Under the pieces are notes generated by a model. The model was not told the origin of the DNA. It ran no database searches and saw only the letters and a program-made list of their open reading frames with translations. Source: an archaeon (lineage in GTDB: Archaea; Nanobdellota; Nanobdellia; Pacearchaeales; GW2011-AR1). From it: 55,915 nucleotides of DNA. Of this stretch, positions 1-55,915 are shown in pieces. Each line of letters opens with the position of its first letter. The first letter of the stretch is position 1. The translations under genes and the position numbers were made by a program. Where the stretch lies: assembly GCA_018648095.1 (NCBI GenBank), contig JABGRV010000006.1, forward strand, positions 80,559 through 136,473, read 5' to 3'.

Positions 1-586
1 GAACCTTATGTACACCAAACGAAACGAAGAAACTTTCAGTTAATAGATCACAAAGAACATTAATCCATTCTTTTGGAGCAACACCCTTTGGGGGTCTGTT
101 AATATTCATCTTAAAATGATTACTAATTCTGTCATCCCCAACTGTAAAACACATTAAGTTAGGACTTGCGTTTAACAAAGGCCTAAAAGACTTCTTCCAA
201 TCAAAAATCAAAAAAGGTTTCTTCTTATCAATAAAATTCTGAATAATATGAAACGCCAAAGTAGTCTTACCCGAACCACTCATTCCAGTAACACAAACGT
301 GCCTTGGCCAATCCCTATCTCTAAGTGTAAAAGGAAACAATTTCTTCCCAGAATAACTAACTGTAGCAAGCTTATAGTCTCCATCAATAACTTCTTTTCT
401 AGGTGGCTCAAGCAAAACACCCTTATCAAGTAATTTGTTCAAATTCTTCTGATAAAGTGCTCTCAAAAACTGAGCAATCTCATTTTGCTCTTCTCTAGTT
501 TCAGCTACCGAATAACGAAAGTATAATTCGTCAACCTTTTTACCAAGGATCGGTCTAAGTCTATTACATATATCTTCCATGCCCAT
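1..586 (-). CDS. P-loop ATPase, N-terminal part (HerA/VirB4/DUF87-like); gene continues past the window start
   Basis: Reverse-strand translation from the ATG at 586 gives MGMEDICNRLRPILGKK...HVCVTGMSGSGKTTLAFHIIQNF with a clean Walker A (GMSGSGKTT). There is no stop before the window edge. Confidence 0.5.
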   Translation of the reverse strand, partial: MGMEDICNRLRPILGKKVDELYFRYSVAETREEQNEIAQFLRALYQKNLNKLLDKGVLLEPPRKEVIDGDYKLATVSYSGKKLFPFTLRDRDWPRHVCVTGMSGSGKTTLAFHIIQNFIDKKKPFLIFDWKKSFRPLLNASPNLMCFTVGDDRISNHFKMNINRPPKGVAPKEWINVLCDLLTESFFVSFGVHKV

Positions 587-605
587 AGCTTTTTGAAATA
601 CCATT

Positions 606-845
606 TTAATCAAGATCTCCGTCAGGATTCATCCAATCGAATCCATTTTTTAGTCTAGTATTCATATTACGAGTATCCTTAAATGGTTCAAATATCAATT
701 CCTGCCTAAGGGCCCGTGTATTTGCTGCATCAATCGCTCCCAAAGTTCCCTTACTACATCTATGGCCAATTTGATATTCTACGCCACAAATCCCACAATA
801 AGCTTCTGGGGCAAAAGTCGGTTTACTATTTTTTTGTCCTGCCAT
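606..845 (-). CDS. small Cys-containing hypothetical protein (79 aa, CGICG...HRC)
   Basis: ORF track. A CxxC plus H/C cluster suggests a zinc-binding mini-protein. It is tightly spaced with the neighbouring minus-strand genes. Confidence 0.4.
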   Translation of the reverse strand: MAGQKNSKPTFAPEAYCGICGVEYQIGHRCSKGTLGAIDAANTRALRQELIFEPFKDTRNMNTRLKNGFDWMNPDGDLD

Positions 846-846
846 T

Positions 847-1170
847 TTATCTTCTTACCTCCCTTGCCTTCTTTTTTTCTTCAACTACTTTCGTAGAAAT
901 AAATGAATAAATTCTTGCAACTCGTCTACTAAGAGTCTTACCCGGGTCTCCTCGTGGGAGTCTTGCCTTTGCTTCCGGAGAAAGTCCACCATCAAGTGCC
1001 TTCTCCATAGCTGTCTTTAAACCTTCATATTCTCTTAAGGAAAGATGATCCTCCTGCCTTCTAAGAAGAGATAATTGGGGAATAATCCCGCCCTCTATCT
1101 TTCCAAGAATTACTTCATAATTCATATACTGGCCTTTATCTTCTATAATTTCATGTATCATTTTATTCAA
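847..1170 (-). CDS. hypothetical protein (107 aa)
   Basis: ORF track. It fills the gap between flanking genes on the same strand, and its stop is adjacent to the start of the 606..845 ORF. Confidence 0.4.
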   Translation of the reverse strand: MNKMIHEIIEDKGQYMNYEVILGKIEGGIIPQLSLLRRQEDHLSLREYEGLKTAMEKALDGGLSPEAKARLPRGDPGKTLSRRVARIYSFISTKVVEEKKKAREVRR

Positions 1171-1278
1171 AGACCTCCGGCTGCCTTAACTTCCCGTTCA
1201 CTTTCCTGTCTGTTTTTTCTTGTTCCATTTCGTTTTCTCCGTGTATTAATTAAAAAAAATAAAAAATAAAATTTGATT

Positions 1279-1650
1279 TTATTGTAGTTCGTCTAAGTTG
1301 TCTAAGTCACTCGCACGTCCTGCGGAGTGATCATCCAAACGTCCTATAACTTCGTCAGCGCTCATTCCATAAGTCTCTGCGTTTTCAGCAATAGCTTGAA
1401 CATCGCCTTGGTCTCTCTCTGAAAGCTCATTACCAAAGTACTGTCTAACCATTTCTCCGCCAACACTAACCCTTGTTTGATAGCTCTCTTTCCAACGTTT
1501 TGGACCTTTTCCAATTCCGTGGACCCTAAACTTTCCCATTTCTACAACTACCTGAGATCCGTCTGCAGATTCATAATCTGCGAACTTTTCGTGTTTAGCA
1601 GTTGTTTCATCGGAATGATTTCTAACATCTCCTACTCGTTTTCCTTTCAT
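1279..1650 (-). CDS. hypothetical protein (123 aa)
   Basis: ORF track. The composition is non-repetitive and the ORF sits in a co-directional gene array. Confidence 0.45.
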   Translation of the reverse strand: MKGKRVGDVRNHSDETTAKHEKFADYESADGSQVVVEMGKFRVHGIGKGPKRWKESYQTRVSVGGEMVRQYFGNELSERDQGDVQAIAENAETYGMSADEVIGRLDDHSAGRASDLDNLDELQ

Positions 1651-1651
1651 C

Positions 1652-2125
1652 TTAATTAATACCTCCTTTCATACCATCTTCGTCAGTCAAAATCTTATCA
1701 AGAATCTCTGCTCGGCCTTCCTTATCGCTAAGTTCCTTCTGCCTTTCTCGAAGTTCTCTCTTCAATAGTGCAATATCTCTCCAACAGCCAACTCTCTCGT
1801 TTAATTGTAATTCAGAAATATCCATCTGTTTCTTTCGAAGCTCTGCTCGTTCTCTAGTAAATTCAGAATCATCTTCACCCTTTGGAGCATTCTCCAAAAG
1901 AAAATTATTAATTTGAGTCTTCATACTTTCACCTTCCTTGATGAATTCAAGACTAAGAACTCCTCTTTCAGTGATAAGTTCCTCTACCTCGCTGACTGCT
2001 TCTTTCATCGAGTCTACTTTCATGTTTCCTACACTGTTTACGGAGTTTTCAGACGTATTCCAGGTATTTCCCTGGTTTTCCGCTAAATATACTCGACTCA
2101 GCTCCTGTGGAATATCTGTTACCAT
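1652..2125 (-). CDS. coiled-coil hypothetical protein (157 aa)
   Basis: ORF track. There are E/K/R-rich heptad-like stretches (ELRKKQMDISELQLNER...LKRELRERQKELSDKEGR). Its stop is 2 nt from the start of the downstream gene. Confidence 0.45.
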   Translation of the reverse strand: MVTDIPQELSRVYLAENQGNTWNTSENSVNSVGNMKVDSMKEAVSEVEELITERGVLSLEFIKEGESMKTQINNFLLENAPKGEDDSEFTRERAELRKKQMDISELQLNERVGCWRDIALLKRELRERQKELSDKEGRAEILDKILTDEDGMKGGIN

Positions 2126-2219
2126 GGTATAATGGCACCATTTTGACTTTATAAACCTTTCTGTTTTGTTCTTACTCTTTAGTTACAAAGATACAAACAA
2201 AAGAATTCGAGATTTTACC

Positions 2220-3299
2220 CTAAGAGAAGATAACAATATCCCGAGAAATAAACTGATCTTCTCGAAATTCGGAGATTGGTTTGCCTCTAAGCTTTAGGCT
2301 TGCTCGATCAGCAATTTTAGCAGAATCAACTCTAATCCCTCCAACCACCGGAAAGGTAATAGCAATCCTAGCAGAGGGCTTCTTACACTTCTTCAAACGA
2401 GTCAAAATAGGTACAATAAACGCCTCAAAATTCTGAATAATCTTCTTCGCTTCACCAGAACTTGGCTTTTTCCTCAAAATCTTTCCAAGAGGAGTTTCAG
2501 TAGCAATCGCCCCAAATTGCAGATCTGGAGCTTTTCTTGAATCAATATTCTTTAATTTCCACTTAACGTCCAAATCATAATTTTCTGCTAACCACTTCAA
2601 ATTCACATCTGCATCTCGAATTGCACTTTTATCGTGGTCAATTCCATAAACCTTAATATTCTTCAATAAAGCCTCTTGTAATATTCCTCCAACACCACAA
2701 AAAGGATCCAACATCAATTCCCCACGCTTAGCTCGCGAAAGATTAATCAAAATCTTAGCCAATCTCGGAGAAATAGCAAGATGTTCTCTACGAACAGGTT
2801 TACCCATATCTCTTTCTTTCACCTTAAAAGCATCATAACTCTGATCAATAACTCCAAAATAAATCTTCCCATCAAATTCATGAAGAAAGAAGTAAAAATC
2901 CGCATTTGGTAGTTCTACATTTTCGCCACCCTGAAATTTAATCCTCTTCCGACCATGTTTCAACATAGCTTTTCTTTTTTCGCGCTTAAACTTATCCTTC
3001 AATATCTCCGTATCAACATTTCCAAACAAAGCATAAGAAAACTTATCTGATGGAACAAGATCTTTATCGTCGACAAATTGCTCAAAACCCTCTTCACTTC
3101 CTTCAAAGAGAATCTCTCCAAGTTTCATCACCCCACCAAATTCCTGAACATCAAACTTCTCCCCTTCTCCAGTTTCAAGAACAAGAAAATTCTCCTCAAA
3201 TAATACTTCAGAGTATTCCCTGCCCCTCGCATCTAAAAATGCATTAACTTCAGCCCGAGATAGCTCAGGATTCCTTCCTAAAATAAAAAATGTTTTCAT
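2220..3299 (-). CDS. tRNA (guanine10-N2)-methyltransferase, Trm11/Trm-G10-like (THUMP + UPF0020 methylase)
   Basis: SAM-methyltransferase motif I is present (LDPFCGVGGILQEA) and a motif IV-like segment sits downstream. The N-terminus MKTFFILGRNPELSRAEVNAFLD resembles the archaeal Trm-G10 start. The start is moved to the internal Met, so the track ORF 2220..3341 is trimmed. Confidence 0.65.
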   Translation of the reverse strand: MKTFFILGRNPELSRAEVNAFLDARGREYSEVLFEENFLVLETGEGEKFDVQEFGGVMKLGEILFEGSEEGFEQFVDDKDLVPSDKFSYALFGNVDTEILKDKFKREKRKAMLKHGRKRIKFQGGENVELPNADFYFFLHEFDGKIYFGVIDQSYDAFKVKERDMGKPVRREHLAISPRLAKILINLSRAKRGELMLDPFCGVGGILQEALLKNIKVYGIDHDKSAIRDADVNLKWLAENYDLDVKWKLKNIDSRKAPDLQFGAIATETPLGKILRKKPSSGEAKKIIQNFEAFIVPILTRLKKCKKPSARIAITFPVVGGIRVDSAKIADRASLKLRGKPISEFREDQFISRDIVIFS

Positions 3300-3345
3300 A
3301 AAAATATAATGATATTCAAACTTATAAATCATGCCCTCCAAAAAT

Positions 3346-3879
3346 CTAATTCTTCACAGTAACAGTTCCAACCTTACATGGCATTCTAGCCTTAGCAGAC
3401 CGAATCAATTTTCTAGCTTCAATTTCATGCTTTTGAGTCTTAACACCAATACAAAAAATAGCTTGTCCAGGTTTAACAAAAGCAGCTCGACCAATAGTCT
3501 TACCAAAAGCTCGGCTCATACCAGTCTGCATACGATCAGCCCCAGCCCCAGTAAGCATTTTATTTTCTCTTAAAACATGATGCGGATAAACCTTCACTTC
3601 TAAATAAAATTCCTTTCCAACTCTAAGTTGAAGGAAACGATTGAAATACTGTCGAACAGCCTCGATAGAATTGTCTCTAATTTGAATTTGTTCTTTGGAA
3701 ATAACATTTAAAACAATTGGAAATTCTCCCTTATTGAATCCTGAAATATCTCCCATCTTAAACTTTACAATTCTAGAATTCGGAACTGTCTTGATATACG
3801 ACTTAGTTCTTTTCTTAGATTTTCTAGTAAAAGGTCGAGCAAATCTCTTCGAATATGCAGATGCTTTTCTAAGTGCCAT
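3346..3879 (-). CDS. rpl10e: 50S ribosomal protein L10e (uL16)
   Basis: MALRKASAYSKRFARPFTRKSKK...VKVYPHHVLRENKM...GAGADRMQTGMS is the hallmark L10e sequence. Length is 177 aa. Confidence 0.9.
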   Translation of the reverse strand: MALRKASAYSKRFARPFTRKSKKRTKSYIKTVPNSRIVKFKMGDISGFNKGEFPIVLNVISKEQIQIRDNSIEAVRQYFNRFLQLRVGKEFYLEVKVYPHHVLRENKMLTGAGADRMQTGMSRAFGKTIGRAAFVKPGQAIFCIGVKTQKHEIEARKLIRSAKARMPCKVGTVTVKN

Positions 3880-4157
3880 TACTTACTACCTCCAATTTCA
3901 ACATCAGTTCCAATAGCCTGTCCTGGCAAACCCTTCTCAAAGATAGCCCTAACAACACCATTTCCACCATGTGCTGAAGACACCTTACCGACGATAATTG
4001 TAGGTTCTTTTCCCGGAGATTTCCATTCTACTGTTTTACCAACAAACTTGCTAGCAGCTTCACGATCATCAACACCCGGAATCTCGATTAAGAAATGTCT
4101 AGGTTTGAAGGTCTTTCTTCCCCTTCGGAACTGGATTACTTTTGCTGTTACCATCAT
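3879..4157 (-). CDS. rpl35ae: 50S ribosomal protein L35Ae (eL33)
   Basis: 92 aa. FKPRHFLIEIPGVDDREAASKFVGKTV...SAHGGNGVVRAIFEKGLPGQAIGTDVEI matches the L35Ae family. Its stop overlaps the L10e start. Confidence 0.85.
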   Translation of the reverse strand: MMVTAKVIQFRRGRKTFKPRHFLIEIPGVDDREAASKFVGKTVEWKSPGKEPTIIVGKVSSAHGGNGVVRAIFEKGLPGQAIGTDVEIGGSK

Positions 4158-4266
4158 ATATACATCTTAAAAATATACTCACTTCAGGGCATTTCTCCAT
4201 AAAGGTATCTATTAAGAGTAATTATATTGTGGAAATTGGGTATTTAAAGGTTACGTGTTAGTAACT

Positions 4267-6180
4267 TCAATAAACTAATTCAAACTCGCCAAAAATCTTC
4301 CTTAAATTCTCAAGGGCCTTGAAATCAATCTTTGTTTCTTTGTCCTTGTGGGCCATTATCTGGTTCTTCAATTCATCCGGATCCGATCGAACTAACTTTG
4401 CTCCGGAAAGCTTCTCAATCTTAGCTCCCTGAATAACAAATAGATCTTTCAAGAAGAAAGCCTCAGCAGTCATATCTCGACCTTTAATCAAGAATCTAGT
4501 TCTATCCATTGCCATAAAGTCGCATCTCTGAGTATATTCAACCAAAGCATTCACAACTTCTGTAGAAAGTTTTCTAGCCTTATCAACTTCACGTCTCAAC
4601 TTAGCATCCTCTAATCTTCCATCCTTAGCCTTCTTCGTCTTCTTGCCTTTCTTACCCTCTTTTTCAGGTTTAGCAGCAGCCGCTTTCTTCTTAGCTTTCT
4701 CAAAATCTTTCTTAACCTTAGCAACAAACTTCAAACTATCTAAGAATCTTGGAGGGAATTTCCCTTCTTTGATCAAACTCTCGTCGAATTCCTTGATAAT
4801 CGCACTCTCAGTCTTTTTCTTCAACAATGAACCAAGCATTCCGAAAATATCTGTATAAATCTGTTCAATAGATTTTTCCTGAACTCTCTTCTCAATCTGA
4901 GATCTTAATTCCTTTAGTCTTCCATAAAAGTCTATTGCATCCTTAGTCAAACGATCAACATCCTTACCACTAACATCTCCAGGCTTAACTTTTCCATGTT
5001 CATAACCCTTGAAATAGGTTAGAACAATTTCTTCAAGAATATCTCCATATCTCTTCTCAATCATCTTTTCTTTCTCGACAAATGTCTCTCTGAAAGCCTT
5101 AACAGTTCCCTTGTGGTTTCCAGGTGTTTGACCATACAACATTAGCAGACCTTGTGTCGGAGTGATAATTCCCCAGAATATTTCATGAATTACAATATCA
5201 AATAGCCTTCGCTCAATTGTATCCTTCATCTTATCGCCAGAACTCATAAACATATCAATTGCTTCAGGAGATGGCTTAATTCGGCCCATCCTTAGCAAAG
5301 ACTTCCAAGGTAAGAACGCACCACGATCATATAGTGGAACACCGTCCCGGATAAACGTAAACATTACAGGGTGAGCATCCTTTACAGATTCCCAAAAATC
5401 AGTTAGCAAATAAATCTGTGGAGATAACTTATTCTTAACCCCTGCAATTGCTTCTGCTTCTTGTATATAAGAATAAATAATTCCCCTTAACTTTTCCTTA
5501 AGCTCCAATCGGGGCATTCTCTTAACATCCGTATCATCAATAACAACAAAAACATCGACGTCACTAGTCTTAATAGTTTCACCACGAACAACAGATCCAC
5601 CAACAACATAACTAGTTACATACTTCTCGAATTTCTTCAAAACAAGAGTCTTATGGATCTGCGAAACTCGAAGAGCACCAAGTAATCCCTTATCCATTAC
5701 CGGAAAAGACATTGCCAAAGCTTCCATAACATCAAACTTAGAATCAAGACCAAGATTCCAAATGTCAACTGGAGTCACAACATGAACCCAAAGCTTCGCA
5801 TTGATTTTCTTAGCTAAATTAATTGCTTCAAGTCTTACTTTTCCAATTTCCTTAAAGTTTTTCTCAGGGATAACTGTTAAAATATGAATCAGTCCTCTTT
5901 TACAATCTTCTTCTGGAACTTCAAACTCTTCTTCAATCTTTTTAGCTGCCTGAGCCGGAATAATTCCAATAGCCTCGACATATTTGAATTTCTTAGCAAT
6001 TTCATCCTTGAATTCATCAATCTCTTTTCGAGTCTTATCCATCTTCTTCTTAACTTCTTCATCAAGTTGATTAGATACGGGTAAATTACCAAGTTTTGCT
6101 TTAGGAACATAATCTACCGCCAAGTTTTGCTCAACAGATTTTTCTTCCTTAGAATTCTTATGTTCAATACTATCGCCCAT
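4267..6180 (-). CDS. nucleotidyltransferase-domain protein with a Lys-rich linker (637 aa)
   Basis: Pol-beta-type NTase motif: VVGGSVVRGETIKTSDVDVFVVIDD (GS...D.D). It also has a long K/E-rich low-complexity segment. Confidence 0.5.
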   Translation of the reverse strand: MGDSIEHKNSKEEKSVEQNLAVDYVPKAKLGNLPVSNQLDEEVKKKMDKTRKEIDEFKDEIAKKFKYVEAIGIIPAQAAKKIEEEFEVPEEDCKRGLIHILTVIPEKNFKEIGKVRLEAINLAKKINAKLWVHVVTPVDIWNLGLDSKFDVMEALAMSFPVMDKGLLGALRVSQIHKTLVLKKFEKYVTSYVVGGSVVRGETIKTSDVDVFVVIDDTDVKRMPRLELKEKLRGIIYSYIQEAEAIAGVKNKLSPQIYLLTDFWESVKDAHPVMFTFIRDGVPLYDRGAFLPWKSLLRMGRIKPSPEAIDMFMSSGDKMKDTIERRLFDIVIHEIFWGIITPTQGLLMLYGQTPGNHKGTVKAFRETFVEKEKMIEKRYGDILEEIVLTYFKGYEHGKVKPGDVSGKDVDRLTKDAIDFYGRLKELRSQIEKRVQEKSIEQIYTDIFGMLGSLLKKKTESAIIKEFDESLIKEGKFPPRFLDSLKFVAKVKKDFEKAKKKAAAAKPEKEGKKGKKTKKAKDGRLEDAKLRREVDKARKLSTEVVNALVEYTQRCDFMAMDRTRFLIKGRDMTAEAFFLKDLFVIQGAKIEKLSGAKLVRSDPDELKNQIMAHKDKETKIDFKALENLRKIFGEFELVY

Positions 6181-6231
6181 ATCTTAACTTCATAACTTGT
6201 CTATTTAAATGTTATTACTAATTATTGATAG

Positions 6232-6465
6232 TTATTTGTAAAGCTCAAAATATTCCGTTAGCAAGTTACATGCAATCCATCTGTAACCTGTCTGGATGGG
6301 CATTGTTTTCAGATCATGTTCAATAACTTCCAGATTGTCATCTATTAATTTCCCAAAAAGTAATCTGTCCGCAACTCCTGGCTTAAACTCTAAGCTCCTA
6401 TCACGATAGTAATCCGACGCAATATCTGTCATTCTCTTAAGCAAGCTTCTTTTCAAATTTGCCAT
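6232..6465 (-). CDS. hypothetical small protein (77 aa), possibly a HEPN-like partner of the adjacent NTase
   Basis: ORF track. It lies immediately upstream (in the transcription direction) of the NTase-domain gene. No recognisable motif was found. Confidence 0.35.
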   Translation of the reverse strand: MANLKRSLLKRMTDIASDYYRDRSLEFKPGVADRLLFGKLIDDNLEVIEHDLKTMPIQTGYRWIACNLLTEYFELYK

Positions 6466-6497
6466 TATAATTCACTATCAGAACTCTTTTCGAACTA

Positions 6498-6568
6498 TGG
6501 CCCCACCAAGAATCGAACTTGGGCCTGCTCGGTGTAAACGAGACGGTCTACCATTAGCCTATGGGGCC
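6498..6568 (-). tRNA. tRNA-Val (anticodon UAC)
   Basis: The reverse complement folds as a cloverleaf. The acceptor stem GGCCCCA/TGGGGCC is perfect. The T-arm is CCAAG-TTCGATT-CTTGG. The anticodon arm is TCTCG-TTTACAC-CGAGC, with UAC at positions 34-36. The variable loop is 4 nt, the discriminator is A, and no CCA is encoded. Confidence 0.8.
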
Positions 6569-6656
6569 TCCATATGCTTAAGAGATAAAGAAAGATATCG
6601 CTTTTAAAACTTACTACTATAGAAATTTTTATAAAGGAGAAGTTCCATTAATCCAT

Positions 6657-7520
6657 ATGAAAAAGGTGATGAGTATTATATTTTTGGCTTTATTTCTAAT
6701 ATCTTTTAGCAGTGCCTACAAAGCAAACATCACAGTTATGGACGAGATAGATTCTTTTAGTGGAGCAATTATGAAAATTAAGTCGACAGGAACTTCAGAA
6801 TTTAGTAGCGATAAATATTATGCCTCAGAGTACTTTACTGATGTTGGAATTGTTAAGTTTGAAATTGAAACATCTCTCTCAGAAGTAGACATTTACCTAA
6901 GATTTAGTAAAGATGGAAGTATTAGATCGGAAGTAGAACAAGGACCATTCTCCATAAACGGTTCAGATATTTTAATCAATCTTCGAGAGAAGAAAGAAAA
7001 AGAAGCCTTCGTAGAAAACACTACAAATGAAACAGAAGCAAACACCACCGTCGAGAATGTAACTGAAACGCCAGAAGAACCTGAAGAACCAATTGAAAAC
7101 GGACCAAACTTTTTTGTTACAACAGGTAAAGCAATCGTATTCAAAGAAGATGGTTCAATAAACTTAACTTCATCGATCTCCGGAGGAGTAATAATCATGG
7201 TTCTTCTCTTGTTCACGGCCCTTATGATGCGAGGATCCAAATCCCACCGGGAAGATCTTCGTGATGAAAAGGAATTAAGAAAAGCAGAAGCTGAGATCAA
7301 AAAGAAAGAAGGCGAAATCCAAAGAATAAAAGACGGAAAGAATAGGAATGTAAAATTAGAAGAAGCAAGGGAAAAACTTGCAAAAGAAGAAAAAGAACTT
7401 GAAGACTTAAAGAATTCCGAGAAAGAAGAAAACAAGGAAGAAGAGAAAAAAGAGGAAGAGGTAAAAGAAGAAATTAAGGAAGCAAAAGAAGAAGTAGAAG
7501 AAGCTAAGAAAGAAGAATAA
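6657..7520 (+). CDS. secreted/membrane-anchored protein with a C-terminal TM helix and a K/E-rich cytoplasmic tail
   Basis: N-terminal signal peptide MKKVMSIIFLALFLISFSSAYKA. A TM segment GGVIIMVLLLFTALMM follows. After it comes a ~90-aa KEEE repeat tail. Confidence 0.5.
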   Translation: MKKVMSIIFLALFLISFSSAYKANITVMDEIDSFSGAIMKIKSTGTSEFSSDKYYASEYFTDVGIVKFEIETSLSEVDIYLRFSKDGSIRSEVEQGPFSINGSDILINLREKKEKEAFVENTTNETEANTTVENVTETPEEPEEPIENGPNFFVTTGKAIVFKEDGSINLTSSISGGVIIMVLLLFTALMMRGSKSHREDLRDEKELRKAEAEIKKKEGEIQRIKDGKNRNVKLEEAREKLAKEEKELEDLKNSEKEENKEEEKKEEEVKEEIKEAKEEVEEAKKEE

Positions 7521-7521
7521 A

Positions 7522-7650
7522 TCTAATCCTCAACACACATACTATCAATATTTTCTGTAGATTTATTAACAAAACCACACCTAGCACATCTAGAATTCCC
7601 TTCAATATTCTCATATCGAGTACTATTACATGCAGGACATTTCTTTGGCA
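7522..7650 (-). CDS. unannotated 42-aa zinc-ribbon protein (CPxCN...CxRCG)
   Basis: Translated manually: MPKKCPACNSTRYENIEGNSRCARCGFVNKSTENIDSMCVED. It has two CxxC pairs and is below the 60-aa cutoff of the ORF track. It sits in an otherwise empty 220-bp gap. Confidence 0.4.
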
Positions 7651-7741
7651 TATCAAAGAAAAAAGATCAATCAATATAAATCTTCCCCTAAGCTAAATAG
7701 TAATCATTCTATAGTAACTACAGAATAGATAGATTTAAAAG

Positions 7742-8167
7742 ATGAAATTCTTAGAATATATAATGGCAGAAAGAATAACCGATACTACTGATATGAGCTT
7801 TTATGGCGGTGACGCCCCTAAAAAGCCTAGAGGAAACATCGACGCATTTTTTATAACTCCCGAAAGTAAGAAAGAACACCCAATTTATGGAGTTTATATT
7901 GGAAAGCTTTTAGATTATGAGTTTAATGGCGCAAGAACATATGGAAGGGTAGGAGATGTTCTCCAAGGATTTATTGAATTCGATCAGGTAGCAATATTTA
8001 ATCCAAGAACAAATAAGATGGAAGTAAGCGATAAATTCCCCGTAAGAGTTCCCATGTTAGGCATCCCAAGACCCATTAATCAAGATACTCTGGAGGCTTT
8101 CGCAGACGCGTATAATCATGGAAAGGCAGAGGCAGAATCAAAAGACCAAGCAAACCAGCAGCCTTAA
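7742..8167 (+). CDS. hypothetical protein (141 aa)
   Basis: ORF track. Composition is non-repetitive and the ORF has its own upstream AT-rich region. Confidence 0.45.
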   Translation: MKFLEYIMAERITDTTDMSFYGGDAPKKPRGNIDAFFITPESKKEHPIYGVYIGKLLDYEFNGARTYGRVGDVLQGFIEFDQVAIFNPRTNKMEVSDKFPVRVPMLGIPRPINQDTLEAFADAYNHGKAEAESKDQANQQP

Positions 8168-8302
8168 AAACCCTCAAAAACCCTCATAGTTATAATAAAC
8201 ATTTAATTTGAAGCGGAAAACACCGCTTGTTAAAGTCCTTGGACGAAAGTCGTGGGGACTTACGTTCAAGAAAACAATTCTTGACAAATTATTCGAAAAA
8301 CA

Positions 8303-9730
8303 ATGGAAAAGTTCGAAAAATTGGGACTTTGTGAACATGTGTTGAAAACAATTTCAGCAAAAAAGTTTACAGAACCCAGCGAAATACAAGAGAAAACAAT
8401 TCCTCTAATAATGGAAGGAAAAGACGTTATTGCTGGCTCCGCAACCGGATCGGGTAAGACTCTAGCCTTCGGTTCAGGACTAATTAAGTCAACAGAAAAG
8501 GGCGGAGGAATCAAAGGACTTATTCTTACCCCTACAAGAGAGCTTGCAGAGCAAGTGGCAGGAGCAATTAAGGACTTCGCATACCATAAAGATCTAGAAG
8601 TTACACCTGTTTACGGAGGAGTTTCAATTGAAAATCAAATCAAAAGACTTGCATACTCAGATATTGTTGTTGCAACACCTGGAAGATTACTTGATCACTT
8701 ACAAAGAAATTCAATCGATTTATCCAAGGTAAAAACCTTAATTCTTGACGAAGCAGACAGAATGTGGGACATGGGATTCAAAGATGATGTAGCAAAAATT
8801 GTAAGAGAATGCCCAAAAGAGAGACAAACACTATTATTTTCAGCAACAATCACACAAGACCTTGCAAGTTTCGCAGACAAATACATGAATTCACCAACAG
8901 AAATCTCAGTTAAGTCCTATGTAGACACTTCAAAACTAAAGCAAGTTTTCTACGACGTACAAGATAATTTAAAATTCTCACTCTTAGTTCACTTACTAAA
9001 GAATGAAAAGTCATGCTTAGTTATGATCTTCTGTAATACGAGAAGAAACGCAGACTTTGTTACAAAAAATCTTCGGGCACAAAAAATCGATGCACAAGTA
9101 ATTCATGGTGGACTTACACAAGCAAGAAGAAATCAAGTTCTTAAGAAATTCGATTCCTCAAACGTAAGCGTTTTAGTCTGTACAGATGTTGCAGCAAGAG
9201 GTTTAGACATCAGCGGAGTTTCACATGTATACAATTATGATGTAGCAAGCGATGCAAAAGATCACGTTCATAGAATAGGTAGAACTGCACGAGCAGGAGC
9301 AGAAGGTAGCGCAATTAGCATTTTAGGAAGCAGAGATTATGATAACTTCGCAAATCTTCAGAGACGTCATCCAGAAATGAAGATCGAAAGAGCAGAAAAC
9401 CCAAGAATTGAAAGAGTATCATTAATAATTGAACCCCGAAGAGAAGGTGGACGATTCAGCCGAGGAGGCAATAGCCGAGGCGGTGGAAGGTCCAGTGGAG
9501 GATTCGGAAGATCTGGCGGAAGAAGCTTTGGTGGCAGGGGAAGAAGTGATGGTCCACGAAGAAGCTCAAGTGGCGGAAGCTCAGGTCCAAGACGAAGCGA
9601 AGGCGGTAGAAGCTTTGGCGGCCCTAGAAGATCCGACGGCCCACGAAGAAGTTCTTCATCTAATGGCGGCAGATCCGGATTCCATGGAAGCGGTAGAAAT
9701 ACAAGACGAAGTCAATCCAAGAGAGATTAA
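8303..9730 (+). CDS. DEAD-box ATP-dependent RNA helicase with a C-terminal RGG/RS-rich tail
   Basis: Q-motif region. Motif I AGSATGSGKT, motif II LILDEADRM, motif III SAT, motif VI HRIGRTARAG. The ~100-aa C-terminus is made of GGRS/RRSS repeats. Confidence 0.9.
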   Translation: MEKFEKLGLCEHVLKTISAKKFTEPSEIQEKTIPLIMEGKDVIAGSATGSGKTLAFGSGLIKSTEKGGGIKGLILTPTRELAEQVAGAIKDFAYHKDLEVTPVYGGVSIENQIKRLAYSDIVVATPGRLLDHLQRNSIDLSKVKTLILDEADRMWDMGFKDDVAKIVRECPKERQTLLFSATITQDLASFADKYMNSPTEISVKSYVDTSKLKQVFYDVQDNLKFSLLVHLLKNEKSCLVMIFCNTRRNADFVTKNLRAQKIDAQVIHGGLTQARRNQVLKKFDSSNVSVLVCTDVAARGLDISGVSHVYNYDVASDAKDHVHRIGRTARAGAEGSAISILGSRDYDNFANLQRRHPEMKIERAENPRIERVSLIIEPRREGGRFSRGGNSRGGGRSSGGFGRSGGRSFGGRGRSDGPRRSSSGGSSGPRRSEGGRSFGGPRRSDGPRRSSSSNGGRSGFHGSGRNTRRSQSKRD

Positions 9731-9792
9731 TCTGATCAACATATATCCTAAACAACATAAGTACTTATAAACAATTTTGGCCCAACCCCTAT

Positions 9793-11544
9793 ATGAAAAG
9801 AGAGATGATGCAATTTATCTTGGATAATGAACTTTCCCCATTTAGCACTTCAAAATCCTACCTAAAACCCTCTAAAGATTCAATATTCAAAACACGTGAC
9901 GCGAAGGCAATCCATCAAAAAGTCCTCACAAAAATCTCATCTAACTTCAAATTCCCAGAAACCTCAAACATCTGGCACTACTTCCAATTTACAGATCAAA
10001 TACAAGAAATCCTTAGAAGACAATACTTTTTCAAACAACTAACTAAAGGAGACAACACCTTTCTAAGAAACCTCTCAAAACCAAGACAAACTTGGAGTCC
10101 AAAATACGAAATCATAATTGTTACAGAAGATGAATCAACATTTGTCCATCTAAAGAATCTAAGTTGCCCAGTTCAGCTCCTAGTTTCCGAAAGGGACGTT
10201 CAAGATCTAGAAAACTATGATATCGTTCAAGTAATCAACTGTGATGACTACAAACGGACCTTAGAGCAGCTCCCACAAACAGTTTTCATAGATTCTGTAG
10301 ATAATGTTTACCTTGAAAGATATCTCGAACTCTTGTCGGGATGGAAAGACAACTTCAACATAATAAAACAATCCAACCCCTCAGAAGAAGTCCAAACAAT
10401 TCTCAGAGAGCTAGAACCTCTATTCAATCTAATAGATAGCAAAATGGGAAAGATAATCTCAATAGAAGAAGTAGAGAAAGTCTTAGAAGATATAAATGAA
10501 AAAATATCAAACAAGGTAAAAGAACTAACAATCTCTGGAGATTCTCTTCTAAAAATGCTCAGCGAGGGTAAAATGCCTCCAACTTTCCAAAAAATAATCG
10601 AAGATTCAATAGAAGAGACCGGACTATCTCAACATATTTTCAATATAAAGATCCCTGTAGAAATAGATCAAAAGGAACTTGATGATCAAATAAAAAGACA
10701 GAGTGCAAACGAATTCACAAATCTCGCAGAAAACATAAAGCGACACGCAGAAAGCCTAAAGACAATTCCAATCAAGCTAAAAAAACTCTCCACACTTCTA
10801 CTAATCGAAGACTTCTGTCTTGGTGTAGCAAATTTCATCCAAGAAAACACAACCTTCCCAGCACATGCAGAACATCTCACATTCTCAAACGCATCAAACA
10901 TGTTTCTAGATAATGCTCAGCCAGTTAGCTTCAAACTCGACAATTTCCACAAGTGCTCAATACTTACAGGGGCTAATAGCGGTGGAAAGACAACTCTAAT
11001 CGAACATATTCTACAAAATATATCCCTATTCCAACTAGGACTTCCAATAAGGGGAGAAATCCAACTTCCAACCTTCTCAGAAGTATACTATTTCGCAAAG
11101 AACAAAGGCTCGGCAAGTAAGGGAGCATTTGAAACACTTCTAACCCAAATGTCAAAGATTCGCCCAGGAAATCAAACTCTAATCTTAGCCGACGAAATAG
11201 AATCCGTAACCGAACCGGGAGTAGCAGGTAAGATAATCGCTTCCACTGCAGAGTTCTTCATCAAGAAGAACTGTTTTATGGTCCTAGCAACCCATCTCGG
11301 CCATGAAATCAAGAAAACTCTTCCCAAGAACGCAAGAATCGATGGAATCGAAGCAAAAGGCCTCGACAGCAACTACAACCTAATCGTAGATCATAATCCC
11401 GTGTTAGGAAGGCTAGCTCATTCAACCCCCGAGTTAATCGTCGAAAGAATGGCCAACTCTAGTAGTGAAGAATACTTCAAACATTTACATGAGAATCTGA
11501 AGAAAAATGGGGACCAACCGCAGCAACCTCGGACTAATTATTAA
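9793..11544 (+). CDS. MutS2-like (MutS domain V) ABC ATPase protein
   Basis: C-terminal Walker A TGANSGGKTTLIEHI, followed by ILADEIESVTEPGVAGKIIASTAEFF (Walker B/D-loop typical of MutS domain V). The N-terminal ~380 aa could not be assigned. Confidence 0.6.
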   Translation: MKREMMQFILDNELSPFSTSKSYLKPSKDSIFKTRDAKAIHQKVLTKISSNFKFPETSNIWHYFQFTDQIQEILRRQYFFKQLTKGDNTFLRNLSKPRQTWSPKYEIIIVTEDESTFVHLKNLSCPVQLLVSERDVQDLENYDIVQVINCDDYKRTLEQLPQTVFIDSVDNVYLERYLELLSGWKDNFNIIKQSNPSEEVQTILRELEPLFNLIDSKMGKIISIEEVEKVLEDINEKISNKVKELTISGDSLLKMLSEGKMPPTFQKIIEDSIEETGLSQHIFNIKIPVEIDQKELDDQIKRQSANEFTNLAENIKRHAESLKTIPIKLKKLSTLLLIEDFCLGVANFIQENTTFPAHAEHLTFSNASNMFLDNAQPVSFKLDNFHKCSILTGANSGGKTTLIEHILQNISLFQLGLPIRGEIQLPTFSEVYYFAKNKGSASKGAFETLLTQMSKIRPGNQTLILADEIESVTEPGVAGKIIASTAEFFIKKNCFMVLATHLGHEIKKTLPKNARIDGIEAKGLDSNYNLIVDHNPVLGRLAHSTPELIVERMANSSSEEYFKHLHENLKKNGDQPQQPRTNY

Positions 11545-11554
11545 AACGCCTAAG

Positions 11555-12349
11555 TTATTGGTTCTCAGGTCTGACACCAAAAGATACGGGTGTTTTCAAG
11601 GGCTTACATTTTATTCTTGAATAAAAATCTCCATTGGGGTCCAATTCTGCCAAGTATACCTCTAACTGTTTAACATCATAAAGTTCCCCCTCATCATATA
11701 TTCCCCATCCTACATGGGTCTTTTCCCCCCTAATTACTCCAGTACCAACCTCTAGGAGAGGAATATAAATACTTCCGCTTTCTGTATAAAGATTGTTGAT
11801 TATTGCGCTATTAGCTAAAATGGATTTATAGTGGGTTTGCTTTTTAGCAAAATTTCTAATTTTCTCATGTGCTGTTTCCTCAAGTAGATCTTCCAAAAAG
11901 GCTTGCTCCTTATCCCACACATTATCGGTTATATAATGCTGTACGGGGTGTTTCCCCCACCTACCATATTTTAGTTCCCTTGCTTCCGGATTATATCTTA
12001 AAAAATTCCCTCTTTTGCAGTTTTTAGATCTTGGTGTTATATTTGAAGCATCATCCTGGATATATACAAATTCCCCATCCCCATGTTTTTTTCCGCCAGT
12101 AAAATATCTAAGTGCAGAATAACCAAAAATTCTAGAGCCATTTAATTCCTCAATTACTTCTGGAGCTGCAGACATAAGAGAAACAATTTCTTGAAGAGTG
12201 GGCACTCTTAACCAATCTCTTTCGATTTTCTCCTTTACCTCATAGAAATTACCTGTATAAGGTTTCAATGAAAAATCTATCTTTGATCCTTCATGTTCTA
12301 CCGTTACAAATTTTTTATTTTCATGCAGTTTTATTCTTTCCATTGCCAT
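11555..12349 (-). CDS. hypothetical protein (about 264 aa)
   Basis: The track ORF 11555..12487 overlaps the upstream gene by 137 nt. The internal start MAMERIKL at 12349 abuts the upstream stop at 12351, giving translational coupling. No motif was recognised. Confidence 0.45.
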   Translation of the reverse strand: MAMERIKLHENKKFVTVEHEGSKIDFSLKPYTGNFYEVKEKIERDWLRVPTLQEIVSLMSAAPEVIEELNGSRIFGYSALRYFTGGKKHGDGEFVYIQDDASNITPRSKNCKRGNFLRYNPEARELKYGRWGKHPVQHYITDNVWDKEQAFLEDLLEETAHEKIRNFAKKQTHYKSILANSAIINNLYTESGSIYIPLLEVGTGVIRGEKTHVGWGIYDEGELYDVKQLEVYLAELDPNGDFYSRIKCKPLKTPVSFGVRPENQ

Positions 12350-12350
12350 C

Positions 12351-13313
12351 TTATTCCTCCAATTTTCCAGGTTTAATTGTGGCGCTTTCCAAATAATTGC
12401 AAACAGTTTTTGCACACTGAATTCCTTCTCCAACTGATAAAGGTTCAAAACCCTTAGCAGGCATATCATTACAGTCCCCGCAGGCAAAAATTCCTTCCTG
12501 AGAAGTCATATACATTTTTCCTTTTTCCTTGGACAGACTTATTACCAATTCGTTTTGATTGTTTTTCTCAAATTTATTCAGAAAATTAGTCGCAGGACTA
12601 GTTCCTACTGCAACAAATATGCCGTCGATCCCCATTTCTTTTATCTCTCCGCCAACATTTAACCTCGCAAATTTCTGATCATTTATTTCATGAATCTTTT
12701 CCAAATTAGTATTCATAAGTATCTTAACATTCTTGCAATTCTTAATCTCCTCCTGCCGCCTACTGTTCCCACCAAGTTTATTTGTTCTTTCAATCATGAT
12801 TATTTCCTCACAAACATCTTTCAACTCCTCGGCAGTATCCAACCCACAATAACCGCCTCCAACAAGAAGAATCTTCTTTTTATCTTCGAACTTTCTAAAT
12901 GGAAAATCAGTAAAATAATTTACAGTTTTATCCTTAACAGATTCATCAAATGGAAGAGAAATTTTCTTAGGGCCTCTTCCAATTGCAAGAATTATCGTTT
13001 TTGAATAAAAAATTTGATCGTCGTCTGTTTTTATAACATAATACTCATTTTCTTTTGAAATATCAATTACTTTCTGAGAAACAATATTAACATTTTCTTT
13101 ATTTAATGAGTCTTCATATCTCTTTACTAAAACACTTGAGGAAATACCATGTCCTGCGGCAGTATTTGAAAAGATTTTCTTTGTAAAATTCACTTGCCCG
13201 CCAATATTTGGAGAAATCAAGAGAGTGTCTAACCCATATCTTTTTGCATAGCATGCAGCTGAAGTACCTGCAGGACCTGCGCCAATAACTATAGTGTCAT
13301 ATATTCTTTTCAT
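12351..13313 (-). CDS. FAD-dependent pyridine nucleotide-disulfide oxidoreductase (thioredoxin-reductase-like flavoprotein)
   Basis: N-terminal FAD-binding GxGxxG (IVIGAGPAGTSAA), a second dinucleotide site LLVGGGYCGLDTAEEL, and a C-terminal GIFACGDC motif. The canonical CxxC redox pair of TrxB is not obvious. Confidence 0.7.
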   Translation of the reverse strand: MKRIYDTIVIGAGPAGTSAACYAKRYGLDTLLISPNIGGQVNFTKKIFSNTAAGHGISSSVLVKRYEDSLNKENVNIVSQKVIDISKENEYYVIKTDDDQIFYSKTIILAIGRGPKKISLPFDESVKDKTVNYFTDFPFRKFEDKKKILLVGGGYCGLDTAEELKDVCEEIIMIERTNKLGGNSRRQEEIKNCKNVKILMNTNLEKIHEINDQKFARLNVGGEIKEMGIDGIFVAVGTSPATNFLNKFEKNNQNELVISLSKEKGKMYMTSQEGIFACGDCNDMPAKGFEPLSVGEGIQCAKTVCNYLESATIKPGKLEE

Positions 13314-14113
13314 CTTTTTACTCCTCCAGGAAAATTTATTTTACAATAATCTGGAAAAACATCATTTTTATGATCCGCAAACATCACTCGATTAATAATT
13401 TTTGAATAAACATCCTTCTTGATTCCAGATCCTCTAAGGCTCCCTGCTAGCTCATCACCCCTGGAGATTTCATATATCAATAAAATCTTGTCCAAAACTT
13501 CATAAGGAATACCCTTAAACTCGGGTAGTTCTCCACAGCCGGAACAAACTTTCGCAGCATCAGAAGAAATTGTTTCATTCAAATATCCTAGCCCCATATG
13601 ATTCGCCAATTCCCTCTCTTGTTCTTTCAACAATCCCCCGATAGGACAAAAATCTCCAACCAAATCTCCCTTAGGATACCATCCAGTTAACCTTTCAGTC
13701 CCATTAATCGTTCCAAGATATATCCGATTTTCTTTGCTTGCCACGGTCTTGATCATAATATCACAAATCCTTGCATCCAGGGTGGATGATTCAAGAACAT
13801 TCTCTGGATCTATGCCTAAGGCCCCAATAGCCTGTTTAGAAAGAATTTCCGAATTTACTTCATGAATTTCAAGCCCATAACCCTTAGCAAGCTCACGCGC
13901 CATAGCCAATCCTTCAGCAGAATATCGCGAATTTTTCACAGTTAGCACTTTAACTCTTTCTTTCCCAAGAGCCTTAACTGCCAAAGCGCAAACAATGGAA
14001 GAATCAATTCCCCCACTTAATCCAATAATTACGGATTTGTCTTTTGCTACTTTTTTTATCGAATCCAATATTTTGTTTTCAATGTCTTGTATTTGTGTGT
14101 CTTTCATTACCAT
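13310..14113 (-). CDS. nadE: NH3-dependent NAD+ synthetase (PP-loop ATPase)
   Basis: PP-loop SGGIDSS in IIGLSGGIDSSIVCALA. The 267-aa length is typical for NadE. Its stop overlaps the start of the oxidoreductase gene. Confidence 0.75.
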   Translation of the reverse strand: MVMKDTQIQDIENKILDSIKKVAKDKSVIIGLSGGIDSSIVCALAVKALGKERVKVLTVKNSRYSAEGLAMARELAKGYGLEIHEVNSEILSKQAIGALGIDPENVLESSTLDARICDIMIKTVASKENRIYLGTINGTERLTGWYPKGDLVGDFCPIGGLLKEQERELANHMGLGYLNETISSDAAKVCSGCGELPEFKGIPYEVLDKILLIYEISRGDELAGSLRGSGIKKDVYSKIINRVMFADHKNDVFPDYCKINFPGGVKR

Positions 14114-14205
14114 ATAATAGTAACATTACTTTCATATATAAACATTCTCCCCTCCCGGGTGGGGCGAAACAATAAACTTTAAATAACATCAAAACATCTA
14201 ATATC

Positions 14206-14955
14206 ATGGATGCAAAAACACTTGAAAAATTTGGATTAACCGAAGGAGAATCAAGAGTATACCTAACACTACTTAGAATTGGGAAATCTACAATTGGGGA
14301 TATCATCAAGGAAGCACATGTCTCCAATTCTAAAGTTTACAATATCCTAGATAGATTAAACAAAAAAGGCCTTATTGGAGTAGTAATTGAGAATAATCGA
14401 AGAAGCTTTGAGGCAAAATCCCCCGAAATGCTTAAACATAACATCCAAGAGCAAGAAAAAGAGCTTGAAAGCAAAAAGAAAGAGCTCAACAATCTTCTTC
14501 CTTCACTACAGAATATCTTTGAATCTCATGAAGTAAAGCAACAAGCAGAAATCTTACAAGGAATTAAGGGAATCAAGACCTTTACTGAAAGATTATTAAA
14601 AAATTCTAAGAAGGGCCAAACAATCTACACGATGGGTGCCCCCATACAAGGTAACGAAGCTCTAAACCCCTATTACATTGAATGGCATAAAAGAAGAATT
14701 AAAAGAGGAATAAAATACAAAATTCTCTATAATAATGATGCAAGAATGTATGCTCAAGAAAGAACAAAATCCAAGATTACTCAGGTTAAAGTTCTCCCAA
14801 AAGAATTAACAACTCCAGTGGCAATCGATTTCAATGATGAAGAAGTCGGCATATTAGTTTTTGGAAAGAATCCCCTTTGCTTCGCAATAAGAAATGTTGA
14901 TATCGTTAACAATTACAAGAAACACTTTGAACTTCTATGGAAACAAGCTAAGTGA
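14206..14955 (+). CDS. TrmB-family transcriptional regulator
   Basis: N-terminal HTH LEKFGLTEGESRVYLTLLRIGKSTIGDIIKEAHVSNSKVYNILDRLNKKGLI is characteristic of archaeal TrmB. It is divergent from nadE, with a GC-rich imperfect palindrome in the intergenic region. Confidence 0.75.
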   Translation: MDAKTLEKFGLTEGESRVYLTLLRIGKSTIGDIIKEAHVSNSKVYNILDRLNKKGLIGVVIENNRRSFEAKSPEMLKHNIQEQEKELESKKKELNNLLPSLQNIFESHEVKQQAEILQGIKGIKTFTERLLKNSKKGQTIYTMGAPIQGNEALNPYYIEWHKRRIKRGIKYKILYNNDARMYAQERTKSKITQVKVLPKELTTPVAIDFNDEEVGILVFGKNPLCFAIRNVDIVNNYKKHFELLWKQAK

Positions 14956-14988
14956 TCTTCAACCGCAGCAACCTGGGCCTAGTTATCT

Positions 14989-15363
14989 CTAAGCAACACA
15001 CATCATTCTAGAATTTGGAAGGGGTTGCTCAATTTTTTGAACCAAAATCGGACTTTTTTCAACAATTCTATTACGAATAACTAGATTGAAAGATAGTTTA
15101 ACTTGTAAAACGCCATCAATAAGTGAGGCTTCAAAATTCCATTCATTAACTTGTCTTAGGGCTATTTTGGGGATATTAAAGTACCTTGAAGCATCAAATA
15201 TCTGTAAGCCTACTACAAATCCTTCAGTGTCTAAATCAATAACATATCCTAGTAATTCCACAGAATGAGAATACTCTCTCCCATCTACCTTAAAAAAGAG
15301 AATATCATTTACCTGATCATAGTCTATTTTCCCGGATCCCTTTAATTTTCTAATTCCTTTCAT
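14989..15363 (-). CDS. DUF2283-like small protein (putative antitoxin-like partner)
   Basis: 124 aa. It overlaps the upstream ORF by 4 nt. The pairing and size match the DUF4258/DUF2283 two-gene module. Confidence 0.4.
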   Translation of the reverse strand: MKGIRKLKGSGKIDYDQVNDILFFKVDGREYSHSVELLGYVIDLDTEGFVVGLQIFDASRYFNIPKIALRQVNEWNFEASLIDGVLQVKLSFNLVIRNRIVEKSPILVQKIEQPLPNSRMMCVA

Positions 15364-15698
15364 TTTCCAACCTTCTCCTCCTGTTCCCTATTTAATATAT
15401 AGAAAGTAACTATATAAATCTTATTAGAAGATATTCTTATTAGGATCTTTATTTTTCTATTATTCTCAAAAAAATAAATAATTGCCAAATTATCATTCAT
15501 TTGCTTACATATTTCTATAGGCTCTTTCTCTATAATCATCTTCTTCAAAATATCCCCAGAGTATACCTTTCTTTGTTTTTCATTTAACCTAAATAATGCA
15601 TGGTCCGTTACCTCAATATCTTCAATATCAAATTTAGAAATCATAGAAGAGAATTTTTTCTTGCTTATCTTCTCATCTACGGAATGTTCGAAGACCAT
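15360..15698 (-). CDS. DUF4258-like small protein (putative toxin-like partner)
   Basis: 112 aa. GGAGG sits 4 nt before its ATG. Its start is embedded in the palindrome CCTCCAAGGTTGGAGG. Confidence 0.4.
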   Translation of the reverse strand: MVFEHSVDEKISKKKFSSMISKFDIEDIEVTDHALFRLNEKQRKVYSGDILKKMIIEKEPIEICKQMNDNLAIIYFFENNRKIKILIRISSNKIYIVTFYILNREQEEKVGK

Positions 15699-15878
15699 AA
15701 TTCCTCCAAGGTTGGAGGATTTAAGTAGTTTATTAAGAGTTAAGAACCTATCATGGGGTTAGTTTCCTATCCCCACGGACTTAATTAATCTTTTTAGTAA
15801 GTTAATCCTTTTAAATCTTCGTATATATGCCAAGTGATCTTCAATAATTATTTAAACTACTTCCAACATACCTTAAAT

Positions 15879-16427
15879 ATGAAAAAGATTGTGATAATCA
15901 GAGGTAAGAGCGGTGCTGGGAAAACTACCATTTCTTTTGAACTAGCAAAAGTCCTTCCAAACTTTGCCTTCGTAGACATCTGGAAAATAAAAGAGATGTT
16001 TGAACCATTAAATCTTAAAGATCGTCGGCACAACAAGGTAGCAAAATCTGCAACATACCATATTATGCGAGAAGCAATAAAGAAAATTGGTGCAATAAAT
16101 TTCGTATTGCAAGAATCCAAACAATCCACAGTCAAGAAATATCTAAAAGATTATCTAAAGAAACATAATTACAAGATTTACTCTTTCTTCTTAGACGTTA
16201 ATCTAGAAAATGCACTAAAGAGGAATAAAGCAAGAAAAAAAGATACAATGCCAAAGAAACATTTTATTGATCAATCAAAAGAAGGATTAAAAAATCTAGA
16301 TAAAGAAGATATCTTAATTGATACCAGCGACAAATCCCTCAAACAAGTAATCAATGCGATACTAAAAGAAATCAAAGAGAAAAGACAAAAACATTCTGGA
16401 GCTAAAAAAATAAGAAGTTGCGTATGA
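15879..16427 (+). CDS. P-loop kinase/NTPase (AAA_33 / zeta-toxin-like fold)
   Basis: Walker A directly after the start: MKKIVIIRGKSGAGKTTISFELAK. The start is moved to the internal Met of the track ORF 15834..16427. Confidence 0.55.
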   Translation: MKKIVIIRGKSGAGKTTISFELAKVLPNFAFVDIWKIKEMFEPLNLKDRRHNKVAKSATYHIMREAIKKIGAINFVLQESKQSTVKKYLKDYLKKHNYKIYSFFLDVNLENALKRNKARKKDTMPKKHFIDQSKEGLKNLDKEDILIDTSDKSLKQVINAILKEIKEKRQKHSGAKKIRSCV

Positions 16428-16453
16428 AGAAAGATGTCTCGCAACAGCAATTC

Positions 16454-16485
16454 AGGTGACCACAATAACTAAGCAGTGGTCACCT
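16454..16485. repeat. inverted-repeat hairpin AGGTGACCAC-N12-GTGGTCACC (copy 1, downstream of Fic)
   Basis: A perfect 9-10-bp GC-rich inverted repeat. A near-identical copy is at 17426..17458. Confidence 0.7.
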
Positions 16486-17416
16486 ATTTCTTAGAAAGCT
16501 TTTTGATCCTCTTGTATTCTTTTATGATTAAATCTATTGATGGCCTTAAATTATTTTTATTCTCATATTCCTGGAGCGTTTCGTAGTATTCAAATCTATT
16601 TTTCAAACTAATATCTACCGGAGGCAACTTATTTTTTATTAAAATATTATTGAGGAGTAATCTCCCAACCCTTCCATTGCCATCTGCAAATGGGTGAATG
16701 TTTTCAAATTGATTATGAACGACAGTTGCTAAAATAAGTGCAGGATATTTTTTCTTATTTTTGGCATACCATTGAATTAATTTCCTCAAAAGATAAGAAA
16801 CCCTTTCCGGAGGTGCCCCATGATGAACAATCCTCCGATTTCCATCCATTATGACTACATCTTCACCTTCTTTTCTAAAATTACCCGCAAAGCTTTTTGA
16901 TTTCTTAAAAACAATTTTATGTAATTCTTTTATTAAGTCAATTGATAGATGATCTTTAGTTGATCTAATAAATTCTATTGCCTCGTTCACCCCATAAGTT
17001 TCCTCGACATCTTCTTTTGTGGCATCTTTTGGGGCAACATTATCTTCCAATATATTTTCAACTTCTCTTTCTGTTAATTGACTCCCTTCGATCGCATTGG
17101 TATTATAGGTAAATAATTCTGAGAACCTTTCCCATTGTGCCTTGGATAAGTGAACAACTTTTAGATTTTCTTTCTCTTGAAGATTTTTTATAAATTCAAT
17201 TTCTTCCTTACTCAGTTCAACTTTTAGTGGATCCTCTATGATCTTGTATAAATTAATCTCTTCTAAAATTAATCTCTTGGCAATCTCTTCTCTTTTATTA
17301 AGCTCTTTTTTAGAAAGGTTTTTTCCTAAAAATTTTCTAACTTTATTGACTTTGTTTCCTTCTCTAAAAGAATGAACAAGATATTGTTTCCCATCTTTTC
17401 TTTTTTCAATAAACAT
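16484..17416 (-). CDS. Fic/Doc family protein (AMPylase-type)
   Basis: Canonical Fic motif HPFADGNGRVGR (HPFx[DE]GNGR) in a 310-aa protein. Confidence 0.85.
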   Translation of the reverse strand: MFIEKRKDGKQYLVHSFREGNKVNKVRKFLGKNLSKKELNKREEIAKRLILEEINLYKIIEDPLKVELSKEEIEFIKNLQEKENLKVVHLSKAQWERFSELFTYNTNAIEGSQLTEREVENILEDNVAPKDATKEDVEETYGVNEAIEFIRSTKDHLSIDLIKELHKIVFKKSKSFAGNFRKEGEDVVIMDGNRRIVHHGAPPERVSYLLRKLIQWYAKNKKKYPALILATVVHNQFENIHPFADGNGRVGRLLLNNILIKNKLPPVDISLKNRFEYYETLQEYENKNNLRPSIDLIIKEYKRIKKLSKK

Positions 17417-17425
17417 AATATATTT

Positions 17426-17458
17426 AGGTGACCACGCTTTATATTACTTGTGGTCACC
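17426..17458. repeat. inverted-repeat hairpin AGGTGACCAC-N14-GTGGTCACC (copy 2, upstream of Fic / at the GTPase 5' end)
   Basis: Same arms as the copy at 16454..16485. The spacer differs. Confidence 0.7.
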
Positions 17459-17529
17459 CCCAATTTCCCATATTTAAATGTGACCTCCGACTAATACAAG
17501 TTTTTAAACTCCCTTCCCCTCAATACATT

Positions 17530-18549
17530 ATGGTAAGAGTAAGATATTCATTCGGATCCAGGCATACTGGTCGAATTGCCAAAATTAAGAAACAGCGGAG
17601 CAAATATCCCGATGTTATGAAAGACGTAGTTAGAATCTCAGATATAATCCTAGAAGTCCTAGACGCAAGATACATCGAAGAGACCAGAAACATAACTGTA
17701 GAGGAAGATGTCCTAAGGAAGAAAAAACTTCTAATCTATGTCTTTAACAAAGTAGATCTAGTAGATAAAAAAGAGCTAGAAAAACAAATCCCACAGTGGA
17801 TGAAACCCTATGTCTTTACCTCTACAACCAAGGGAACAGGACTTAGAGATATCAAAAGCCGAATAAAGATGGAAGCTAAGAGAATCCTCGCAACAAGAAA
17901 GGATACCAAAGCCCCAAAAGAAGAAAAGAAGGGTAAATTTAGTGTCATTGAAGATAAAAAAGCCCGAGATAGAAAGGCCAAAAGAACAAAAGGTGAAATA
18001 GTCAAAGACCTCGGAGGCAAAAGGCGTATCCATGTTGGAGTAATTGGCTATCCCAATGCAGGTAAGAGCTCCGTAATCAATTTCATCACAAGAAGGGGTG
18101 CTGCCAAGACCGCAAAACAAGCAGGCTTCACCAAAGGTATGCAAAAGATCCGCCTATCAGAGGATATTCTTATTCTAGACACTCCCGGAGTAATCCCTGC
18201 AGATAAATACTCAACAGAAACAAAAAGCTTCGCAGCTGATGTCAAAGTAGGTGGCAGAACATACTCCGACGTAAAAGATCCCGAAGATGTAATTTATTAT
18301 CTAATGAACGCCCCAGCACCTAAAGATCCTAAGAAAATCACAGATAAAGAACAAGCCGTAATCGACGAAGCCGAAAAGAACTCCAAGATTATTGAAGGCT
18401 TCTATGGTATCGACGCTGAGGGAGACCCAGAGGTTTTAATCGAAGAACTCGGCAAAAAGAAAGGGTTCTTAGGTAAGGGCGGAAAGGTTGACATTGATCG
18501 GACTTCTAGGTTAGTGCTTAGGGATTGGCAAGAGGGTCGGATAAGATAA
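17530..18549 (+). CDS. circularly permuted GTPase (YlqF/RbgA/Nug1 family), ribosome-biogenesis type
   Basis: G-motif order G4-G1-G3: NKVDL ... GYPNAGKSSVIN ... DTPG. The start is moved to MVRVRYSF. The track ORF 17428..18549 begins inside the hairpin. Confidence 0.75.
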   Translation: MVRVRYSFGSRHTGRIAKIKKQRSKYPDVMKDVVRISDIILEVLDARYIEETRNITVEEDVLRKKKLLIYVFNKVDLVDKKELEKQIPQWMKPYVFTSTTKGTGLRDIKSRIKMEAKRILATRKDTKAPKEEKKGKFSVIEDKKARDRKAKRTKGEIVKDLGGKRRIHVGVIGYPNAGKSSVINFITRRGAAKTAKQAGFTKGMQKIRLSEDILILDTPGVIPADKYSTETKSFAADVKVGGRTYSDVKDPEDVIYYLMNAPAPKDPKKITDKEQAVIDEAEKNSKIIEGFYGIDAEGDPEVLIEELGKKKGFLGKGGKVDIDRTSRLVLRDWQEGRIR

Positions 18550-18550
18550 G
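18523..18550. repeat. 28-bp direct repeat, copy 1 (3' end of the GTPase gene, encodes ...DWQEGRIR*)
   Basis: GATTGGCAAGAGGGTCGGATAAGATAAG. It matches 19745..19772 at 26 of 28 positions. Confidence 0.75.
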
Positions 18551-18597
18551 AAATAGAGTATAATAATATTTATATATAATGGAATTTCATTAGGTTT

Positions 18598-19059
18598 ATG
18601 GATAAGGACTGGAACGCTGGTGATTCTGCAGAGAGGTTACTTAAAACTCTTGCTAGAGGTTGTGAGAAAAATCCGGTGTTTACAAGTGATAAGATGGAGG
18701 ATATTGCTCGTAGTTCTGGCGCAGGGCATTCTCTTTTGGCCCAGTATTTGTCGCCTAATGAAGAAAATCCTATTCCTTATTTGGGTTTGGGAATTCCAGA
18801 TAGTATTAACCGTGTTGATCCGTATGGTTTTAAATTGGTTGGTGATAGAAAGGTTTTTGATTTTTCACATTGTTCTGAATTAGAGTTAGTTCGGTTGGTT
18901 ACTCCTAATCATGCAATTTTTGAAGGATATCTTGAGAGAGTTAGAATATGGAATGCGTTGGATAAATCTGTCGAGTTTCATCCGGATGAAGTAGAAGCGA
19001 GAGAATATTTGATGGGGCGTTTTGGTGTGCCTAGGAACGATGTTAGGATGATAAGATAA
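18598..19059 (+). CDS. hypothetical protein (153 aa), visibly GC-richer than its surroundings
   Basis: ORF track. It lies within the segment bracketed by the 28-bp direct repeats. Confidence 0.4.
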   Translation: MDKDWNAGDSAERLLKTLARGCEKNPVFTSDKMEDIARSSGAGHSLLAQYLSPNEENPIPYLGLGIPDSINRVDPYGFKLVGDRKVFDFSHCSELELVRLVTPNHAIFEGYLERVRIWNALDKSVEFHPDEVEAREYLMGRFGVPRNDVRMIR

Positions 19060-19124
19060 TAGATATTACGGGTCCCCAGATTAGTGACAGAAAACACTAA
19101 AAACTCTACAACTCTAATAACGTA

Positions 19125-19595
19125 ATGAGGGATAGAAAAGAGTTTGATTATTATATATTTATCGACTTCTCTGAGAACCTTATTGGGTATAACATAATTG
19201 GAAAAGAGAAGGTTAAGGAATTACTTCCTAAGATTATTAAGTTGAAACATTACAGAAGTCTAAAGCATAAGAGGGAATACTTAAGGGCCATGAAGAAGTT
19301 ATTTACTAGAGAAAAAATTGATTCGTTCATATTGAAATCTAAAATAATTTCTATTAGGGATAATGTGGCAATTTTCACTGAAGTTTTGGAATTTGTCAAG
19401 AAAAATAAACATTGCATTATCTTCGTTTCTATTGATGATTTTCAGTTCAAACATTTTAAGAGACTTTTGAATGTTGTGGATGGGGGGAATACAGAGATAA
19501 TTCAAGAGAGCAAATTAAAAAATGGTACCCCCGAATATCAAATGAGTTTGATAATTGATACAATGCTTAATATTGAAAGACGAAAAGAGTATTAG
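19125..19595 (+). CDS. hypothetical protein (156 aa)
   Basis: ORF track. It lies within the repeat-bracketed segment. Confidence 0.4.
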   Translation: MRDRKEFDYYIFIDFSENLIGYNIIGKEKVKELLPKIIKLKHYRSLKHKREYLRAMKKLFTREKIDSFILKSKIISIRDNVAIFTEVLEFVKKNKHCIIFVSIDDFQFKHFKRLLNVVDGGNTEIIQESKLKNGTPEYQMSLIIDTMLNIERRKEY

Positions 19596-19744
19596 GGAGA
19601 ACAACGAATAATAGACTCGGGGACTCGTCAATCCTACTGGCGGCACAAAGACCGTCTTCGTCAGAGTCCTTTCATCTATATGTTTTAATTAGACGAATAG
19701 AATATAAAAATGTTTCGATTTTAGAGGAATTCACTAGGGGCAGA

Positions 19745-19772
19745 GATTGGCAAGAGGGCAGGATAAGATAAG
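19745..19772. repeat. 28-bp direct repeat, copy 2 (orphan duplicate of the GTPase 3' end)
   Basis: GATTGGCAAGAGGGCAGGATAAGATAAG. In frame it still encodes DWQEGRIR* but there is no gene upstream of it. Confidence 0.75.
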
Positions 19773-19803
19773 ATTTTATAAACCGCAATGAGTAACTAAT
19801 CAT

Positions 19804-20553
19804 ATGATTCCAAAGGTTAGAGTTGTTTTAGGTGAAGTAAAGGACTACCTTGGGATTCTTGAGTATTTTGTTCTATCTGATAATATGTTTAGGAAAGGGT
19901 GTTTATCCCAATATCCAAAATTTAAAGAAATTTTAAAGAAATCAAAAAATGAAAAGGAAGATTTGAGATTGTTTTTTGAAAGTTTTAATAAGAAAAATAA
20001 GAAAAAATTGCAGAAATTAGTTGAAAAGACAAAAAAAGCATGGGCCCCATTAAATAATAAAATAATGAAGGCATTCGAAGACTTACACCAAATTAAATGG
20101 ACAAAAAAACATTCAAATTTTACTGCGAGAATTACATTGTGTCCTGTTTGCCCGAGATATTTAGAATACAATGCTTTTGATGTTTATTATAGATTTAATG
20201 AAAAAAGAATCATTGATACATTTTTACATGAGCTTTCTCATTTTATCTTCTTTGAAAAATTAAAGAAAGTTTATCCCAAAATCAATTCTAAGGAATTTGA
20301 ACATCCGCATCTTATCTGGAAGATGAGTGAAGTTATGCCTGGGATAATTTTACAAGATAAAAAAATTCAAGAGATCTATAAGAATAAGGAAATTTCTGTT
20401 TATGATAACATTAAAAAAATAAAAATTGAGGGAAAATTACTTTTGGAGATCTTCCAAAAATTTTATGATGAACGAAATGATTTTGAGAGTTTCATAAAGA
20501 AATCCTATGGATTCATAAAGAAACATAAGAAAGAATTCGAGAGGCAGTTTTAA
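19804..20553 (+). CDS. hypothetical protein with an HExxH-like motif (FLHELSHFIFFE)
   Basis: ORF track (249 aa). A single HELSH motif suggests a possible zinc hydrolase, but this is weak. Confidence 0.4.
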   Translation: MIPKVRVVLGEVKDYLGILEYFVLSDNMFRKGCLSQYPKFKEILKKSKNEKEDLRLFFESFNKKNKKKLQKLVEKTKKAWAPLNNKIMKAFEDLHQIKWTKKHSNFTARITLCPVCPRYLEYNAFDVYYRFNEKRIIDTFLHELSHFIFFEKLKKVYPKINSKEFEHPHLIWKMSEVMPGIILQDKKIQEIYKNKEISVYDNIKKIKIEGKLLLEIFQKFYDERNDFESFIKKSYGFIKKHKKEFERQF

Positions 20554-20584
20554 GGTAAGACTTTATAGTATTTTGATAAGTATA

Positions 20585-20746
20585 ATTATTTTAACTAGGC
20601 AAAGCAGGAGGACTAGGTATCGAGCTTCCACCAATACCACTAGCTCCACCGCCCGCAAATAAGAAATATGCTCCGATGCCAAGTGCAATCAAAATCAAGA
20701 TTATCAAAATCCACATTCCAACTCCGCCCCTTTTTTGTTTTTTCAT
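20585..20746 (-). CDS. unannotated 53-aa single-TM peptide (MKKQKRGGVGMWILIILILIALGIGAYFLFAGGG...)
   Basis: Translated manually. Its TM segment is paralogous to the N-terminal TM of the adjacent 20749..21201 gene (WIWILIVVILIAIGVGSYFLFA). Confidence 0.35.
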
Positions 20747-20748
20747 TT

Positions 20749-21201
20749 TTACACTAATTCCTCAACAATATCACAAGCCCCAGCATCACACCCATTTGGG
20801 CAATATTTTGATTTAAATTGGTAAGAGCCAGGAGAATCACAAACTAATTCGCGTACTATGCATCTGTCTTCATTGCTATTCGGAGCATCATTATTGGTGT
20901 TGGGAGGGCAATCTTCGACATCTGTGTATTCCCACTGTCCAAGATTCTCATTATAGGTACTTAATTGGCAGGAATCTTCTCCCGGCGTTTGACTGGCATT
21001 AGACGGAAGATCAATTGACCCTTTAATTTGATAATTTTCTCCGCCATCACTATCTGTGCAGACATCCGGATTTTTATCGTCCGCAAACAAGAAATATGAT
21101 CCAACTCCTATGGCAATCAGGATTACAACAATTAGAATCCAAATCCAAGTTTTACTCTTTTTCTCTATTGTTTCCGAAGTAGGTTGTGTATATTCTTCCA
21201 T
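20749..21201 (-). CDS. N-terminally TM-anchored Cys-rich extracellular protein (150 aa)
   Basis: TM helix followed by a 10-Cys domain (CTDSDGG...CQLSTY...CPPNTNND...CIVRELVCDSPGSY...CPNGCDAGAC). Its start is 7 nt after the stop of the protease gene. Confidence 0.5.
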   Translation of the reverse strand: MEEYTQPTSETIEKKSKTWIWILIVVILIAIGVGSYFLFADDKNPDVCTDSDGGENYQIKGSIDLPSNASQTPGEDSCQLSTYNENLGQWEYTDVEDCPPNTNNDAPNSNEDRCIVRELVCDSPGSYQFKSKYCPNGCDAGACDIVEELV

Positions 21202-21207
21202 TTTTAT

Positions 21208-22935
21208 TTATTCGCTTAAAGAATTTATTTTATTTAAAATTGCTTCTTTGCTTATAGTATTAAATTCGAAAGGATCTTCGCTAGGATATTTCATTATACT
21301 TCTTTCAGAAGACCTAAAAGCTATTACGCTTTTTGCATTAAAATAACACCCTGTTCCCTCTTGACAATCTTTACCAAGATTACAATTAGTGAGTATATTA
21401 TTATAATTACATTCTTCGCTGTATTCTTCAGTTAGATTGTTTGTAGCATTATATAAACAAGTTCTAAACTCAAGGTACTCGTCATAACAATCAGCCTCTT
21501 CATTTAACTCTCCAGAACACCACTTAGGACAACCTTCCGAATCTATATTTGGTCGTTCGGTATAATCGGCTGCTTGTAAGTCATTTTCATATTCATCTCC
21601 CAAGTTTACAAAGGCATGACCAAATTCATGCACCATGGCCCGAGTGCTCAATTCACCCATACGATATCGAGCAACCATTGCTAAAGAATTTCCCCCAATT
21701 CCTCCCTCAAAATTAGGATAATTGGCATTATCCAAGATTACCATTGTTAAATCGATATCCTCGCATATCTCTTCAGCCATTTCGACTATTGCTGGCCCAT
21801 TATAACCGTGAAATTCAAAATCATAGAATTCATTATCAAGTTTATCAATTCTCCAAACATTAAACTTCTCCTTATTGGATTTCATTGGTTCAACAGAAAA
21901 CAATCCTTCTTGAATTCCTTCAAAATCTAGCATTGAGTCCACGTCCTGAGTCCAAGAATTAATATCCGTATATCTATCTGAAATAAATACTATATCTACC
22001 TTGGAATCACTAGGCCCATTATTCAGAACATTTTCGCAAGTAAAATTTTGCAAGGGATCTATCCCTGCTTCAAATCCCATTGTGCACGCGTCCCCCACCT
22101 TCATCAAAACAGGCTTGAAATAATCTTCAATTTCTATTTTGATATTCATTATGTTTTCTAAAAATGAGGCGGCGTCTTCATCGCCAATTGCATAAACTTG
22201 TGCGGTAGAATCCCAGAAGTTAACTCTTTCTATTATGCAATCTCCTTTTATTTCATTCAGAGTAAAACCCGGAAATAATTGGGGAACTACTTGCCATCCT
22301 TTTTCCAATTTCAACGGACAATACTCTGAAGTGCAAGGAATATTCCCTTCTTTTAGTGCTTGAGAGGTTTCTTCAAGATTTTGCTCGTCAATCCAACGAG
22401 AATAAAATAAAAAATCGCAATCCTCTGGAGAATACACCCAATTAATCGGAAGAGTCATCTGTTTGTTTGGCTCTGAAATACCCCAAATAGAACTTTGATA
22501 ATCGGATAGGGGGGGTGAATCCCATTCTGCAGTTTCTCCCCCAATATAATAACTATCATGATTTTCAGGTAAAATAGACATGTCTGGCTCATGCATGTAA
22601 ACATATTCTAAAATGGTCGCCTGGAGATTCCCCCTTTGGTCATCTTGCTTCCAACAACTTGCTTTTCCAGTCACTTCATCCCTTCCGTTAAGAATAGAAT
22701 AGGGTACGAAATTCCACCCCGCTTTAATATGATAAGTCACCTCATATAATTCTGGTCCAGATAAGGAATATTGTTGCGATATTTCTTCATAATTGGGGTG
22801 AGCAGAAGTAACTTTTTGAACTTCTGTTGGTCCAGGAAAATTATCAAGTCCAGATGCAGAAACAAAAACGGTCAAACAAACTAAAGCTAGTAAGACAATT
22901 GGTGCAATCCTCCTTTTTTTCATGATAATAAGCAA
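21208..22935 (-). CDS. secreted zinc metallopeptidase (HEFGH...DEY, M64/IgA-peptidase-like zincin)
   Basis: Signal peptide MKKRRIAPIVLLALVCLTVFVSASG. Zincin motif AMVHEFGHAFVNLGDEYE. The mature region has many Cys. Confidence 0.6.
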   Translation of the reverse strand: MLIIMKKRRIAPIVLLALVCLTVFVSASGLDNFPGPTEVQKVTSAHPNYEEISQQYSLSGPELYEVTYHIKAGWNFVPYSILNGRDEVTGKASCWKQDDQRGNLQATILEYVYMHEPDMSILPENHDSYYIGGETAEWDSPPLSDYQSSIWGISEPNKQMTLPINWVYSPEDCDFLFYSRWIDEQNLEETSQALKEGNIPCTSEYCPLKLEKGWQVVPQLFPGFTLNEIKGDCIIERVNFWDSTAQVYAIGDEDAASFLENIMNIKIEIEDYFKPVLMKVGDACTMGFEAGIDPLQNFTCENVLNNGPSDSKVDIVFISDRYTDINSWTQDVDSMLDFEGIQEGLFSVEPMKSNKEKFNVWRIDKLDNEFYDFEFHGYNGPAIVEMAEEICEDIDLTMVILDNANYPNFEGGIGGNSLAMVARYRMGELSTRAMVHEFGHAFVNLGDEYENDLQAADYTERPNIDSEGCPKWCSGELNEEADCYDEYLEFRTCLYNATNNLTEEYSEECNYNNILTNCNLGKDCQEGTGCYFNAKSVIAFRSSERSIMKYPSEDPFEFNTISKEAILNKINSLSE

Positions 22936-23029
22936 AGCTTAAACTTCTTTAAAAACATTTCTGAAAATCTTCCAAAAGTTTTATGATGAATAAAAAGAAT
23001 TCGAAGAACAGTTTTAGATAATAATAAAA

Positions 23030-23671
23030 TTAGTCAGAATTTTTAGCTCGATAACTGGAAATTAATTTATCAGCCTCAGTCCGCCATTTGTTAATAATCT
23101 TCTTTCCAGCCGCAGTAGGTTTACCAAGGTTCATAAATTCATCATAATTATCATTAATAAATTTTTCAAATGAACTAAGTTTTTCTTTGTCAGGATTCCA
23201 TTGTAAGTGGTTTAAAGTAAAGCTAGGGTGGTAAAAGGATGCTCTATCCGCTTCCCTGATAACTTGAAGTTCAGGATGTTTTAATAAATAAGCTTCTCCC
23301 TGCTCGTCAAGGGGCCCACTATGATAAACTATGCAGGCAGATATCTTTTCCTCCAGATCTTCATCATTTATGTGTTCTCTAAATTCTTTATTAAAAATAT
23401 CTAAACCACGTCTTTTGTGCTCATCCCGATTATAATTATCCCCTCCTAAGTTTTCCTTATTATCTACGACATAATGTCCTAAGTCATGAATCCACACTGC
23501 AGCATTATATGCATCAATGTTAAAGTCATGACCACTTTTTTTCATTTCCTCTCCGAATTTAAGCATATTCTCATAATGCAAACCATCCTTGTATTGATCC
23601 GGAGTAAACTTACTTCCATAAGATTCAAGTAATTTTTTAGCTCTTTTTGTTAGTGGACCTTCTTTTCCCAT
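23030..23671 (-). CDS. HD-domain phosphohydrolase
   Basis: H...HD signature: ...HYENML...AAVWIHDLGHYVVD. Confidence 0.55.
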   Translation of the reverse strand: MGKEGPLTKRAKKLLESYGSKFTPDQYKDGLHYENMLKFGEEMKKSGHDFNIDAYNAAVWIHDLGHYVVDNKENLGGDNYNRDEHKRRGLDIFNKEFREHINDEDLEEKISACIVYHSGPLDEQGEAYLLKHPELQVIREADRASFYHPSFTLNHLQWNPDKEKLSSFEKFINDNYDEFMNLGKPTAAGKKIINKWRTEADKLISSYRAKNSD

Positions 23672-23756
23672 TTCTTTAATTAATCTTAAATGTTTATAAT
23701 ATTATCTAAAGCAATTCTAAGGTAAGACTTTTATATCCCGAATCTATTAGTTACTT

Positions 23757-24305
23757 ATGGAATTAAAAACTAAAAGATTGATTTTGAGAGAAAAGAAGAA
23801 GTCTGATTTCAAGAGTATTCGGGAAAATATTAATAATATTAATGTATCGAGGTATATGTCTGTGATTCCCCATCCCTATACTGATAAAGATGCTATTTGG
23901 TGGATCGGTCATTCTGCGAAGAAACGAAAAGAAAAGCCGAGGAAGGATTATCAGTTTGGGATTACGATAAAGCCGAGTGATAAGGTTGTAGGGGGTATTG
24001 GGCTCGTTATAACTAATGAGGGGGGTGTAGCGGATATTGGATGTTGGATTGGGGAAGAGTACTGGAGAAAGGGTTATGTTTTTGAAGCTACGGTCCGCGT
24101 TATTAATTATGCTTTTGATGATTTGAAGTTAAAGAAGGTAGTTCTATTTGCGGCTGTTGAGAATGTCGGGTCTAATAAATTGATTAAGAAATTGGGGCTT
24201 AAGTTTGTCAAGAAGAAGAAGAAAGCTTTAGTTGTGGAGTCGACTGGAAAGGTTCATGATACAAATGTTTATGAGATCAGTAGGGATGAGTGGAATATCA
24301 AATGA
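23757..24305 (+). CDS. GNAT family N-acetyltransferase (RimJ/RimL-like)
   Basis: LILREKKKSDFKSIRE...WWIGH...GGIGLV...GYVFEATVRVINYAFDDLKLKKVVLF shows the typical RimL-type GNAT layout. Confidence 0.7.
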   Translation: MELKTKRLILREKKKSDFKSIRENINNINVSRYMSVIPHPYTDKDAIWWIGHSAKKRKEKPRKDYQFGITIKPSDKVVGGIGLVITNEGGVADIGCWIGEEYWRKGYVFEATVRVINYAFDDLKLKKVVLFAAVENVGSNKLIKKLGLKFVKKKKKALVVESTGKVHDTNVYEISRDEWNIK

Positions 24306-25066
24306 AAAACGAATTTTGGAAAGATTGGAAACGGATAACTAAACTCGAAGAAGCTGCGATTAAATCTTTGAAAACTGCTAGGAAAATAATTTTAGATAAT
24401 CTTCCAAAGGAACAAATTGTTGCAATTTATGCAAAGGGAAGTTTTGTTAGGAGGGAGATGAATAAAAAAAGTGATGTGGATACTATAACTATATTAAAAG
24501 AAAGTAGATATTTGAAAAAGTTACAGAAATTAGAAAAAAAATATCGTAATGAATATTCTCCCAAGATACAATTTTCTGGGTATTCTCTTTGGGAATTAAG
24601 AAATAATAAGAGAGTGAAAACGGTTAAGAAATTAAGAGCAAGGCCGAGTAGAGCAGTTAAACACCTGGAACATTACGTATTGATTTATGGTGCCTTGTTA
24701 AAAAAAGAAAATTTTAATCAGGGCCCGCCAAAAGGTCATTTAAGAGGAATGCTTTTTGCATTTAAGAATATTTTTATTCCAGGATATAAGAAAGGAAAAT
24801 TAAGGTTTTCTGAGTTAGCAAAACAGGTCTTTTGGTTAGCTGAAAATGAACAGGTTTTTAGGGGAAAGAATCCGCCACATCATTGGAGAAAGTTATCAAA
24901 ATCGATTAAGGACAAGGATCATATAATTCATGACGCATTAAGAGTTAGGATGAAACCAACTAAGGATAAAAAAGATCGTGCAGAATTTATAAAGAAGTTA
25001 GGAATTTATTTGAAAAAGTTGGAGAAATTAGTTCTGAATTTAACTGAAGAAAAGTTAGCTAAGTAA
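24302..25066 (+). CDS. nucleotidyltransferase-domain protein
   Basis: IVAIYAKGSFVRREMNKKSDVDTITIL (GS...SDVD). The ATG overlaps the GNAT stop as ATGA. The track start at 24290 appears to be a non-ATG start. Confidence 0.55.
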   Translation: MKNEFWKDWKRITKLEEAAIKSLKTARKIILDNLPKEQIVAIYAKGSFVRREMNKKSDVDTITILKESRYLKKLQKLEKKYRNEYSPKIQFSGYSLWELRNNKRVKTVKKLRARPSRAVKHLEHYVLIYGALLKKENFNQGPPKGHLRGMLFAFKNIFIPGYKKGKLRFSELAKQVFWLAENEQVFRGKNPPHHWRKLSKSIKDKDHIIHDALRVRMKPTKDKKDRAEFIKKLGIYLKKLEKLVLNLTEEKLAK

Positions 25067-25084
25067 GAGAAAAATAAAATCTAA

Positions 25085-25696
25085 CTATAACGCGCTCTTC
25101 CACAACTTATCAAGATTTTCCTTCGTCCAAAGTTCATCCGCCATTTTAAAGAAATAATCGATTGCGTCTTCATGAGCCCGGCCCTTATATTTTGCCTTCT
25201 TTTTCCACTTCTTTTTTAAGATTTGTTTTTCCACAACTTCTTTTTTATCAGTTATCTCGAATGGATCTATTAAAACAATCTCATCATCAATCAAACCAAA
25301 ATTTGAATGAAATTTGAACGTTGTTTCATGTATCCCATACTTCCAAAGTTCAAGGTTAAATTCTACTACTTTTCTTATAATCTCTTTCTGATCTACTGCC
25401 CCGCCACTCAAGATCTCCTTTAGTGTTACCGCCCTCTTTTGTTTTATCGTCCCATCACCAAGAAATTCCAAATCTCCAAGAAGTTGGTTAGGAATAATTG
25501 ATTTTTTAAGAATCTCAGTTGATTCCTTTAAGTAATTCAAAACTATCTTAGTTCTTTCTTCAAGCTCTTCTTCCTTTCCAATATGCTTAAGGTATCTCAT
25601 GGCCATTTTCCTCGTTTCTTCCTCAGTCTTAGGGATTTTAATCACATGATCATCAAAGATTTCAACATTAAATTGCCAGCCTTCTGCTTTTTCCAT
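25085..25696 (-). CDS. hypothetical protein (203 aa)
   Basis: ORF track. Confidence 0.4.
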   Translation of the reverse strand: MEKAEGWQFNVEIFDDHVIKIPKTEEETRKMAMRYLKHIGKEEELEERTKIVLNYLKESTEILKKSIIPNQLLGDLEFLGDGTIKQKRAVTLKEILSGGAVDQKEIIRKVVEFNLELWKYGIHETTFKFHSNFGLIDDEIVLIDPFEITDKKEVVEKQILKKKWKKKAKYKGRAHEDAIDYFFKMADELWTKENLDKLWKSAL

Positions 25697-25747
25697 TTTA
25701 TATTTGAAAAATGAGGTGTGAATATTTAAGTGTTTTGAGCGAAGCGA

Positions 25748-26626
25748 TTAGGAATTATGGACATAAACTGGGTTACTTAACTCCTTAACAAACTTCTTCC
25801 GAACAATTTCATTCTCCTCAATTCTACAATTTCCCCAAGTACCCGGACTTCCCCACGTTTTATCCTTAATCCAGTCCCAATTAATATAACAAAAGGCCTT
25901 GATATGCTTATGATCATGAATCCACTTAAAATATGGCTCAAACCAATCTTTCCAACTCTTTTCACCATCTATAACGCCGACCCCAGCCGCAGTAGATTCT
26001 CCAACCATAACCGGTTTCTTGTGCTTCTTTGCTAACTTCAGAAAATCTTCTACTGGTTTGTATTTCCCAGTTATATGCCTTGCAAAAAAGACATCGATCC
26101 CAAACCAATCAACATAATCATCCCCTGGATAAAATTGTTCAACTGGATCTGTTCCGTTAAATGGACAAGCACACCAAACTGTTGCAATATTTTCAATTTT
26201 GGCTTTTCTAATTTTTTCTACAACATATTTCCATGCTTTTACAAAACTTTTAGGATTGTATTTTCCCTTTTTGTCAAACTCATAACCAATTCTAAGGAAT
26301 GTTGGATTTTTTAGTTCTTTAACAGTATTTAGGAAATCATCAATTTCTTTATCATATTTTCCTTCTAAAATCTCTGGAGTTATATCTCCGTCCCCCTCTG
26401 CTAATAATTTGAAACCAATTTGTAACATAATATTTGGGTAATCTTTCAATTCAATCTTTATCTTGTTTATCCAATGCTCAATCTTTTGAATTTTAGCATA
26501 AGTCATGTAAATCGCAGGTTTGTAATCCTCAACTGCCTTCCAATATTTAGAAAAAGCCTCCGGACTCTGCCCCGCCCCATGAATAACTCGATTCCCCTTA
26601 GGCTCATACTTCTGATTGTAATTCAT
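25748..26626 (-). CDS. glycoside hydrolase, GH26/mannanase-like fold
   Basis: FLRIGYEFDKKG...YPGDDYVDWFGIDVF...VMVGESTAAG matches the GH26-type pattern (catalytic E in the FLR.G.E segment, YPGDDYVD, then a second E in GE). This is moderate support only. Confidence 0.5.
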   Translation of the reverse strand: MNYNQKYEPKGNRVIHGAGQSPEAFSKYWKAVEDYKPAIYMTYAKIQKIEHWINKIKIELKDYPNIMLQIGFKLLAEGDGDITPEILEGKYDKEIDDFLNTVKELKNPTFLRIGYEFDKKGKYNPKSFVKAWKYVVEKIRKAKIENIATVWCACPFNGTDPVEQFYPGDDYVDWFGIDVFFARHITGKYKPVEDFLKLAKKHKKPVMVGESTAAGVGVIDGEKSWKDWFEPYFKWIHDHKHIKAFCYINWDWIKDKTWGSPGTWGNCRIEENEIVRKKFVKELSNPVYVHNS

Positions 26627-26709
26627 TGTTTTAATTAGTAAACCAGCTTATTAAGCTTTGTTTTTGGAGGGGGATTGACAAGACAGAAACGAAAAAATTC
26701 CACTATCCT

Positions 26710-27735
26710 TTAACTTTTTCTTTTTATGCTAAAAACCCCAGCACAAATTCCAATAGCCAAGAGTCCAATCCCCAAAAATGAACTACCCTTAGGAGCAATT
26801 CCCGCAATTGCATTACCCGTAATTGAAGGAGATAAAAAAGTAATCCCTCCAAGAACTCCCACAATGGCAATCACCCCAGTTAATCGGGAAGTTAATCTAC
26901 TTTTAGAATTAGCTTTTCTTGTCATTCTCTTGGTCCTTAGAGAATCTCCCTTTCCATCATAAACTTCTGCAAGTAACTTGTGGTTTCCTTCCTTTTTCAA
27001 CATATCAAACGCTTTCTCTCCGTACACCCTTAGGGCATCCCTTGGCTTATTCGCTTTTAAGTAGAGTTCTGCTGCTTCTTTCTGATGTTTTTTGGGATCG
27101 CCATGAAACTGAGGGCCGAACCTAATCCTTCCAGACCCTGTATCCCTCGTATGTTTTTGTCGTTCTTCAATATTTGCAACAGATTCAAAATTTTCCGCAG
27201 CCCTTTCATGTTTTCCCAATTCTTTCCAAAGTTCTCCAGCAAGAAGATAGTGTCCTAGTTTTTCACTTTTTTTTGCAGCCTTGGTTAATTCTCCAGATTT
27301 CCTTAGTAGTGAAATACCATGTTCAATTTGTTCCTTGCTTTGTGGATCCTTTAGGAAGTATGAAGCTGCCTTTGACGGGTTATTCATTTCACTTTCATAG
27401 ATTCTTCCCAGCTCCTCATTATCTTTAAGGACCTTATAATCTTTAATTGCTTTTTTGAAATCTCCTAGCTCCTCCCTTATTGCCGCTGCCTTCCTTAATA
27501 GTTTAGGCCTCTCCGCAGTTAAAGGCCCGTCATGAAACATACCCACAAGTCCACTTCTTTTCTCAAGCCCTTTTGCGAGTAACTCTTTTACAGATTTTTG
27601 TGTTCCTTTAGCAAGAAGTCCCTTTTTGTCCAATACATTAGTCAAATAATCTATCTGAGATTCAGTCCCCAAACCCTTTAAGTGAGCCTTAACATCTCCT
27701 TTTTTCATAAATCCTCTCTTAGTACTCTTTTTCAT
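26710..27735 (-). CDS. alpha-helical (TPR-like) repeat protein with a C-terminal TM-hairpin anchor
   Basis: Repetitive helical repeats. The C-terminus is GVIAIVGVLGGITFLSPSITGNAIAGIAPKGSSFLGIGLLAIGICAGVFSIKRKS. Confidence 0.5.
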   Translation of the reverse strand: MKKSTKRGFMKKGDVKAHLKGLGTESQIDYLTNVLDKKGLLAKGTQKSVKELLAKGLEKRSGLVGMFHDGPLTAERPKLLRKAAAIREELGDFKKAIKDYKVLKDNEELGRIYESEMNNPSKAASYFLKDPQSKEQIEHGISLLRKSGELTKAAKKSEKLGHYLLAGELWKELGKHERAAENFESVANIEERQKHTRDTGSGRIRFGPQFHGDPKKHQKEAAELYLKANKPRDALRVYGEKAFDMLKKEGNHKLLAEVYDGKGDSLRTKRMTRKANSKSRLTSRLTGVIAIVGVLGGITFLSPSITGNAIAGIAPKGSSFLGIGLLAIGICAGVFSIKRKS

Positions 27736-27878
27736 TATTGTTTTATATAAAACAATATTTATAAATCTTTATTATTCAATGCAATTAAATTTAGAAGCAA
27801 TCTTAGGGTAGATTTTTACGAATCAAGTAGAAAATAAATCCCAGTAATCCTTAAAAAGTAGTCCCCCATTTTAATGCT

Positions 27879-28211
27879 ATGACATTGTTAGAAGATATAT
27901 GGGCGAGAGTTGGGGGGAGGTACTATATTCAAAAATATACCGGCTTTGAACTAGTTTATAGAATCGTTGATTTTTTTGTATATGAACGGAATTCCGAAGA
28001 AGGTAAGGATCCGGGTTTAAGGTTCAAAGTGTCTACCCATGATGGAGAAACTGGTTCCCATATAGACAAACCTGTGCTTCATCCTATGGGACATATAGAT
28101 TCTTTTTCGGAAGTTCCTTTTGATGATTATCTCCCCTGGATGGTCGATCAAGTTCATGAGGAAGCAGTTAATGAAGAGAGACAGAAAACACTAAAAACAT
28201 CCCGCACTTAA
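27879..28211 (+). CDS. hypothetical protein (110 aa)
   Basis: ORF track. Confidence 0.35.
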   Translation: MTLLEDIWARVGGRYYIQKYTGFELVYRIVDFFVYERNSEEGKDPGLRFKVSTHDGETGSHIDKPVLHPMGHIDSFSEVPFDDYLPWMVDQVHEEAVNEERQKTLKTSRT

Positions 28212-28218
28212 TACCTCC

Positions 28219-28746
28219 ATGACTACAAAAAAACCCAAACCCACAACCCCAAAACGAATTCTAATCTTCGGAGCCTCCGGAACCGGGAAAAACTGGTTCG
28301 GAGAGAGACTTTCCAAAAAATCCCGCATTAAGTTCTACGATACCGACGACCTGGCCTGGATAAAAAGATTTACCGTTAGAAGAGATTACAAAGAAAAGTG
28401 CGACATGCTAAAGAAGATCTGCAAGAAAGATAAATGGATGATTGCAACAGGAGCAACCACATACGTCAGCTGCGCAGAAAAGCGAGCCGATTTAATCATC
28501 ATTCTCGAGGCAGGTTTCCTCCGTAAATCTTACAGAATCATCAAACGCCATTTCCAGAAGAACGCCAGCGGAGAAGAATATTCCCCCAGTAATCCGCTTA
28601 AGCTTGTCTACGCCAATTATTTAGATTATCGAAAGGGTGGAAAGGGTAGGATTTATTTTGACGGCCTTATGAAGAAATATCCTGGGAAGGTAAGGGTGTT
28701 TGGGCAGGGGGAGAAGAGGAGGTTTCTGGAGGCGTGGGGGAGATGA
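28219..28746 (+). CDS. P-loop NTPase (adenylate-kinase / topology-modulation-protein-like)
   Basis: Walker A ILIFGASGTGKNWFGERL near the N-terminus. Confidence 0.55.
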   Translation: MTTKKPKPTTPKRILIFGASGTGKNWFGERLSKKSRIKFYDTDDLAWIKRFTVRRDYKEKCDMLKKICKKDKWMIATGATTYVSCAEKRADLIIILEAGFLRKSYRIIKRHFQKNASGEEYSPSNPLKLVYANYLDYRKGGKGRIYFDGLMKKYPGKVRVFGQGEKRRFLEAWGR

Positions 28747-28817
28747 AGGTTAAGGTTTTTGGGGGAATACTTGTAATAGAAACATTTATATATAGCAATG
28801 TATAGTAATAATATACA

Positions 28818-29234
28818 ATGGCAGATAAAAAAGAAACCACACAGGTTAATTTCAGGATTGAAAAAGAATTATTAGATTGGATTGATGCCCATTCAAAAAA
28901 ATCCTATAGTGATCGAACAACATTGATTAAGAGATCTATCCACGAATTAAAAATTAGGGTAGAGAAAGAGGAATTGTTTACTCAAAAACAATTAATAATT
29001 GATAAAAAAAGAATTAAAATAGTCAATGATGAAATTAAAAAATTAGGGCCAATAAAACAATTAAATAAGAAAGAAAAGGAAAATCTTTTTGATTTGAGTG
29101 AAGAAAAGGAAATTTTAGAAGAGGCCATTATGCAACGAGAGACTGATGAGCATTCAAGAGAATATTGGGCAAATGAAATTAAAGAATTGGAAGAAGAAAG
29201 GAGGAAAAGAAGAGATAAATTCATCTCTTCGTAA
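28818..29234 (+). CDS. putative ribbon-helix-helix / coiled-coil DNA-binding protein
   Basis: The N-terminus VNFRIEKELLDWIDAHSKKSYSDRTTLIKRSIHELK resembles CopG/RHH. The C-terminal half is coiled-coil. Confidence 0.4.
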   Translation: MADKKETTQVNFRIEKELLDWIDAHSKKSYSDRTTLIKRSIHELKIRVEKEELFTQKQLIIDKKRIKIVNDEIKKLGPIKQLNKKEKENLFDLSEEKEILEEAIMQRETDEHSREYWANEIKELEEERRKRRDKFISS

Positions 29235-29273
29235 ATTATATTCGCTTTAGCGATTGGTTGTTTTACCATCCAT

Positions 29274-29304
29274 CCCGGCAGAAAAATCTGCCGGGTTTAT
29301 ATTT
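29274..29304 (+). terminator. GC-rich hairpin (CCCGGCAGA-AAAAA-TCTGCCGGG) followed by a T-rich run
   Basis: Perfect 9-bp stem with a 5-nt loop, then TTTATATTT. It lies between the RHH-like gene and the HNH gene. Confidence 0.5.
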
Positions 29305-29312
29305 AGGATAAA

Positions 29313-29534
29313 ATGGTTTATTTGAAAAAAAATAAAAAAGGGTATCCCCTTACAAGAAACGGAAAGTTGATGCACAGAAAGGTTGCCGAAAATAAAATTG
29401 GTAGACCTCTGAGAAAACACGAGGTTGTACATCATCAAGATGAAAATAAGAATAATTTTAGAAAAGATAATTTATCCGTTATGAGCCGGTCTTTTCACTC
29501 AAAATTACATGGGAAAATAAAAAGGAGAAAATAA
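29313..29534 (+). CDS. small HNH endonuclease
   Basis: HEVVHHQDENKNNFRKDNLSVMSRSFH is an H-N-H core. Confidence 0.6.
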   Translation: MVYLKKNKKGYPLTRNGKLMHRKVAENKIGRPLRKHEVVHHQDENKNNFRKDNLSVMSRSFHSKLHGKIKRRK

Positions 29535-29537
29535 AAA

Positions 29538-29792
29538 ATGAGTTATGAATCCGAAATAAAAAAATGTTCCCGGTGCTCAAGGAAATTGGAAGAGTCGGAA
29601 AGATTGATGACATTCCCTGGAGAAATTTATTGGGATGTTGATGCTAGGATGTATGGGGGAACAAGCAAAAAAGTTTGTGAAAAATGTTATAAAGAACTAT
29701 CTGGGGAAGGTCTTATATGTATAAAAGATGAAAAAGGAGATTGGGTCTATCCCGAAGAGATTGGGAAAAAAGATGAACAAAAAACAGATTAA
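29538..29792 (+). CDS. zinc-ribbon protein (CSRCSR...CEKCYKEL)
   Basis: Two CxxC pairs, 84 aa. Confidence 0.4.
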   Translation: MSYESEIKKCSRCSRKLEESERLMTFPGEIYWDVDARMYGGTSKKVCEKCYKELSGEGLICIKDEKGDWVYPEEIGKKDEQKTD

Positions 29793-30099
29793 AATAATAA
29801 CTGAAATTGAAAGTCTGTTGCCAAAAAGGATGGGGGCGTTTGTCGAAAAAGAGACGCAGTACCATACAGGCAGATATCAAAAGAGAAAACAGAATGCATT
29901 TGTTCACTGTTATGATAAAAACTTTAGTTCCTTCATATTTCTGTTTCCAGTTTTTTGGACCTATGGCCGAGAAAAACAAACAAGAATTCTTTTTCATGAA
30001 ATCGCACACCTTAGGCTCCACCATAGCAAGAAGAAAAATAATGAGGTCGAGGCAGATAAATTGGCAAAAAGGTGGATGGGTGAAATTTCTAAAAAATAA
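29773..30099 (+). CDS. small HExxH motif protein (FHEIAHLRLHH), putative metallopeptidase-like
   Basis: Track ORF 29728..30099 with the start moved to the internal Met. The motif resembles SprT/ImmA-type HEIAH, but this is weak. Confidence 0.35.
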   Translation: MNKKQIKIITEIESLLPKRMGAFVEKETQYHTGRYQKRKQNAFVHCYDKNFSSFIFLFPVFWTYGREKQTRILFHEIAHLRLHHSKKKNNEVEADKLAKRWMGEISKK

Positions 30100-30144
30100 T
30101 AAACATTCCCAAAATTTTATAAACCCGTATTACATACGTATTAC

Positions 30145-30477
30145 ATGGTAGAACTATCAAAAATTCAAAAACCTGAACCAAAAGACGTGATTATTACTGT
30201 CCGGACCACAAAAGAAAACAAAGAATGGATGGATAAGAATAATATTAGCCCGAGCCTATTCTTTGATGAGGCTATAATTGATTTAAAGGCAAAAATGAAG
30301 GGAAATATTAATCGGAAAAACTGTGTTGTTTGTGGAAAACCTACAAAAGAGATAAAAATGGGAATCGGAATGGAGACTTTTTCTTTTTGTTGTCAGAAAT
30401 GTATTAAGACTTATGTTGCCAACGACCCGAAAGGCGAAGGGCTGGAAGTAAGGGGAACGCGGATTTATGTTAAATGA
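30145..30477 (+). CDS. zinc-ribbon protein (CVVCGKP...CCQKC)
   Basis: ORF track, 110 aa. Confidence 0.4.
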   Translation: MVELSKIQKPEPKDVIITVRTTKENKEWMDKNNISPSLFFDEAIIDLKAKMKGNINRKNCVVCGKPTKEIKMGIGMETFSFCCQKCIKTYVANDPKGEGLEVRGTRIYVK

Positions 30478-30515
30478 TACAAAGCATTTATTAATAATAG
30501 TTATTTGTACATTAT

Positions 30516-30950
30516 ATGGGAATGTTTGACTTTAAGCCAGTGAAAATAAAGAAACCCAAAATTCCTTCTGCACGTAATGTATTGCCAAGAAAAAGAGATA
30601 TCCAACGAATGATTTCTAATAAGCGAATTAGGGAACCCGTTTCCGCAAAAATTAAAACAGCAGTTAAGAAAAGGGCTGGAAATAAATGTGAGGCCAAGGG
30701 ATGCAGGCATTCGACCTATTTAGATTTTCATCATAAAAATATGAAAAATGATGACAATCGGGTTCAGAATATTGTTTTACTATGTCCAATTCACCACAGG
30801 GAAGCCCATGACAAGAAAAAAGTTCTAAAAACAAAAGATTCCTTTGGGAATACGATAAATCATAAAGTGGTGAGCAAAGAAACTAAGAAACGGATTGTGA
30901 AAAAAAGGAAGAAGCAGAATCCATTTGGAATGGGGTTTGGAGGATTCTAA
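30516..30950 (+). CDS. HNH endonuclease
   Basis: CEAKGCRHSTYLDFHHKNMKNDDNRVQNIVLLCPIHHREAH is the HNH core with Zn-binding Cys. Confidence 0.6.
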   Translation: MGMFDFKPVKIKKPKIPSARNVLPRKRDIQRMISNKRIREPVSAKIKTAVKKRAGNKCEAKGCRHSTYLDFHHKNMKNDDNRVQNIVLLCPIHHREAHDKKKVLKTKDSFGNTINHKVVSKETKKRIVKKRKKQNPFGMGFGGF

Positions 30951-30969
30951 AGATTTTTAAGGGAAAGAA

Positions 30970-32484
30970 ATGGCAAATAAACTACTAACAAAATCAAATT
31001 ATCTCCTCGGCCTACAATGCCCAAAACTACTCTGGGTCACTAAGAACAACAAAGAAAGAATTCCAGAGCCAGACTATTCTGCAAAACATAATTTTGAGAT
31101 GGGAGACATTATCGGAGTTCTTGCAACAAAGGTTTTCCCAAAAGGCATAGATTTAGCTAACTTAGATTTCAAAGAGAATATAGAAAAAACTAAGGAAGCC
31201 ATTAAAAGCAGAAAGACCATTTACGAGGCAGGAATTCTAACCGACGACGTATACTCTCGGGCAGACATCCTACTCCCTGTAGGAGAAGATGAATGGGACA
31301 TTATAGAAGTCAAAAATGCCACAAAAGTAAAAGATGTGAATATTCACGATGTTTCATTTCAAAAGCATGTTTATGAAAAAGCGGGACTAAAGATTAGAAA
31401 GTGTTTTTTGATGCACATTAATAACGAATATATCAAAGATGGGGAGATCGAGCCAGAAGAATTATTCATTCAAACAGAAATTAATGATAAGGTAGAAGAA
31501 TATTCCGAAGGAATAGAAGAAAGAATCCAAGAGATGCACAAGATTATCAATTCCAAGAAAGAACCTTCCTGTAAGATCGGAGTTTCATGCAGCGATCCTT
31601 ACGAATGTTCGTTAAAATGTGAATGCTGGAAAGATGTACCAAAAGACAGCGTATTTGATTTTTACAGGATGTTTAAGAAAAAATGTTTTGAATTATACGA
31701 TGGAGGAATTGTCTGCTTAAGTGATGTTCCAGAGAGTACAAAATTGAATGATAAACAACAGATACAGAGAAGATTAGCTTGTGAGGCGGCGTCCCCTAAG
31801 GACATGACACATGAAGGGCCTAAACATATAGATAAAACAGAGATAAATAATTTCCTTAGAAATTTGAAGTATCCGCTTTACTACCTAGATTTTGAAACAA
31901 TTAATCCTGCTATCCCTAAGTTTGATGGAATGAAGCCATATCAAAGAATCCCCTTCCAATTCTCCCTACATATTCAGAAAGAAGAAGGCGGAGAATGCGA
32001 GCATATCTCTTTCCTTGCAGAAGGCACAAGCGACTCAAGACCCAAGTTTATGCAAACCCTAAAAGACAATTTGGGAGACTCTGGGAGCATTTTAGTTTAT
32101 AATCAAGGGTTTGAGAAGGGCGTTATGAAAGAGGGCTGTGAGGCGTTGCCAGAATTTAAGGGATGGTATGGTGATAATATTGAGCCTAGAATCAAGGATC
32201 TTTTAGATGTTTTCAGAAATTTCCATTATTATGATCCGAAGCAATGCGGAAGTGCTTCGATAAAAAAGGTTTTGCCTTGTTTGACTAATTTGAAATATGA
32301 TGATTTGGAGATTGGAGAGGGGATGTTTGCAAGTTTAGAGTATGAACGGGTTACGTTTGGGGATGTTGATGATGCAGAGAGAAAGAAGGTTAGGGATGCG
32401 TTGGAAAAGTATTGTGAGTTGGATACGTTGGCAGAGGTTGAGATTGTGAAAGAATTGTTGGGGGTTGTTGACGATGGGGACTGA
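30970..32484 (+). CDS. Cas4/RecB-like PD-(D/E)xK nuclease domain protein with a Cys cluster (DUF2779-like architecture)
   Basis: D...E-V-K arrangement (DEWDIIEVKNATK) plus a four-plus Cys cluster CKIGVSCSDPYECSLKCECW. There is a large uncharacterised C-terminal domain. Confidence 0.45.
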   Translation: MANKLLTKSNYLLGLQCPKLLWVTKNNKERIPEPDYSAKHNFEMGDIIGVLATKVFPKGIDLANLDFKENIEKTKEAIKSRKTIYEAGILTDDVYSRADILLPVGEDEWDIIEVKNATKVKDVNIHDVSFQKHVYEKAGLKIRKCFLMHINNEYIKDGEIEPEELFIQTEINDKVEEYSEGIEERIQEMHKIINSKKEPSCKIGVSCSDPYECSLKCECWKDVPKDSVFDFYRMFKKKCFELYDGGIVCLSDVPESTKLNDKQQIQRRLACEAASPKDMTHEGPKHIDKTEINNFLRNLKYPLYYLDFETINPAIPKFDGMKPYQRIPFQFSLHIQKEEGGECEHISFLAEGTSDSRPKFMQTLKDNLGDSGSILVYNQGFEKGVMKEGCEALPEFKGWYGDNIEPRIKDLLDVFRNFHYYDPKQCGSASIKKVLPCLTNLKYDDLEIGEGMFASLEYERVTFGDVDDAERKKVRDALEKYCELDTLAEVEIVKELLGVVDDGD

Positions 32485-32601
32485 AGTGGTGGATGAGATT
32501 GATGGAGGGGTTGTGGAGAAGCTAAAAAGACCAGGGTATGACAAATAATAGTATTTATAAATCTGAGAATATTCAAATTATTGGAATGGGTGATTTAAAT
32601 A

Positions 32602-33666
32602 ATGTCAAAAGATAAACCGTATACAGTGGCTTCCTTTTTTAGTGGTTGTGGTGGTTTTGATCACGGTTTTGAGAAAAATGATTTCTCAGTTTTATTTGGG
32701 AATGATTCGTGGGAGGATGCTGCTACGACATTTAGGGCAAATTATCCGCAAGTTAAATTTTTTGAGAAACCAATTCAAGACATTACTGAAGAAGAATTAG
32801 CAGAGGTTACTAATAACATGCAAGTTGATGTATTAATTGGGGGGCCCCCTTGCCAGTGTTTCACGAGATTAAATAATAATCATCTGATTAAGTTATCTGA
32901 ACTAAAAAAAGAAGACAATAGAAGAACGCTGTCTCAAGAGTATATTAAAAAGGTTAAACTTCTAAAACCAAAGATAGTGTTGATGGAAAATGTAAGGGAC
33001 CTTCTACATAGGAAAAATCAGGAGGGGAAATTATATTCTGAAATAATTCGGGAGGCATTCAAGGAAATTGGATATGAAACTTACTGTAAAATTATCTCCA
33101 TGGATAAGTATGATGTTCCTCAAAAAAGAAAAAGAGTGATTTTTCTAGCCACTAATGTAAAAAGGTTAATGGAATTTCTTGATGAAAATGTTGATAATGG
33201 ATTCCCAAAGGAATCGAATAGGATAATCACTTCCGGAGAAGCCCTAGCTAAAATAAAAGATAATGAAAGTTTAAGTAACCACAATTTTACGATTAATGAA
33301 CCAGAAACTCTAGAGAAAATAAGGAATATCCCCCCAGGAGGTTATTACGAAGATTTACCAGACTCATTAAAAACAAAGAAAATTCGTAATGGGAAGGAAG
33401 TGATAGTAAAAAGATATGGCTCTTATTATCGGAGGTTACATCCGGATGAGCCTTCAAGAACAATAACAAATAATTACGTAATCCACCCAATCAAAGATAG
33501 ATATCTTTCAAATAGGGAAATGGCAATTTTACATAGCTTTCCAAAACAGTATAAATTTAAAGGAAACATGGGCTCAGTATCTCAACAAATTGCAAATGCT
33601 GTTCCGCCAAAATTTGCCGAAAAAATGGCAAAAAGAGTCCAATTTTTATTGGATAATTATTGTTAA
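32602..33666 (+). CDS. DNA (cytosine-5)-methyltransferase
   Basis: Motif I ASFFSGCGGFDHGF, motif IV GGPPCQCFT, motif VI ENV. Confidence 0.85.
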   Translation: MSKDKPYTVASFFSGCGGFDHGFEKNDFSVLFGNDSWEDAATTFRANYPQVKFFEKPIQDITEEELAEVTNNMQVDVLIGGPPCQCFTRLNNNHLIKLSELKKEDNRRTLSQEYIKKVKLLKPKIVLMENVRDLLHRKNQEGKLYSEIIREAFKEIGYETYCKIISMDKYDVPQKRKRVIFLATNVKRLMEFLDENVDNGFPKESNRIITSGEALAKIKDNESLSNHNFTINEPETLEKIRNIPPGGYYEDLPDSLKTKKIRNGKEVIVKRYGSYYRRLHPDEPSRTITNNYVIHPIKDRYLSNREMAILHSFPKQYKFKGNMGSVSQQIANAVPPKFAEKMAKRVQFLLDNYC

Positions 33667-33672
33667 CTTCAA

Positions 33673-34815
33673 ATGGTAGAAAAAAGTTACAAACTGGGAA
33701 AAGAATATATAGATAAGGGCAATCCCAAGTTTGATGAAGATCAATTCATGCGTTGGTTAAATATTAAGAATGTAAGTGGAATGATGAATTCTCCAGGAAT
33801 TCGGTGGTTAAATTATGCGAAGAAAAAAGATCTTCCTGCCGCAATAATATTAATTTCAAAAACTGCTAGCAGTTCATATCATAATCCTTGGGAGGATGTA
33901 ATCGATAGATTGGCAGGTAAGGCATATTACTGGGGGGATTCTAAATATGATCTAAAAAAATCTTGTGAAGACTTCATGGGAAATAAATTACTAAAAAAGG
34001 TCCACGTTAATCTTTTGGAGGGTAATCTTGATAAGATTCCGCCAATTTTACTTTTTTCAAAGCCAGTAAGTGGAAAAATCTTTTTTGAGGGATTGTGCGT
34101 GTTAGAAAATCTTGAAAGAACTTGGTTTGAGGATAAGGGTAAACCTGTTAGAAATTATCGTGCAATACTCCGGATATTGGATACTGAAAAGGTAAAAATT
34201 GAGTGGATACATAACAGAATATATGAAAAAGAATCCGATTCTCCAAGTGCTTGGAAGGACTATTCTTCTGGAAAAACACCCAAATATCTGAAGGTATGGA
34301 ATAAACGATTAAGATCCAAAAATGAACAATTACCTCCAATTAATTCCAATGATGATTTAATTCTAAAGAGAATAAATAGTTTATTATCCCGGGAGTTTGA
34401 GTTTTTTACAGTAAGACTTCTGGAATCTATAAAAGATATAAAGCATGAAATTGTAACTACTCGGGCAGTAAGGGATAAGGGGTTTGATTTCTTTGGGAGA
34501 TTTACATTGCCATACCCCCTAAAATATGAAATAAATTTTAAAGGAGAAGCTAAAAAGTTTGCAAGGTCTAGCGGAGTTGGACCTAAGGAATTATCTCGTT
34601 TAGCAGCAAAACTAACTCGTGGAGAATATGGGATATTCATCACCACATCGTATTATACATTACAAGCGCAGGAAGAATTATTTGAAGATGATTATCCAAT
34701 TAAGTTAATTAGCGGCAACGATATTATTAATTTTTTAAAAGAGTCAAGAATGATAAAGAATAATGCCCTATCTGAAAAAGATCTTTTTAAATTTTTGAAC
34801 CTTAAGCAAGAATGA
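33673..34815 (+). CDS. restriction endonuclease with an Mrr-type catalytic domain (cognate REase candidate)
   Basis: The C-terminus ...DKGFDFFGRF...GEAKKF...EYGIFITTSYYTLQAQEEL resembles the Mrr_cat fold. It lies 7 nt downstream of the C5-methyltransferase. Confidence 0.55.
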   Translation: MVEKSYKLGKEYIDKGNPKFDEDQFMRWLNIKNVSGMMNSPGIRWLNYAKKKDLPAAIILISKTASSSYHNPWEDVIDRLAGKAYYWGDSKYDLKKSCEDFMGNKLLKKVHVNLLEGNLDKIPPILLFSKPVSGKIFFEGLCVLENLERTWFEDKGKPVRNYRAILRILDTEKVKIEWIHNRIYEKESDSPSAWKDYSSGKTPKYLKVWNKRLRSKNEQLPPINSNDDLILKRINSLLSREFEFFTVRLLESIKDIKHEIVTTRAVRDKGFDFFGRFTLPYPLKYEINFKGEAKKFARSSGVGPKELSRLAAKLTRGEYGIFITTSYYTLQAQEELFEDDYPIKLISGNDIINFLKESRMIKNNALSEKDLFKFLNLKQE

Positions 34816-34858
34816 TCACACAGTTAACTATAAATATGGCCATATTTATTACCTGATA

Positions 34859-35599
34859 ATGGAAGACTATGTAGATTTTGAAGATATATTTAAGAATTTA
34901 ATAAATACTCACAAAAAAGACGAAGATTTTGAGTTAATCAAAGACTATCCTGCAATTTTTTCTTTAATTTCAAATATTTCTAGTGATAAGAGTGCGGATG
35001 GGATCACAAAAATGCTTATGAATAGTGCTATTTCATATTTTATCCTTCCAGAAGATATTATTTCTGAGAAAGAGTATGGGGTAAAGGGTTATGTTGATGA
35101 TTTTTTTATTTGCTTACATGTCTTATCGGAATTCTTAAAATATGATTCTAAACTTGGAGAATATTTAATAAATAAATATTGGACCTTAAAAGAGGATTAT
35201 CACAATTATATCTCTAATAAGTATTATGAACTCATGAAGTTAATCGAGGACTCTGTAAGATCTAATATCTTGTTACATTCGGGTGTAAAATATATTGAAG
35301 AACTCATTATGAATAAAAAAAATCCAAGAAAATACCTTGAATTAAAGGGAAGAGATTTACAAAGAAAGATACATTATTTATTTTTCTTATTTCTTAATAG
35401 GCCTATTGGAAATAAAGAGGCAAAGAAGGAATTTGAAAAAAATTTCTTTGGAACTTCAGAGTTCATGGAATTTTCAAAGAAATTGGATCTACTTGAAAAA
35501 GAAGATAATTCTTTTAGTAGGGCTAAAAAAAATGTGGATGAAATGTTTAGTTTAGAAGAAAATATGAAAAATATAAGAATTAGGAGACTTCTTGGATGA
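34859..35599 (+). CDS. DUF1232 (YkvA-like) domain protein
   Basis: YFILPEDIISEKEYGVKGYVDDFFICLHV matches the DUF1232 pattern. Its stop overlaps the next start. Confidence 0.4.
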   Translation: MEDYVDFEDIFKNLINTHKKDEDFELIKDYPAIFSLISNISSDKSADGITKMLMNSAISYFILPEDIISEKEYGVKGYVDDFFICLHVLSEFLKYDSKLGEYLINKYWTLKEDYHNYISNKYYELMKLIEDSVRSNILLHSGVKYIEELIMNKKNPRKYLELKGRDLQRKIHYLFFLFLNRPIGNKEAKKEFEKNFFGTSEFMEFSKKLDLLEKEDNSFSRAKKNVDEMFSLEENMKNIRIRRLLG

Positions 35600-37623
35600 C
35601 TGGTTTAAAAGAATTATCTGATTCAATAGAGAAAATTTATGATTCCGATTCTGAAGACATAACTGAAATAATGAATCTTCTTTTGAAACAATCTATTAGA
35701 TATAGTAGGATCGGAAGCTATTTTTCTTCAAAATCTTTTATTTCATTAGCGGAGGGGTTGGAAGAACTCTTCTTAAAAAACGGAAAGATGAAGTTGATTA
35801 TTAATTATGAATTAAGTAAGGAAGACCATCAGGAGCTAAAGAAGACTTGTGACTACCAGAAAATTGGAGATAGAATAGCATTAGATATTAAAAATCTGAA
35901 ATCTGAAATGGAGTTAAATTCCGCTAAAGTTTTAGCATGGTTAATCTATCAGGGGAAACTTGAGATAAAGGTTGTTCTTGGAAAAGGCAATAACTTAATG
36001 CATATCAAACAAGGGATATTTGAAGATGAATATGGTGACAAAGTGGCATTTACTGGATCTGCAAATGAAACATATTCTGCCTATGAAAAAAATATTGAAC
36101 AAGTAACTTTTTTCAAAGACTGGATAAGTGGGCAGGAGGAATATGTAGGGGAGTTTATTTCCAAATTTAACAAGTTTTGGGATAATTGTGGGGTTGTGGC
36201 TAAAACTTATTCTTTATCAAAAGCTTTTGAGAACGAATTAATGAGAATTCGGCCAAGGACCGAGGCAGAATTAAAAGAATCCCTTCAAATTATTTCTTCC
36301 AAGAATATGTCCACTAAGAAGAAAAAATCACTCACTCCCTATCCCCATCAAGATGCCGCATTACAAGCGTGGTTGAAAAATGACAAGAGGGGCATAATTG
36401 AAATGCCTACTGGTTGTGGAAAGACCAAAACTGCCCTATTTGCTTTTAGAAAAGCTATAAAATCTGGAAAGAGCGCTACTTTTATCTTTGCTCCAACAAA
36501 GGCCATTTGTAATCAATGGATAGAGGAATTTGAAGGAGAACCTTGCAAAATTTGCAAAATTTATGATAATCCAAATTGGAAAAGAGATTTAAAGAAAAAT
36601 ATTTTGGATTTAAAACTGGGAGTATTTGAGAATCTTGTTGTAGTCGGAAGCTATGCACTAATAACTTCCAAAGTTCTTATCGAAGAAATTAGAACTTTGA
36701 CAGAATTTAACAAGTTTTTAATTGCAGATGAAGCTCATTCTACCGGGGCACTGAAGACCTCCGGGGGTTTAATAGAAGATTATAATTTTCGCCTGGCCTT
36801 AAGCGCTACTCCCAAAAGATATCTTGATGAGGACGGAACAAATAGAGTTTTTGATTTTTTTGGAGGGGTAGTTTATGACAAAATAGGATTATATGAGGCA
36901 ATTTATTCCTTGGGGGTGCTTTGTGAGTATGAGTATCATTTAATTCAAGTTTTTTTAAATGAAGAAGAAATGGCCCAATATTCCAAGCTGACAAAATTAT
37001 TAATTATGAAGGTTTCTATGAAATCGAAAGATAAGTACAATACAAATCTTGACTCAGAAATTCAAAGGCTTGCAGAAAAAAGGGCAAAGATTATAAAAAA
37101 TTGCTCTGCTAAACTAGACAAGCTTCCAGAGATAGTAGAAGAAATTAAAGAAGATAAGTCTATTATTTTCGTTTCTCCGAAACAACGGGAGGAGGTATTG
37201 AAGATAGTCAGAAATAGAATAAAATACCACCAATATACTTATTCTGAGGATACGGAAGTAAGATCTAGGGCCCTTGAAAATTTTAAAGAAGGAAAAATAC
37301 AGGCCTTAGTTGCAATAAAATGTCTTGATGAAGGTTTAGATGTGCCTGCTGCAAGGGCAGGAGTTATTATGGCAAGTTCTGGAAATCCCCGGGAGTTTAT
37401 TCAAAGGAGGGGCAGGCTTTTAAGAAAACATCCCAATAAAAAATATGCAAAGATTTTTGATTTTTTTGTAACTCCCTCTAAGGAGGCTATTAGCTCTTCG
37501 GAGATGTATAAAAATCAGATATCCAAAGAATTAAAAAGAATAACCGAGTTTGCAAAATCTGCTAGAAATGAAATAAAGGTATCGAAAGAATTAAAAGAGT
37601 TAAAATCTAAATTAGGCCTATGA
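35596..37623 (+). CDS. PLD-family (HKD) nuclease fused to an SF2 DEAH helicase
   Basis: HKD-type motif HIKQGIFEDEYGDKVAFTGSANET. Helicase motifs MPTGCGKT (I), IADEAHS (II), LSATP (III), QRRGRLLR (VI). Confidence 0.7.
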   Translation: MTGLKELSDSIEKIYDSDSEDITEIMNLLLKQSIRYSRIGSYFSSKSFISLAEGLEELFLKNGKMKLIINYELSKEDHQELKKTCDYQKIGDRIALDIKNLKSEMELNSAKVLAWLIYQGKLEIKVVLGKGNNLMHIKQGIFEDEYGDKVAFTGSANETYSAYEKNIEQVTFFKDWISGQEEYVGEFISKFNKFWDNCGVVAKTYSLSKAFENELMRIRPRTEAELKESLQIISSKNMSTKKKKSLTPYPHQDAALQAWLKNDKRGIIEMPTGCGKTKTALFAFRKAIKSGKSATFIFAPTKAICNQWIEEFEGEPCKICKIYDNPNWKRDLKKNILDLKLGVFENLVVVGSYALITSKVLIEEIRTLTEFNKFLIADEAHSTGALKTSGGLIEDYNFRLALSATPKRYLDEDGTNRVFDFFGGVVYDKIGLYEAIYSLGVLCEYEYHLIQVFLNEEEMAQYSKLTKLLIMKVSMKSKDKYNTNLDSEIQRLAEKRAKIIKNCSAKLDKLPEIVEEIKEDKSIIFVSPKQREEVLKIVRNRIKYHQYTYSEDTEVRSRALENFKEGKIQALVAIKCLDEGLDVPAARAGVIMASSGNPREFIQRRGRLLRKHPNKKYAKIFDFFVTPSKEAISSSEMYKNQISKELKRITEFAKSARNEIKVSKELKELKSKLGL

Positions 37624-37790
37624 ACGAGTTAAAAAAATTAGTAAATAAGGCGGTTCTTGAAAAAATACCCCTTTCAGAAGATCGGGAGGCACTTTTAGAA
37701 GCAATAAGTATTGAAGAAACTTTTGGTGGGTTAAAATCTACAGATCTATTAGATAAATATGAAAAAATTATAGAGGGACTTATAAAATGA
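37620..37790 (+). CDS. unannotated 56-aa ORF translationally coupled on both sides (MNELKKLVNKAVLEKIPLSEDREALLEA...)
   Basis: ATGA overlaps at both ends: 37620-37623 with the helicase stop and 37787-37790 with the ATPase start. Confidence 0.35.
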   Translation: MNELKKLVNKAVLEKIPLSEDREALLEAISIEETFGGLKSTDLLDKYEKIIEGLIK

Positions 37791-39781
37791 AGTTAAACAA
37801 AATTATAATTGAGAATTATCGGGGCTATTATGGTAAAAATGAGATCGAGTTTAATAATGGAGAAAAGGGAAAACATATAGATTTGATAATAGCACGTAAT
37901 GATACCGGAAAAACTACTTTTTTAAACGCTATCTATTGGTGTCTTTATGGTAAGGAACAATTCTATAATTCAAAAAATAGCAATCAAAGAGTTATGTCCA
38001 ATAAAAAGATTATTGAGACTCCAATTGGAGAAAAATTGAATTTTTCAGTCACACTAGTATTTAGTGATGATAAGGGTCCAAAGGTGGAGATAACTCGTCA
38101 GCGGATATTTAAGAGGGCCAGGGATGAAGATAACGATCTAAAAATTATTCAGGATGGAGAAGATAGATTTTTTGGAATGGAAATTAATAAGAAAGGAACG
38201 GGTTTTGAAAAGATTAATTACCTTGAGAACTTCATATCTTCCCAAATTCCTGAAGGGATAAGCCCTTTCTTTCTTTTAGATGGTGAACAGCTCAAAGCAA
38301 TATTTACTTCCGATATTAATTATAAAATAAAAGATGCCATTGAAAAAGTAGCTAACATAAAATCGATAAATGGTCTAATCGAAAATTTATCACGCTTAGA
38401 TCGCAATTATTCTAGTATGAAATCAGGTATAGATCCGAATTATGGGGCCATACAGGCAAGGATAGATAAGGCAGATGCCACCATCACAAAGACTAAGGCC
38501 GATTTAGAAGAATGGATGAAAGAAAAAGAATCATTAAAGAAACAAATCTCTGAACTTGATGATTATCTCCAGAACCACAATGAGACAGTAGTGAGGGAAC
38601 TAGGAGCAAGGGAACAAAATTTAAGGGGAACTATAGGGCGGGCAGATGAGGATCGTAAGGAATCCGAGGAAAAATTGAATAATATGGTAATCAAGGCCTA
38701 TATTCTAAAAATTGGGAAAAAGAGCCTTTTAGAAACAAGCGATAAGTTTAATGAGATCATTGAGGGGGGGAATTTTCCTCCTGCGGTAGATCCCTCACAT
38801 GTATTACAACTTATTAAGAGGAGAGAATGTATCTGTGGTACAAAAATATCAAAAAATTCTGAAGAAGAAGAAAAACTTAAGAAACTCGCAGATACCAAGA
38901 GTTTTAAAGAATATGTTAGAATAATCTCCCAAGGAGATGCCCAGCTCCCACAGATGATTGAATCTATAAAATCCCTTGTGGGCGATATATCGGTAGAAAG
39001 AAAGAAAGTGTATGGGCATGAGGCACTAATTAAAGATAGTAAAAAGGAGATAGATGAAATTACCTTAAAGTTAAAATCCTCCGACGTGGAAGAAATCCGT
39101 AATAAGGGAGAAGAAAAAGAAATGTTGGAAAGAGAAATTACTCGTAAGGAGGGAGATATCCATCGCGCAGAGGGAGATTTAGATGTTTTAAATATTTCTA
39201 AAAAAGATGATGCCTCTAAATTGAATAGCATAAAGATAAAAGAACTTAAAGATAAACTTCTCATCCAAAAATCAGAAAAATGTAAACAACTTATAACTTA
39301 CTCTAAGGAAATAAAAGAATCAATAATGAAAACTATAAAGGATAAAATAGAAGAATCTACTGCCAAAAACTTCGTAGATCTTCATTGGAAGGCAGAGGAT
39401 TATGAAAAGGTAAGTATCTTAGATGATTTTTCTCTTTCGGTAAGAGATAAATATCGTGGAGAGTTAATCAATGAACTTTCCCAGGGTGCAGCATTATGTT
39501 TTGGTCTTGCTTTTATGACCGCACTTAGGAATTATTCAGGATATGATGTCCCAGTAATAATCGATTCTCCGGTGGGAAAAATAGATGAGGGAAATAGAGA
39601 AAAGATTGCAAAGAGTTTACCTGAACAATTAAAGGGAAAGCAAGTAATCTTCTTAGTTACTAGCTCCGAATACACCTCAGTATTTAAGAAATTTCTTGAC
39701 GACAAAATTTCGACAAAAATTTCGTTAACTTATAATAAAAAAACTGGAGAAATAGACATAGACAATAATGGCAGCGATTGA
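37787..39781 (+). CDS. SMC-like ABC ATPase (AAA_23/DndD/SbcC-like)
   Basis: N-terminal Walker A ARNDTGKTTFLNAIYWCLYG. A long coiled-coil middle follows. C-terminal signature LSQGAALCFGLAF and D-loop VPVIIDSPVGKIDEGN. Confidence 0.7.
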   Translation: MKLNKIIIENYRGYYGKNEIEFNNGEKGKHIDLIIARNDTGKTTFLNAIYWCLYGKEQFYNSKNSNQRVMSNKKIIETPIGEKLNFSVTLVFSDDKGPKVEITRQRIFKRARDEDNDLKIIQDGEDRFFGMEINKKGTGFEKINYLENFISSQIPEGISPFFLLDGEQLKAIFTSDINYKIKDAIEKVANIKSINGLIENLSRLDRNYSSMKSGIDPNYGAIQARIDKADATITKTKADLEEWMKEKESLKKQISELDDYLQNHNETVVRELGAREQNLRGTIGRADEDRKESEEKLNNMVIKAYILKIGKKSLLETSDKFNEIIEGGNFPPAVDPSHVLQLIKRRECICGTKISKNSEEEEKLKKLADTKSFKEYVRIISQGDAQLPQMIESIKSLVGDISVERKKVYGHEALIKDSKKEIDEITLKLKSSDVEEIRNKGEEKEMLEREITRKEGDIHRAEGDLDVLNISKKDDASKLNSIKIKELKDKLLIQKSEKCKQLITYSKEIKESIMKTIKDKIEESTAKNFVDLHWKAEDYEKVSILDDFSLSVRDKYRGELINELSQGAALCFGLAFMTALRNYSGYDVPVIIDSPVGKIDEGNREKIAKSLPEQLKGKQVIFLVTSSEYTSVFKKFLDDKISTKISLTYNKKTGEIDIDNNGSD

Positions 39782-40181
39782 TGAATTCATAAGCAAATTA
39801 AATTATCTAAATATAGATAAAAAAAACAGAGAGATTTATAATAAGTTGAAAAGTTCTAGTATCTTTAAGGGAACTCGGGGAAATCCGGATCTTTTTTTAC
39901 TGAGTCTCGTTATTGGATTAAAGCATGGAAAAAGGAAAAAACTTCTTAATGGAGGAAATCTTTTTAGAATTAGTGAGCTCCAAGAAGATATTTGGACTCT
40001 TTTATCCATTGGTTTTTCAGAGTTAAAGGATATTGAAGTTTTTGAGACAAAGGAAGGTGCAAAAATGGCATTGAAAGTTTGCGAAGAATATGCTAACTCT
40101 GGAATAGAAATTCTTAATGATTTAGCAAAAAAGCCCTCGGAGTTTATTAATCATTTAATTGAAGAATTGTTAAAGAAATAA
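39768..40181 (+). CDS. hypothetical 137-aa protein, last gene of the five-gene operon
   Basis: It overlaps the ATPase stop by 14 nt. Confidence 0.4.
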   Translation: MAAIDEFISKLNYLNIDKKNREIYNKLKSSSIFKGTRGNPDLFLLSLVIGLKHGKRKKLLNGGNLFRISELQEDIWTLLSIGFSELKDIEVFETKEGAKMALKVCEEYANSGIEILNDLAKKPSEFINHLIEELLKK

Positions 40182-40337
40182 GAGTAAGGAATACTCCAGA
40201 GTTGTTGCGGGATTTGATAAAAAGAGGTAATACCGCTCGGGAGAGAATAGTTGAAAATTTAGGGTATGGAAAGTTCTAGGAAGAGGTAGTTACACATAAA
40301 ACAATCCATCAACCTCTCCATCCCCGACCAGCCTCTC

Positions 40338-40550
40338 TTAACCACTAATCCCTGCAGAAGCCTCCCGTAACCCACTCCCCCACCAATCATAAACTGTACC
40401 AACACTACTTCCACCACCATAACTACAACTATGAATTCCAGACCACCAACTATAATCTGCTGAACAGGCAGTAAAAACCCATATTGCCAACAAAATCACG
40501 ACGAGAAATGCTATCACAAAATATATGATCCAAAATGTACTACTTTTCAT
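40338..40550 (-). CDS. small membrane protein (70 aa)
   Basis: TM segment WIIYFVIAFLVVILLAIWVF, then a G/S/W-rich tail. Confidence 0.35.
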   Translation of the reverse strand: MKSSTFWIIYFVIAFLVVILLAIWVFTACSADYSWWSGIHSCSYGGGSSVGTVYDWWGSGLREASAGISG

Positions 40551-40554
40551 ATCT

Positions 40555-40640
40555 ATTTTAGGTACCTAGTCTATATAAACCTTTTGGTACCTAAGTCTTA
40601 ACTATATAATAGTATAGGTACCAAACTTTAAATATCTCCT
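40555..40640 (+). promoter_or_regulatory. triple GGTACC-plus-TATA-like repeat module upstream of the AbrB-like gene
   Basis: GGTACC at 40562, 40587 and 40618. Each is followed by TATATAA-like text. Confidence 0.35.
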
Positions 40641-40655
40641 AATCTTAATCAAATC

Positions 40656-40817
40656 ATGAAGATCCAGAAGCATTTGGGAAGAAAAATTGGCGATAAAATC
40701 TACTACAAGTACGTCGTAGTCATTCCAGACGAGATTTTAGAGGAATCTGGATTAAAAGCCGGCGATGAATTAGTGGCAGAAGCAGGAAAGAAGGAATTGA
40801 AGTTAAAGAAGAAATGA
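40656..40817 (+). CDS. unannotated 53-aa AbrB/SpoVT/MazE-like swapped-hairpin protein
   Basis: Manual translation MKIQKHLGRKIGDKIYYKYVVVIPDEILEESGLKAGDELVAEAGKKELKLKKK. The pattern (I/V)P.EI.E..GLK.GDEL is characteristic. Confidence 0.5.
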   Translation: MKIQKHLGRKIGDKIYYKYVVVIPDEILEESGLKAGDELVAEAGKKELKLKKK

Positions 40818-41044
40818 ACCTTACAATAGATAGCAGTGAGGGGGTTTAGCTATTTATTATCTTTCATTCTTAAACCACATAAGAAAAACACCAAATAAAA
40901 CAATTATTAATCCTGCCCAGAAGGAGGAGGTCGTTGAAAGCATAAAAACTCCAACAAAAATTAAGATAAGGCCAAAAATTTTAAGTATAAAATGGATTAG
41001 TTGATTCATAAAATAATTACTCAAATCAACTTTAAAAATTTAAC

Positions 41045-41329
41045 TCATCCACATAAATCTTCACAAGGGACACCATCACCATCACCATCCAACCAATGAA
41101 CATCATCCTTACAAGCAGTATAGATATTCATCGCTTCAAAACAGGAATCAAACTCCGCACAATCGTACATATCTACTGAGCAATTGGTATTACTATTATC
41201 ATTTTCAACATAACTCGTAAATAAAACAATCTGATAAGCCATAAAAACGAGAAAAAGAAGAATTAAAGTTGTTAATATTGGATGACTTCGGATCCATTCA
41301 ATCAAATTCCCTTTTCTTACCCCGTGCAA
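41045..41329 (-). CDS. small TM protein with a Cys/Asp-rich ectodomain (94 aa)
   Basis: ORF track. TM LTTLILLFLVFMAYQIVLF. Confidence 0.35.
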   Translation of the reverse strand: MHGVRKGNLIEWIRSHPILTTLILLFLVFMAYQIVLFTSYVENDNSNTNCSVDMYDCAEFDSCFEAMNIYTACKDDVHWLDGDGDGVPCEDLCG

Positions 41330-41356
41330 TTCCTTATGTTTTTCACGAGTAACTAT

Positions 41357-41578
41357 CTACAAATTATCAATTCGATTATTCAACTTATCTCCATCAATGT
41401 GGTGAATATTATATTCTGAGAAAGGCAATGGATATTTTTCCCTATTGGAATGATAAATGCCCTTCTCGGCAATTGTTTTGTGAACATATTTACCAGAATC
41501 TTTCCAAGCGTAATATCCATTCTTTTTGTAAACTTTCTTTATGAAATCTCTTTGTTTTTGGGTTGTTTCTTTATTCAT
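41357..41578 (-). CDS. small HNH-like protein (73 aa)
   Basis: YNIHHIDGDKLNNRIDNL is an HNH core. Confidence 0.4.
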   Translation of the reverse strand: MNKETTQKQRDFIKKVYKKNGYYAWKDSGKYVHKTIAEKGIYHSNREKYPLPFSEYNIHHIDGDKLNNRIDNL

Positions 41579-42018
41579 TTGAATTTTCCTTCTTTCATTT
41601 CTAAGAGAAATTTTTGAGTTAATAAATTAAGACTACTTTCAACTCCATCAACATCAACTCCCAAATCTAATTTATAAATTCCCTTTATATAACTCCCAAT
41701 AGCAAATATCCTCATTTTAGTTTTTTTTATTAGTCTTAATCTCCGCCATGTAGGAATTGCCCATATCATAGTTATTAATGCTCCCGAAATAATAATGGCT
41801 ATTGGATTTCCTTCAGTCCCCCCATATACAAATAATAAAATTGGTAAAAGAATGGCAATAAAAATCGATGAAGAAGTTAATAGTTTAGAAACCGCAATTT
41901 CGATATTTGCTTTTTGATATTCTGCCTTGTTTTTAAGAAACTCAATTTGTCTTAACGCTTCTTTCTCTGGCAGTTTCTCAAATATATTTCTATCTTTTTT
42001 CATAGAAGAACTATCCAA
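41575..42018 (-). CDS. membrane protein (147 aa)
   Basis: Two TM segments. Its stop overlaps the downstream start. Confidence 0.4.
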   Translation of the reverse strand: MDSSSMKKDRNIFEKLPEKEALRQIEFLKNKAEYQKANIEIAVSKLLTSSSIFIAILLPILLFVYGGTEGNPIAIIISGALITMIWAIPTWRRLRLIKKTKMRIFAIGSYIKGIYKLDLGVDVDGVESSLNLLTQKFLLEMKEGKFK

Positions 42019-42096
42019 CCAATACTTAAAAATCTAACCATCCCCGTCAATAATTCTTGAGGGAATCTATATAAGCCACCCAAACCTCATTTTTTC

Positions 42097-42921
42097 ATGA
42101 ACACAAACACCCCAACATCCCCAAATCCCCTAAACACAAACACCCCAACATCCCCAAATCCCCTAAACACAAACACCCCAACATCCCCAAAATCATCCCG
42201 CACAAACAACCCCTTAAACAAAAAAGAACGGGAAAACATCTTCGAGATATTCATAAAAAACAAAAAGATGAAGTTCACCGAGATCGAGAAGATGCTCGAC
42301 ATCAGATCTAACCTTCTGAATTATCATCTTAAGATAATGATTGAGGAAGGCTTGCTAGGAAAAGAAGAAGAAATGTACTGCCTTACGAAAGAAGGAGAGA
42401 AAATCATCCCATTCTATGCTCATTTGACAAACAAAGAGAAAGGTTCCCTAGTTATTTGTGCAGTTGCAATAAGACGTAGGGGAGAAATTTGCCTTCTAAA
42501 AAGAAACAAGAGACCTTATCAAGGATATTGGGGAATGATTGGAGGAAAAGTACGCCTAGAAGAATCAATTGAAGAAACTGCCGTTAGAGAAGCCCTTGAA
42601 GAAACAGGCCTAACATGCAAATTCAAGAAAGTAGCCTCAGTACTGCACGAAAGAGTCAAGGATTCTGGGACAGTTAAGCACAGTTTCATCATTTTTCTCT
42701 GCGAAGTCGAAGCAGAAACTGATGATTTAGTCGAAACTGAGGAAGGAGAAGTAAAATGGTTCCCAATAAACACCCTCCCAGAAAACATTATTCCCTCAGA
42801 TAGACTAATGATCGAAAAACTCCTCAAAACAAGAAAGTCAAATATAGGAAAAGTTATGATTGAAGAGGTAGAAGACGAACTAAAAAACTTGGAGTATGAA
42901 GAATATGGCAAAAGACTCTAA
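42097..42921 (+). CDS. winged-HTH (ArsR-like) plus NUDIX hydrolase fusion, with an N-terminal T/P/N-rich tandem repeat
   Basis: wHTH FTEIEKMLDIRSNLLNYHLKIMIEEGLL. Nudix box GGKVRLEESIEETAVREALEETGL. Confidence 0.65.
   Translation: MNTNTPTSPNPLNTNTPTSPNPLNTNTPTSPKSSRTNNPLNKKERENIFEIFIKNKKMKFTEIEKMLDIRSNLLNYHLKIMIEEGLLGKEEEMYCLTKEGEKIIPFYAHLTNKEKGSLVICAVAIRRRGEICLLKRNKRPYQGYWGMIGGKVRLEESIEETAVREALEETGLTCKFKKVASVLHERVKDSGTVKHSFIIFLCEVEAETDDLVETEEGEVKWFPINTLPENIIPSDRLMIEKLLKTRKSNIGKVMIEEVEDELKNLEYEEYGKRL
42100..42198 (+). repeat. 33-bp tandem repeat x3 (AACACAAACACCCCAACATCCCCAAATCCCCTA), coding NTNTPTSPNPL x3
   Basis: Copies 1 and 2 are identical and copy 3 is degenerate. The repeat lies at the 5' end of the wHTH-NUDIX ORF. 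Confidence 0.8.
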
Positions 42922-43696
42922 AAGACAAGGATATCAGCCAGGAAATACGACTGACAGGATTAAACACGCAGTCCTTTCTAGCCTTGTTAGAAATCTTGCC
43001 AGGCCAAACACAGATTTTGCCTATTGTGAACTACATTCAGGGGCAGGAGGATATAAGATGGAAAAAGACATGACTTATGAAGGTTCTTCAGTTAAAGCAT
43101 ATTCAGAACTAGTTAAATCGGGAGCAACACCCCATTTATTCCTCCACGAGATCAATCCCGCAACAAGAGGAGAGCTAGAAGAAACATGGAGAGGGAATAA
43201 AGCAGTGAAGGTTAGTGGAGATTGGAGAGATGACATAGACTTCTTTATCAAACACTATGCAGACCGAGATGCATTAGTCCTTTCAGATCCAACACATCTT
43301 AAAGATCACGTCCCAGTTCTGAATAAAACTGCAAAGATATTATCTGCCGGTGCATCAATGATGTTTTATCTCCCAGAGGGCGTTGGAGCTTGGTATACAA
43401 AAGACGGACGAGGAGATATAGAGTACAATGGGGGAATGATCGATCCAACCGATTTTGTAAGAGAAACCTGGAATGTAATCGATTCCTCAAAAACTCCTGA
43501 AAAGAAAACCATCGATATGATCTTCTCATCAAAAACAGGTGGAGCTGCAGCAAGATTAGAACATCTAATCCTCGTCACAGATCAAGAAACCCGAGATAGA
43601 GTTAGACAAGAGTTCAAAGATAAAAAAGAGCAATTAATTAATGAAGAACCTAAGGATAATTCCTTTCTGTCTCTGAGCACTTGTGTTTGTTTTTAG
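42905..43696 (+). CDS. RlmJ-like SAM-dependent rRNA methyltransferase (tentative)
   Basis: QPGNTTDRIKHAVLSSLV...ELHSGAGGYKM parallels the RlmJ N-terminus (H.GN.AD..KH..L ... DTHAG.G.Y). There is a D-P-x-H/Y motif LSDPTH. Confidence 0.4.
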   Translation: MAKDSKRQGYQPGNTTDRIKHAVLSSLVRNLARPNTDFAYCELHSGAGGYKMEKDMTYEGSSVKAYSELVKSGATPHLFLHEINPATRGELEETWRGNKAVKVSGDWRDDIDFFIKHYADRDALVLSDPTHLKDHVPVLNKTAKILSAGASMMFYLPEGVGAWYTKDGRGDIEYNGGMIDPTDFVRETWNVIDSSKTPEKKTIDMIFSSKTGGAAARLEHLILVTDQETRDRVRQEFKDKKEQLINEEPKDNSFLSLSTCVCF

Positions 43697-43754
43697 GGTT
43701 GTTTTACACAAGAGTAGATTTTTAAAGTTTGAATCTGTTTGATGTTTTAAGAGG

Positions 43755-44969
43755 TTGAGAATGAAAAAATCCCCATCACTAAACACCACACCCCAATCAC
43801 CAACACAAGCCAACATAAAAAAATTCTACTGGTTTAGTTTTCTTAAGGAATGGATCTTCTGGGTTCCAGTAGTTGTACTATTCTGGCAGGCGAATGGATT
43901 AAGCCTGACCGAAATCATGGTTTTACAATCATTATATGCGATATCTGTAGTTCTATTAGAAGTCCCAACAGGAGTTGTTGCAGATAAAGTTGGACGAAAA
44001 CAAAGTCTAGCTTTAGGAAGTATATTTGTGATATTCGGTTTTATAGCATACTTTTTGGGATATAATTTCTGGCAATTTTTTGGGGCAGAATTTTTACTTG
44101 CAGTCGGTACGGGTTTTATGTCCGGGGCAGATTCAGCATTTGTTTTTGATTCCTTAAAGCAAGATAAGAAAGAAAGTAATTTCAAGAGAGTATGGGGAAG
44201 TGCCAAGTCTTGGGGATATTTTGCCGCAGCAATAACTAGTATCCTTGGAGGATTCATAGCAACTTACAGCTTGAGACTAACCTGGCTACCAACAATTTTC
44301 GGAATGGTAATCTTATTCTTTGTAACTCTAAGCTTCACCGAGCCAAAACACTATAAGAAAGTCGCACAAACTCAATCATATCTTCAACATACTTGGGAAA
44401 GCATAAAGGAATCATTTACTAACAAAAATTTACTATTCCTTCTACTATTCTATTCTATTTTGACGCTTTTTGCTAGAGTAAGCCTATGGTTTTATCAGCC
44501 CTACATGAATGAATCCGGTTTACCTCTTGTTTACTTCGGAATTGTTTGGGCAAGTTTCAATATATTTGCGATCGGAGGAAGTAAATCTGCCAATAGATTA
44601 GAGGGATGGCTTGGCGAAAGAGGAAGTTTATGGTTTATGATAATTGCTATGTTCTTGAGTTTAATATTCATGAGTTATTGGTTTGCAATTTTCGGAATGG
44701 CCTTCATTTTCCTACAGCAATTCGTTAGAGGTTTTTCTCCACCAGTTCTACAAGATTATACTCATAAGCATTTAAGTTCTGAAAAGAGGGCAACACTATT
44801 ATCTGTTCAAAGTATGGTTGCGAACTTGCTCTTCGCAGTTCTCGCACCAGTATATGGTTTCCTTGCAGATAAATTTTCACTGAGCACCGCATTATTAATC
44901 GCAGGAATTAGTTGTCTTGCAGCATTTTCTGTTCTGATGTTATGGGGCCGGATGCGGGGGAGAAATTAA
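43755..44969 (+). CDS. MFS transporter
   Basis: About 12 TM segments. MFS signature GVVADKVGRKQSL between TM2 and TM3. Confidence 0.75.
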   Translation: MRMKKSPSLNTTPQSPTQANIKKFYWFSFLKEWIFWVPVVVLFWQANGLSLTEIMVLQSLYAISVVLLEVPTGVVADKVGRKQSLALGSIFVIFGFIAYFLGYNFWQFFGAEFLLAVGTGFMSGADSAFVFDSLKQDKKESNFKRVWGSAKSWGYFAAAITSILGGFIATYSLRLTWLPTIFGMVILFFVTLSFTEPKHYKKVAQTQSYLQHTWESIKESFTNKNLLFLLLFYSILTLFARVSLWFYQPYMNESGLPLVYFGIVWASFNIFAIGGSKSANRLEGWLGERGSLWFMIIAMFLSLIFMSYWFAIFGMAFIFLQQFVRGFSPPVLQDYTHKHLSSEKRATLLSVQSMVANLLFAVLAPVYGFLADKFSLSTALLIAGISCLAAFSVLMLWGRMRGRN

Positions 44970-45925
44970 TGTTAACTAAAACAGACCTCGCCTCAATCCT
45001 CTCCGCCTACGACCTCGGCACCTTCATCTCCCTAGGAAATATAGTAAAAAACGATCAAGTCTCCCTTGCCCAAATCATCCAAACAACCAAAGGCAAGATC
45101 TTCATGAAAGTATTACGGGAATTCACCACCGCAAACAAACAAGGCCTTGAAGTCATGCACCAATTACGCCAAAAGAACTTCCCCGTATTCTCAGTTCACA
45201 AAACAAAGAAAGGCAAACTTTACACAAAATACAAGGGAATGCCCATAGCCTTCTTCGAATACGTTAAGATCAAGGAAAACATGGAATGGATTCCACTAAA
45301 CAAAAGCAAGATAACAGAATACGCAAAATATCTAGCCAAATTCCACAGGCTAACAAAAAACATGAAACTTAAATCAGTAGATGCTGGAAACTTCAAAAGC
45401 ATCCGGGCACTGATCAAAAAATATTACAAGAAAAGGAGAATGTATTCTCCGAGATATCAAGCTGTTCTCGCATATCTGAATAATGAGATTGATGGACTTA
45501 AATGCCCTAAGAAAGAATACTCCACCGGATACTTCTCAGAGTTCAATCCTGGCCACGTCATCTTCTCAGGAAATAAGTTGAAATGGGTTCTCGATTGGGA
45601 AATCGGACACGATAATGCATTCTATGACTTTGCAAGCTCAATGGTTGCTTGCTTTTCCCTCAATAAACCGGATCTCTCCTATGAAAAGCTTAAGGAGTAC
45701 ATCAAAAGCTATGATAAAGTAAGGAAACTCAGCAAGTGGGAAAAAGATCATATTTACGAGGCACTAAAGTTCGGCTGTTTTAAGTATGGGGTCTGGGAAT
45801 TCGCAGATATTGAAACTGGCGGCATGAAGAAGGAGAAGGATCTTGACTTGGAAGGGATTAGACGAGTGGAGTTCTTTATGAGTATGGGAAGGAAAGAAGA
45901 ATTTTTGAAGGAGTTGAAAAAATGA
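44969..45925 (+). CDS. phosphotransferase-family kinase (APH/ChoK-like)
   Basis: FNPGHVIFSGNKLKWVLDWEIG is a Brenner/APH-like catalytic segment (H.D..N...IDWE). The start ATG overlaps the MFS stop (TAATG). Confidence 0.55.
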   Translation: MLTKTDLASILSAYDLGTFISLGNIVKNDQVSLAQIIQTTKGKIFMKVLREFTTANKQGLEVMHQLRQKNFPVFSVHKTKKGKLYTKYKGMPIAFFEYVKIKENMEWIPLNKSKITEYAKYLAKFHRLTKNMKLKSVDAGNFKSIRALIKKYYKKRRMYSPRYQAVLAYLNNEIDGLKCPKKEYSTGYFSEFNPGHVIFSGNKLKWVLDWEIGHDNAFYDFASSMVACFSLNKPDLSYEKLKEYIKSYDKVRKLSKWEKDHIYEALKFGCFKYGVWEFADIETGGMKKEKDLDLEGIRRVEFFMSMGRKEEFLKELKK

Positions 45926-46920
45926 AAATAAGAAAACTAAAGAATACAAAAAGGGGAACGGAAATTAATTATGCTACCCTCCCCATTGAAGAAGCAAGAG
46001 TCGTTAATGGAACTACATTAAGGGCCGATCTTGAAAGATTTTATGGTCCTTCCGCCAATTATAGTAAATTAGCTGAAGAAATTCGGGAAGTATCCCAACA
46101 TCCTGAAAGAACTCGGAAAAGGGAAGGAGTACCAATAGAGGATTCAAAAAGGAACCCTGAAGAAGATGGGAGAGATTACTTAACAATCAGAGTAATTGGT
46201 AAAAAATCTCCAAGGATAGTTTTAACTCCCACACCTTTTGTTCATGAAATTTGGTTTGGTCGGAAGGATGGTAAAAGTGTGGGTACGTCAAACAGATTTG
46301 GAACGCTTAAAGGGATTCTTAAAAAAGGATTTGATGCTTATGCTGATGATGGTAACGTTATATCAAAAAGAAACAAGGGACATCGTTTTAGTTGGGGTAA
46401 ATTCCTCCCAAACAAAGAAGAAGGAATAACAAATGGGGATTTTTACAGTATTGAGCTTTACTCGGATAAAGGGATTGATTCTGGAGATAAGTTCCTGGGT
46501 GAACCTGCATATTCCCTCCATAAATCAAAACCCGAGAGAATTTTATCTGTGAACATTGCCCTCAATCCAGATTCTACGGAAGCAGATAAAGAAAAAAAGA
46601 TGGAATTTTATAAAAAAGAGATAGCTGAAAATTATAACGTGCCTGCAAGATTTTTTGAATCAAATTGGGGAACAGATAAATTTGGAAGAAAAGTTTCTAG
46701 AATTGAAAAAAGGATTCATCCCAAAGAGATTTCACTAGAACAAAAGCTGACCCCTATTCTCGCTATTGGGGGACTTATTGCCGGAATTATTCTTATTTCT
46801 CCAAATATGACTGGGAATGCAATTGGAAATCTTACAAATTCAACTTCCAATATAATTGGCGGGGCTTTGTTTGTTGCAGGGATTGTGGGAAGTTTCCTTT
46901 GGTTTAAGAAAAGAAATTGA
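45922..46920 (+). CDS. hypothetical surface protein with a C-terminal TM-hairpin anchor (TGNAI module)
   Basis: C-terminus ILAIGGLIAGIILISPNMTGNAIGNLTNSTSNIIGGALFVAGIVGSFLWFKKRN. Confidence 0.45.
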   Translation: MKIRKLKNTKRGTEINYATLPIEEARVVNGTTLRADLERFYGPSANYSKLAEEIREVSQHPERTRKREGVPIEDSKRNPEEDGRDYLTIRVIGKKSPRIVLTPTPFVHEIWFGRKDGKSVGTSNRFGTLKGILKKGFDAYADDGNVISKRNKGHRFSWGKFLPNKEEGITNGDFYSIELYSDKGIDSGDKFLGEPAYSLHKSKPERILSVNIALNPDSTEADKEKKMEFYKKEIAENYNVPARFFESNWGTDKFGRKVSRIEKRIHPKEISLEQKLTPILAIGGLIAGIILISPNMTGNAIGNLTNSTSNIIGGALFVAGIVGSFLWFKKRN

Positions 46921-46977
46921 AAGTTGATGTTGAACAAGTTAAGGAAAGTTTAAAAGAACTTAATCCCATTAATTATA

Positions 46978-47196
46978 ATGGTAAAATGGAGATATGTTTT
47001 GGCGGGGATTATTTTATGGATAGCCATGCCATTCGCTTACAGAAATGATGCCATCAGGGGATTTCTTTATGACATATTCCGAGGATCAACGACTACTGCA
47101 ATGTATCTAATGGGAATAATCGGATTCGCTTTGATAATTGTGGGGTTCTTTATGAGTTCTAAGAAGACTGAAAAAGTTGTGAAAAATGCTAAATAA
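46978..47196 (+). CDS. small two-TM membrane protein (72 aa)
   Basis: ORF track. Confidence 0.35.
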   Translation: MVKWRYVLAGIILWIAMPFAYRNDAIRGFLYDIFRGSTTTAMYLMGIIGFALIIVGFFMSSKKTEKVVKNAK

Positions 47197-48115
47197 ATCC
47201 CAATTCAAAACAATTCTCTCCACCTACCCAATCGGAGAATACAAAGAACACAAATACCTCGAAGATGTATTCGAGAACGACGTTTACATCCTGAAAACGA
47301 CCAAAGGGAAATACATTCTGAAAGTTCTAAGAAATATCAAGGTCGGCGACATGAAGGAACAACTTGAACTGATAGACTTCTTATATTCTAAAGGCTTGCC
47401 TGTTGTGAAGAACATTAAAGATCGGAAGGGAAGGGAAATTTCGAAACATGGCGGGAAATGGTTACTAATTCAGGGTTTTGTCGAAGGAACTTGCGAACAG
47501 GATTTTGATAAGAAGCTTGTTAAGAACATCGCAGGACATGTTGGTAAAATGCACAAGATTTTGTTGAAGTCTAAGTTTGGAGTTCAGAGAAAGAAAGACC
47601 ATGTATACAAGAAAAGAAATCTCAGTTCAATAAAGAAACACGGCTTAGACAAAATCCAAAACGAACTCTTTAAGGAATTGAATGAAAGAATTGATAGATC
47701 TAAATTGAAAAAAGCCAGAATTCACAGCGATCTAACTAATGTGAATCTCTTGATAAAAGATAACAAGTTGAATGCAATTATTGATTGGGATGATTCCGAT
47801 TATGATTATCTAGTTTATGAAATCGCCATATTTCTTGCACATAGTTGCGTGAGGGGTAAGCAGATCCACCGGGGTAAAATAAAGATCTTCATGAAGGAAT
47901 ATCAGAAGCATGTGAAGTTAAACGAGGAAGAGAAAAAGGCGATCTATTTCCTCATGAAGTACAGGCTATTTGGCATCCTTAATTGGTATCTTAAATATAT
48001 TAAGTCTCATTCTGAGAGAAAAGAGATGCTAGAGCGAGGGATAAAAAGGAGTGTTCGAAGAATATTGAAGTTCGAGAAGGTTGGTGTTGAAGATTTTTTA
48101 GAGAAATGTTTTTAA
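47186..48115 (+). CDS. phosphotransferase-family kinase (APH/ChoK-like), second copy
   Basis: IHSDLTNVNLLIKDNKLNAIIDWDDS is an APH catalytic loop (H.D....N ... IDWD). Confidence 0.6.
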   Translation: MLNKSQFKTILSTYPIGEYKEHKYLEDVFENDVYILKTTKGKYILKVLRNIKVGDMKEQLELIDFLYSKGLPVVKNIKDRKGREISKHGGKWLLIQGFVEGTCEQDFDKKLVKNIAGHVGKMHKILLKSKFGVQRKKDHVYKKRNLSSIKKHGLDKIQNELFKELNERIDRSKLKKARIHSDLTNVNLLIKDNKLNAIIDWDDSDYDYLVYEIAIFLAHSCVRGKQIHRGKIKIFMKEYQKHVKLNEEEKKAIYFLMKYRLFGILNWYLKYIKSHSERKEMLERGIKRSVRRILKFEKVGVEDFLEKCF

Positions 48116-48306
48116 ACTTCTTTTTATTTTAACAGATATGGAAGAATATAGAGATCCGGCAGAACCTGGTGCGAGTGGAGTTCGTAACCTGACTTCTGAA
48201 GATTTTAGGAAATGTAACGATTTAACTTTTAAGCACATTAGAGACTTTGATAGACATTACAGCAGTAAAAAAACTGGTAAGTAGTTTTTTCTAATAAAAT
48301 ATCAAC

Positions 48307-49011
48307 ATGGAAGACTATCTAAAGAAAATATTTCAGGAAAGGAAAGACTTATCCGAAGAAGACAAAATCTTAATTGAAAAAGCATACTCTTTTGCAGAAG
48401 AAGCCCATAAAGGCCAAATGAAGGGCAAGAAACCCTTTTTTATTCACCCTGCAACGGTTGGACTCCGCCTAGCAGAATGGGGACAAGATAGCAAGATTAT
48501 CTCTGCAGGACTATTACATGATACTGTTGAAGATACTAAAGTAAAATTATCTGAAATCAAGAAAGAATTCGGAGAAAAAATAGCTTTTTATGTAGATGGA
48601 ATGAGTTGGTCCAAAAAGAAAGTAAATGGAAAGATGATTGAGGACTATGAAGGCCTATTTAAGAAATTTTTAGAACACGTCAAACAAGATCCAACTATTG
48701 CAATAATTAAGGCAGGAGATATGTTTAGAGCAGAACCTAAAGATGTTGAAAAGTTCGTTAATATCCTAAAAGAAAAAGGATTATGGGAAGGATTCCAAAA
48801 AATGATCAACTGGAGATTTAGGGGATTTTGGCTTCCCTTCTTCAGAGAAATTGGTTTTAATAAATTAGTTGAACAAGTAGAAAGAGGCAGAACCAGATTC
48901 GTAGAAGAAAAAAATGTCAAAGTAAAATTATATGATTATATCCCCAAAGAAGATTTAGAAGAAATCAAAACCAAAATTAATGGGATAAAAGGGCTTGAGG
49001 CGTTGAGATAG
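48307..49011 (+). CDS. HD-domain hydrolase of RelA/SpoT (small alarmone hydrolase / Mesh1-like) type
   Basis: FIHPATVGLRLAEWGQDSKIISAGLLHDTVEDT matches the (p)ppGpp-hydrolase HD motif H...HD.VED. Confidence 0.55.
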   Translation: MEDYLKKIFQERKDLSEEDKILIEKAYSFAEEAHKGQMKGKKPFFIHPATVGLRLAEWGQDSKIISAGLLHDTVEDTKVKLSEIKKEFGEKIAFYVDGMSWSKKKVNGKMIEDYEGLFKKFLEHVKQDPTIAIIKAGDMFRAEPKDVEKFVNILKEKGLWEGFQKMINWRFRGFWLPFFREIGFNKLVEQVERGRTRFVEEKNVKVKLYDYIPKEDLEEIKTKINGIKGLEALR

Positions 49012-49058
49012 TTTAGAAAATAATCAACACCAATCATCCGAGAATCCCTCCGATCCAT

Positions 49059-49400
49059 TCAATATTTGAATTTTTTCTCATAGGTTTTATGATCCATCCA
49101 GTCTAAAATAATTGTTATGATTATTGCTTCTCCCCCACGAATAGAGTAAATAAGTCTCCATGCCCCTGGGAGGTTATACTTCCACACATTACTGATGCCA
49201 TGTTTCTTAATATAATCTTTTGGGATTAATCTTTTTGGAATCTGAATTCCGCAGAAAGGATTTTCTTCTATATCGCCTAATGCCTTTTCTAATTGATCTT
49301 TTAGTGGTTTTTCTTCTAGTTCTTCATAGGTTTTTTGCACTTTTTCGTTCACAAATTGGACTTCGCAGGGCTTATTCACTTTTTCTTTCCTCCCCTCCAA
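49059..49400 (-). CDS. RelE/ParE-family toxin-like protein
   Basis: ...LEKALGDIEENPFCG...YNLPGAWRLIYSIRGGEAIIITIILDWMDHKTY follows the RelE/ParE consensus layout. Confidence 0.5.
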   Translation of the reverse strand: MEGRKEKVNKPCEVQFVNEKVQKTYEELEEKPLKDQLEKALGDIEENPFCGIQIPKRLIPKDYIKKHGISNVWKYNLPGAWRLIYSIRGGEAIIITIILDWMDHKTYEKKFKY

Positions 49401-49672
49401 GTCAAATGCGCCTTCTCAAGCCTCTTCTTTGCCTCTTCCGGATAAAATATCCACCCAATTTTTCCTTCACTATCTACAGAGATCTTTCCAGAGATTAATA
49501 GATAATCGATTATGGTACTATACGTTTGATACATCATTTTCTTAGGCAACCTCCCCCATAATTGCTTCTTTTTGTATTCTCCATCTCTTTCTTGTATAAA
49601 TTTTTCCACCATTAAGACCGTATCTAGTCGGGGAGATCTTGCAAGAGTTTTCTTTTCCATCATTAGTTTCAT
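49376..49672 (-). CDS. hypothetical 98-aa protein upstream of and overlapping the RelE-like gene (possible antitoxin)
   Basis: It overlaps the toxin gene by 25 nt in the expected antitoxin position. No fold was recognised. Confidence 0.3.
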   Translation of the reverse strand: MKLMMEKKTLARSPRLDTVLMVEKFIQERDGEYKKKQLWGRLPKKMMYQTYSTIIDYLLISGKISVDSEGKIGWIFYPEEAKKRLEKAHLTWRGGKKK

Positions 49673-49721
49673 AGTTATATCAGATGATATACCCTTATAA
49701 ATGCTTTGATTAGATGCTAAA

Positions 49722-49784
49722 TCAAACCTTCACCAACCCCTTCGGGAAATAAACATACTTATACTCTTCATAAGCAATCAACAT
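49722..49784 (-). pseudogene. orphan 3' fragment of an lrp-like gene (encodes MLIAYEEYKYVYFPKGLVKV*), part of the 48-bp direct repeat
   Basis: Near-identical at the DNA level to the true lrp 3' end at 54187..54234. Nothing lrp-like lies upstream of it. Confidence 0.6.
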
Positions 49785-49805
49785 TAAATAGGCACGAAAA
49801 ACAAT

Positions 49806-50771
49806 CTAATACTTATCCAATATCCCCAATAGATAATCATAAGATTTATTTGTTTGTTTTAACATGAATTGATAATATTTTTTCTTTCGCCCATCTCTTG
49901 CCGAAGCTATTGCATTGAAATATGATTCTTTGTTCTCTTTATGAACGATTATTGGGGGATACCCATTTTGAATCAATATCTTATTTAGGATTAATCTTCC
50001 AGTTCTTCCATTTGCATCTCTGAATGGGTGAATTCTTTCATATTCCAGATGAAAATCATATGCTAATATTAGGGGGTGAATTTTCTTTTTATTTTTCTTA
50101 TACCATTTAATCAATTCTTCCAGTTCTCTTTTGACATCTTTTGGATCGCTCGTTGGAGAGTTACCAACAACTAAATCCACTGTTTTAAATCCTCGGGGAT
50201 AGGGGTTTCTATTATCCATTAGCAATTTTTTAGTTAAAATATAATACAATCTTTTGATTGACTCCAGATTAAAATTAAAATCCTTTAGATATTCAAAGGC
50301 ATCTATTGAATTCAGTGCTTCACGTGCCTCATTTTTGTTTTTATAGCCTAGATTACCGGTTTCTATAATTTTTTTAACTGCCTGTTCAGGGATTTTTGAC
50401 CCCTCAATATTATTAGAATTAAAAATAAATTTAATTGCAAAATCTGTTTCGACAGATTTCGGATGTTTCTTTATCTCCTTTAAATTGTTTATCTTAATTG
50501 CTTTTTCTTCTATTTTTTCGGGAAGATTGCCATCATAAGATAATTCTTTATTAATTGATTTTAAAAAACCTAACTTGAAATTTAATTCTTCTTTTGTAAT
50601 TTTATCCAAATTTTCTAAAAGATGCTTTTCCTTAGTAATTGCTGAGGTCCCCTTTCCGATGTGTTCTTTGTATACAAATTTTTTACCCATAAAAGTAGAT
50701 TTTTTTACAAATTTAAGATAAGTATGCCCCTTAACTTCCACCTTATCAATCGAACTCATATAAATTATCAA
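49806..50771 (-). CDS. Fic/Doc family protein (second paralog)
   Basis: Fic motif HPFRDANGRTGR. It has the same overall layout as the Fic at 16484..17416. Confidence 0.8.
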   Translation of the reverse strand: MIIYMSSIDKVEVKGHTYLKFVKKSTFMGKKFVYKEHIGKGTSAITKEKHLLENLDKITKEELNFKLGFLKSINKELSYDGNLPEKIEEKAIKINNLKEIKKHPKSVETDFAIKFIFNSNNIEGSKIPEQAVKKIIETGNLGYKNKNEAREALNSIDAFEYLKDFNFNLESIKRLYYILTKKLLMDNRNPYPRGFKTVDLVVGNSPTSDPKDVKRELEELIKWYKKNKKKIHPLILAYDFHLEYERIHPFRDANGRTGRLILNKILIQNGYPPIIVHKENKESYFNAIASARDGRKKKYYQFMLKQTNKSYDYLLGILDKY

Positions 50772-50786
50772 TAAAAAGACTTTATA

Positions 50787-50887
50787 TACTTTTCGATCTT
50801 TTGATCCCTAACAATTTTTGCATATAATTGCGTATACATTGGAGCATACAATAGAATTGTCTACTTTTCGATCTTTTGATCCCTAAC
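50787..50887. repeat. two copies of a 26-bp direct repeat TACTTTTCGATCTTTTGATCCCTAAC (50787-50812 and 50862-50887), 75 bp apart
   Basis: Exact identity. It lies in the divergent intergenic region between Fic2 and the deaminase gene. Confidence 0.8.
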
Positions 50888-50971
50888 TTTAAGCTATTTT
50901 TCTACTAATTGGTCCTAACTATACACCACACCCCATAAATCCTTATAAGCAATATCAAACCTCATACAATC

Positions 50972-51541
50972 ATGGAAAAAGGTGATATTCAAGCCATGTC
51001 TCAGAGAGAGCGGGACATTTATTTTTTAAGAGAGGCATTTAAGGCGGCACGAGATTTATCGCAAGATGCAAATCTTCAGACCGGGGCGGTAATCGTCAGC
51101 CCTTCATTAGAAATTATTTCCAGAGGGGCAAATAGAGTACATTTTGGTTTAAATGAGAGATATGATGGGAATGAGGAAAGAGTTATTCTTGAAAGACCTG
51201 AAAAATATTGTGATTTGACTCATGCTGAAAGAGATGCAGCTTATGTGGCAAATAGAAAGGGTATTTCCCTTGTGGGATGTACGCTTTATGCAACGTGGAC
51301 TCCTTGTGAACCTTGTGGAGAGATCGCAATGAATAATGGCATAGCAAGATTTGTTACGCATCAATCAACTACAGATTGGTACAATAAAGATGCAGGGAGT
51401 GTGAAAAATAGAACTGACTGGGCAGATAGCATAGTAAGAGCAATTGAAAAGTTAAGAAGATCCGGAATGGAATATGAATGTATAAGTGATCCAATTGGCG
51501 GAGTAGAATTCATTTTCGAGGATAAGATTAGAGCTCCTTGA
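50972..51541 (+). CDS. CMP/dCMP-deaminase-fold zinc deaminase
   Basis: HAERDAAY...CTLYATWTPCEPCGEIAM is the H(A)E ... PCxxC zinc-deaminase signature. The N-terminus YFLREAFKAARD resembles dCMP deaminases. Confidence 0.6.
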   Translation: MEKGDIQAMSQRERDIYFLREAFKAARDLSQDANLQTGAVIVSPSLEIISRGANRVHFGLNERYDGNEERVILERPEKYCDLTHAERDAAYVANRKGISLVGCTLYATWTPCEPCGEIAMNNGIARFVTHQSTTDWYNKDAGSVKNRTDWADSIVRAIEKLRRSGMEYECISDPIGGVEFIFEDKIRAP

Positions 51542-51645
51542 TCTCCCATCCTTCTAGATGCTTAAATGGTACTCGGAAACCTTAAAAACTCTAAAATCCC
51601 AATAAATGTATCCCAAAGGGAAGAAGAGTTCTGATAAAAAACAAA

Positions 51646-52743
51646 ATGGGATTAACAGCCATTGTGAAACCAACCCACGACTGCAATCTTAGGTGTAAAT
51701 ATTGCTATTTGACTGATGAGGCAGAAAAGGGAATGATGTCTCAAGAAACACTTCAAAATACTATGGCCCAGGTTGCAGAAGCATCGGGGGAAGGGGGAGC
51801 ACATTTTATTTGGCACGGTGGAGAACCACTATTGGCCGGAATGGATTTCTTTAGAGAAGCCGCACAAATTTCACATGCCCTTAAGGCAGATGGACGAAAC
51901 ATCTCTAATGCTATCCAATCAAATGGGACATTAATAACTGAAGAACTTTTAGATTTTATCGAACAAGAAAAAGATTTCTACCTAGGATTTAGCATCGATG
52001 GTCCAAAAGAAGTAAACGACAAAACAAGGGTTCATGCAAGTGGGAAAGGTGCATTTGAAGATATCTTTCGCGGAATAAAAATGGCAAGAGATCGAGAGGC
52101 ATTTGTTGGTAACGGTGCAATAACAGTAGTTAACAAAGAAAATTTGCCTCACCTTGACAAAATATATGATTTCTTTAACGGAGAAAAAATTAGTCTAAAA
52201 CTAAATCATATAATTGATGCAGCAGACCCAACTTTTGGAATCTCTCCTGTTGAGTATGCAACCGCAATGAATAAATTATTCGACAGATGGATCGAAGACT
52301 ACGATGCCATTAGAATAGATCCATTTTCTCAAATTATAGGAAATTTTATGACAAGTAGGCCTTCGGGGTGCAATTATTCGGGCTCTTGCCAAGACAACTT
52401 TGTATCTATAGGTCCCCAGGGAGATATATATCCGTGCGGAAGATTTGACGGACTAAAAGATTACTGGATGGGAAATGTAAACGAACCTAACGGATTAACA
52501 GAGGCACTTGAATCAAGCGTAAGAAAAAGACTTAAAGAAAGAAGACTAGAAAATATGGCAGGATGTAAAAAATGCGACTACGTACCAATTTGTAATGGAG
52601 GATGCCCACATAATGCCCTTGTTGCGGGAGATTTGATGGGCAAAGATCCCTATTGCGCCGGATATAAAATGATGTTCAAACATATTGAAAGGAAAGTACA
52701 TGAAGAATTAGCTAAGACCGAAATGAAAGGAGGTAAACAATAA
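51646..52743 (+). CDS. radical SAM enzyme with a C-terminal SPASM domain (anaerobic-sulfatase-maturase-like peptide-modifying enzyme)
   Basis: CNLRCKYCY (CxxxCxxC) at residues 13-21 with no N-terminal RRE. GGEPLL follows. SPASM cysteines CNYSGSC...C...GCKKCDYVPICNGGCPHN. Confidence 0.8.
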   Translation: MGLTAIVKPTHDCNLRCKYCYLTDEAEKGMMSQETLQNTMAQVAEASGEGGAHFIWHGGEPLLAGMDFFREAAQISHALKADGRNISNAIQSNGTLITEELLDFIEQEKDFYLGFSIDGPKEVNDKTRVHASGKGAFEDIFRGIKMARDREAFVGNGAITVVNKENLPHLDKIYDFFNGEKISLKLNHIIDAADPTFGISPVEYATAMNKLFDRWIEDYDAIRIDPFSQIIGNFMTSRPSGCNYSGSCQDNFVSIGPQGDIYPCGRFDGLKDYWMGNVNEPNGLTEALESSVRKRLKERRLENMAGCKKCDYVPICNGGCPHNALVAGDLMGKDPYCAGYKMMFKHIERKVHEELAKTEMKGGKQ

Positions 52744-52988
52744 TGGCCAAAAAGAAAAAAACCGGTGAAATAATGGGACATGAGATAGATCCTTCAAAAA
52801 TAAAAAATCCACATATCCGAAGAGCAATTAAGCAACGAGGCGGATTTTTATTTTGGTATCGTGAAAATAAAAACTATTGCGAAGGAGGATATCAACCAAC
52901 CCGCTGGCATACAGAACATACGGAAAGTGGAGCATATACTGAACAATATAGACATAATGAACACTGTGATGCAAACGACTACAGGTAG
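52743..52988 (+). CDS. small peptide A (81 aa; candidate precursor/substrate peptide of the radical SAM enzyme)
   Basis: Its ATG overlaps the radical SAM stop (TAATG). The core EIMGHEIDPSKIKNPHIRRAIKQRGGFLF is shared with peptide B. The C-terminus is Y/H/E/C-rich. Confidence 0.5.
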   Translation: MAKKKKTGEIMGHEIDPSKIKNPHIRRAIKQRGGFLFWYRENKNYCEGGYQPTRWHTEHTESGAYTEQYRHNEHCDANDYR

Positions 52989-52999
52989 TTATTAACAAA

Positions 53000-53209
53000 A
53001 TGAAAAACGAAAAAAGATTACCCGATAAATGTGAAATAATGGGACATCAAATAAGTTTAACAGATATCGAAAATCCACATATCCGAAGAGCAATTAAGCA
53101 ACGAGGCGGATTTTTATTTAAATATAAGGAAGTGGAAGACTACGATGATTTACCCCATCCACACTATCAAGCATACGATGATTCAGATGATTATCCGGAC
53201 ATGGATTAA
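53000..53209 (+). CDS. small peptide B (69 aa; paralog of peptide A)
   Basis: EIMGHQISLTDIENPHIRRAIKQRGGFLF, with a 48-nt stretch identical to peptide A. The C-terminus is acidic and Tyr/His-rich: DYDDLPHPHYQAYDDSDDYPDMD. Confidence 0.5.
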   Translation: MKNEKRLPDKCEIMGHQISLTDIENPHIRRAIKQRGGFLFKYKEVEDYDDLPHPHYQAYDDSDDYPDMD

Positions 53210-53256
53210 AGATATAATAAGGGCTCCTTGATTAACTTAATCCCCTGGCCTTTTTC

Positions 53257-54141
53257 TTACAATCCCATACCGCAAGCAACCTTTTGCTCTGCCGTTAAAT
53301 CCTTAATATCTTCCAAATTGAAAACTTGGCTACAGCATCCTGATCTCGCCCAATCCATATTTACTTTCTTACATAGCTCTGGGTCATTTTTTCTTATAGC
53401 AAAATCACTATAACATGAGCTTCGGGCATAACTCCCATCAAGGGGCCCATCATTAAGATATTTATCGCAAAAAGATTCATCCTCCTGTGTACGAGCATAT
53501 GCGAGATAACAGCTTTCACTTATCCACGCTCTTTCACAGATTGTAGGATCTCCTGCAGCAAAAGCCCTCTCGAAGTAGCAGCCTTCATCCCCAGTTAAAC
53601 AAAAACCATTATAGTAAAATTTACCAAAACCAATCAATAATGCTAAGATAATCAGGGCAACAAGAAGTATTGCTGTTCCTTTCCCACGTAAGGAAAAGTA
53701 GACCCAAGAAAATAAGCTAGAAAATATTATTCCAATGACAAAATATGCTGCGATAAAGCCAGTTATCATAAAATATGCCATAGCAGATTCTCCGGAGCAG
53801 ATACCCCTACAAGGAATCATCATAAGCCCATTAAGAAGAACCGCTAGTGCAATTGAGGATATCAATAAAAAATATAAATTTCTCGAAAAGGCTATTTTCC
53901 CTGATTGACGTTCTTTTGATTTTATTGTATTATACGAAGTTATTGAAAATATTATGAATATTGGAATTGGAAACATGAGGGCGGTCCCGAAGAGTCGACT
54001 GACTTCTCTGAATCCACTTACACTAAAAAAACCAACCAAGAGAAATATGCAAAATGTTAAAAGATAAAATCCAGCCCCCCATAAAACTGACTCTAGCAAA
54101 ATCTTCCCCCTACTTTTCACCTGAACTTCTTCTTGATCCAT
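53257..54141 (-). CDS. polytopic membrane protein with a C-terminal Cys-rich domain
   Basis: About 6 TM helices, then a ~110-aa domain with about 10 Cys. It is convergent with the peptide genes. Confidence 0.5.
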   Translation of the reverse strand: MDQEEVQVKSRGKILLESVLWGAGFYLLTFCIFLLVGFFSVSGFREVSRLFGTALMFPIPIFIIFSITSYNTIKSKERQSGKIAFSRNLYFLLISSIALAVLLNGLMMIPCRGICSGESAMAYFMITGFIAAYFVIGIIFSSLFSWVYFSLRGKGTAILLVALIILALLIGFGKFYYNGFCLTGDEGCYFERAFAAGDPTICERAWISESCYLAYARTQEDESFCDKYLNDGPLDGSYARSSCYSDFAIRKNDPELCKKVNMDWARSGCCSQVFNLEDIKDLTAEQKVACGMGL

Positions 54142-54168
54142 CCTTTCAGATAATCGCGTTAGAAGTTT

Positions 54169-55182
54169 TTAAGGGTTTCCAACAAGCCCCTTCGGGAAAT
54201 AAACATACTTATACTCTTCATATGCAATCAGCATTTCATATCTGTTCAACTGCTTAGGAAACAATCCTCTCAACTTCAAGATCGTCTCCTGTAAATCCGC
54301 AACATCCTTGACCAATAGGTAGATCAAAACATTATATCTCCCAATAGTCTTAACTGCCCAAAGCGTATTACGATCTTTATCCAAGAAACTCTTCAACTTA
54401 TTCTCTTTCTCCGCATCGAACCCATCGATATTCAACAAGAAGGTGTATAAACTATAACCAAGCGAGATATAATTAATCGCAGGGATAAACTTGATGATCA
54501 CTCCTGATGCAATCATGTTCTTTATCCTATAACTAACAGCGTCGGCAGAAAGCCCAACTTTCCCCCCGATCTCAAACAAAGGAGTCTGAGCTTCTTCTCC
54601 CAAAATATCCAAGATTTTAATATCAACTCCATCCAACTTACCACGACTACCCCCAACAACATCCTTCTTCATTGGAGCCAACCCAGAAAAATTAGGTGGA
54701 AAAGTCTCCGCAACATAATTCTTTGAGATCGCCAGAACTTCATAATCCTGGATCATCCCATTACAATCTGATAGAACCTTCCCTAAAACATCATCCAAAC
54801 CAGAAACACCCTTAGCCACCAATGCAATCTCCAAATCAAAGTTCCCACTGAACTTCAAGATCGCCCTAATAAATGGCCGCTTCACCAACTTAGCAACAAC
54901 CTTCTTTTCAGCTTCAGAAGATGGATTATTCAACTTAATGAACAGATGATAATTGTCATAGCCAAATTTTCCAATATTCACAATCGTTCTATAACCCTGA
55001 ATAACTCCCTTATCCTCAAACCCCTTAATTCTATAGCTCACAGCATCCCTAGAAAGCCCCACCTTCTTAGAAATCTGGGTGAGTGGCATCCTAGCATCAG
55101 TAGAAAGAAGTGAAACAATCTTCTTATCCTTCACATCAAGCTTAACCTGCTTAACCTTTCCATTCTTCTGTAAGTATCTCAT
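54169..55182 (-). CDS. tandem-duplicated Lrp/AsnC-family transcriptional regulator (two HTH+RAM units)
   Basis: Two repeats of ...KIVSLLSTDARMPLTQISKKVGLSRDAVSYRIK... / ...KILDILGEEAQTPLFEIGGKVGLSADAVSYRIK..., each followed by a RAM-like region. Confidence 0.75.
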   Translation of the reverse strand: MRYLQKNGKVKQVKLDVKDKKIVSLLSTDARMPLTQISKKVGLSRDAVSYRIKGFEDKGVIQGYRTIVNIGKFGYDNYHLFIKLNNPSSEAEKKVVAKLVKRPFIRAILKFSGNFDLEIALVAKGVSGLDDVLGKVLSDCNGMIQDYEVLAISKNYVAETFPPNFSGLAPMKKDVVGGSRGKLDGVDIKILDILGEEAQTPLFEIGGKVGLSADAVSYRIKNMIASGVIIKFIPAINYISLGYSLYTFLLNIDGFDAEKENKLKSFLDKDRNTLWAVKTIGRYNVLIYLLVKDVADLQETILKLRGLFPKQLNRYEMLIAYEEYKYVYFPKGLVGNP

Positions 55183-55241
55183 ATACTGATTAACCTAAGA
55201 TTCATTATAAATCTTTCGGAAAAGGCGTAAATTCCATTCAG

Positions 55242-55859
55242 ATGTTTAATATAAAACGCATCCTTAAGGTTATTATGGAAGGAAAACACGAAGAAATGTT
55301 GGGGGAGGTCATTGAGATAGCAAGAGCAGACTATCCAGAGTTACCTTATCACAACTTTGCACATGGAATGGATGTCTGGAACACCGCAAGACAATACGCT
55401 AAGATGGCAGGCATAGGCGGAGAAGAACGTTTCGCCCTAGAAACCGCCGCAGTCTTACATGATGTCATTGTGATTCCTGAAAGAACAGATAATGAACTAG
55501 AAAGCGCAATGTATGCCGCAGATAGATTACCCGATTTCGGCTATTCAATCGACCAAACAACAAGGGTTGGAGAAATAATCGTAGCTACAGTTATGCCTCA
55601 AGATCCAAAAGACCTTTCAGGAAGAATAATCTGTGATGCAGACCTTGGCCAACTTGGAAGACCTGATTTCCTAAAGAGATCCGAAAATCTAAGGGAAGAA
55701 TGGGACAAACCCCACAATCTAGAATGGCTTGAAGGCCAAGTAGCATTCCTAGAAGGTCACAAATACCATACTGATATAGCTAGAAGGCTAAGGGATCCTG
55801 GAAAGGCAAGGAATGTTGAGTTAGTGAAAGGCTTGATTCGAAACTACAAGAAAAAATAA
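55242..55859 (+). CDS. HD-domain phosphohydrolase
   Basis: YHNFAHGMDVWNTA...AAVLHDV shows the H...HD signature. Confidence 0.55.
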   Translation: MFNIKRILKVIMEGKHEEMLGEVIEIARADYPELPYHNFAHGMDVWNTARQYAKMAGIGGEERFALETAAVLHDVIVIPERTDNELESAMYAADRLPDFGYSIDQTTRVGEIIVATVMPQDPKDLSGRIICDADLGQLGRPDFLKRSENLREEWDKPHNLEWLEGQVAFLEGHKYHTDIARRLRDPGKARNVELVKGLIRNYKKK

Positions 55860-55915
55860 ACTAAAAAAAATTAAATTAATATTCGGTGGCCTTCGCCATA
55901 CCGTTCCCAAACTGC

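What the first reader, a model, noticed from the sequence alone, without database searches (positions are those of the whole stretch)
51646..54141. Radical SAM/SPASM maturase translationally coupled to two tandem paralogous small peptides: candidate novel archaeal RiPP-like system
The radical SAM gene has CxxxCxxC at residues 13-21, GGEPLL, and a C-terminal SPASM cysteine set. It has no N-terminal RRE, which makes it anSME-like. Its stop overlaps the start of an 81-aa ORF (TAATG), and a paralogous 69-aa ORF follows 12 bp later.

The two peptides share the core (E)IMGH-x-I ... NPHIRRAIKQRGGFLF, including a 48-nt perfectly identical DNA stretch. Downstream of the FLF they diverge completely. Peptide A ends in a Tyr/His/Glu/Cys-rich tail (FWYRENKNYCEGGYQPTRWHTEHTESGAYTEQYRHNEHCDANDYR). 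Peptide B ends in a Tyr/His/Asp tail (FKYKEVEDYDDLPHPHYQAYDDSDDYPDMD). A conserved leader-like core next to a hypervariable aromatic/acidic C-terminus, beside a SPASM enzyme, is the classic RiPP precursor/maturase layout.

The conserved GG just before the divergence point could be a double-glycine-type processing site. The Tyr/His/Glu-rich tails suggest candidate chemistries such as PqqE-like C-C crosslinks or three-residue cyclophanes. No sulfatase is nearby, so a canonical anSME role is unlikely. A Cys-rich polytopic membrane protein lies convergently beside the peptides and could be an export, immunity or receptor partner.
Basis: partly seen in the sequence, partly recalled or inferred. Interest (0 to 1): 0.88.

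Follow-up and report, generated by a model that had tools for sequence, protein, structure and literature searches.

The report
Archaeal radical-SAM peptide-modification cassette, undescribed family
A radical-SAM enzyme gene is followed by two small genes whose products have a conserved docking head and a tail of repeated aromatic-x-acidic triplets; this gene pair recurs in many tiny (DPANN) archaea, is in no curated family, and most likely makes a multiply cross-linked peptide.

Summary
A 365-aa radical SAM/SPASM gene (51646-52743) overlaps the start of an 81-aa ORF (TAATG). A paralogous 69-aa ORF follows 11 nt later.

The pairing is not chance. Every enzyme homolog of at least about 38% identity that I could inspect, except one, carries one to at least four such small genes beside it. 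Six of six peptide-first look-ups landed next to this enzyme. Three natural enzyme-peptide fusions exist.

A search of 1.84 billion proteins found 59 real hits (including the two window peptides). All are 56-119 aa, with the conserved part at the N-terminus.

The "hypervariable" tails hide a strict rule: His, Tyr or Trp followed two residues later by Asp or Glu. In 49 independent peptides this occurs 420 times against 129±9 expected, with a median of 8 per peptide.

The enzyme reaches no curated family cut-off. DynA is the closest model. Its fold matches anSME and the cyclophane synthase ChlB equally well, and it lacks the anSME catalytic Asp.

Best reading: a new leader-guided peptide-modification family that probably cross-links aromatic side chains to Asp/Glu carbons at i+2 (triceptide- or dynobactin-like). 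The chemistry is inferred, not shown. The double-glycine site and the membrane-protein partner are not supported.

The parts
51646..52743 (+). Radical SAM/SPASM peptide maturase, 365 aa. It has no RRE and an anSME/DynA/ChlB-like single-module architecture.
   Evidence: Pfam Radical_SAM and SPASM both pass cut-off. The best NCBIfam model is DynA at 279.9 bits, below its 450 cut-off. The AF2 model has pLDDT 89.6. Foldseek gives anSMEcpe TM 0.85-0.87 and ChlB TM 0.85. There are 11 conserved cluster Cys.
52729..52734 (+). GGAGGT Shine-Dalgarno-like motif, 8 nt before the pepA ATG and inside the 3' end of the enzyme gene.
   Evidence: Read directly from the sequence. Together with the TAATG stop/start overlap it argues for translational coupling.
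52743..52988 (+). pepA, an 81-aa precursor. The leader is residues 1-37 (52743-52853). The tail is residues 38-81 (52854-52985) and holds 7 aromatic-x-acidic triplets: YRE, YCE, HTE, HTE, YTE, HNE, HCD.
   Evidence: ORF. Leader HMM E=6e-20. 7 triplets against 2.1 expected, p=0.0005.
53000..53209 (+). pepB, a 69-aa paralogous precursor. The leader is residues 1-40 (53000-53119). The tail is residues 41-69 (53120-53206) and holds 4 triplets: YKE, YDD, YDD, YPD.
   Evidence: ORF. Leader HMM E=5.5e-22. The homolog P0137 has a closely similar tail. Annotated in NCBI as a 56-aa hypothetical protein.
52804..52853 (+). 50-nt block identical to 53070-53119. It encodes (K/E)NPHIRRAIKQRGGFLF, the helix part of the leader, in both paralogs.
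   Evidence: Longest-common-substring computation and DNA alignment A1.

Best explanation
This is a three-gene cassette: one radical SAM/SPASM enzyme and two tandem substrate peptides.

Each peptide has an N-terminal recognition head of about 35-40 residues. The head is a beta-hairpin around the I-x-G-H motif, followed by an N-P-capped amphipathic helix, followed by F-L-F. The head docks on the enzyme, which has no RRE domain. The disordered C-terminal tail is then fed into the active site.

The tail is an array of (His/Tyr/Trp)-x-(Asp/Glu) triplets. The most likely reaction is as follows. The 5'-deoxyadenosyl radical abstracts a hydrogen from a side-chain carbon of the Asp or Glu. The resulting carbon radical attacks the aromatic ring two residues upstream. 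This gives one three-residue macrocycle (-2 Da) per triplet, up to 7 in pepA and 4 in pepB.

In about a third of related loci a stand-alone C39-like cysteine peptidase follows the peptide gene and probably removes the head. The window has none.

What is shown: the gene pair is real, conserved and specific; the head is conserved and the tail periodic; the enzyme has the three-cluster SPASM architecture.

What is inferred: that the tail is the substrate, that the triplet is the unit modified, and the type of bond formed.
For: Adjacency:
- All enzyme homologs of at least 38% identity that I fetched, except L091, have 1 to at least 4 leader-HMM-positive ORFs within 0-72 nt. There are 24 distinct loci.
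- They span an unclassified archaeon, Woesearchaeota, Aenigmatarchaeota, Methanosarcinales and one Kiritimatiellae bacterium.

Reverse test:
- Six of six peptides looked up are next to the enzyme.

Natural fusions:
- P0120 is an enzyme-leader-tail fusion found as the same ORF in two independent assemblies. P0072 and the L093 ORF are further fusions.
- In the AF2 model of P0120 the leader is confident (pLDDT 86-92; strands 393-396 and 399-402, then a helix from residue 409, confident to about 420). The tail is below 50.

Family size:
- The exhaustive search of 1.84e9 representatives found 61 hits. 59 of them are 56-119 aa proteins with the leader at the N-terminus.

Periodicity of the tails:
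- Aromatic with D/E at +2: 138 observed against 48±5 expected (z 16.5), with +1 and +3 depleted.
- Out of sample, in 49 new peptides: 420 against 129±9 (z 32). 70% of His and 72% of Tyr obey the rule.
- Over all 67 peptides the median is 8 triplets, and more than half of the tails have no Cys.

Enzyme relatives:
- The closest curated model is DynA. The fold is equally close to anSME and to the multiple-cyclophane synthase ChlB.
- Characterised relatives DarE and the triceptide synthases act on three-residue motifs, joining an aromatic ring at position 1 to C-beta of position 3 (PMC11499958, PMC10125368, PMC10705402).

Peptidase:
- A C39-like peptidase lies next to the peptide in 7 loci.
Against: - No chemistry has been measured. 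No tool here can show a cross-link.
- I know of no characterised three-residue cyclophane with Asp or Glu at position 3.
- pepB on its own is not significantly enriched (4 triplets against 2.6 expected, p=0.23).
- Position 2 is Ser or Thr in 41% of triplets. This could point to anSME-like chemistry on that residue instead.
- No exporter, immunity gene or peptidase is linked in the window, so it is unproven that a secreted natural product results.
- The AF2 output gives confidence only, not contacts. Docking of the leader is inferred from pLDDT.
Confidence: 0.6

Rival explanations
1. The enzyme acts like an anaerobic sulfatase-maturating enzyme on the tail. It would oxidise the Ser/Thr/Cys at the middle position of the triplets to an aldehyde or ketone, or epimerise or hydroxylate a residue, without forming a cross-link.
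For: anSMEcpe is the best solved sequence and fold match (147 bits; TM 0.85-0.87). TIGR03942 is the second-best NCBIfam hit. Ser or Thr occupies 231 of 557 middle positions.
Against: - The middle position is not conserved. In the window it is R, C, T, T, T, N, C in pepA and K, D, D, P in pepB.
- The invariant features are the aromatic residue and the acid at +2.
- The anSME catalytic Asp277 position is Gly in 26 of 27 clade members.
- The TIGR03942 score is 103 bits below its cut-off.
- The peptides contain no C/S-x-P/A-x-R sulfatase motif.
Confidence: 0.13
2. The peptides are precursors of a small redox cofactor or metal chelator, in the manner of PqqA/PqqE. Each Tyr/His-x-Glu/Asp unit would be cross-linked and then excised, rather than forming a finished macrocyclic peptide.
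For: PqqE is a SPASM enzyme that joins Glu to Tyr in PqqA (established knowledge). Tails rich in His, Asp, Tyr and Glu resemble metal-binding sequences (composition). Repeats would give many units per precursor. No exporter is linked.
Against: No PqqB/C/D/F-like tailoring genes are conserved near any locus. PqqE is only a distant structural match (TMq 0.59, rank 27). The triplet spacing (i, i+2) differs from that of PqqA (Glu-x3-Tyr).
Confidence: 0.1
3. The small proteins are not substrates. They would be accessory or regulatory subunits that bind the enzyme through the conserved head, and the real substrate is encoded elsewhere.
For: The conserved head is predicted to be ordered when fused to the enzyme. 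Fusions of enzyme and small protein exist.
Against: - An accessory subunit would not need a disordered, fast-evolving tail that nevertheless keeps a strict triplet rule.
- It would not need 2 to at least 4 tandem paralogs with different tails.
- It would not need an adjacent C39-like peptidase.
Confidence: 0.05
4. The small ORFs are chance ORFs or untranslated.
For: They are short. Neither Pfam nor NCBIfam matches them.
Against: The codon-position substitution pattern is 73/39/118. Protein-level conservation covers 59 cluster representatives. A Shine-Dalgarno-like motif and a stop/start overlap are present. In-frame fusions to the enzyme exist.
Confidence: 0.01

Closest known systems
Dynobactin and darobactin maturases (DynA, NF041298; DarE, NF038005) with their precursors
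   Same: DynA is the best-scoring curated model, aligned end to end (279.9 bits). These are SPASM radical SAM enzymes that recognise the leader without an RRE (stated for DarE in PMC10705402). They act on three-residue motifs, linking an aromatic residue to C-beta of residue i+2 (darobactin: PMC10125368, PMC10705402). From my own knowledge, dynobactin also uses His as the aromatic partner.
   Different: The score is far below the DynA cut-off of 450. The precursors are unrelated in sequence. Here there are many triplets per peptide (median 8) rather than two rings, and the acceptor residue is Asp or Glu. The hosts are DPANN archaea, not gamma-proteobacteria. DarE has an extra N-terminal lobe of about 60 aa that this enzyme lacks.
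Triceptides and three-residue cyclophane-forming enzymes (ChlB, YhhB, HaaB, HtkB, GrrM/OscB, FxsB, AmcB)
   Same: The precursors carry repeated aromatic-X-X motifs after a leader. The enzymes are SPASM radical SAM enzymes. ChlB, a multiple-cyclophane synthase solved with its leader, matches the model at TM 0.85. His and Tyr are accepted as ring donors (PMC11499958).
   Different: All NCBIfam triceptide models score 119-153 bits against cut-offs of 310-445. Known position-3 residues are Asn, Lys, Arg, Ala and Ser. Acidic Asp/Glu at position 3 is not among those described in the papers I could read. No archaeal member was found in the literature searched.
Anaerobic sulfatase-maturating enzyme (anSMEcpe, PDB 4K36-4K39; TIGR03942)
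   Same: It is the best solved-structure match in both sequence and fold. It has the same length, the same lack of an RRE, and the same two fully Cys-ligated auxiliary clusters.
   Different: The score is below the family cut-off. The position of the catalytic base Asp277 is Gly. None of the neighbouring genes scanned is a sulfatase, and the adjacent peptides lack the sulfatase motif.
TIGR04083 'peptide-modifying radical SAM enzyme' of methanogens (Haft's predicted system)
   Same: It is the third-best NCBIfam hit (216.9 bits). It is an archaeal, RRE-less SPASM enzyme predicted to modify an adjacent peptide.
   Different: The score is below the cut-off of 300. A true member (Methanosarcina, locus L030) scores 708 bits and belongs to a different clade.
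PqqE/PqqA, PapB and QhpD (SPASM enzymes that functionalise Glu or Asp side-chain carbons)
   Same: They set a precedent for radical H-abstraction at Asp C-beta or Glu C-gamma, followed by bond formation to Tyr (PqqE) or Cys (PapB, QhpD). This is established knowledge. PapB scores 154.7 bits.
   Different: The partner residue or the spacing differs. PqqE and PapB use RRE/PqqD-type recognition. In this family more than half of the tails contain no Cys.

Membership tests
Radical SAM superfamily (PF04055) | CX3CX2C motif binding the SAM-cleaving [4Fe-4S] cluster, within a partial TIM barrel. | tested here: met
   C13/C17/C20 are invariant in 27 clade members. Pfam score is 74.9 bits against a cut-off of 29.5. 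The AF2 model shows a beta/alpha barrel.
SPASM subfamily (PF13186 / TIGR04085) | C-terminal Cys-rich domain ligating two auxiliary [4Fe-4S] clusters. | tested here: met
   Pfam SPASM scores 27.3 bits against a cut-off of 21.5. Eight invariant Cys are present: 242, 248, 264, 307, 310, 316, 320, 337.
anSME (TIGR03942) | Score at or above the curated cut-off of 349.45. | tested here: not met
   The score is 246.7 bits.
anSME (TIGR03942) | Catalytic base Asp277 (anSMEcpe numbering), immediately after the cluster ligand Cys276. | tested here: not met
   The anSMEcpe YPC276-D277 aligns with Y262-P263-C264-G265 in the window enzyme. The position is Gly in 26 of 27 clade members. The catalytic role of Asp277 is taken from established knowledge (Goldman et al. 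2013).
anSME (TIGR03942) | A sulfatase substrate with a C/S-x-P/A-x-R motif encoded nearby. | tested here: not met
   Neither peptide contains the motif. None of the 23 window ORFs scanned against Pfam is a sulfatase. The remaining ORFs in the window were not scanned.
DynA, dynobactin maturase (NF041298) | Score at or above the curated cut-off of 450. | tested here: not met
   The score is 279.9 bits. It is the best hit and aligns end to end (residues 3-353 against model positions 1-355).
TIGR04083 methanogen peptide-modifying rSAM | Score at or above the curated cut-off of 300. | tested here: not met
   The score is 216.9 bits. A true member scores 708 bits.
Triceptide system (3-CyFE plus precursor) | The precursor carries aromatic(1)-X(2)-X(3) motifs downstream of a leader. 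| tested here: met
   [HYW]-x-[DE] occurs 420 times against 129±9 expected in 49 independent peptides. Offsets +1 and +3 are depleted. pepA has 7 motifs (p=0.0005).
Triceptide system (3-CyFE plus precursor) | An aromatic C(sp2) to C-beta(sp3) cross-link is actually formed. | not testable with these tools
   This needs LC-MS/MS and NMR on co-expressed product.
Triceptide system (3-CyFE plus precursor) | The enzyme reaches the cut-off of a curated cyclophane-synthase model (YhhB 445, GrrM/OscB 310, AmcB 425, FxsB 370). | tested here: not met
   The scores are 152.6, 134, 128.6 and 119.2 bits.
Double-glycine leader with C39 peptidase processing | A conserved GG/GA/GS at the leader-core junction across the family. 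| tested here: not met
   GGF[LI]F occurs in only 1 of 49 independent members. Loci that do carry the peptidase have GG, AG, GD or no Gly at that position.
Double-glycine leader with C39 peptidase processing | A C39-type peptidase encoded in the cluster. | tested here: inconclusive
   A stand-alone papain-like peptidase of about 205 aa lies next to the peptide gene in 7 of 24 loci. The L007 copy passes the Pfam C39, C39_2 and DUF3335 cut-offs. None is found in the 56-kb window (tblastn).
RRE-dependent RiPP maturases | A PqqD-like RiPP recognition element, fused or adjacent. | tested here: not met
   The enzyme starts 12 residues before the first cluster Cys. Neither the enzyme nor the neighbours scanned show a PqqD or RRE Pfam hit.

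The most novel reading that the evidence does not exclude
The enzyme installs a bond type not yet described: an aromatic ring of His, Tyr or Trp joined to a side-chain carbon of Asp or Glu at i+2. It would do so iteratively, up to about 17 times per peptide, producing a rigid acidic 'ladder' of fused small rings. DPANN archaea have minimal genomes and live attached to host cells. They would keep this cassette because the product acts in host interaction or metal capture. That would make it the first radical-SAM cross-linked peptide class native to archaea.
Probability: 0.3. Interest if true: 0.8.

Novelty: new variant of a known kind. Interest (0 to 1): 0.64.

Why it matters
**Place among known systems.** Radical-SAM cross-linked peptides such as darobactin, dynobactin and the triceptides are a fast-growing source of antibiotics and of new enzyme chemistry. 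The examples in the literature I could search are almost all bacterial.

**What is new here.**
- It is a coherent family that appears in no curated model and in none of the literature I could search.
- It centres on DPANN archaea.
- Its leader has its own fold, and recognition needs no RRE.
- Its substrate rule (His/Tyr/Trp-x-Asp/Glu, many copies per peptide) points to an acidic acceptor residue not seen in characterised cyclophanes.

**Why it is testable.** The system is only two genes. A single co-expression experiment can test the prediction of -2 Da per triplet.

**Open biological question.** Genome-reduced episymbionts retain and horizontally exchange this cassette. What they do with it is unknown.

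Tried and rejected
- **Word-index peptide searches.** A search with pepA returned only itself. A search with a 16-leader alignment returned 7 hits. The index is poor for short proteins, so I used the exhaustive search instead.
- **False long hits.** Three were checked and dismissed. P0128 (7139 aa) is eleven repeats of 5.5 bits each that add up. P0147 is a tandem-repeat artefact. P0187 (730 aa, in the same 90% cluster as pepB) is a PriA helicase and a clustering artefact.
- **Complex modelling.** Adding free peptides to a fusion alignment (A6) was abandoned because MAFFT placed them over the enzyme N-terminus. I used the natural fusion P0120 instead.
- **Membrane protein as partner.** The Cys-rich membrane ORF (53257-54141) has no homolog in any of the other loci then in hand.
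- **Double-glycine site.** It is not conserved across the family.
- **Known defence system.** PADLOC gives only a generic radical-SAM match to viperin (45 bits) and nothing for the peptides.
- **Curated peptide families.** Neither NCBIfam nor Pfam matched any of eight family peptides.
- **Transcription signals.** No intrinsic-terminator-like site was found, and sigma-70-like sites are no more frequent than chance. The scan does not cover archaeal promoters.
- **Literature.** Searches on triceptides, archaea, DPANN, Woesearchaeota and TIGR04083 found no description of this family. The key triceptide landscape paper (JACS 2022) and the dynobactin paper are not held, so prior listing in their supplementary data cannot be excluded.
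Full report
**1. Observation**

- The enzyme (51646-52743, 365 aa) has CX3CX2C at C13/C17/C20 and GGEPLL at residues 58-63. It passes the Pfam Radical_SAM and SPASM cut-offs.
- Its TAA stop overlaps the ATG of an 81-aa ORF, pepA (52743-52988). A GGAGGT motif sits 8 nt upstream of that ATG.
- A 69-aa paralog, pepB (53000-53209), starts 11 nt after the pepA stop.
- The two share the core EIMGH-x-I...NPHIRRAIKQRGGFLF, including a 50-nt identical DNA block. After FLF they diverge completely.

**2. Are the small ORFs real genes?**

Yes.
- Among five near-clade leader cores, nucleotide differences fall 73/39/118 on codon positions 1/2/3. There are 79 synonymous against 89 non-synonymous codon differences.
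- P0137, a homolog from another metagenome, has a tail closely similar to that of pepB.
- NCBI annotates both peptides as hypothetical proteins of an unclassified archaeon.

**3. Is the pairing with the enzyme conserved?**

Enzyme-first test:
- The enzyme has thousands of homologs.
- The first three close homologs (71-77% identity) each had a small ORF starting exactly at the enzyme stop. Each ORF had the same N-terminal core and an unrelated tail.
- I then fetched 160 loci from species genomes and metagenomes using an enzyme alignment. I listed the ORF after each enzyme and scored all six-frame ORFs with a leader HMM.
- Every enzyme of at least 38% identity except one (L091) has one to at least four leader-positive ORFs immediately beside it. 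That gives 24 distinct loci.
- No leader hit lies anywhere else in about 1 Mb of fetched DNA, or elsewhere in the window.

Peptide-first test:
- Six peptides looked up by exact sequence all sit directly after a radical SAM/SPASM gene.

Variations on the arrangement:
- Tandem copies are common: two in L165/L166, at least two in L172, at least four in L171.
- In L088 the peptide gene precedes the enzyme.
- Three natural fusions of enzyme, leader and tail exist. P0120 is the same ORF in two independent assemblies. The others are P0072 and the L093 ORF.

Hosts named in records:
- an unclassified archaeon, Candidatus Woesearchaeota, Candidatus Aenigmatarchaeota, Methanosarcinales, and one Kiritimatiellae bacterium
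- enzyme homologs of 47-55% identity are also named Nanoarchaeia, Nanoarchaeota and Pacearchaeota; I did not inspect their loci for the peptide

**4. Size and shape of the peptide family**

- A profile of eight leaders was searched against 1.84 billion representative proteins. It gave 61 hits at E ≤ 0.001.
- 59 of them are proteins of 56-119 aa with the match at the N-terminus.
- The other two are artefacts.
- The peptides are therefore never domains of larger characterised proteins.
- None matches Pfam or NCBIfam.

**5. The hidden rule in the "hypervariable" tails**

The tails are rich in Asp, Tyr, Ser and His. The arrangement is not random.
- In the 18 peptides collected through the enzyme, an aromatic residue with Asp or Glu two residues later occurs 138 times. 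Within-tail shuffles give 48±5 (z 16.5). Offsets +1 and +3 are depleted.
- I then tested the rule on 49 peptides that were not used to form it. The result was 420 against 129±9 (z 32). 70% of His and 72% of Tyr obey the rule.
- Over all 67 peptides the median is 8 triplets and the maximum 17. HTD, HSD, YSD and YDD are the commonest.
- Position 2 is variable, with Ser or Thr in 41% of triplets. More than half of the tails have no Cys.
- The first triplet, Y-x-D/E, usually follows directly after the conserved F-[LIM]-F.
- In the window, pepA has seven triplets (YRE, YCE, HTE, HTE, YTE, HNE, HCD; p=0.0005). pepB has four (YKE, YDD, YDD, YPD), which is not significant on its own.

**6. The enzyme**

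- No curated NCBIfam cut-off is reached. DynA scores 279.9 (cut-off 450), anSME 246.7 (349.45) and TIGR04083 216.9 (300). The triceptide synthases score 119-153.
- Relatives throughout the clade give the same ranking. A true TIGR04083 member from Methanosarcina scores 708 bits and is a different clade.
- The closest solved sequence is anSMEcpe (147 bits).
- An AF2 model (pLDDT 89.6) matches anSMEcpe at TM 0.85-0.87. It matches ChlB, a multiple-cyclophane synthase solved with its leader, at TM 0.85. It matches the sactipeptide synthase CteB at 0.78.
- The anSME catalytic base Asp277 (role from established knowledge) aligns with Gly265. That position is Gly in 26 of 27 clade members.
- There is no RRE domain.

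**7. How the leader may be recognised**

- In the AF2 model of the natural fusion P0120, the linker after the enzyme is uncertain (pLDDT 67).
- The leader is confident (pLDDT 86-92) even though only two rows of the alignment cover it. It forms two short strands (393-396 and 399-402, the I-x-[FLM]-G-x-x-I motif), followed by a helix that starts at the N-P motif.
- The tail is below pLDDT 50.
- This fits an ordered leader docked on the enzyme with a disordered core. I could not inspect contacts.

**8. Accessory genes**

- A stand-alone papain-like peptidase of about 205 aa lies next to the peptide gene in 7 of the 24 loci. It carries conserved RCAQ and GHY motifs, and the L007 copy passes the Pfam C39, C39_2 and DUF3335 cut-offs. 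The window has none.
- The GG before FLF occurs only in the nearest clade, in 1 of 49 independent peptides. It does not correlate with the presence of the peptidase. The cleavage site is therefore unknown.
- An uncharacterised protein of about 530-556 aa is conserved divergently upstream of the enzyme in six loci, and downstream in L088. It is absent from the window.
- The Cys-rich membrane ORF beside pepB has no homolog at any other locus.

**9. Mechanism**

The best-supported model is a leader-guided radical SAM/SPASM maturase that modifies each aromatic-x-acid triplet.

The inference rests on analogy with the closest characterised enzymes:
- DarE and the triceptide synthases join an aromatic ring at position 1 to C-beta of position 3 (PMC11499958, PMC10125368, PMC10705402).
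- From my own knowledge, DynA does the same.
- SPASM enzymes are known to abstract hydrogen from Asp or Glu side chains (PqqE, PapB, QhpD; established knowledge).

I therefore predict one macrocycle per triplet, with a loss of 2 Da each. The bond type (C-C, C-N through His, or C-O) and the carbon used are open.

Rival readings are listed with their tests:
- anSME-like oxidation of the middle residue
- a cofactor or chelator precursor
- an accessory subunit rather than a substrate

**10. Novelty**

- The kind of system is known: a radical-SAM RiPP built on three-residue aromatic motifs.
- This family has its own leader, an acidic acceptor residue, many repeats per peptide and a DPANN-centred distribution.
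- It has no curated model. I found no paper describing it.
- Two key subscription papers were not available, so earlier listing in supplementary tables cannot be excluded.
- I rate it a new variant of a known kind.

**11. Context in the window**

- The cassette lies in a 4.45-kb segment bracketed by a 59-nt direct repeat of 90% identity. The repeat duplicates the 3' end of an AsnC/Lrp-type gene.
- The segment also holds a Fic/SoFic-like gene and a cytidine/dCMP deaminase, both of which match defence-associated models.
- A ParE-like toxin pair and restriction and helicase genes lie nearby.
- Together with the presence of the cassette in a Kiritimatiellae bacterium and in Methanosarcinales, this suggests that it moves horizontally.

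Noticed in passing
window 49732-49790 and 54182-54240: A 59-nt direct repeat of 90% identity. The second copy is the 3' end of the double-HTH AsnC/Lrp gene (54169-55182, minus strand). The repeats bracket 4.45 kb that hold the Fic gene, the deaminase, the rSAM gene, pepA, pepB and the membrane ORF. This looks like an insertion that duplicated the end of the target gene. There is no integrase inside, and GC content is not distinctive.
   Followed up: partly
window 51521-51542 and 53211-53232: A 22-nt direct repeat (18 of 22 identical...GCTCCTTGAT) lies exactly at the two ends of the rSAM-pepA-pepB block. It could mark cassette boundaries, or it could be chance.
   Followed up: no
window 49806-50771 (-) and 50972-51541 (+): The Fic-domain protein matches the PADLOC candidate defence families PDC-S04 and SoFic (133 bits). 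The cytidine/dCMP deaminase directly upstream of the rSAM gene matches the deaminase part of a dCTP-deaminase defence model (43.6 bits).
   Followed up: partly
window 49059-49400 (-) and 49376-49672 (-): A weak ParE/RelE-like toxin (21.2 bits, just below cut-off) with an overlapping 98-aa partner ORF. This is probably a toxin-antitoxin pair, and it lies just outside the repeat-bracketed segment.
   Followed up: no
window 30970-39781: A defence-island-like run of genes: DUF2779, an AspBHI/Mrr-type restriction endonuclease, a PLD-ResIII helicase and an AAA_23/AAA_15 ATPase.
   Followed up: no
window 53257-54141 (-): A 294-aa polytopic membrane ORF with a Cys-rich C-terminal domain. It matches no Pfam, NCBIfam or PADLOC model and has no homolog at any related locus. 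Its function is unknown, and it is not part of the cassette.
   Followed up: partly
L001 3247-4917 (-); also L003, L004, L170, L007, L086, L088: A protein of about 530-556 aa with no Pfam or PDB match is conserved next to the rSAM gene across enzymes of 43-77% identity. It is divergently upstream, except in L088 where it is downstream. It is absent from the window. It may be a further component of the system.
   Followed up: partly
P0120 (L173 453-1811; L174 144-1502), P0072, L093 3471-4796: Natural single-ORF fusions of the rSAM enzyme with the leader and tail. P0120 is identical in two independent assemblies. The tail of the L093 fusion lacks the triplets and may be degenerate.
   Followed up: yes
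L095, L099, L100, L104; L107, L109, L110: More distant enzymes (33-37% identity, also closest to DynA) are followed by peptides with a similar I-x-[IV]-L-G-H-x-V head but different tails. The tails end in NVYKYAFF or in YDKHSDWGQQGQCGCVMGCLGG. This suggests a wider superfamily of leaders for RRE-less SPASM enzymes.
   Followed up: partly
L165 2504-3414: In one 296-kb contig the rSAM gene upstream of two intact precursor genes is split into 147-aa and 159-aa ORFs. This is either a pseudogene or an assembly frameshift. The near-identical locus L166 has the intact 375-aa gene.
   Followed up: no
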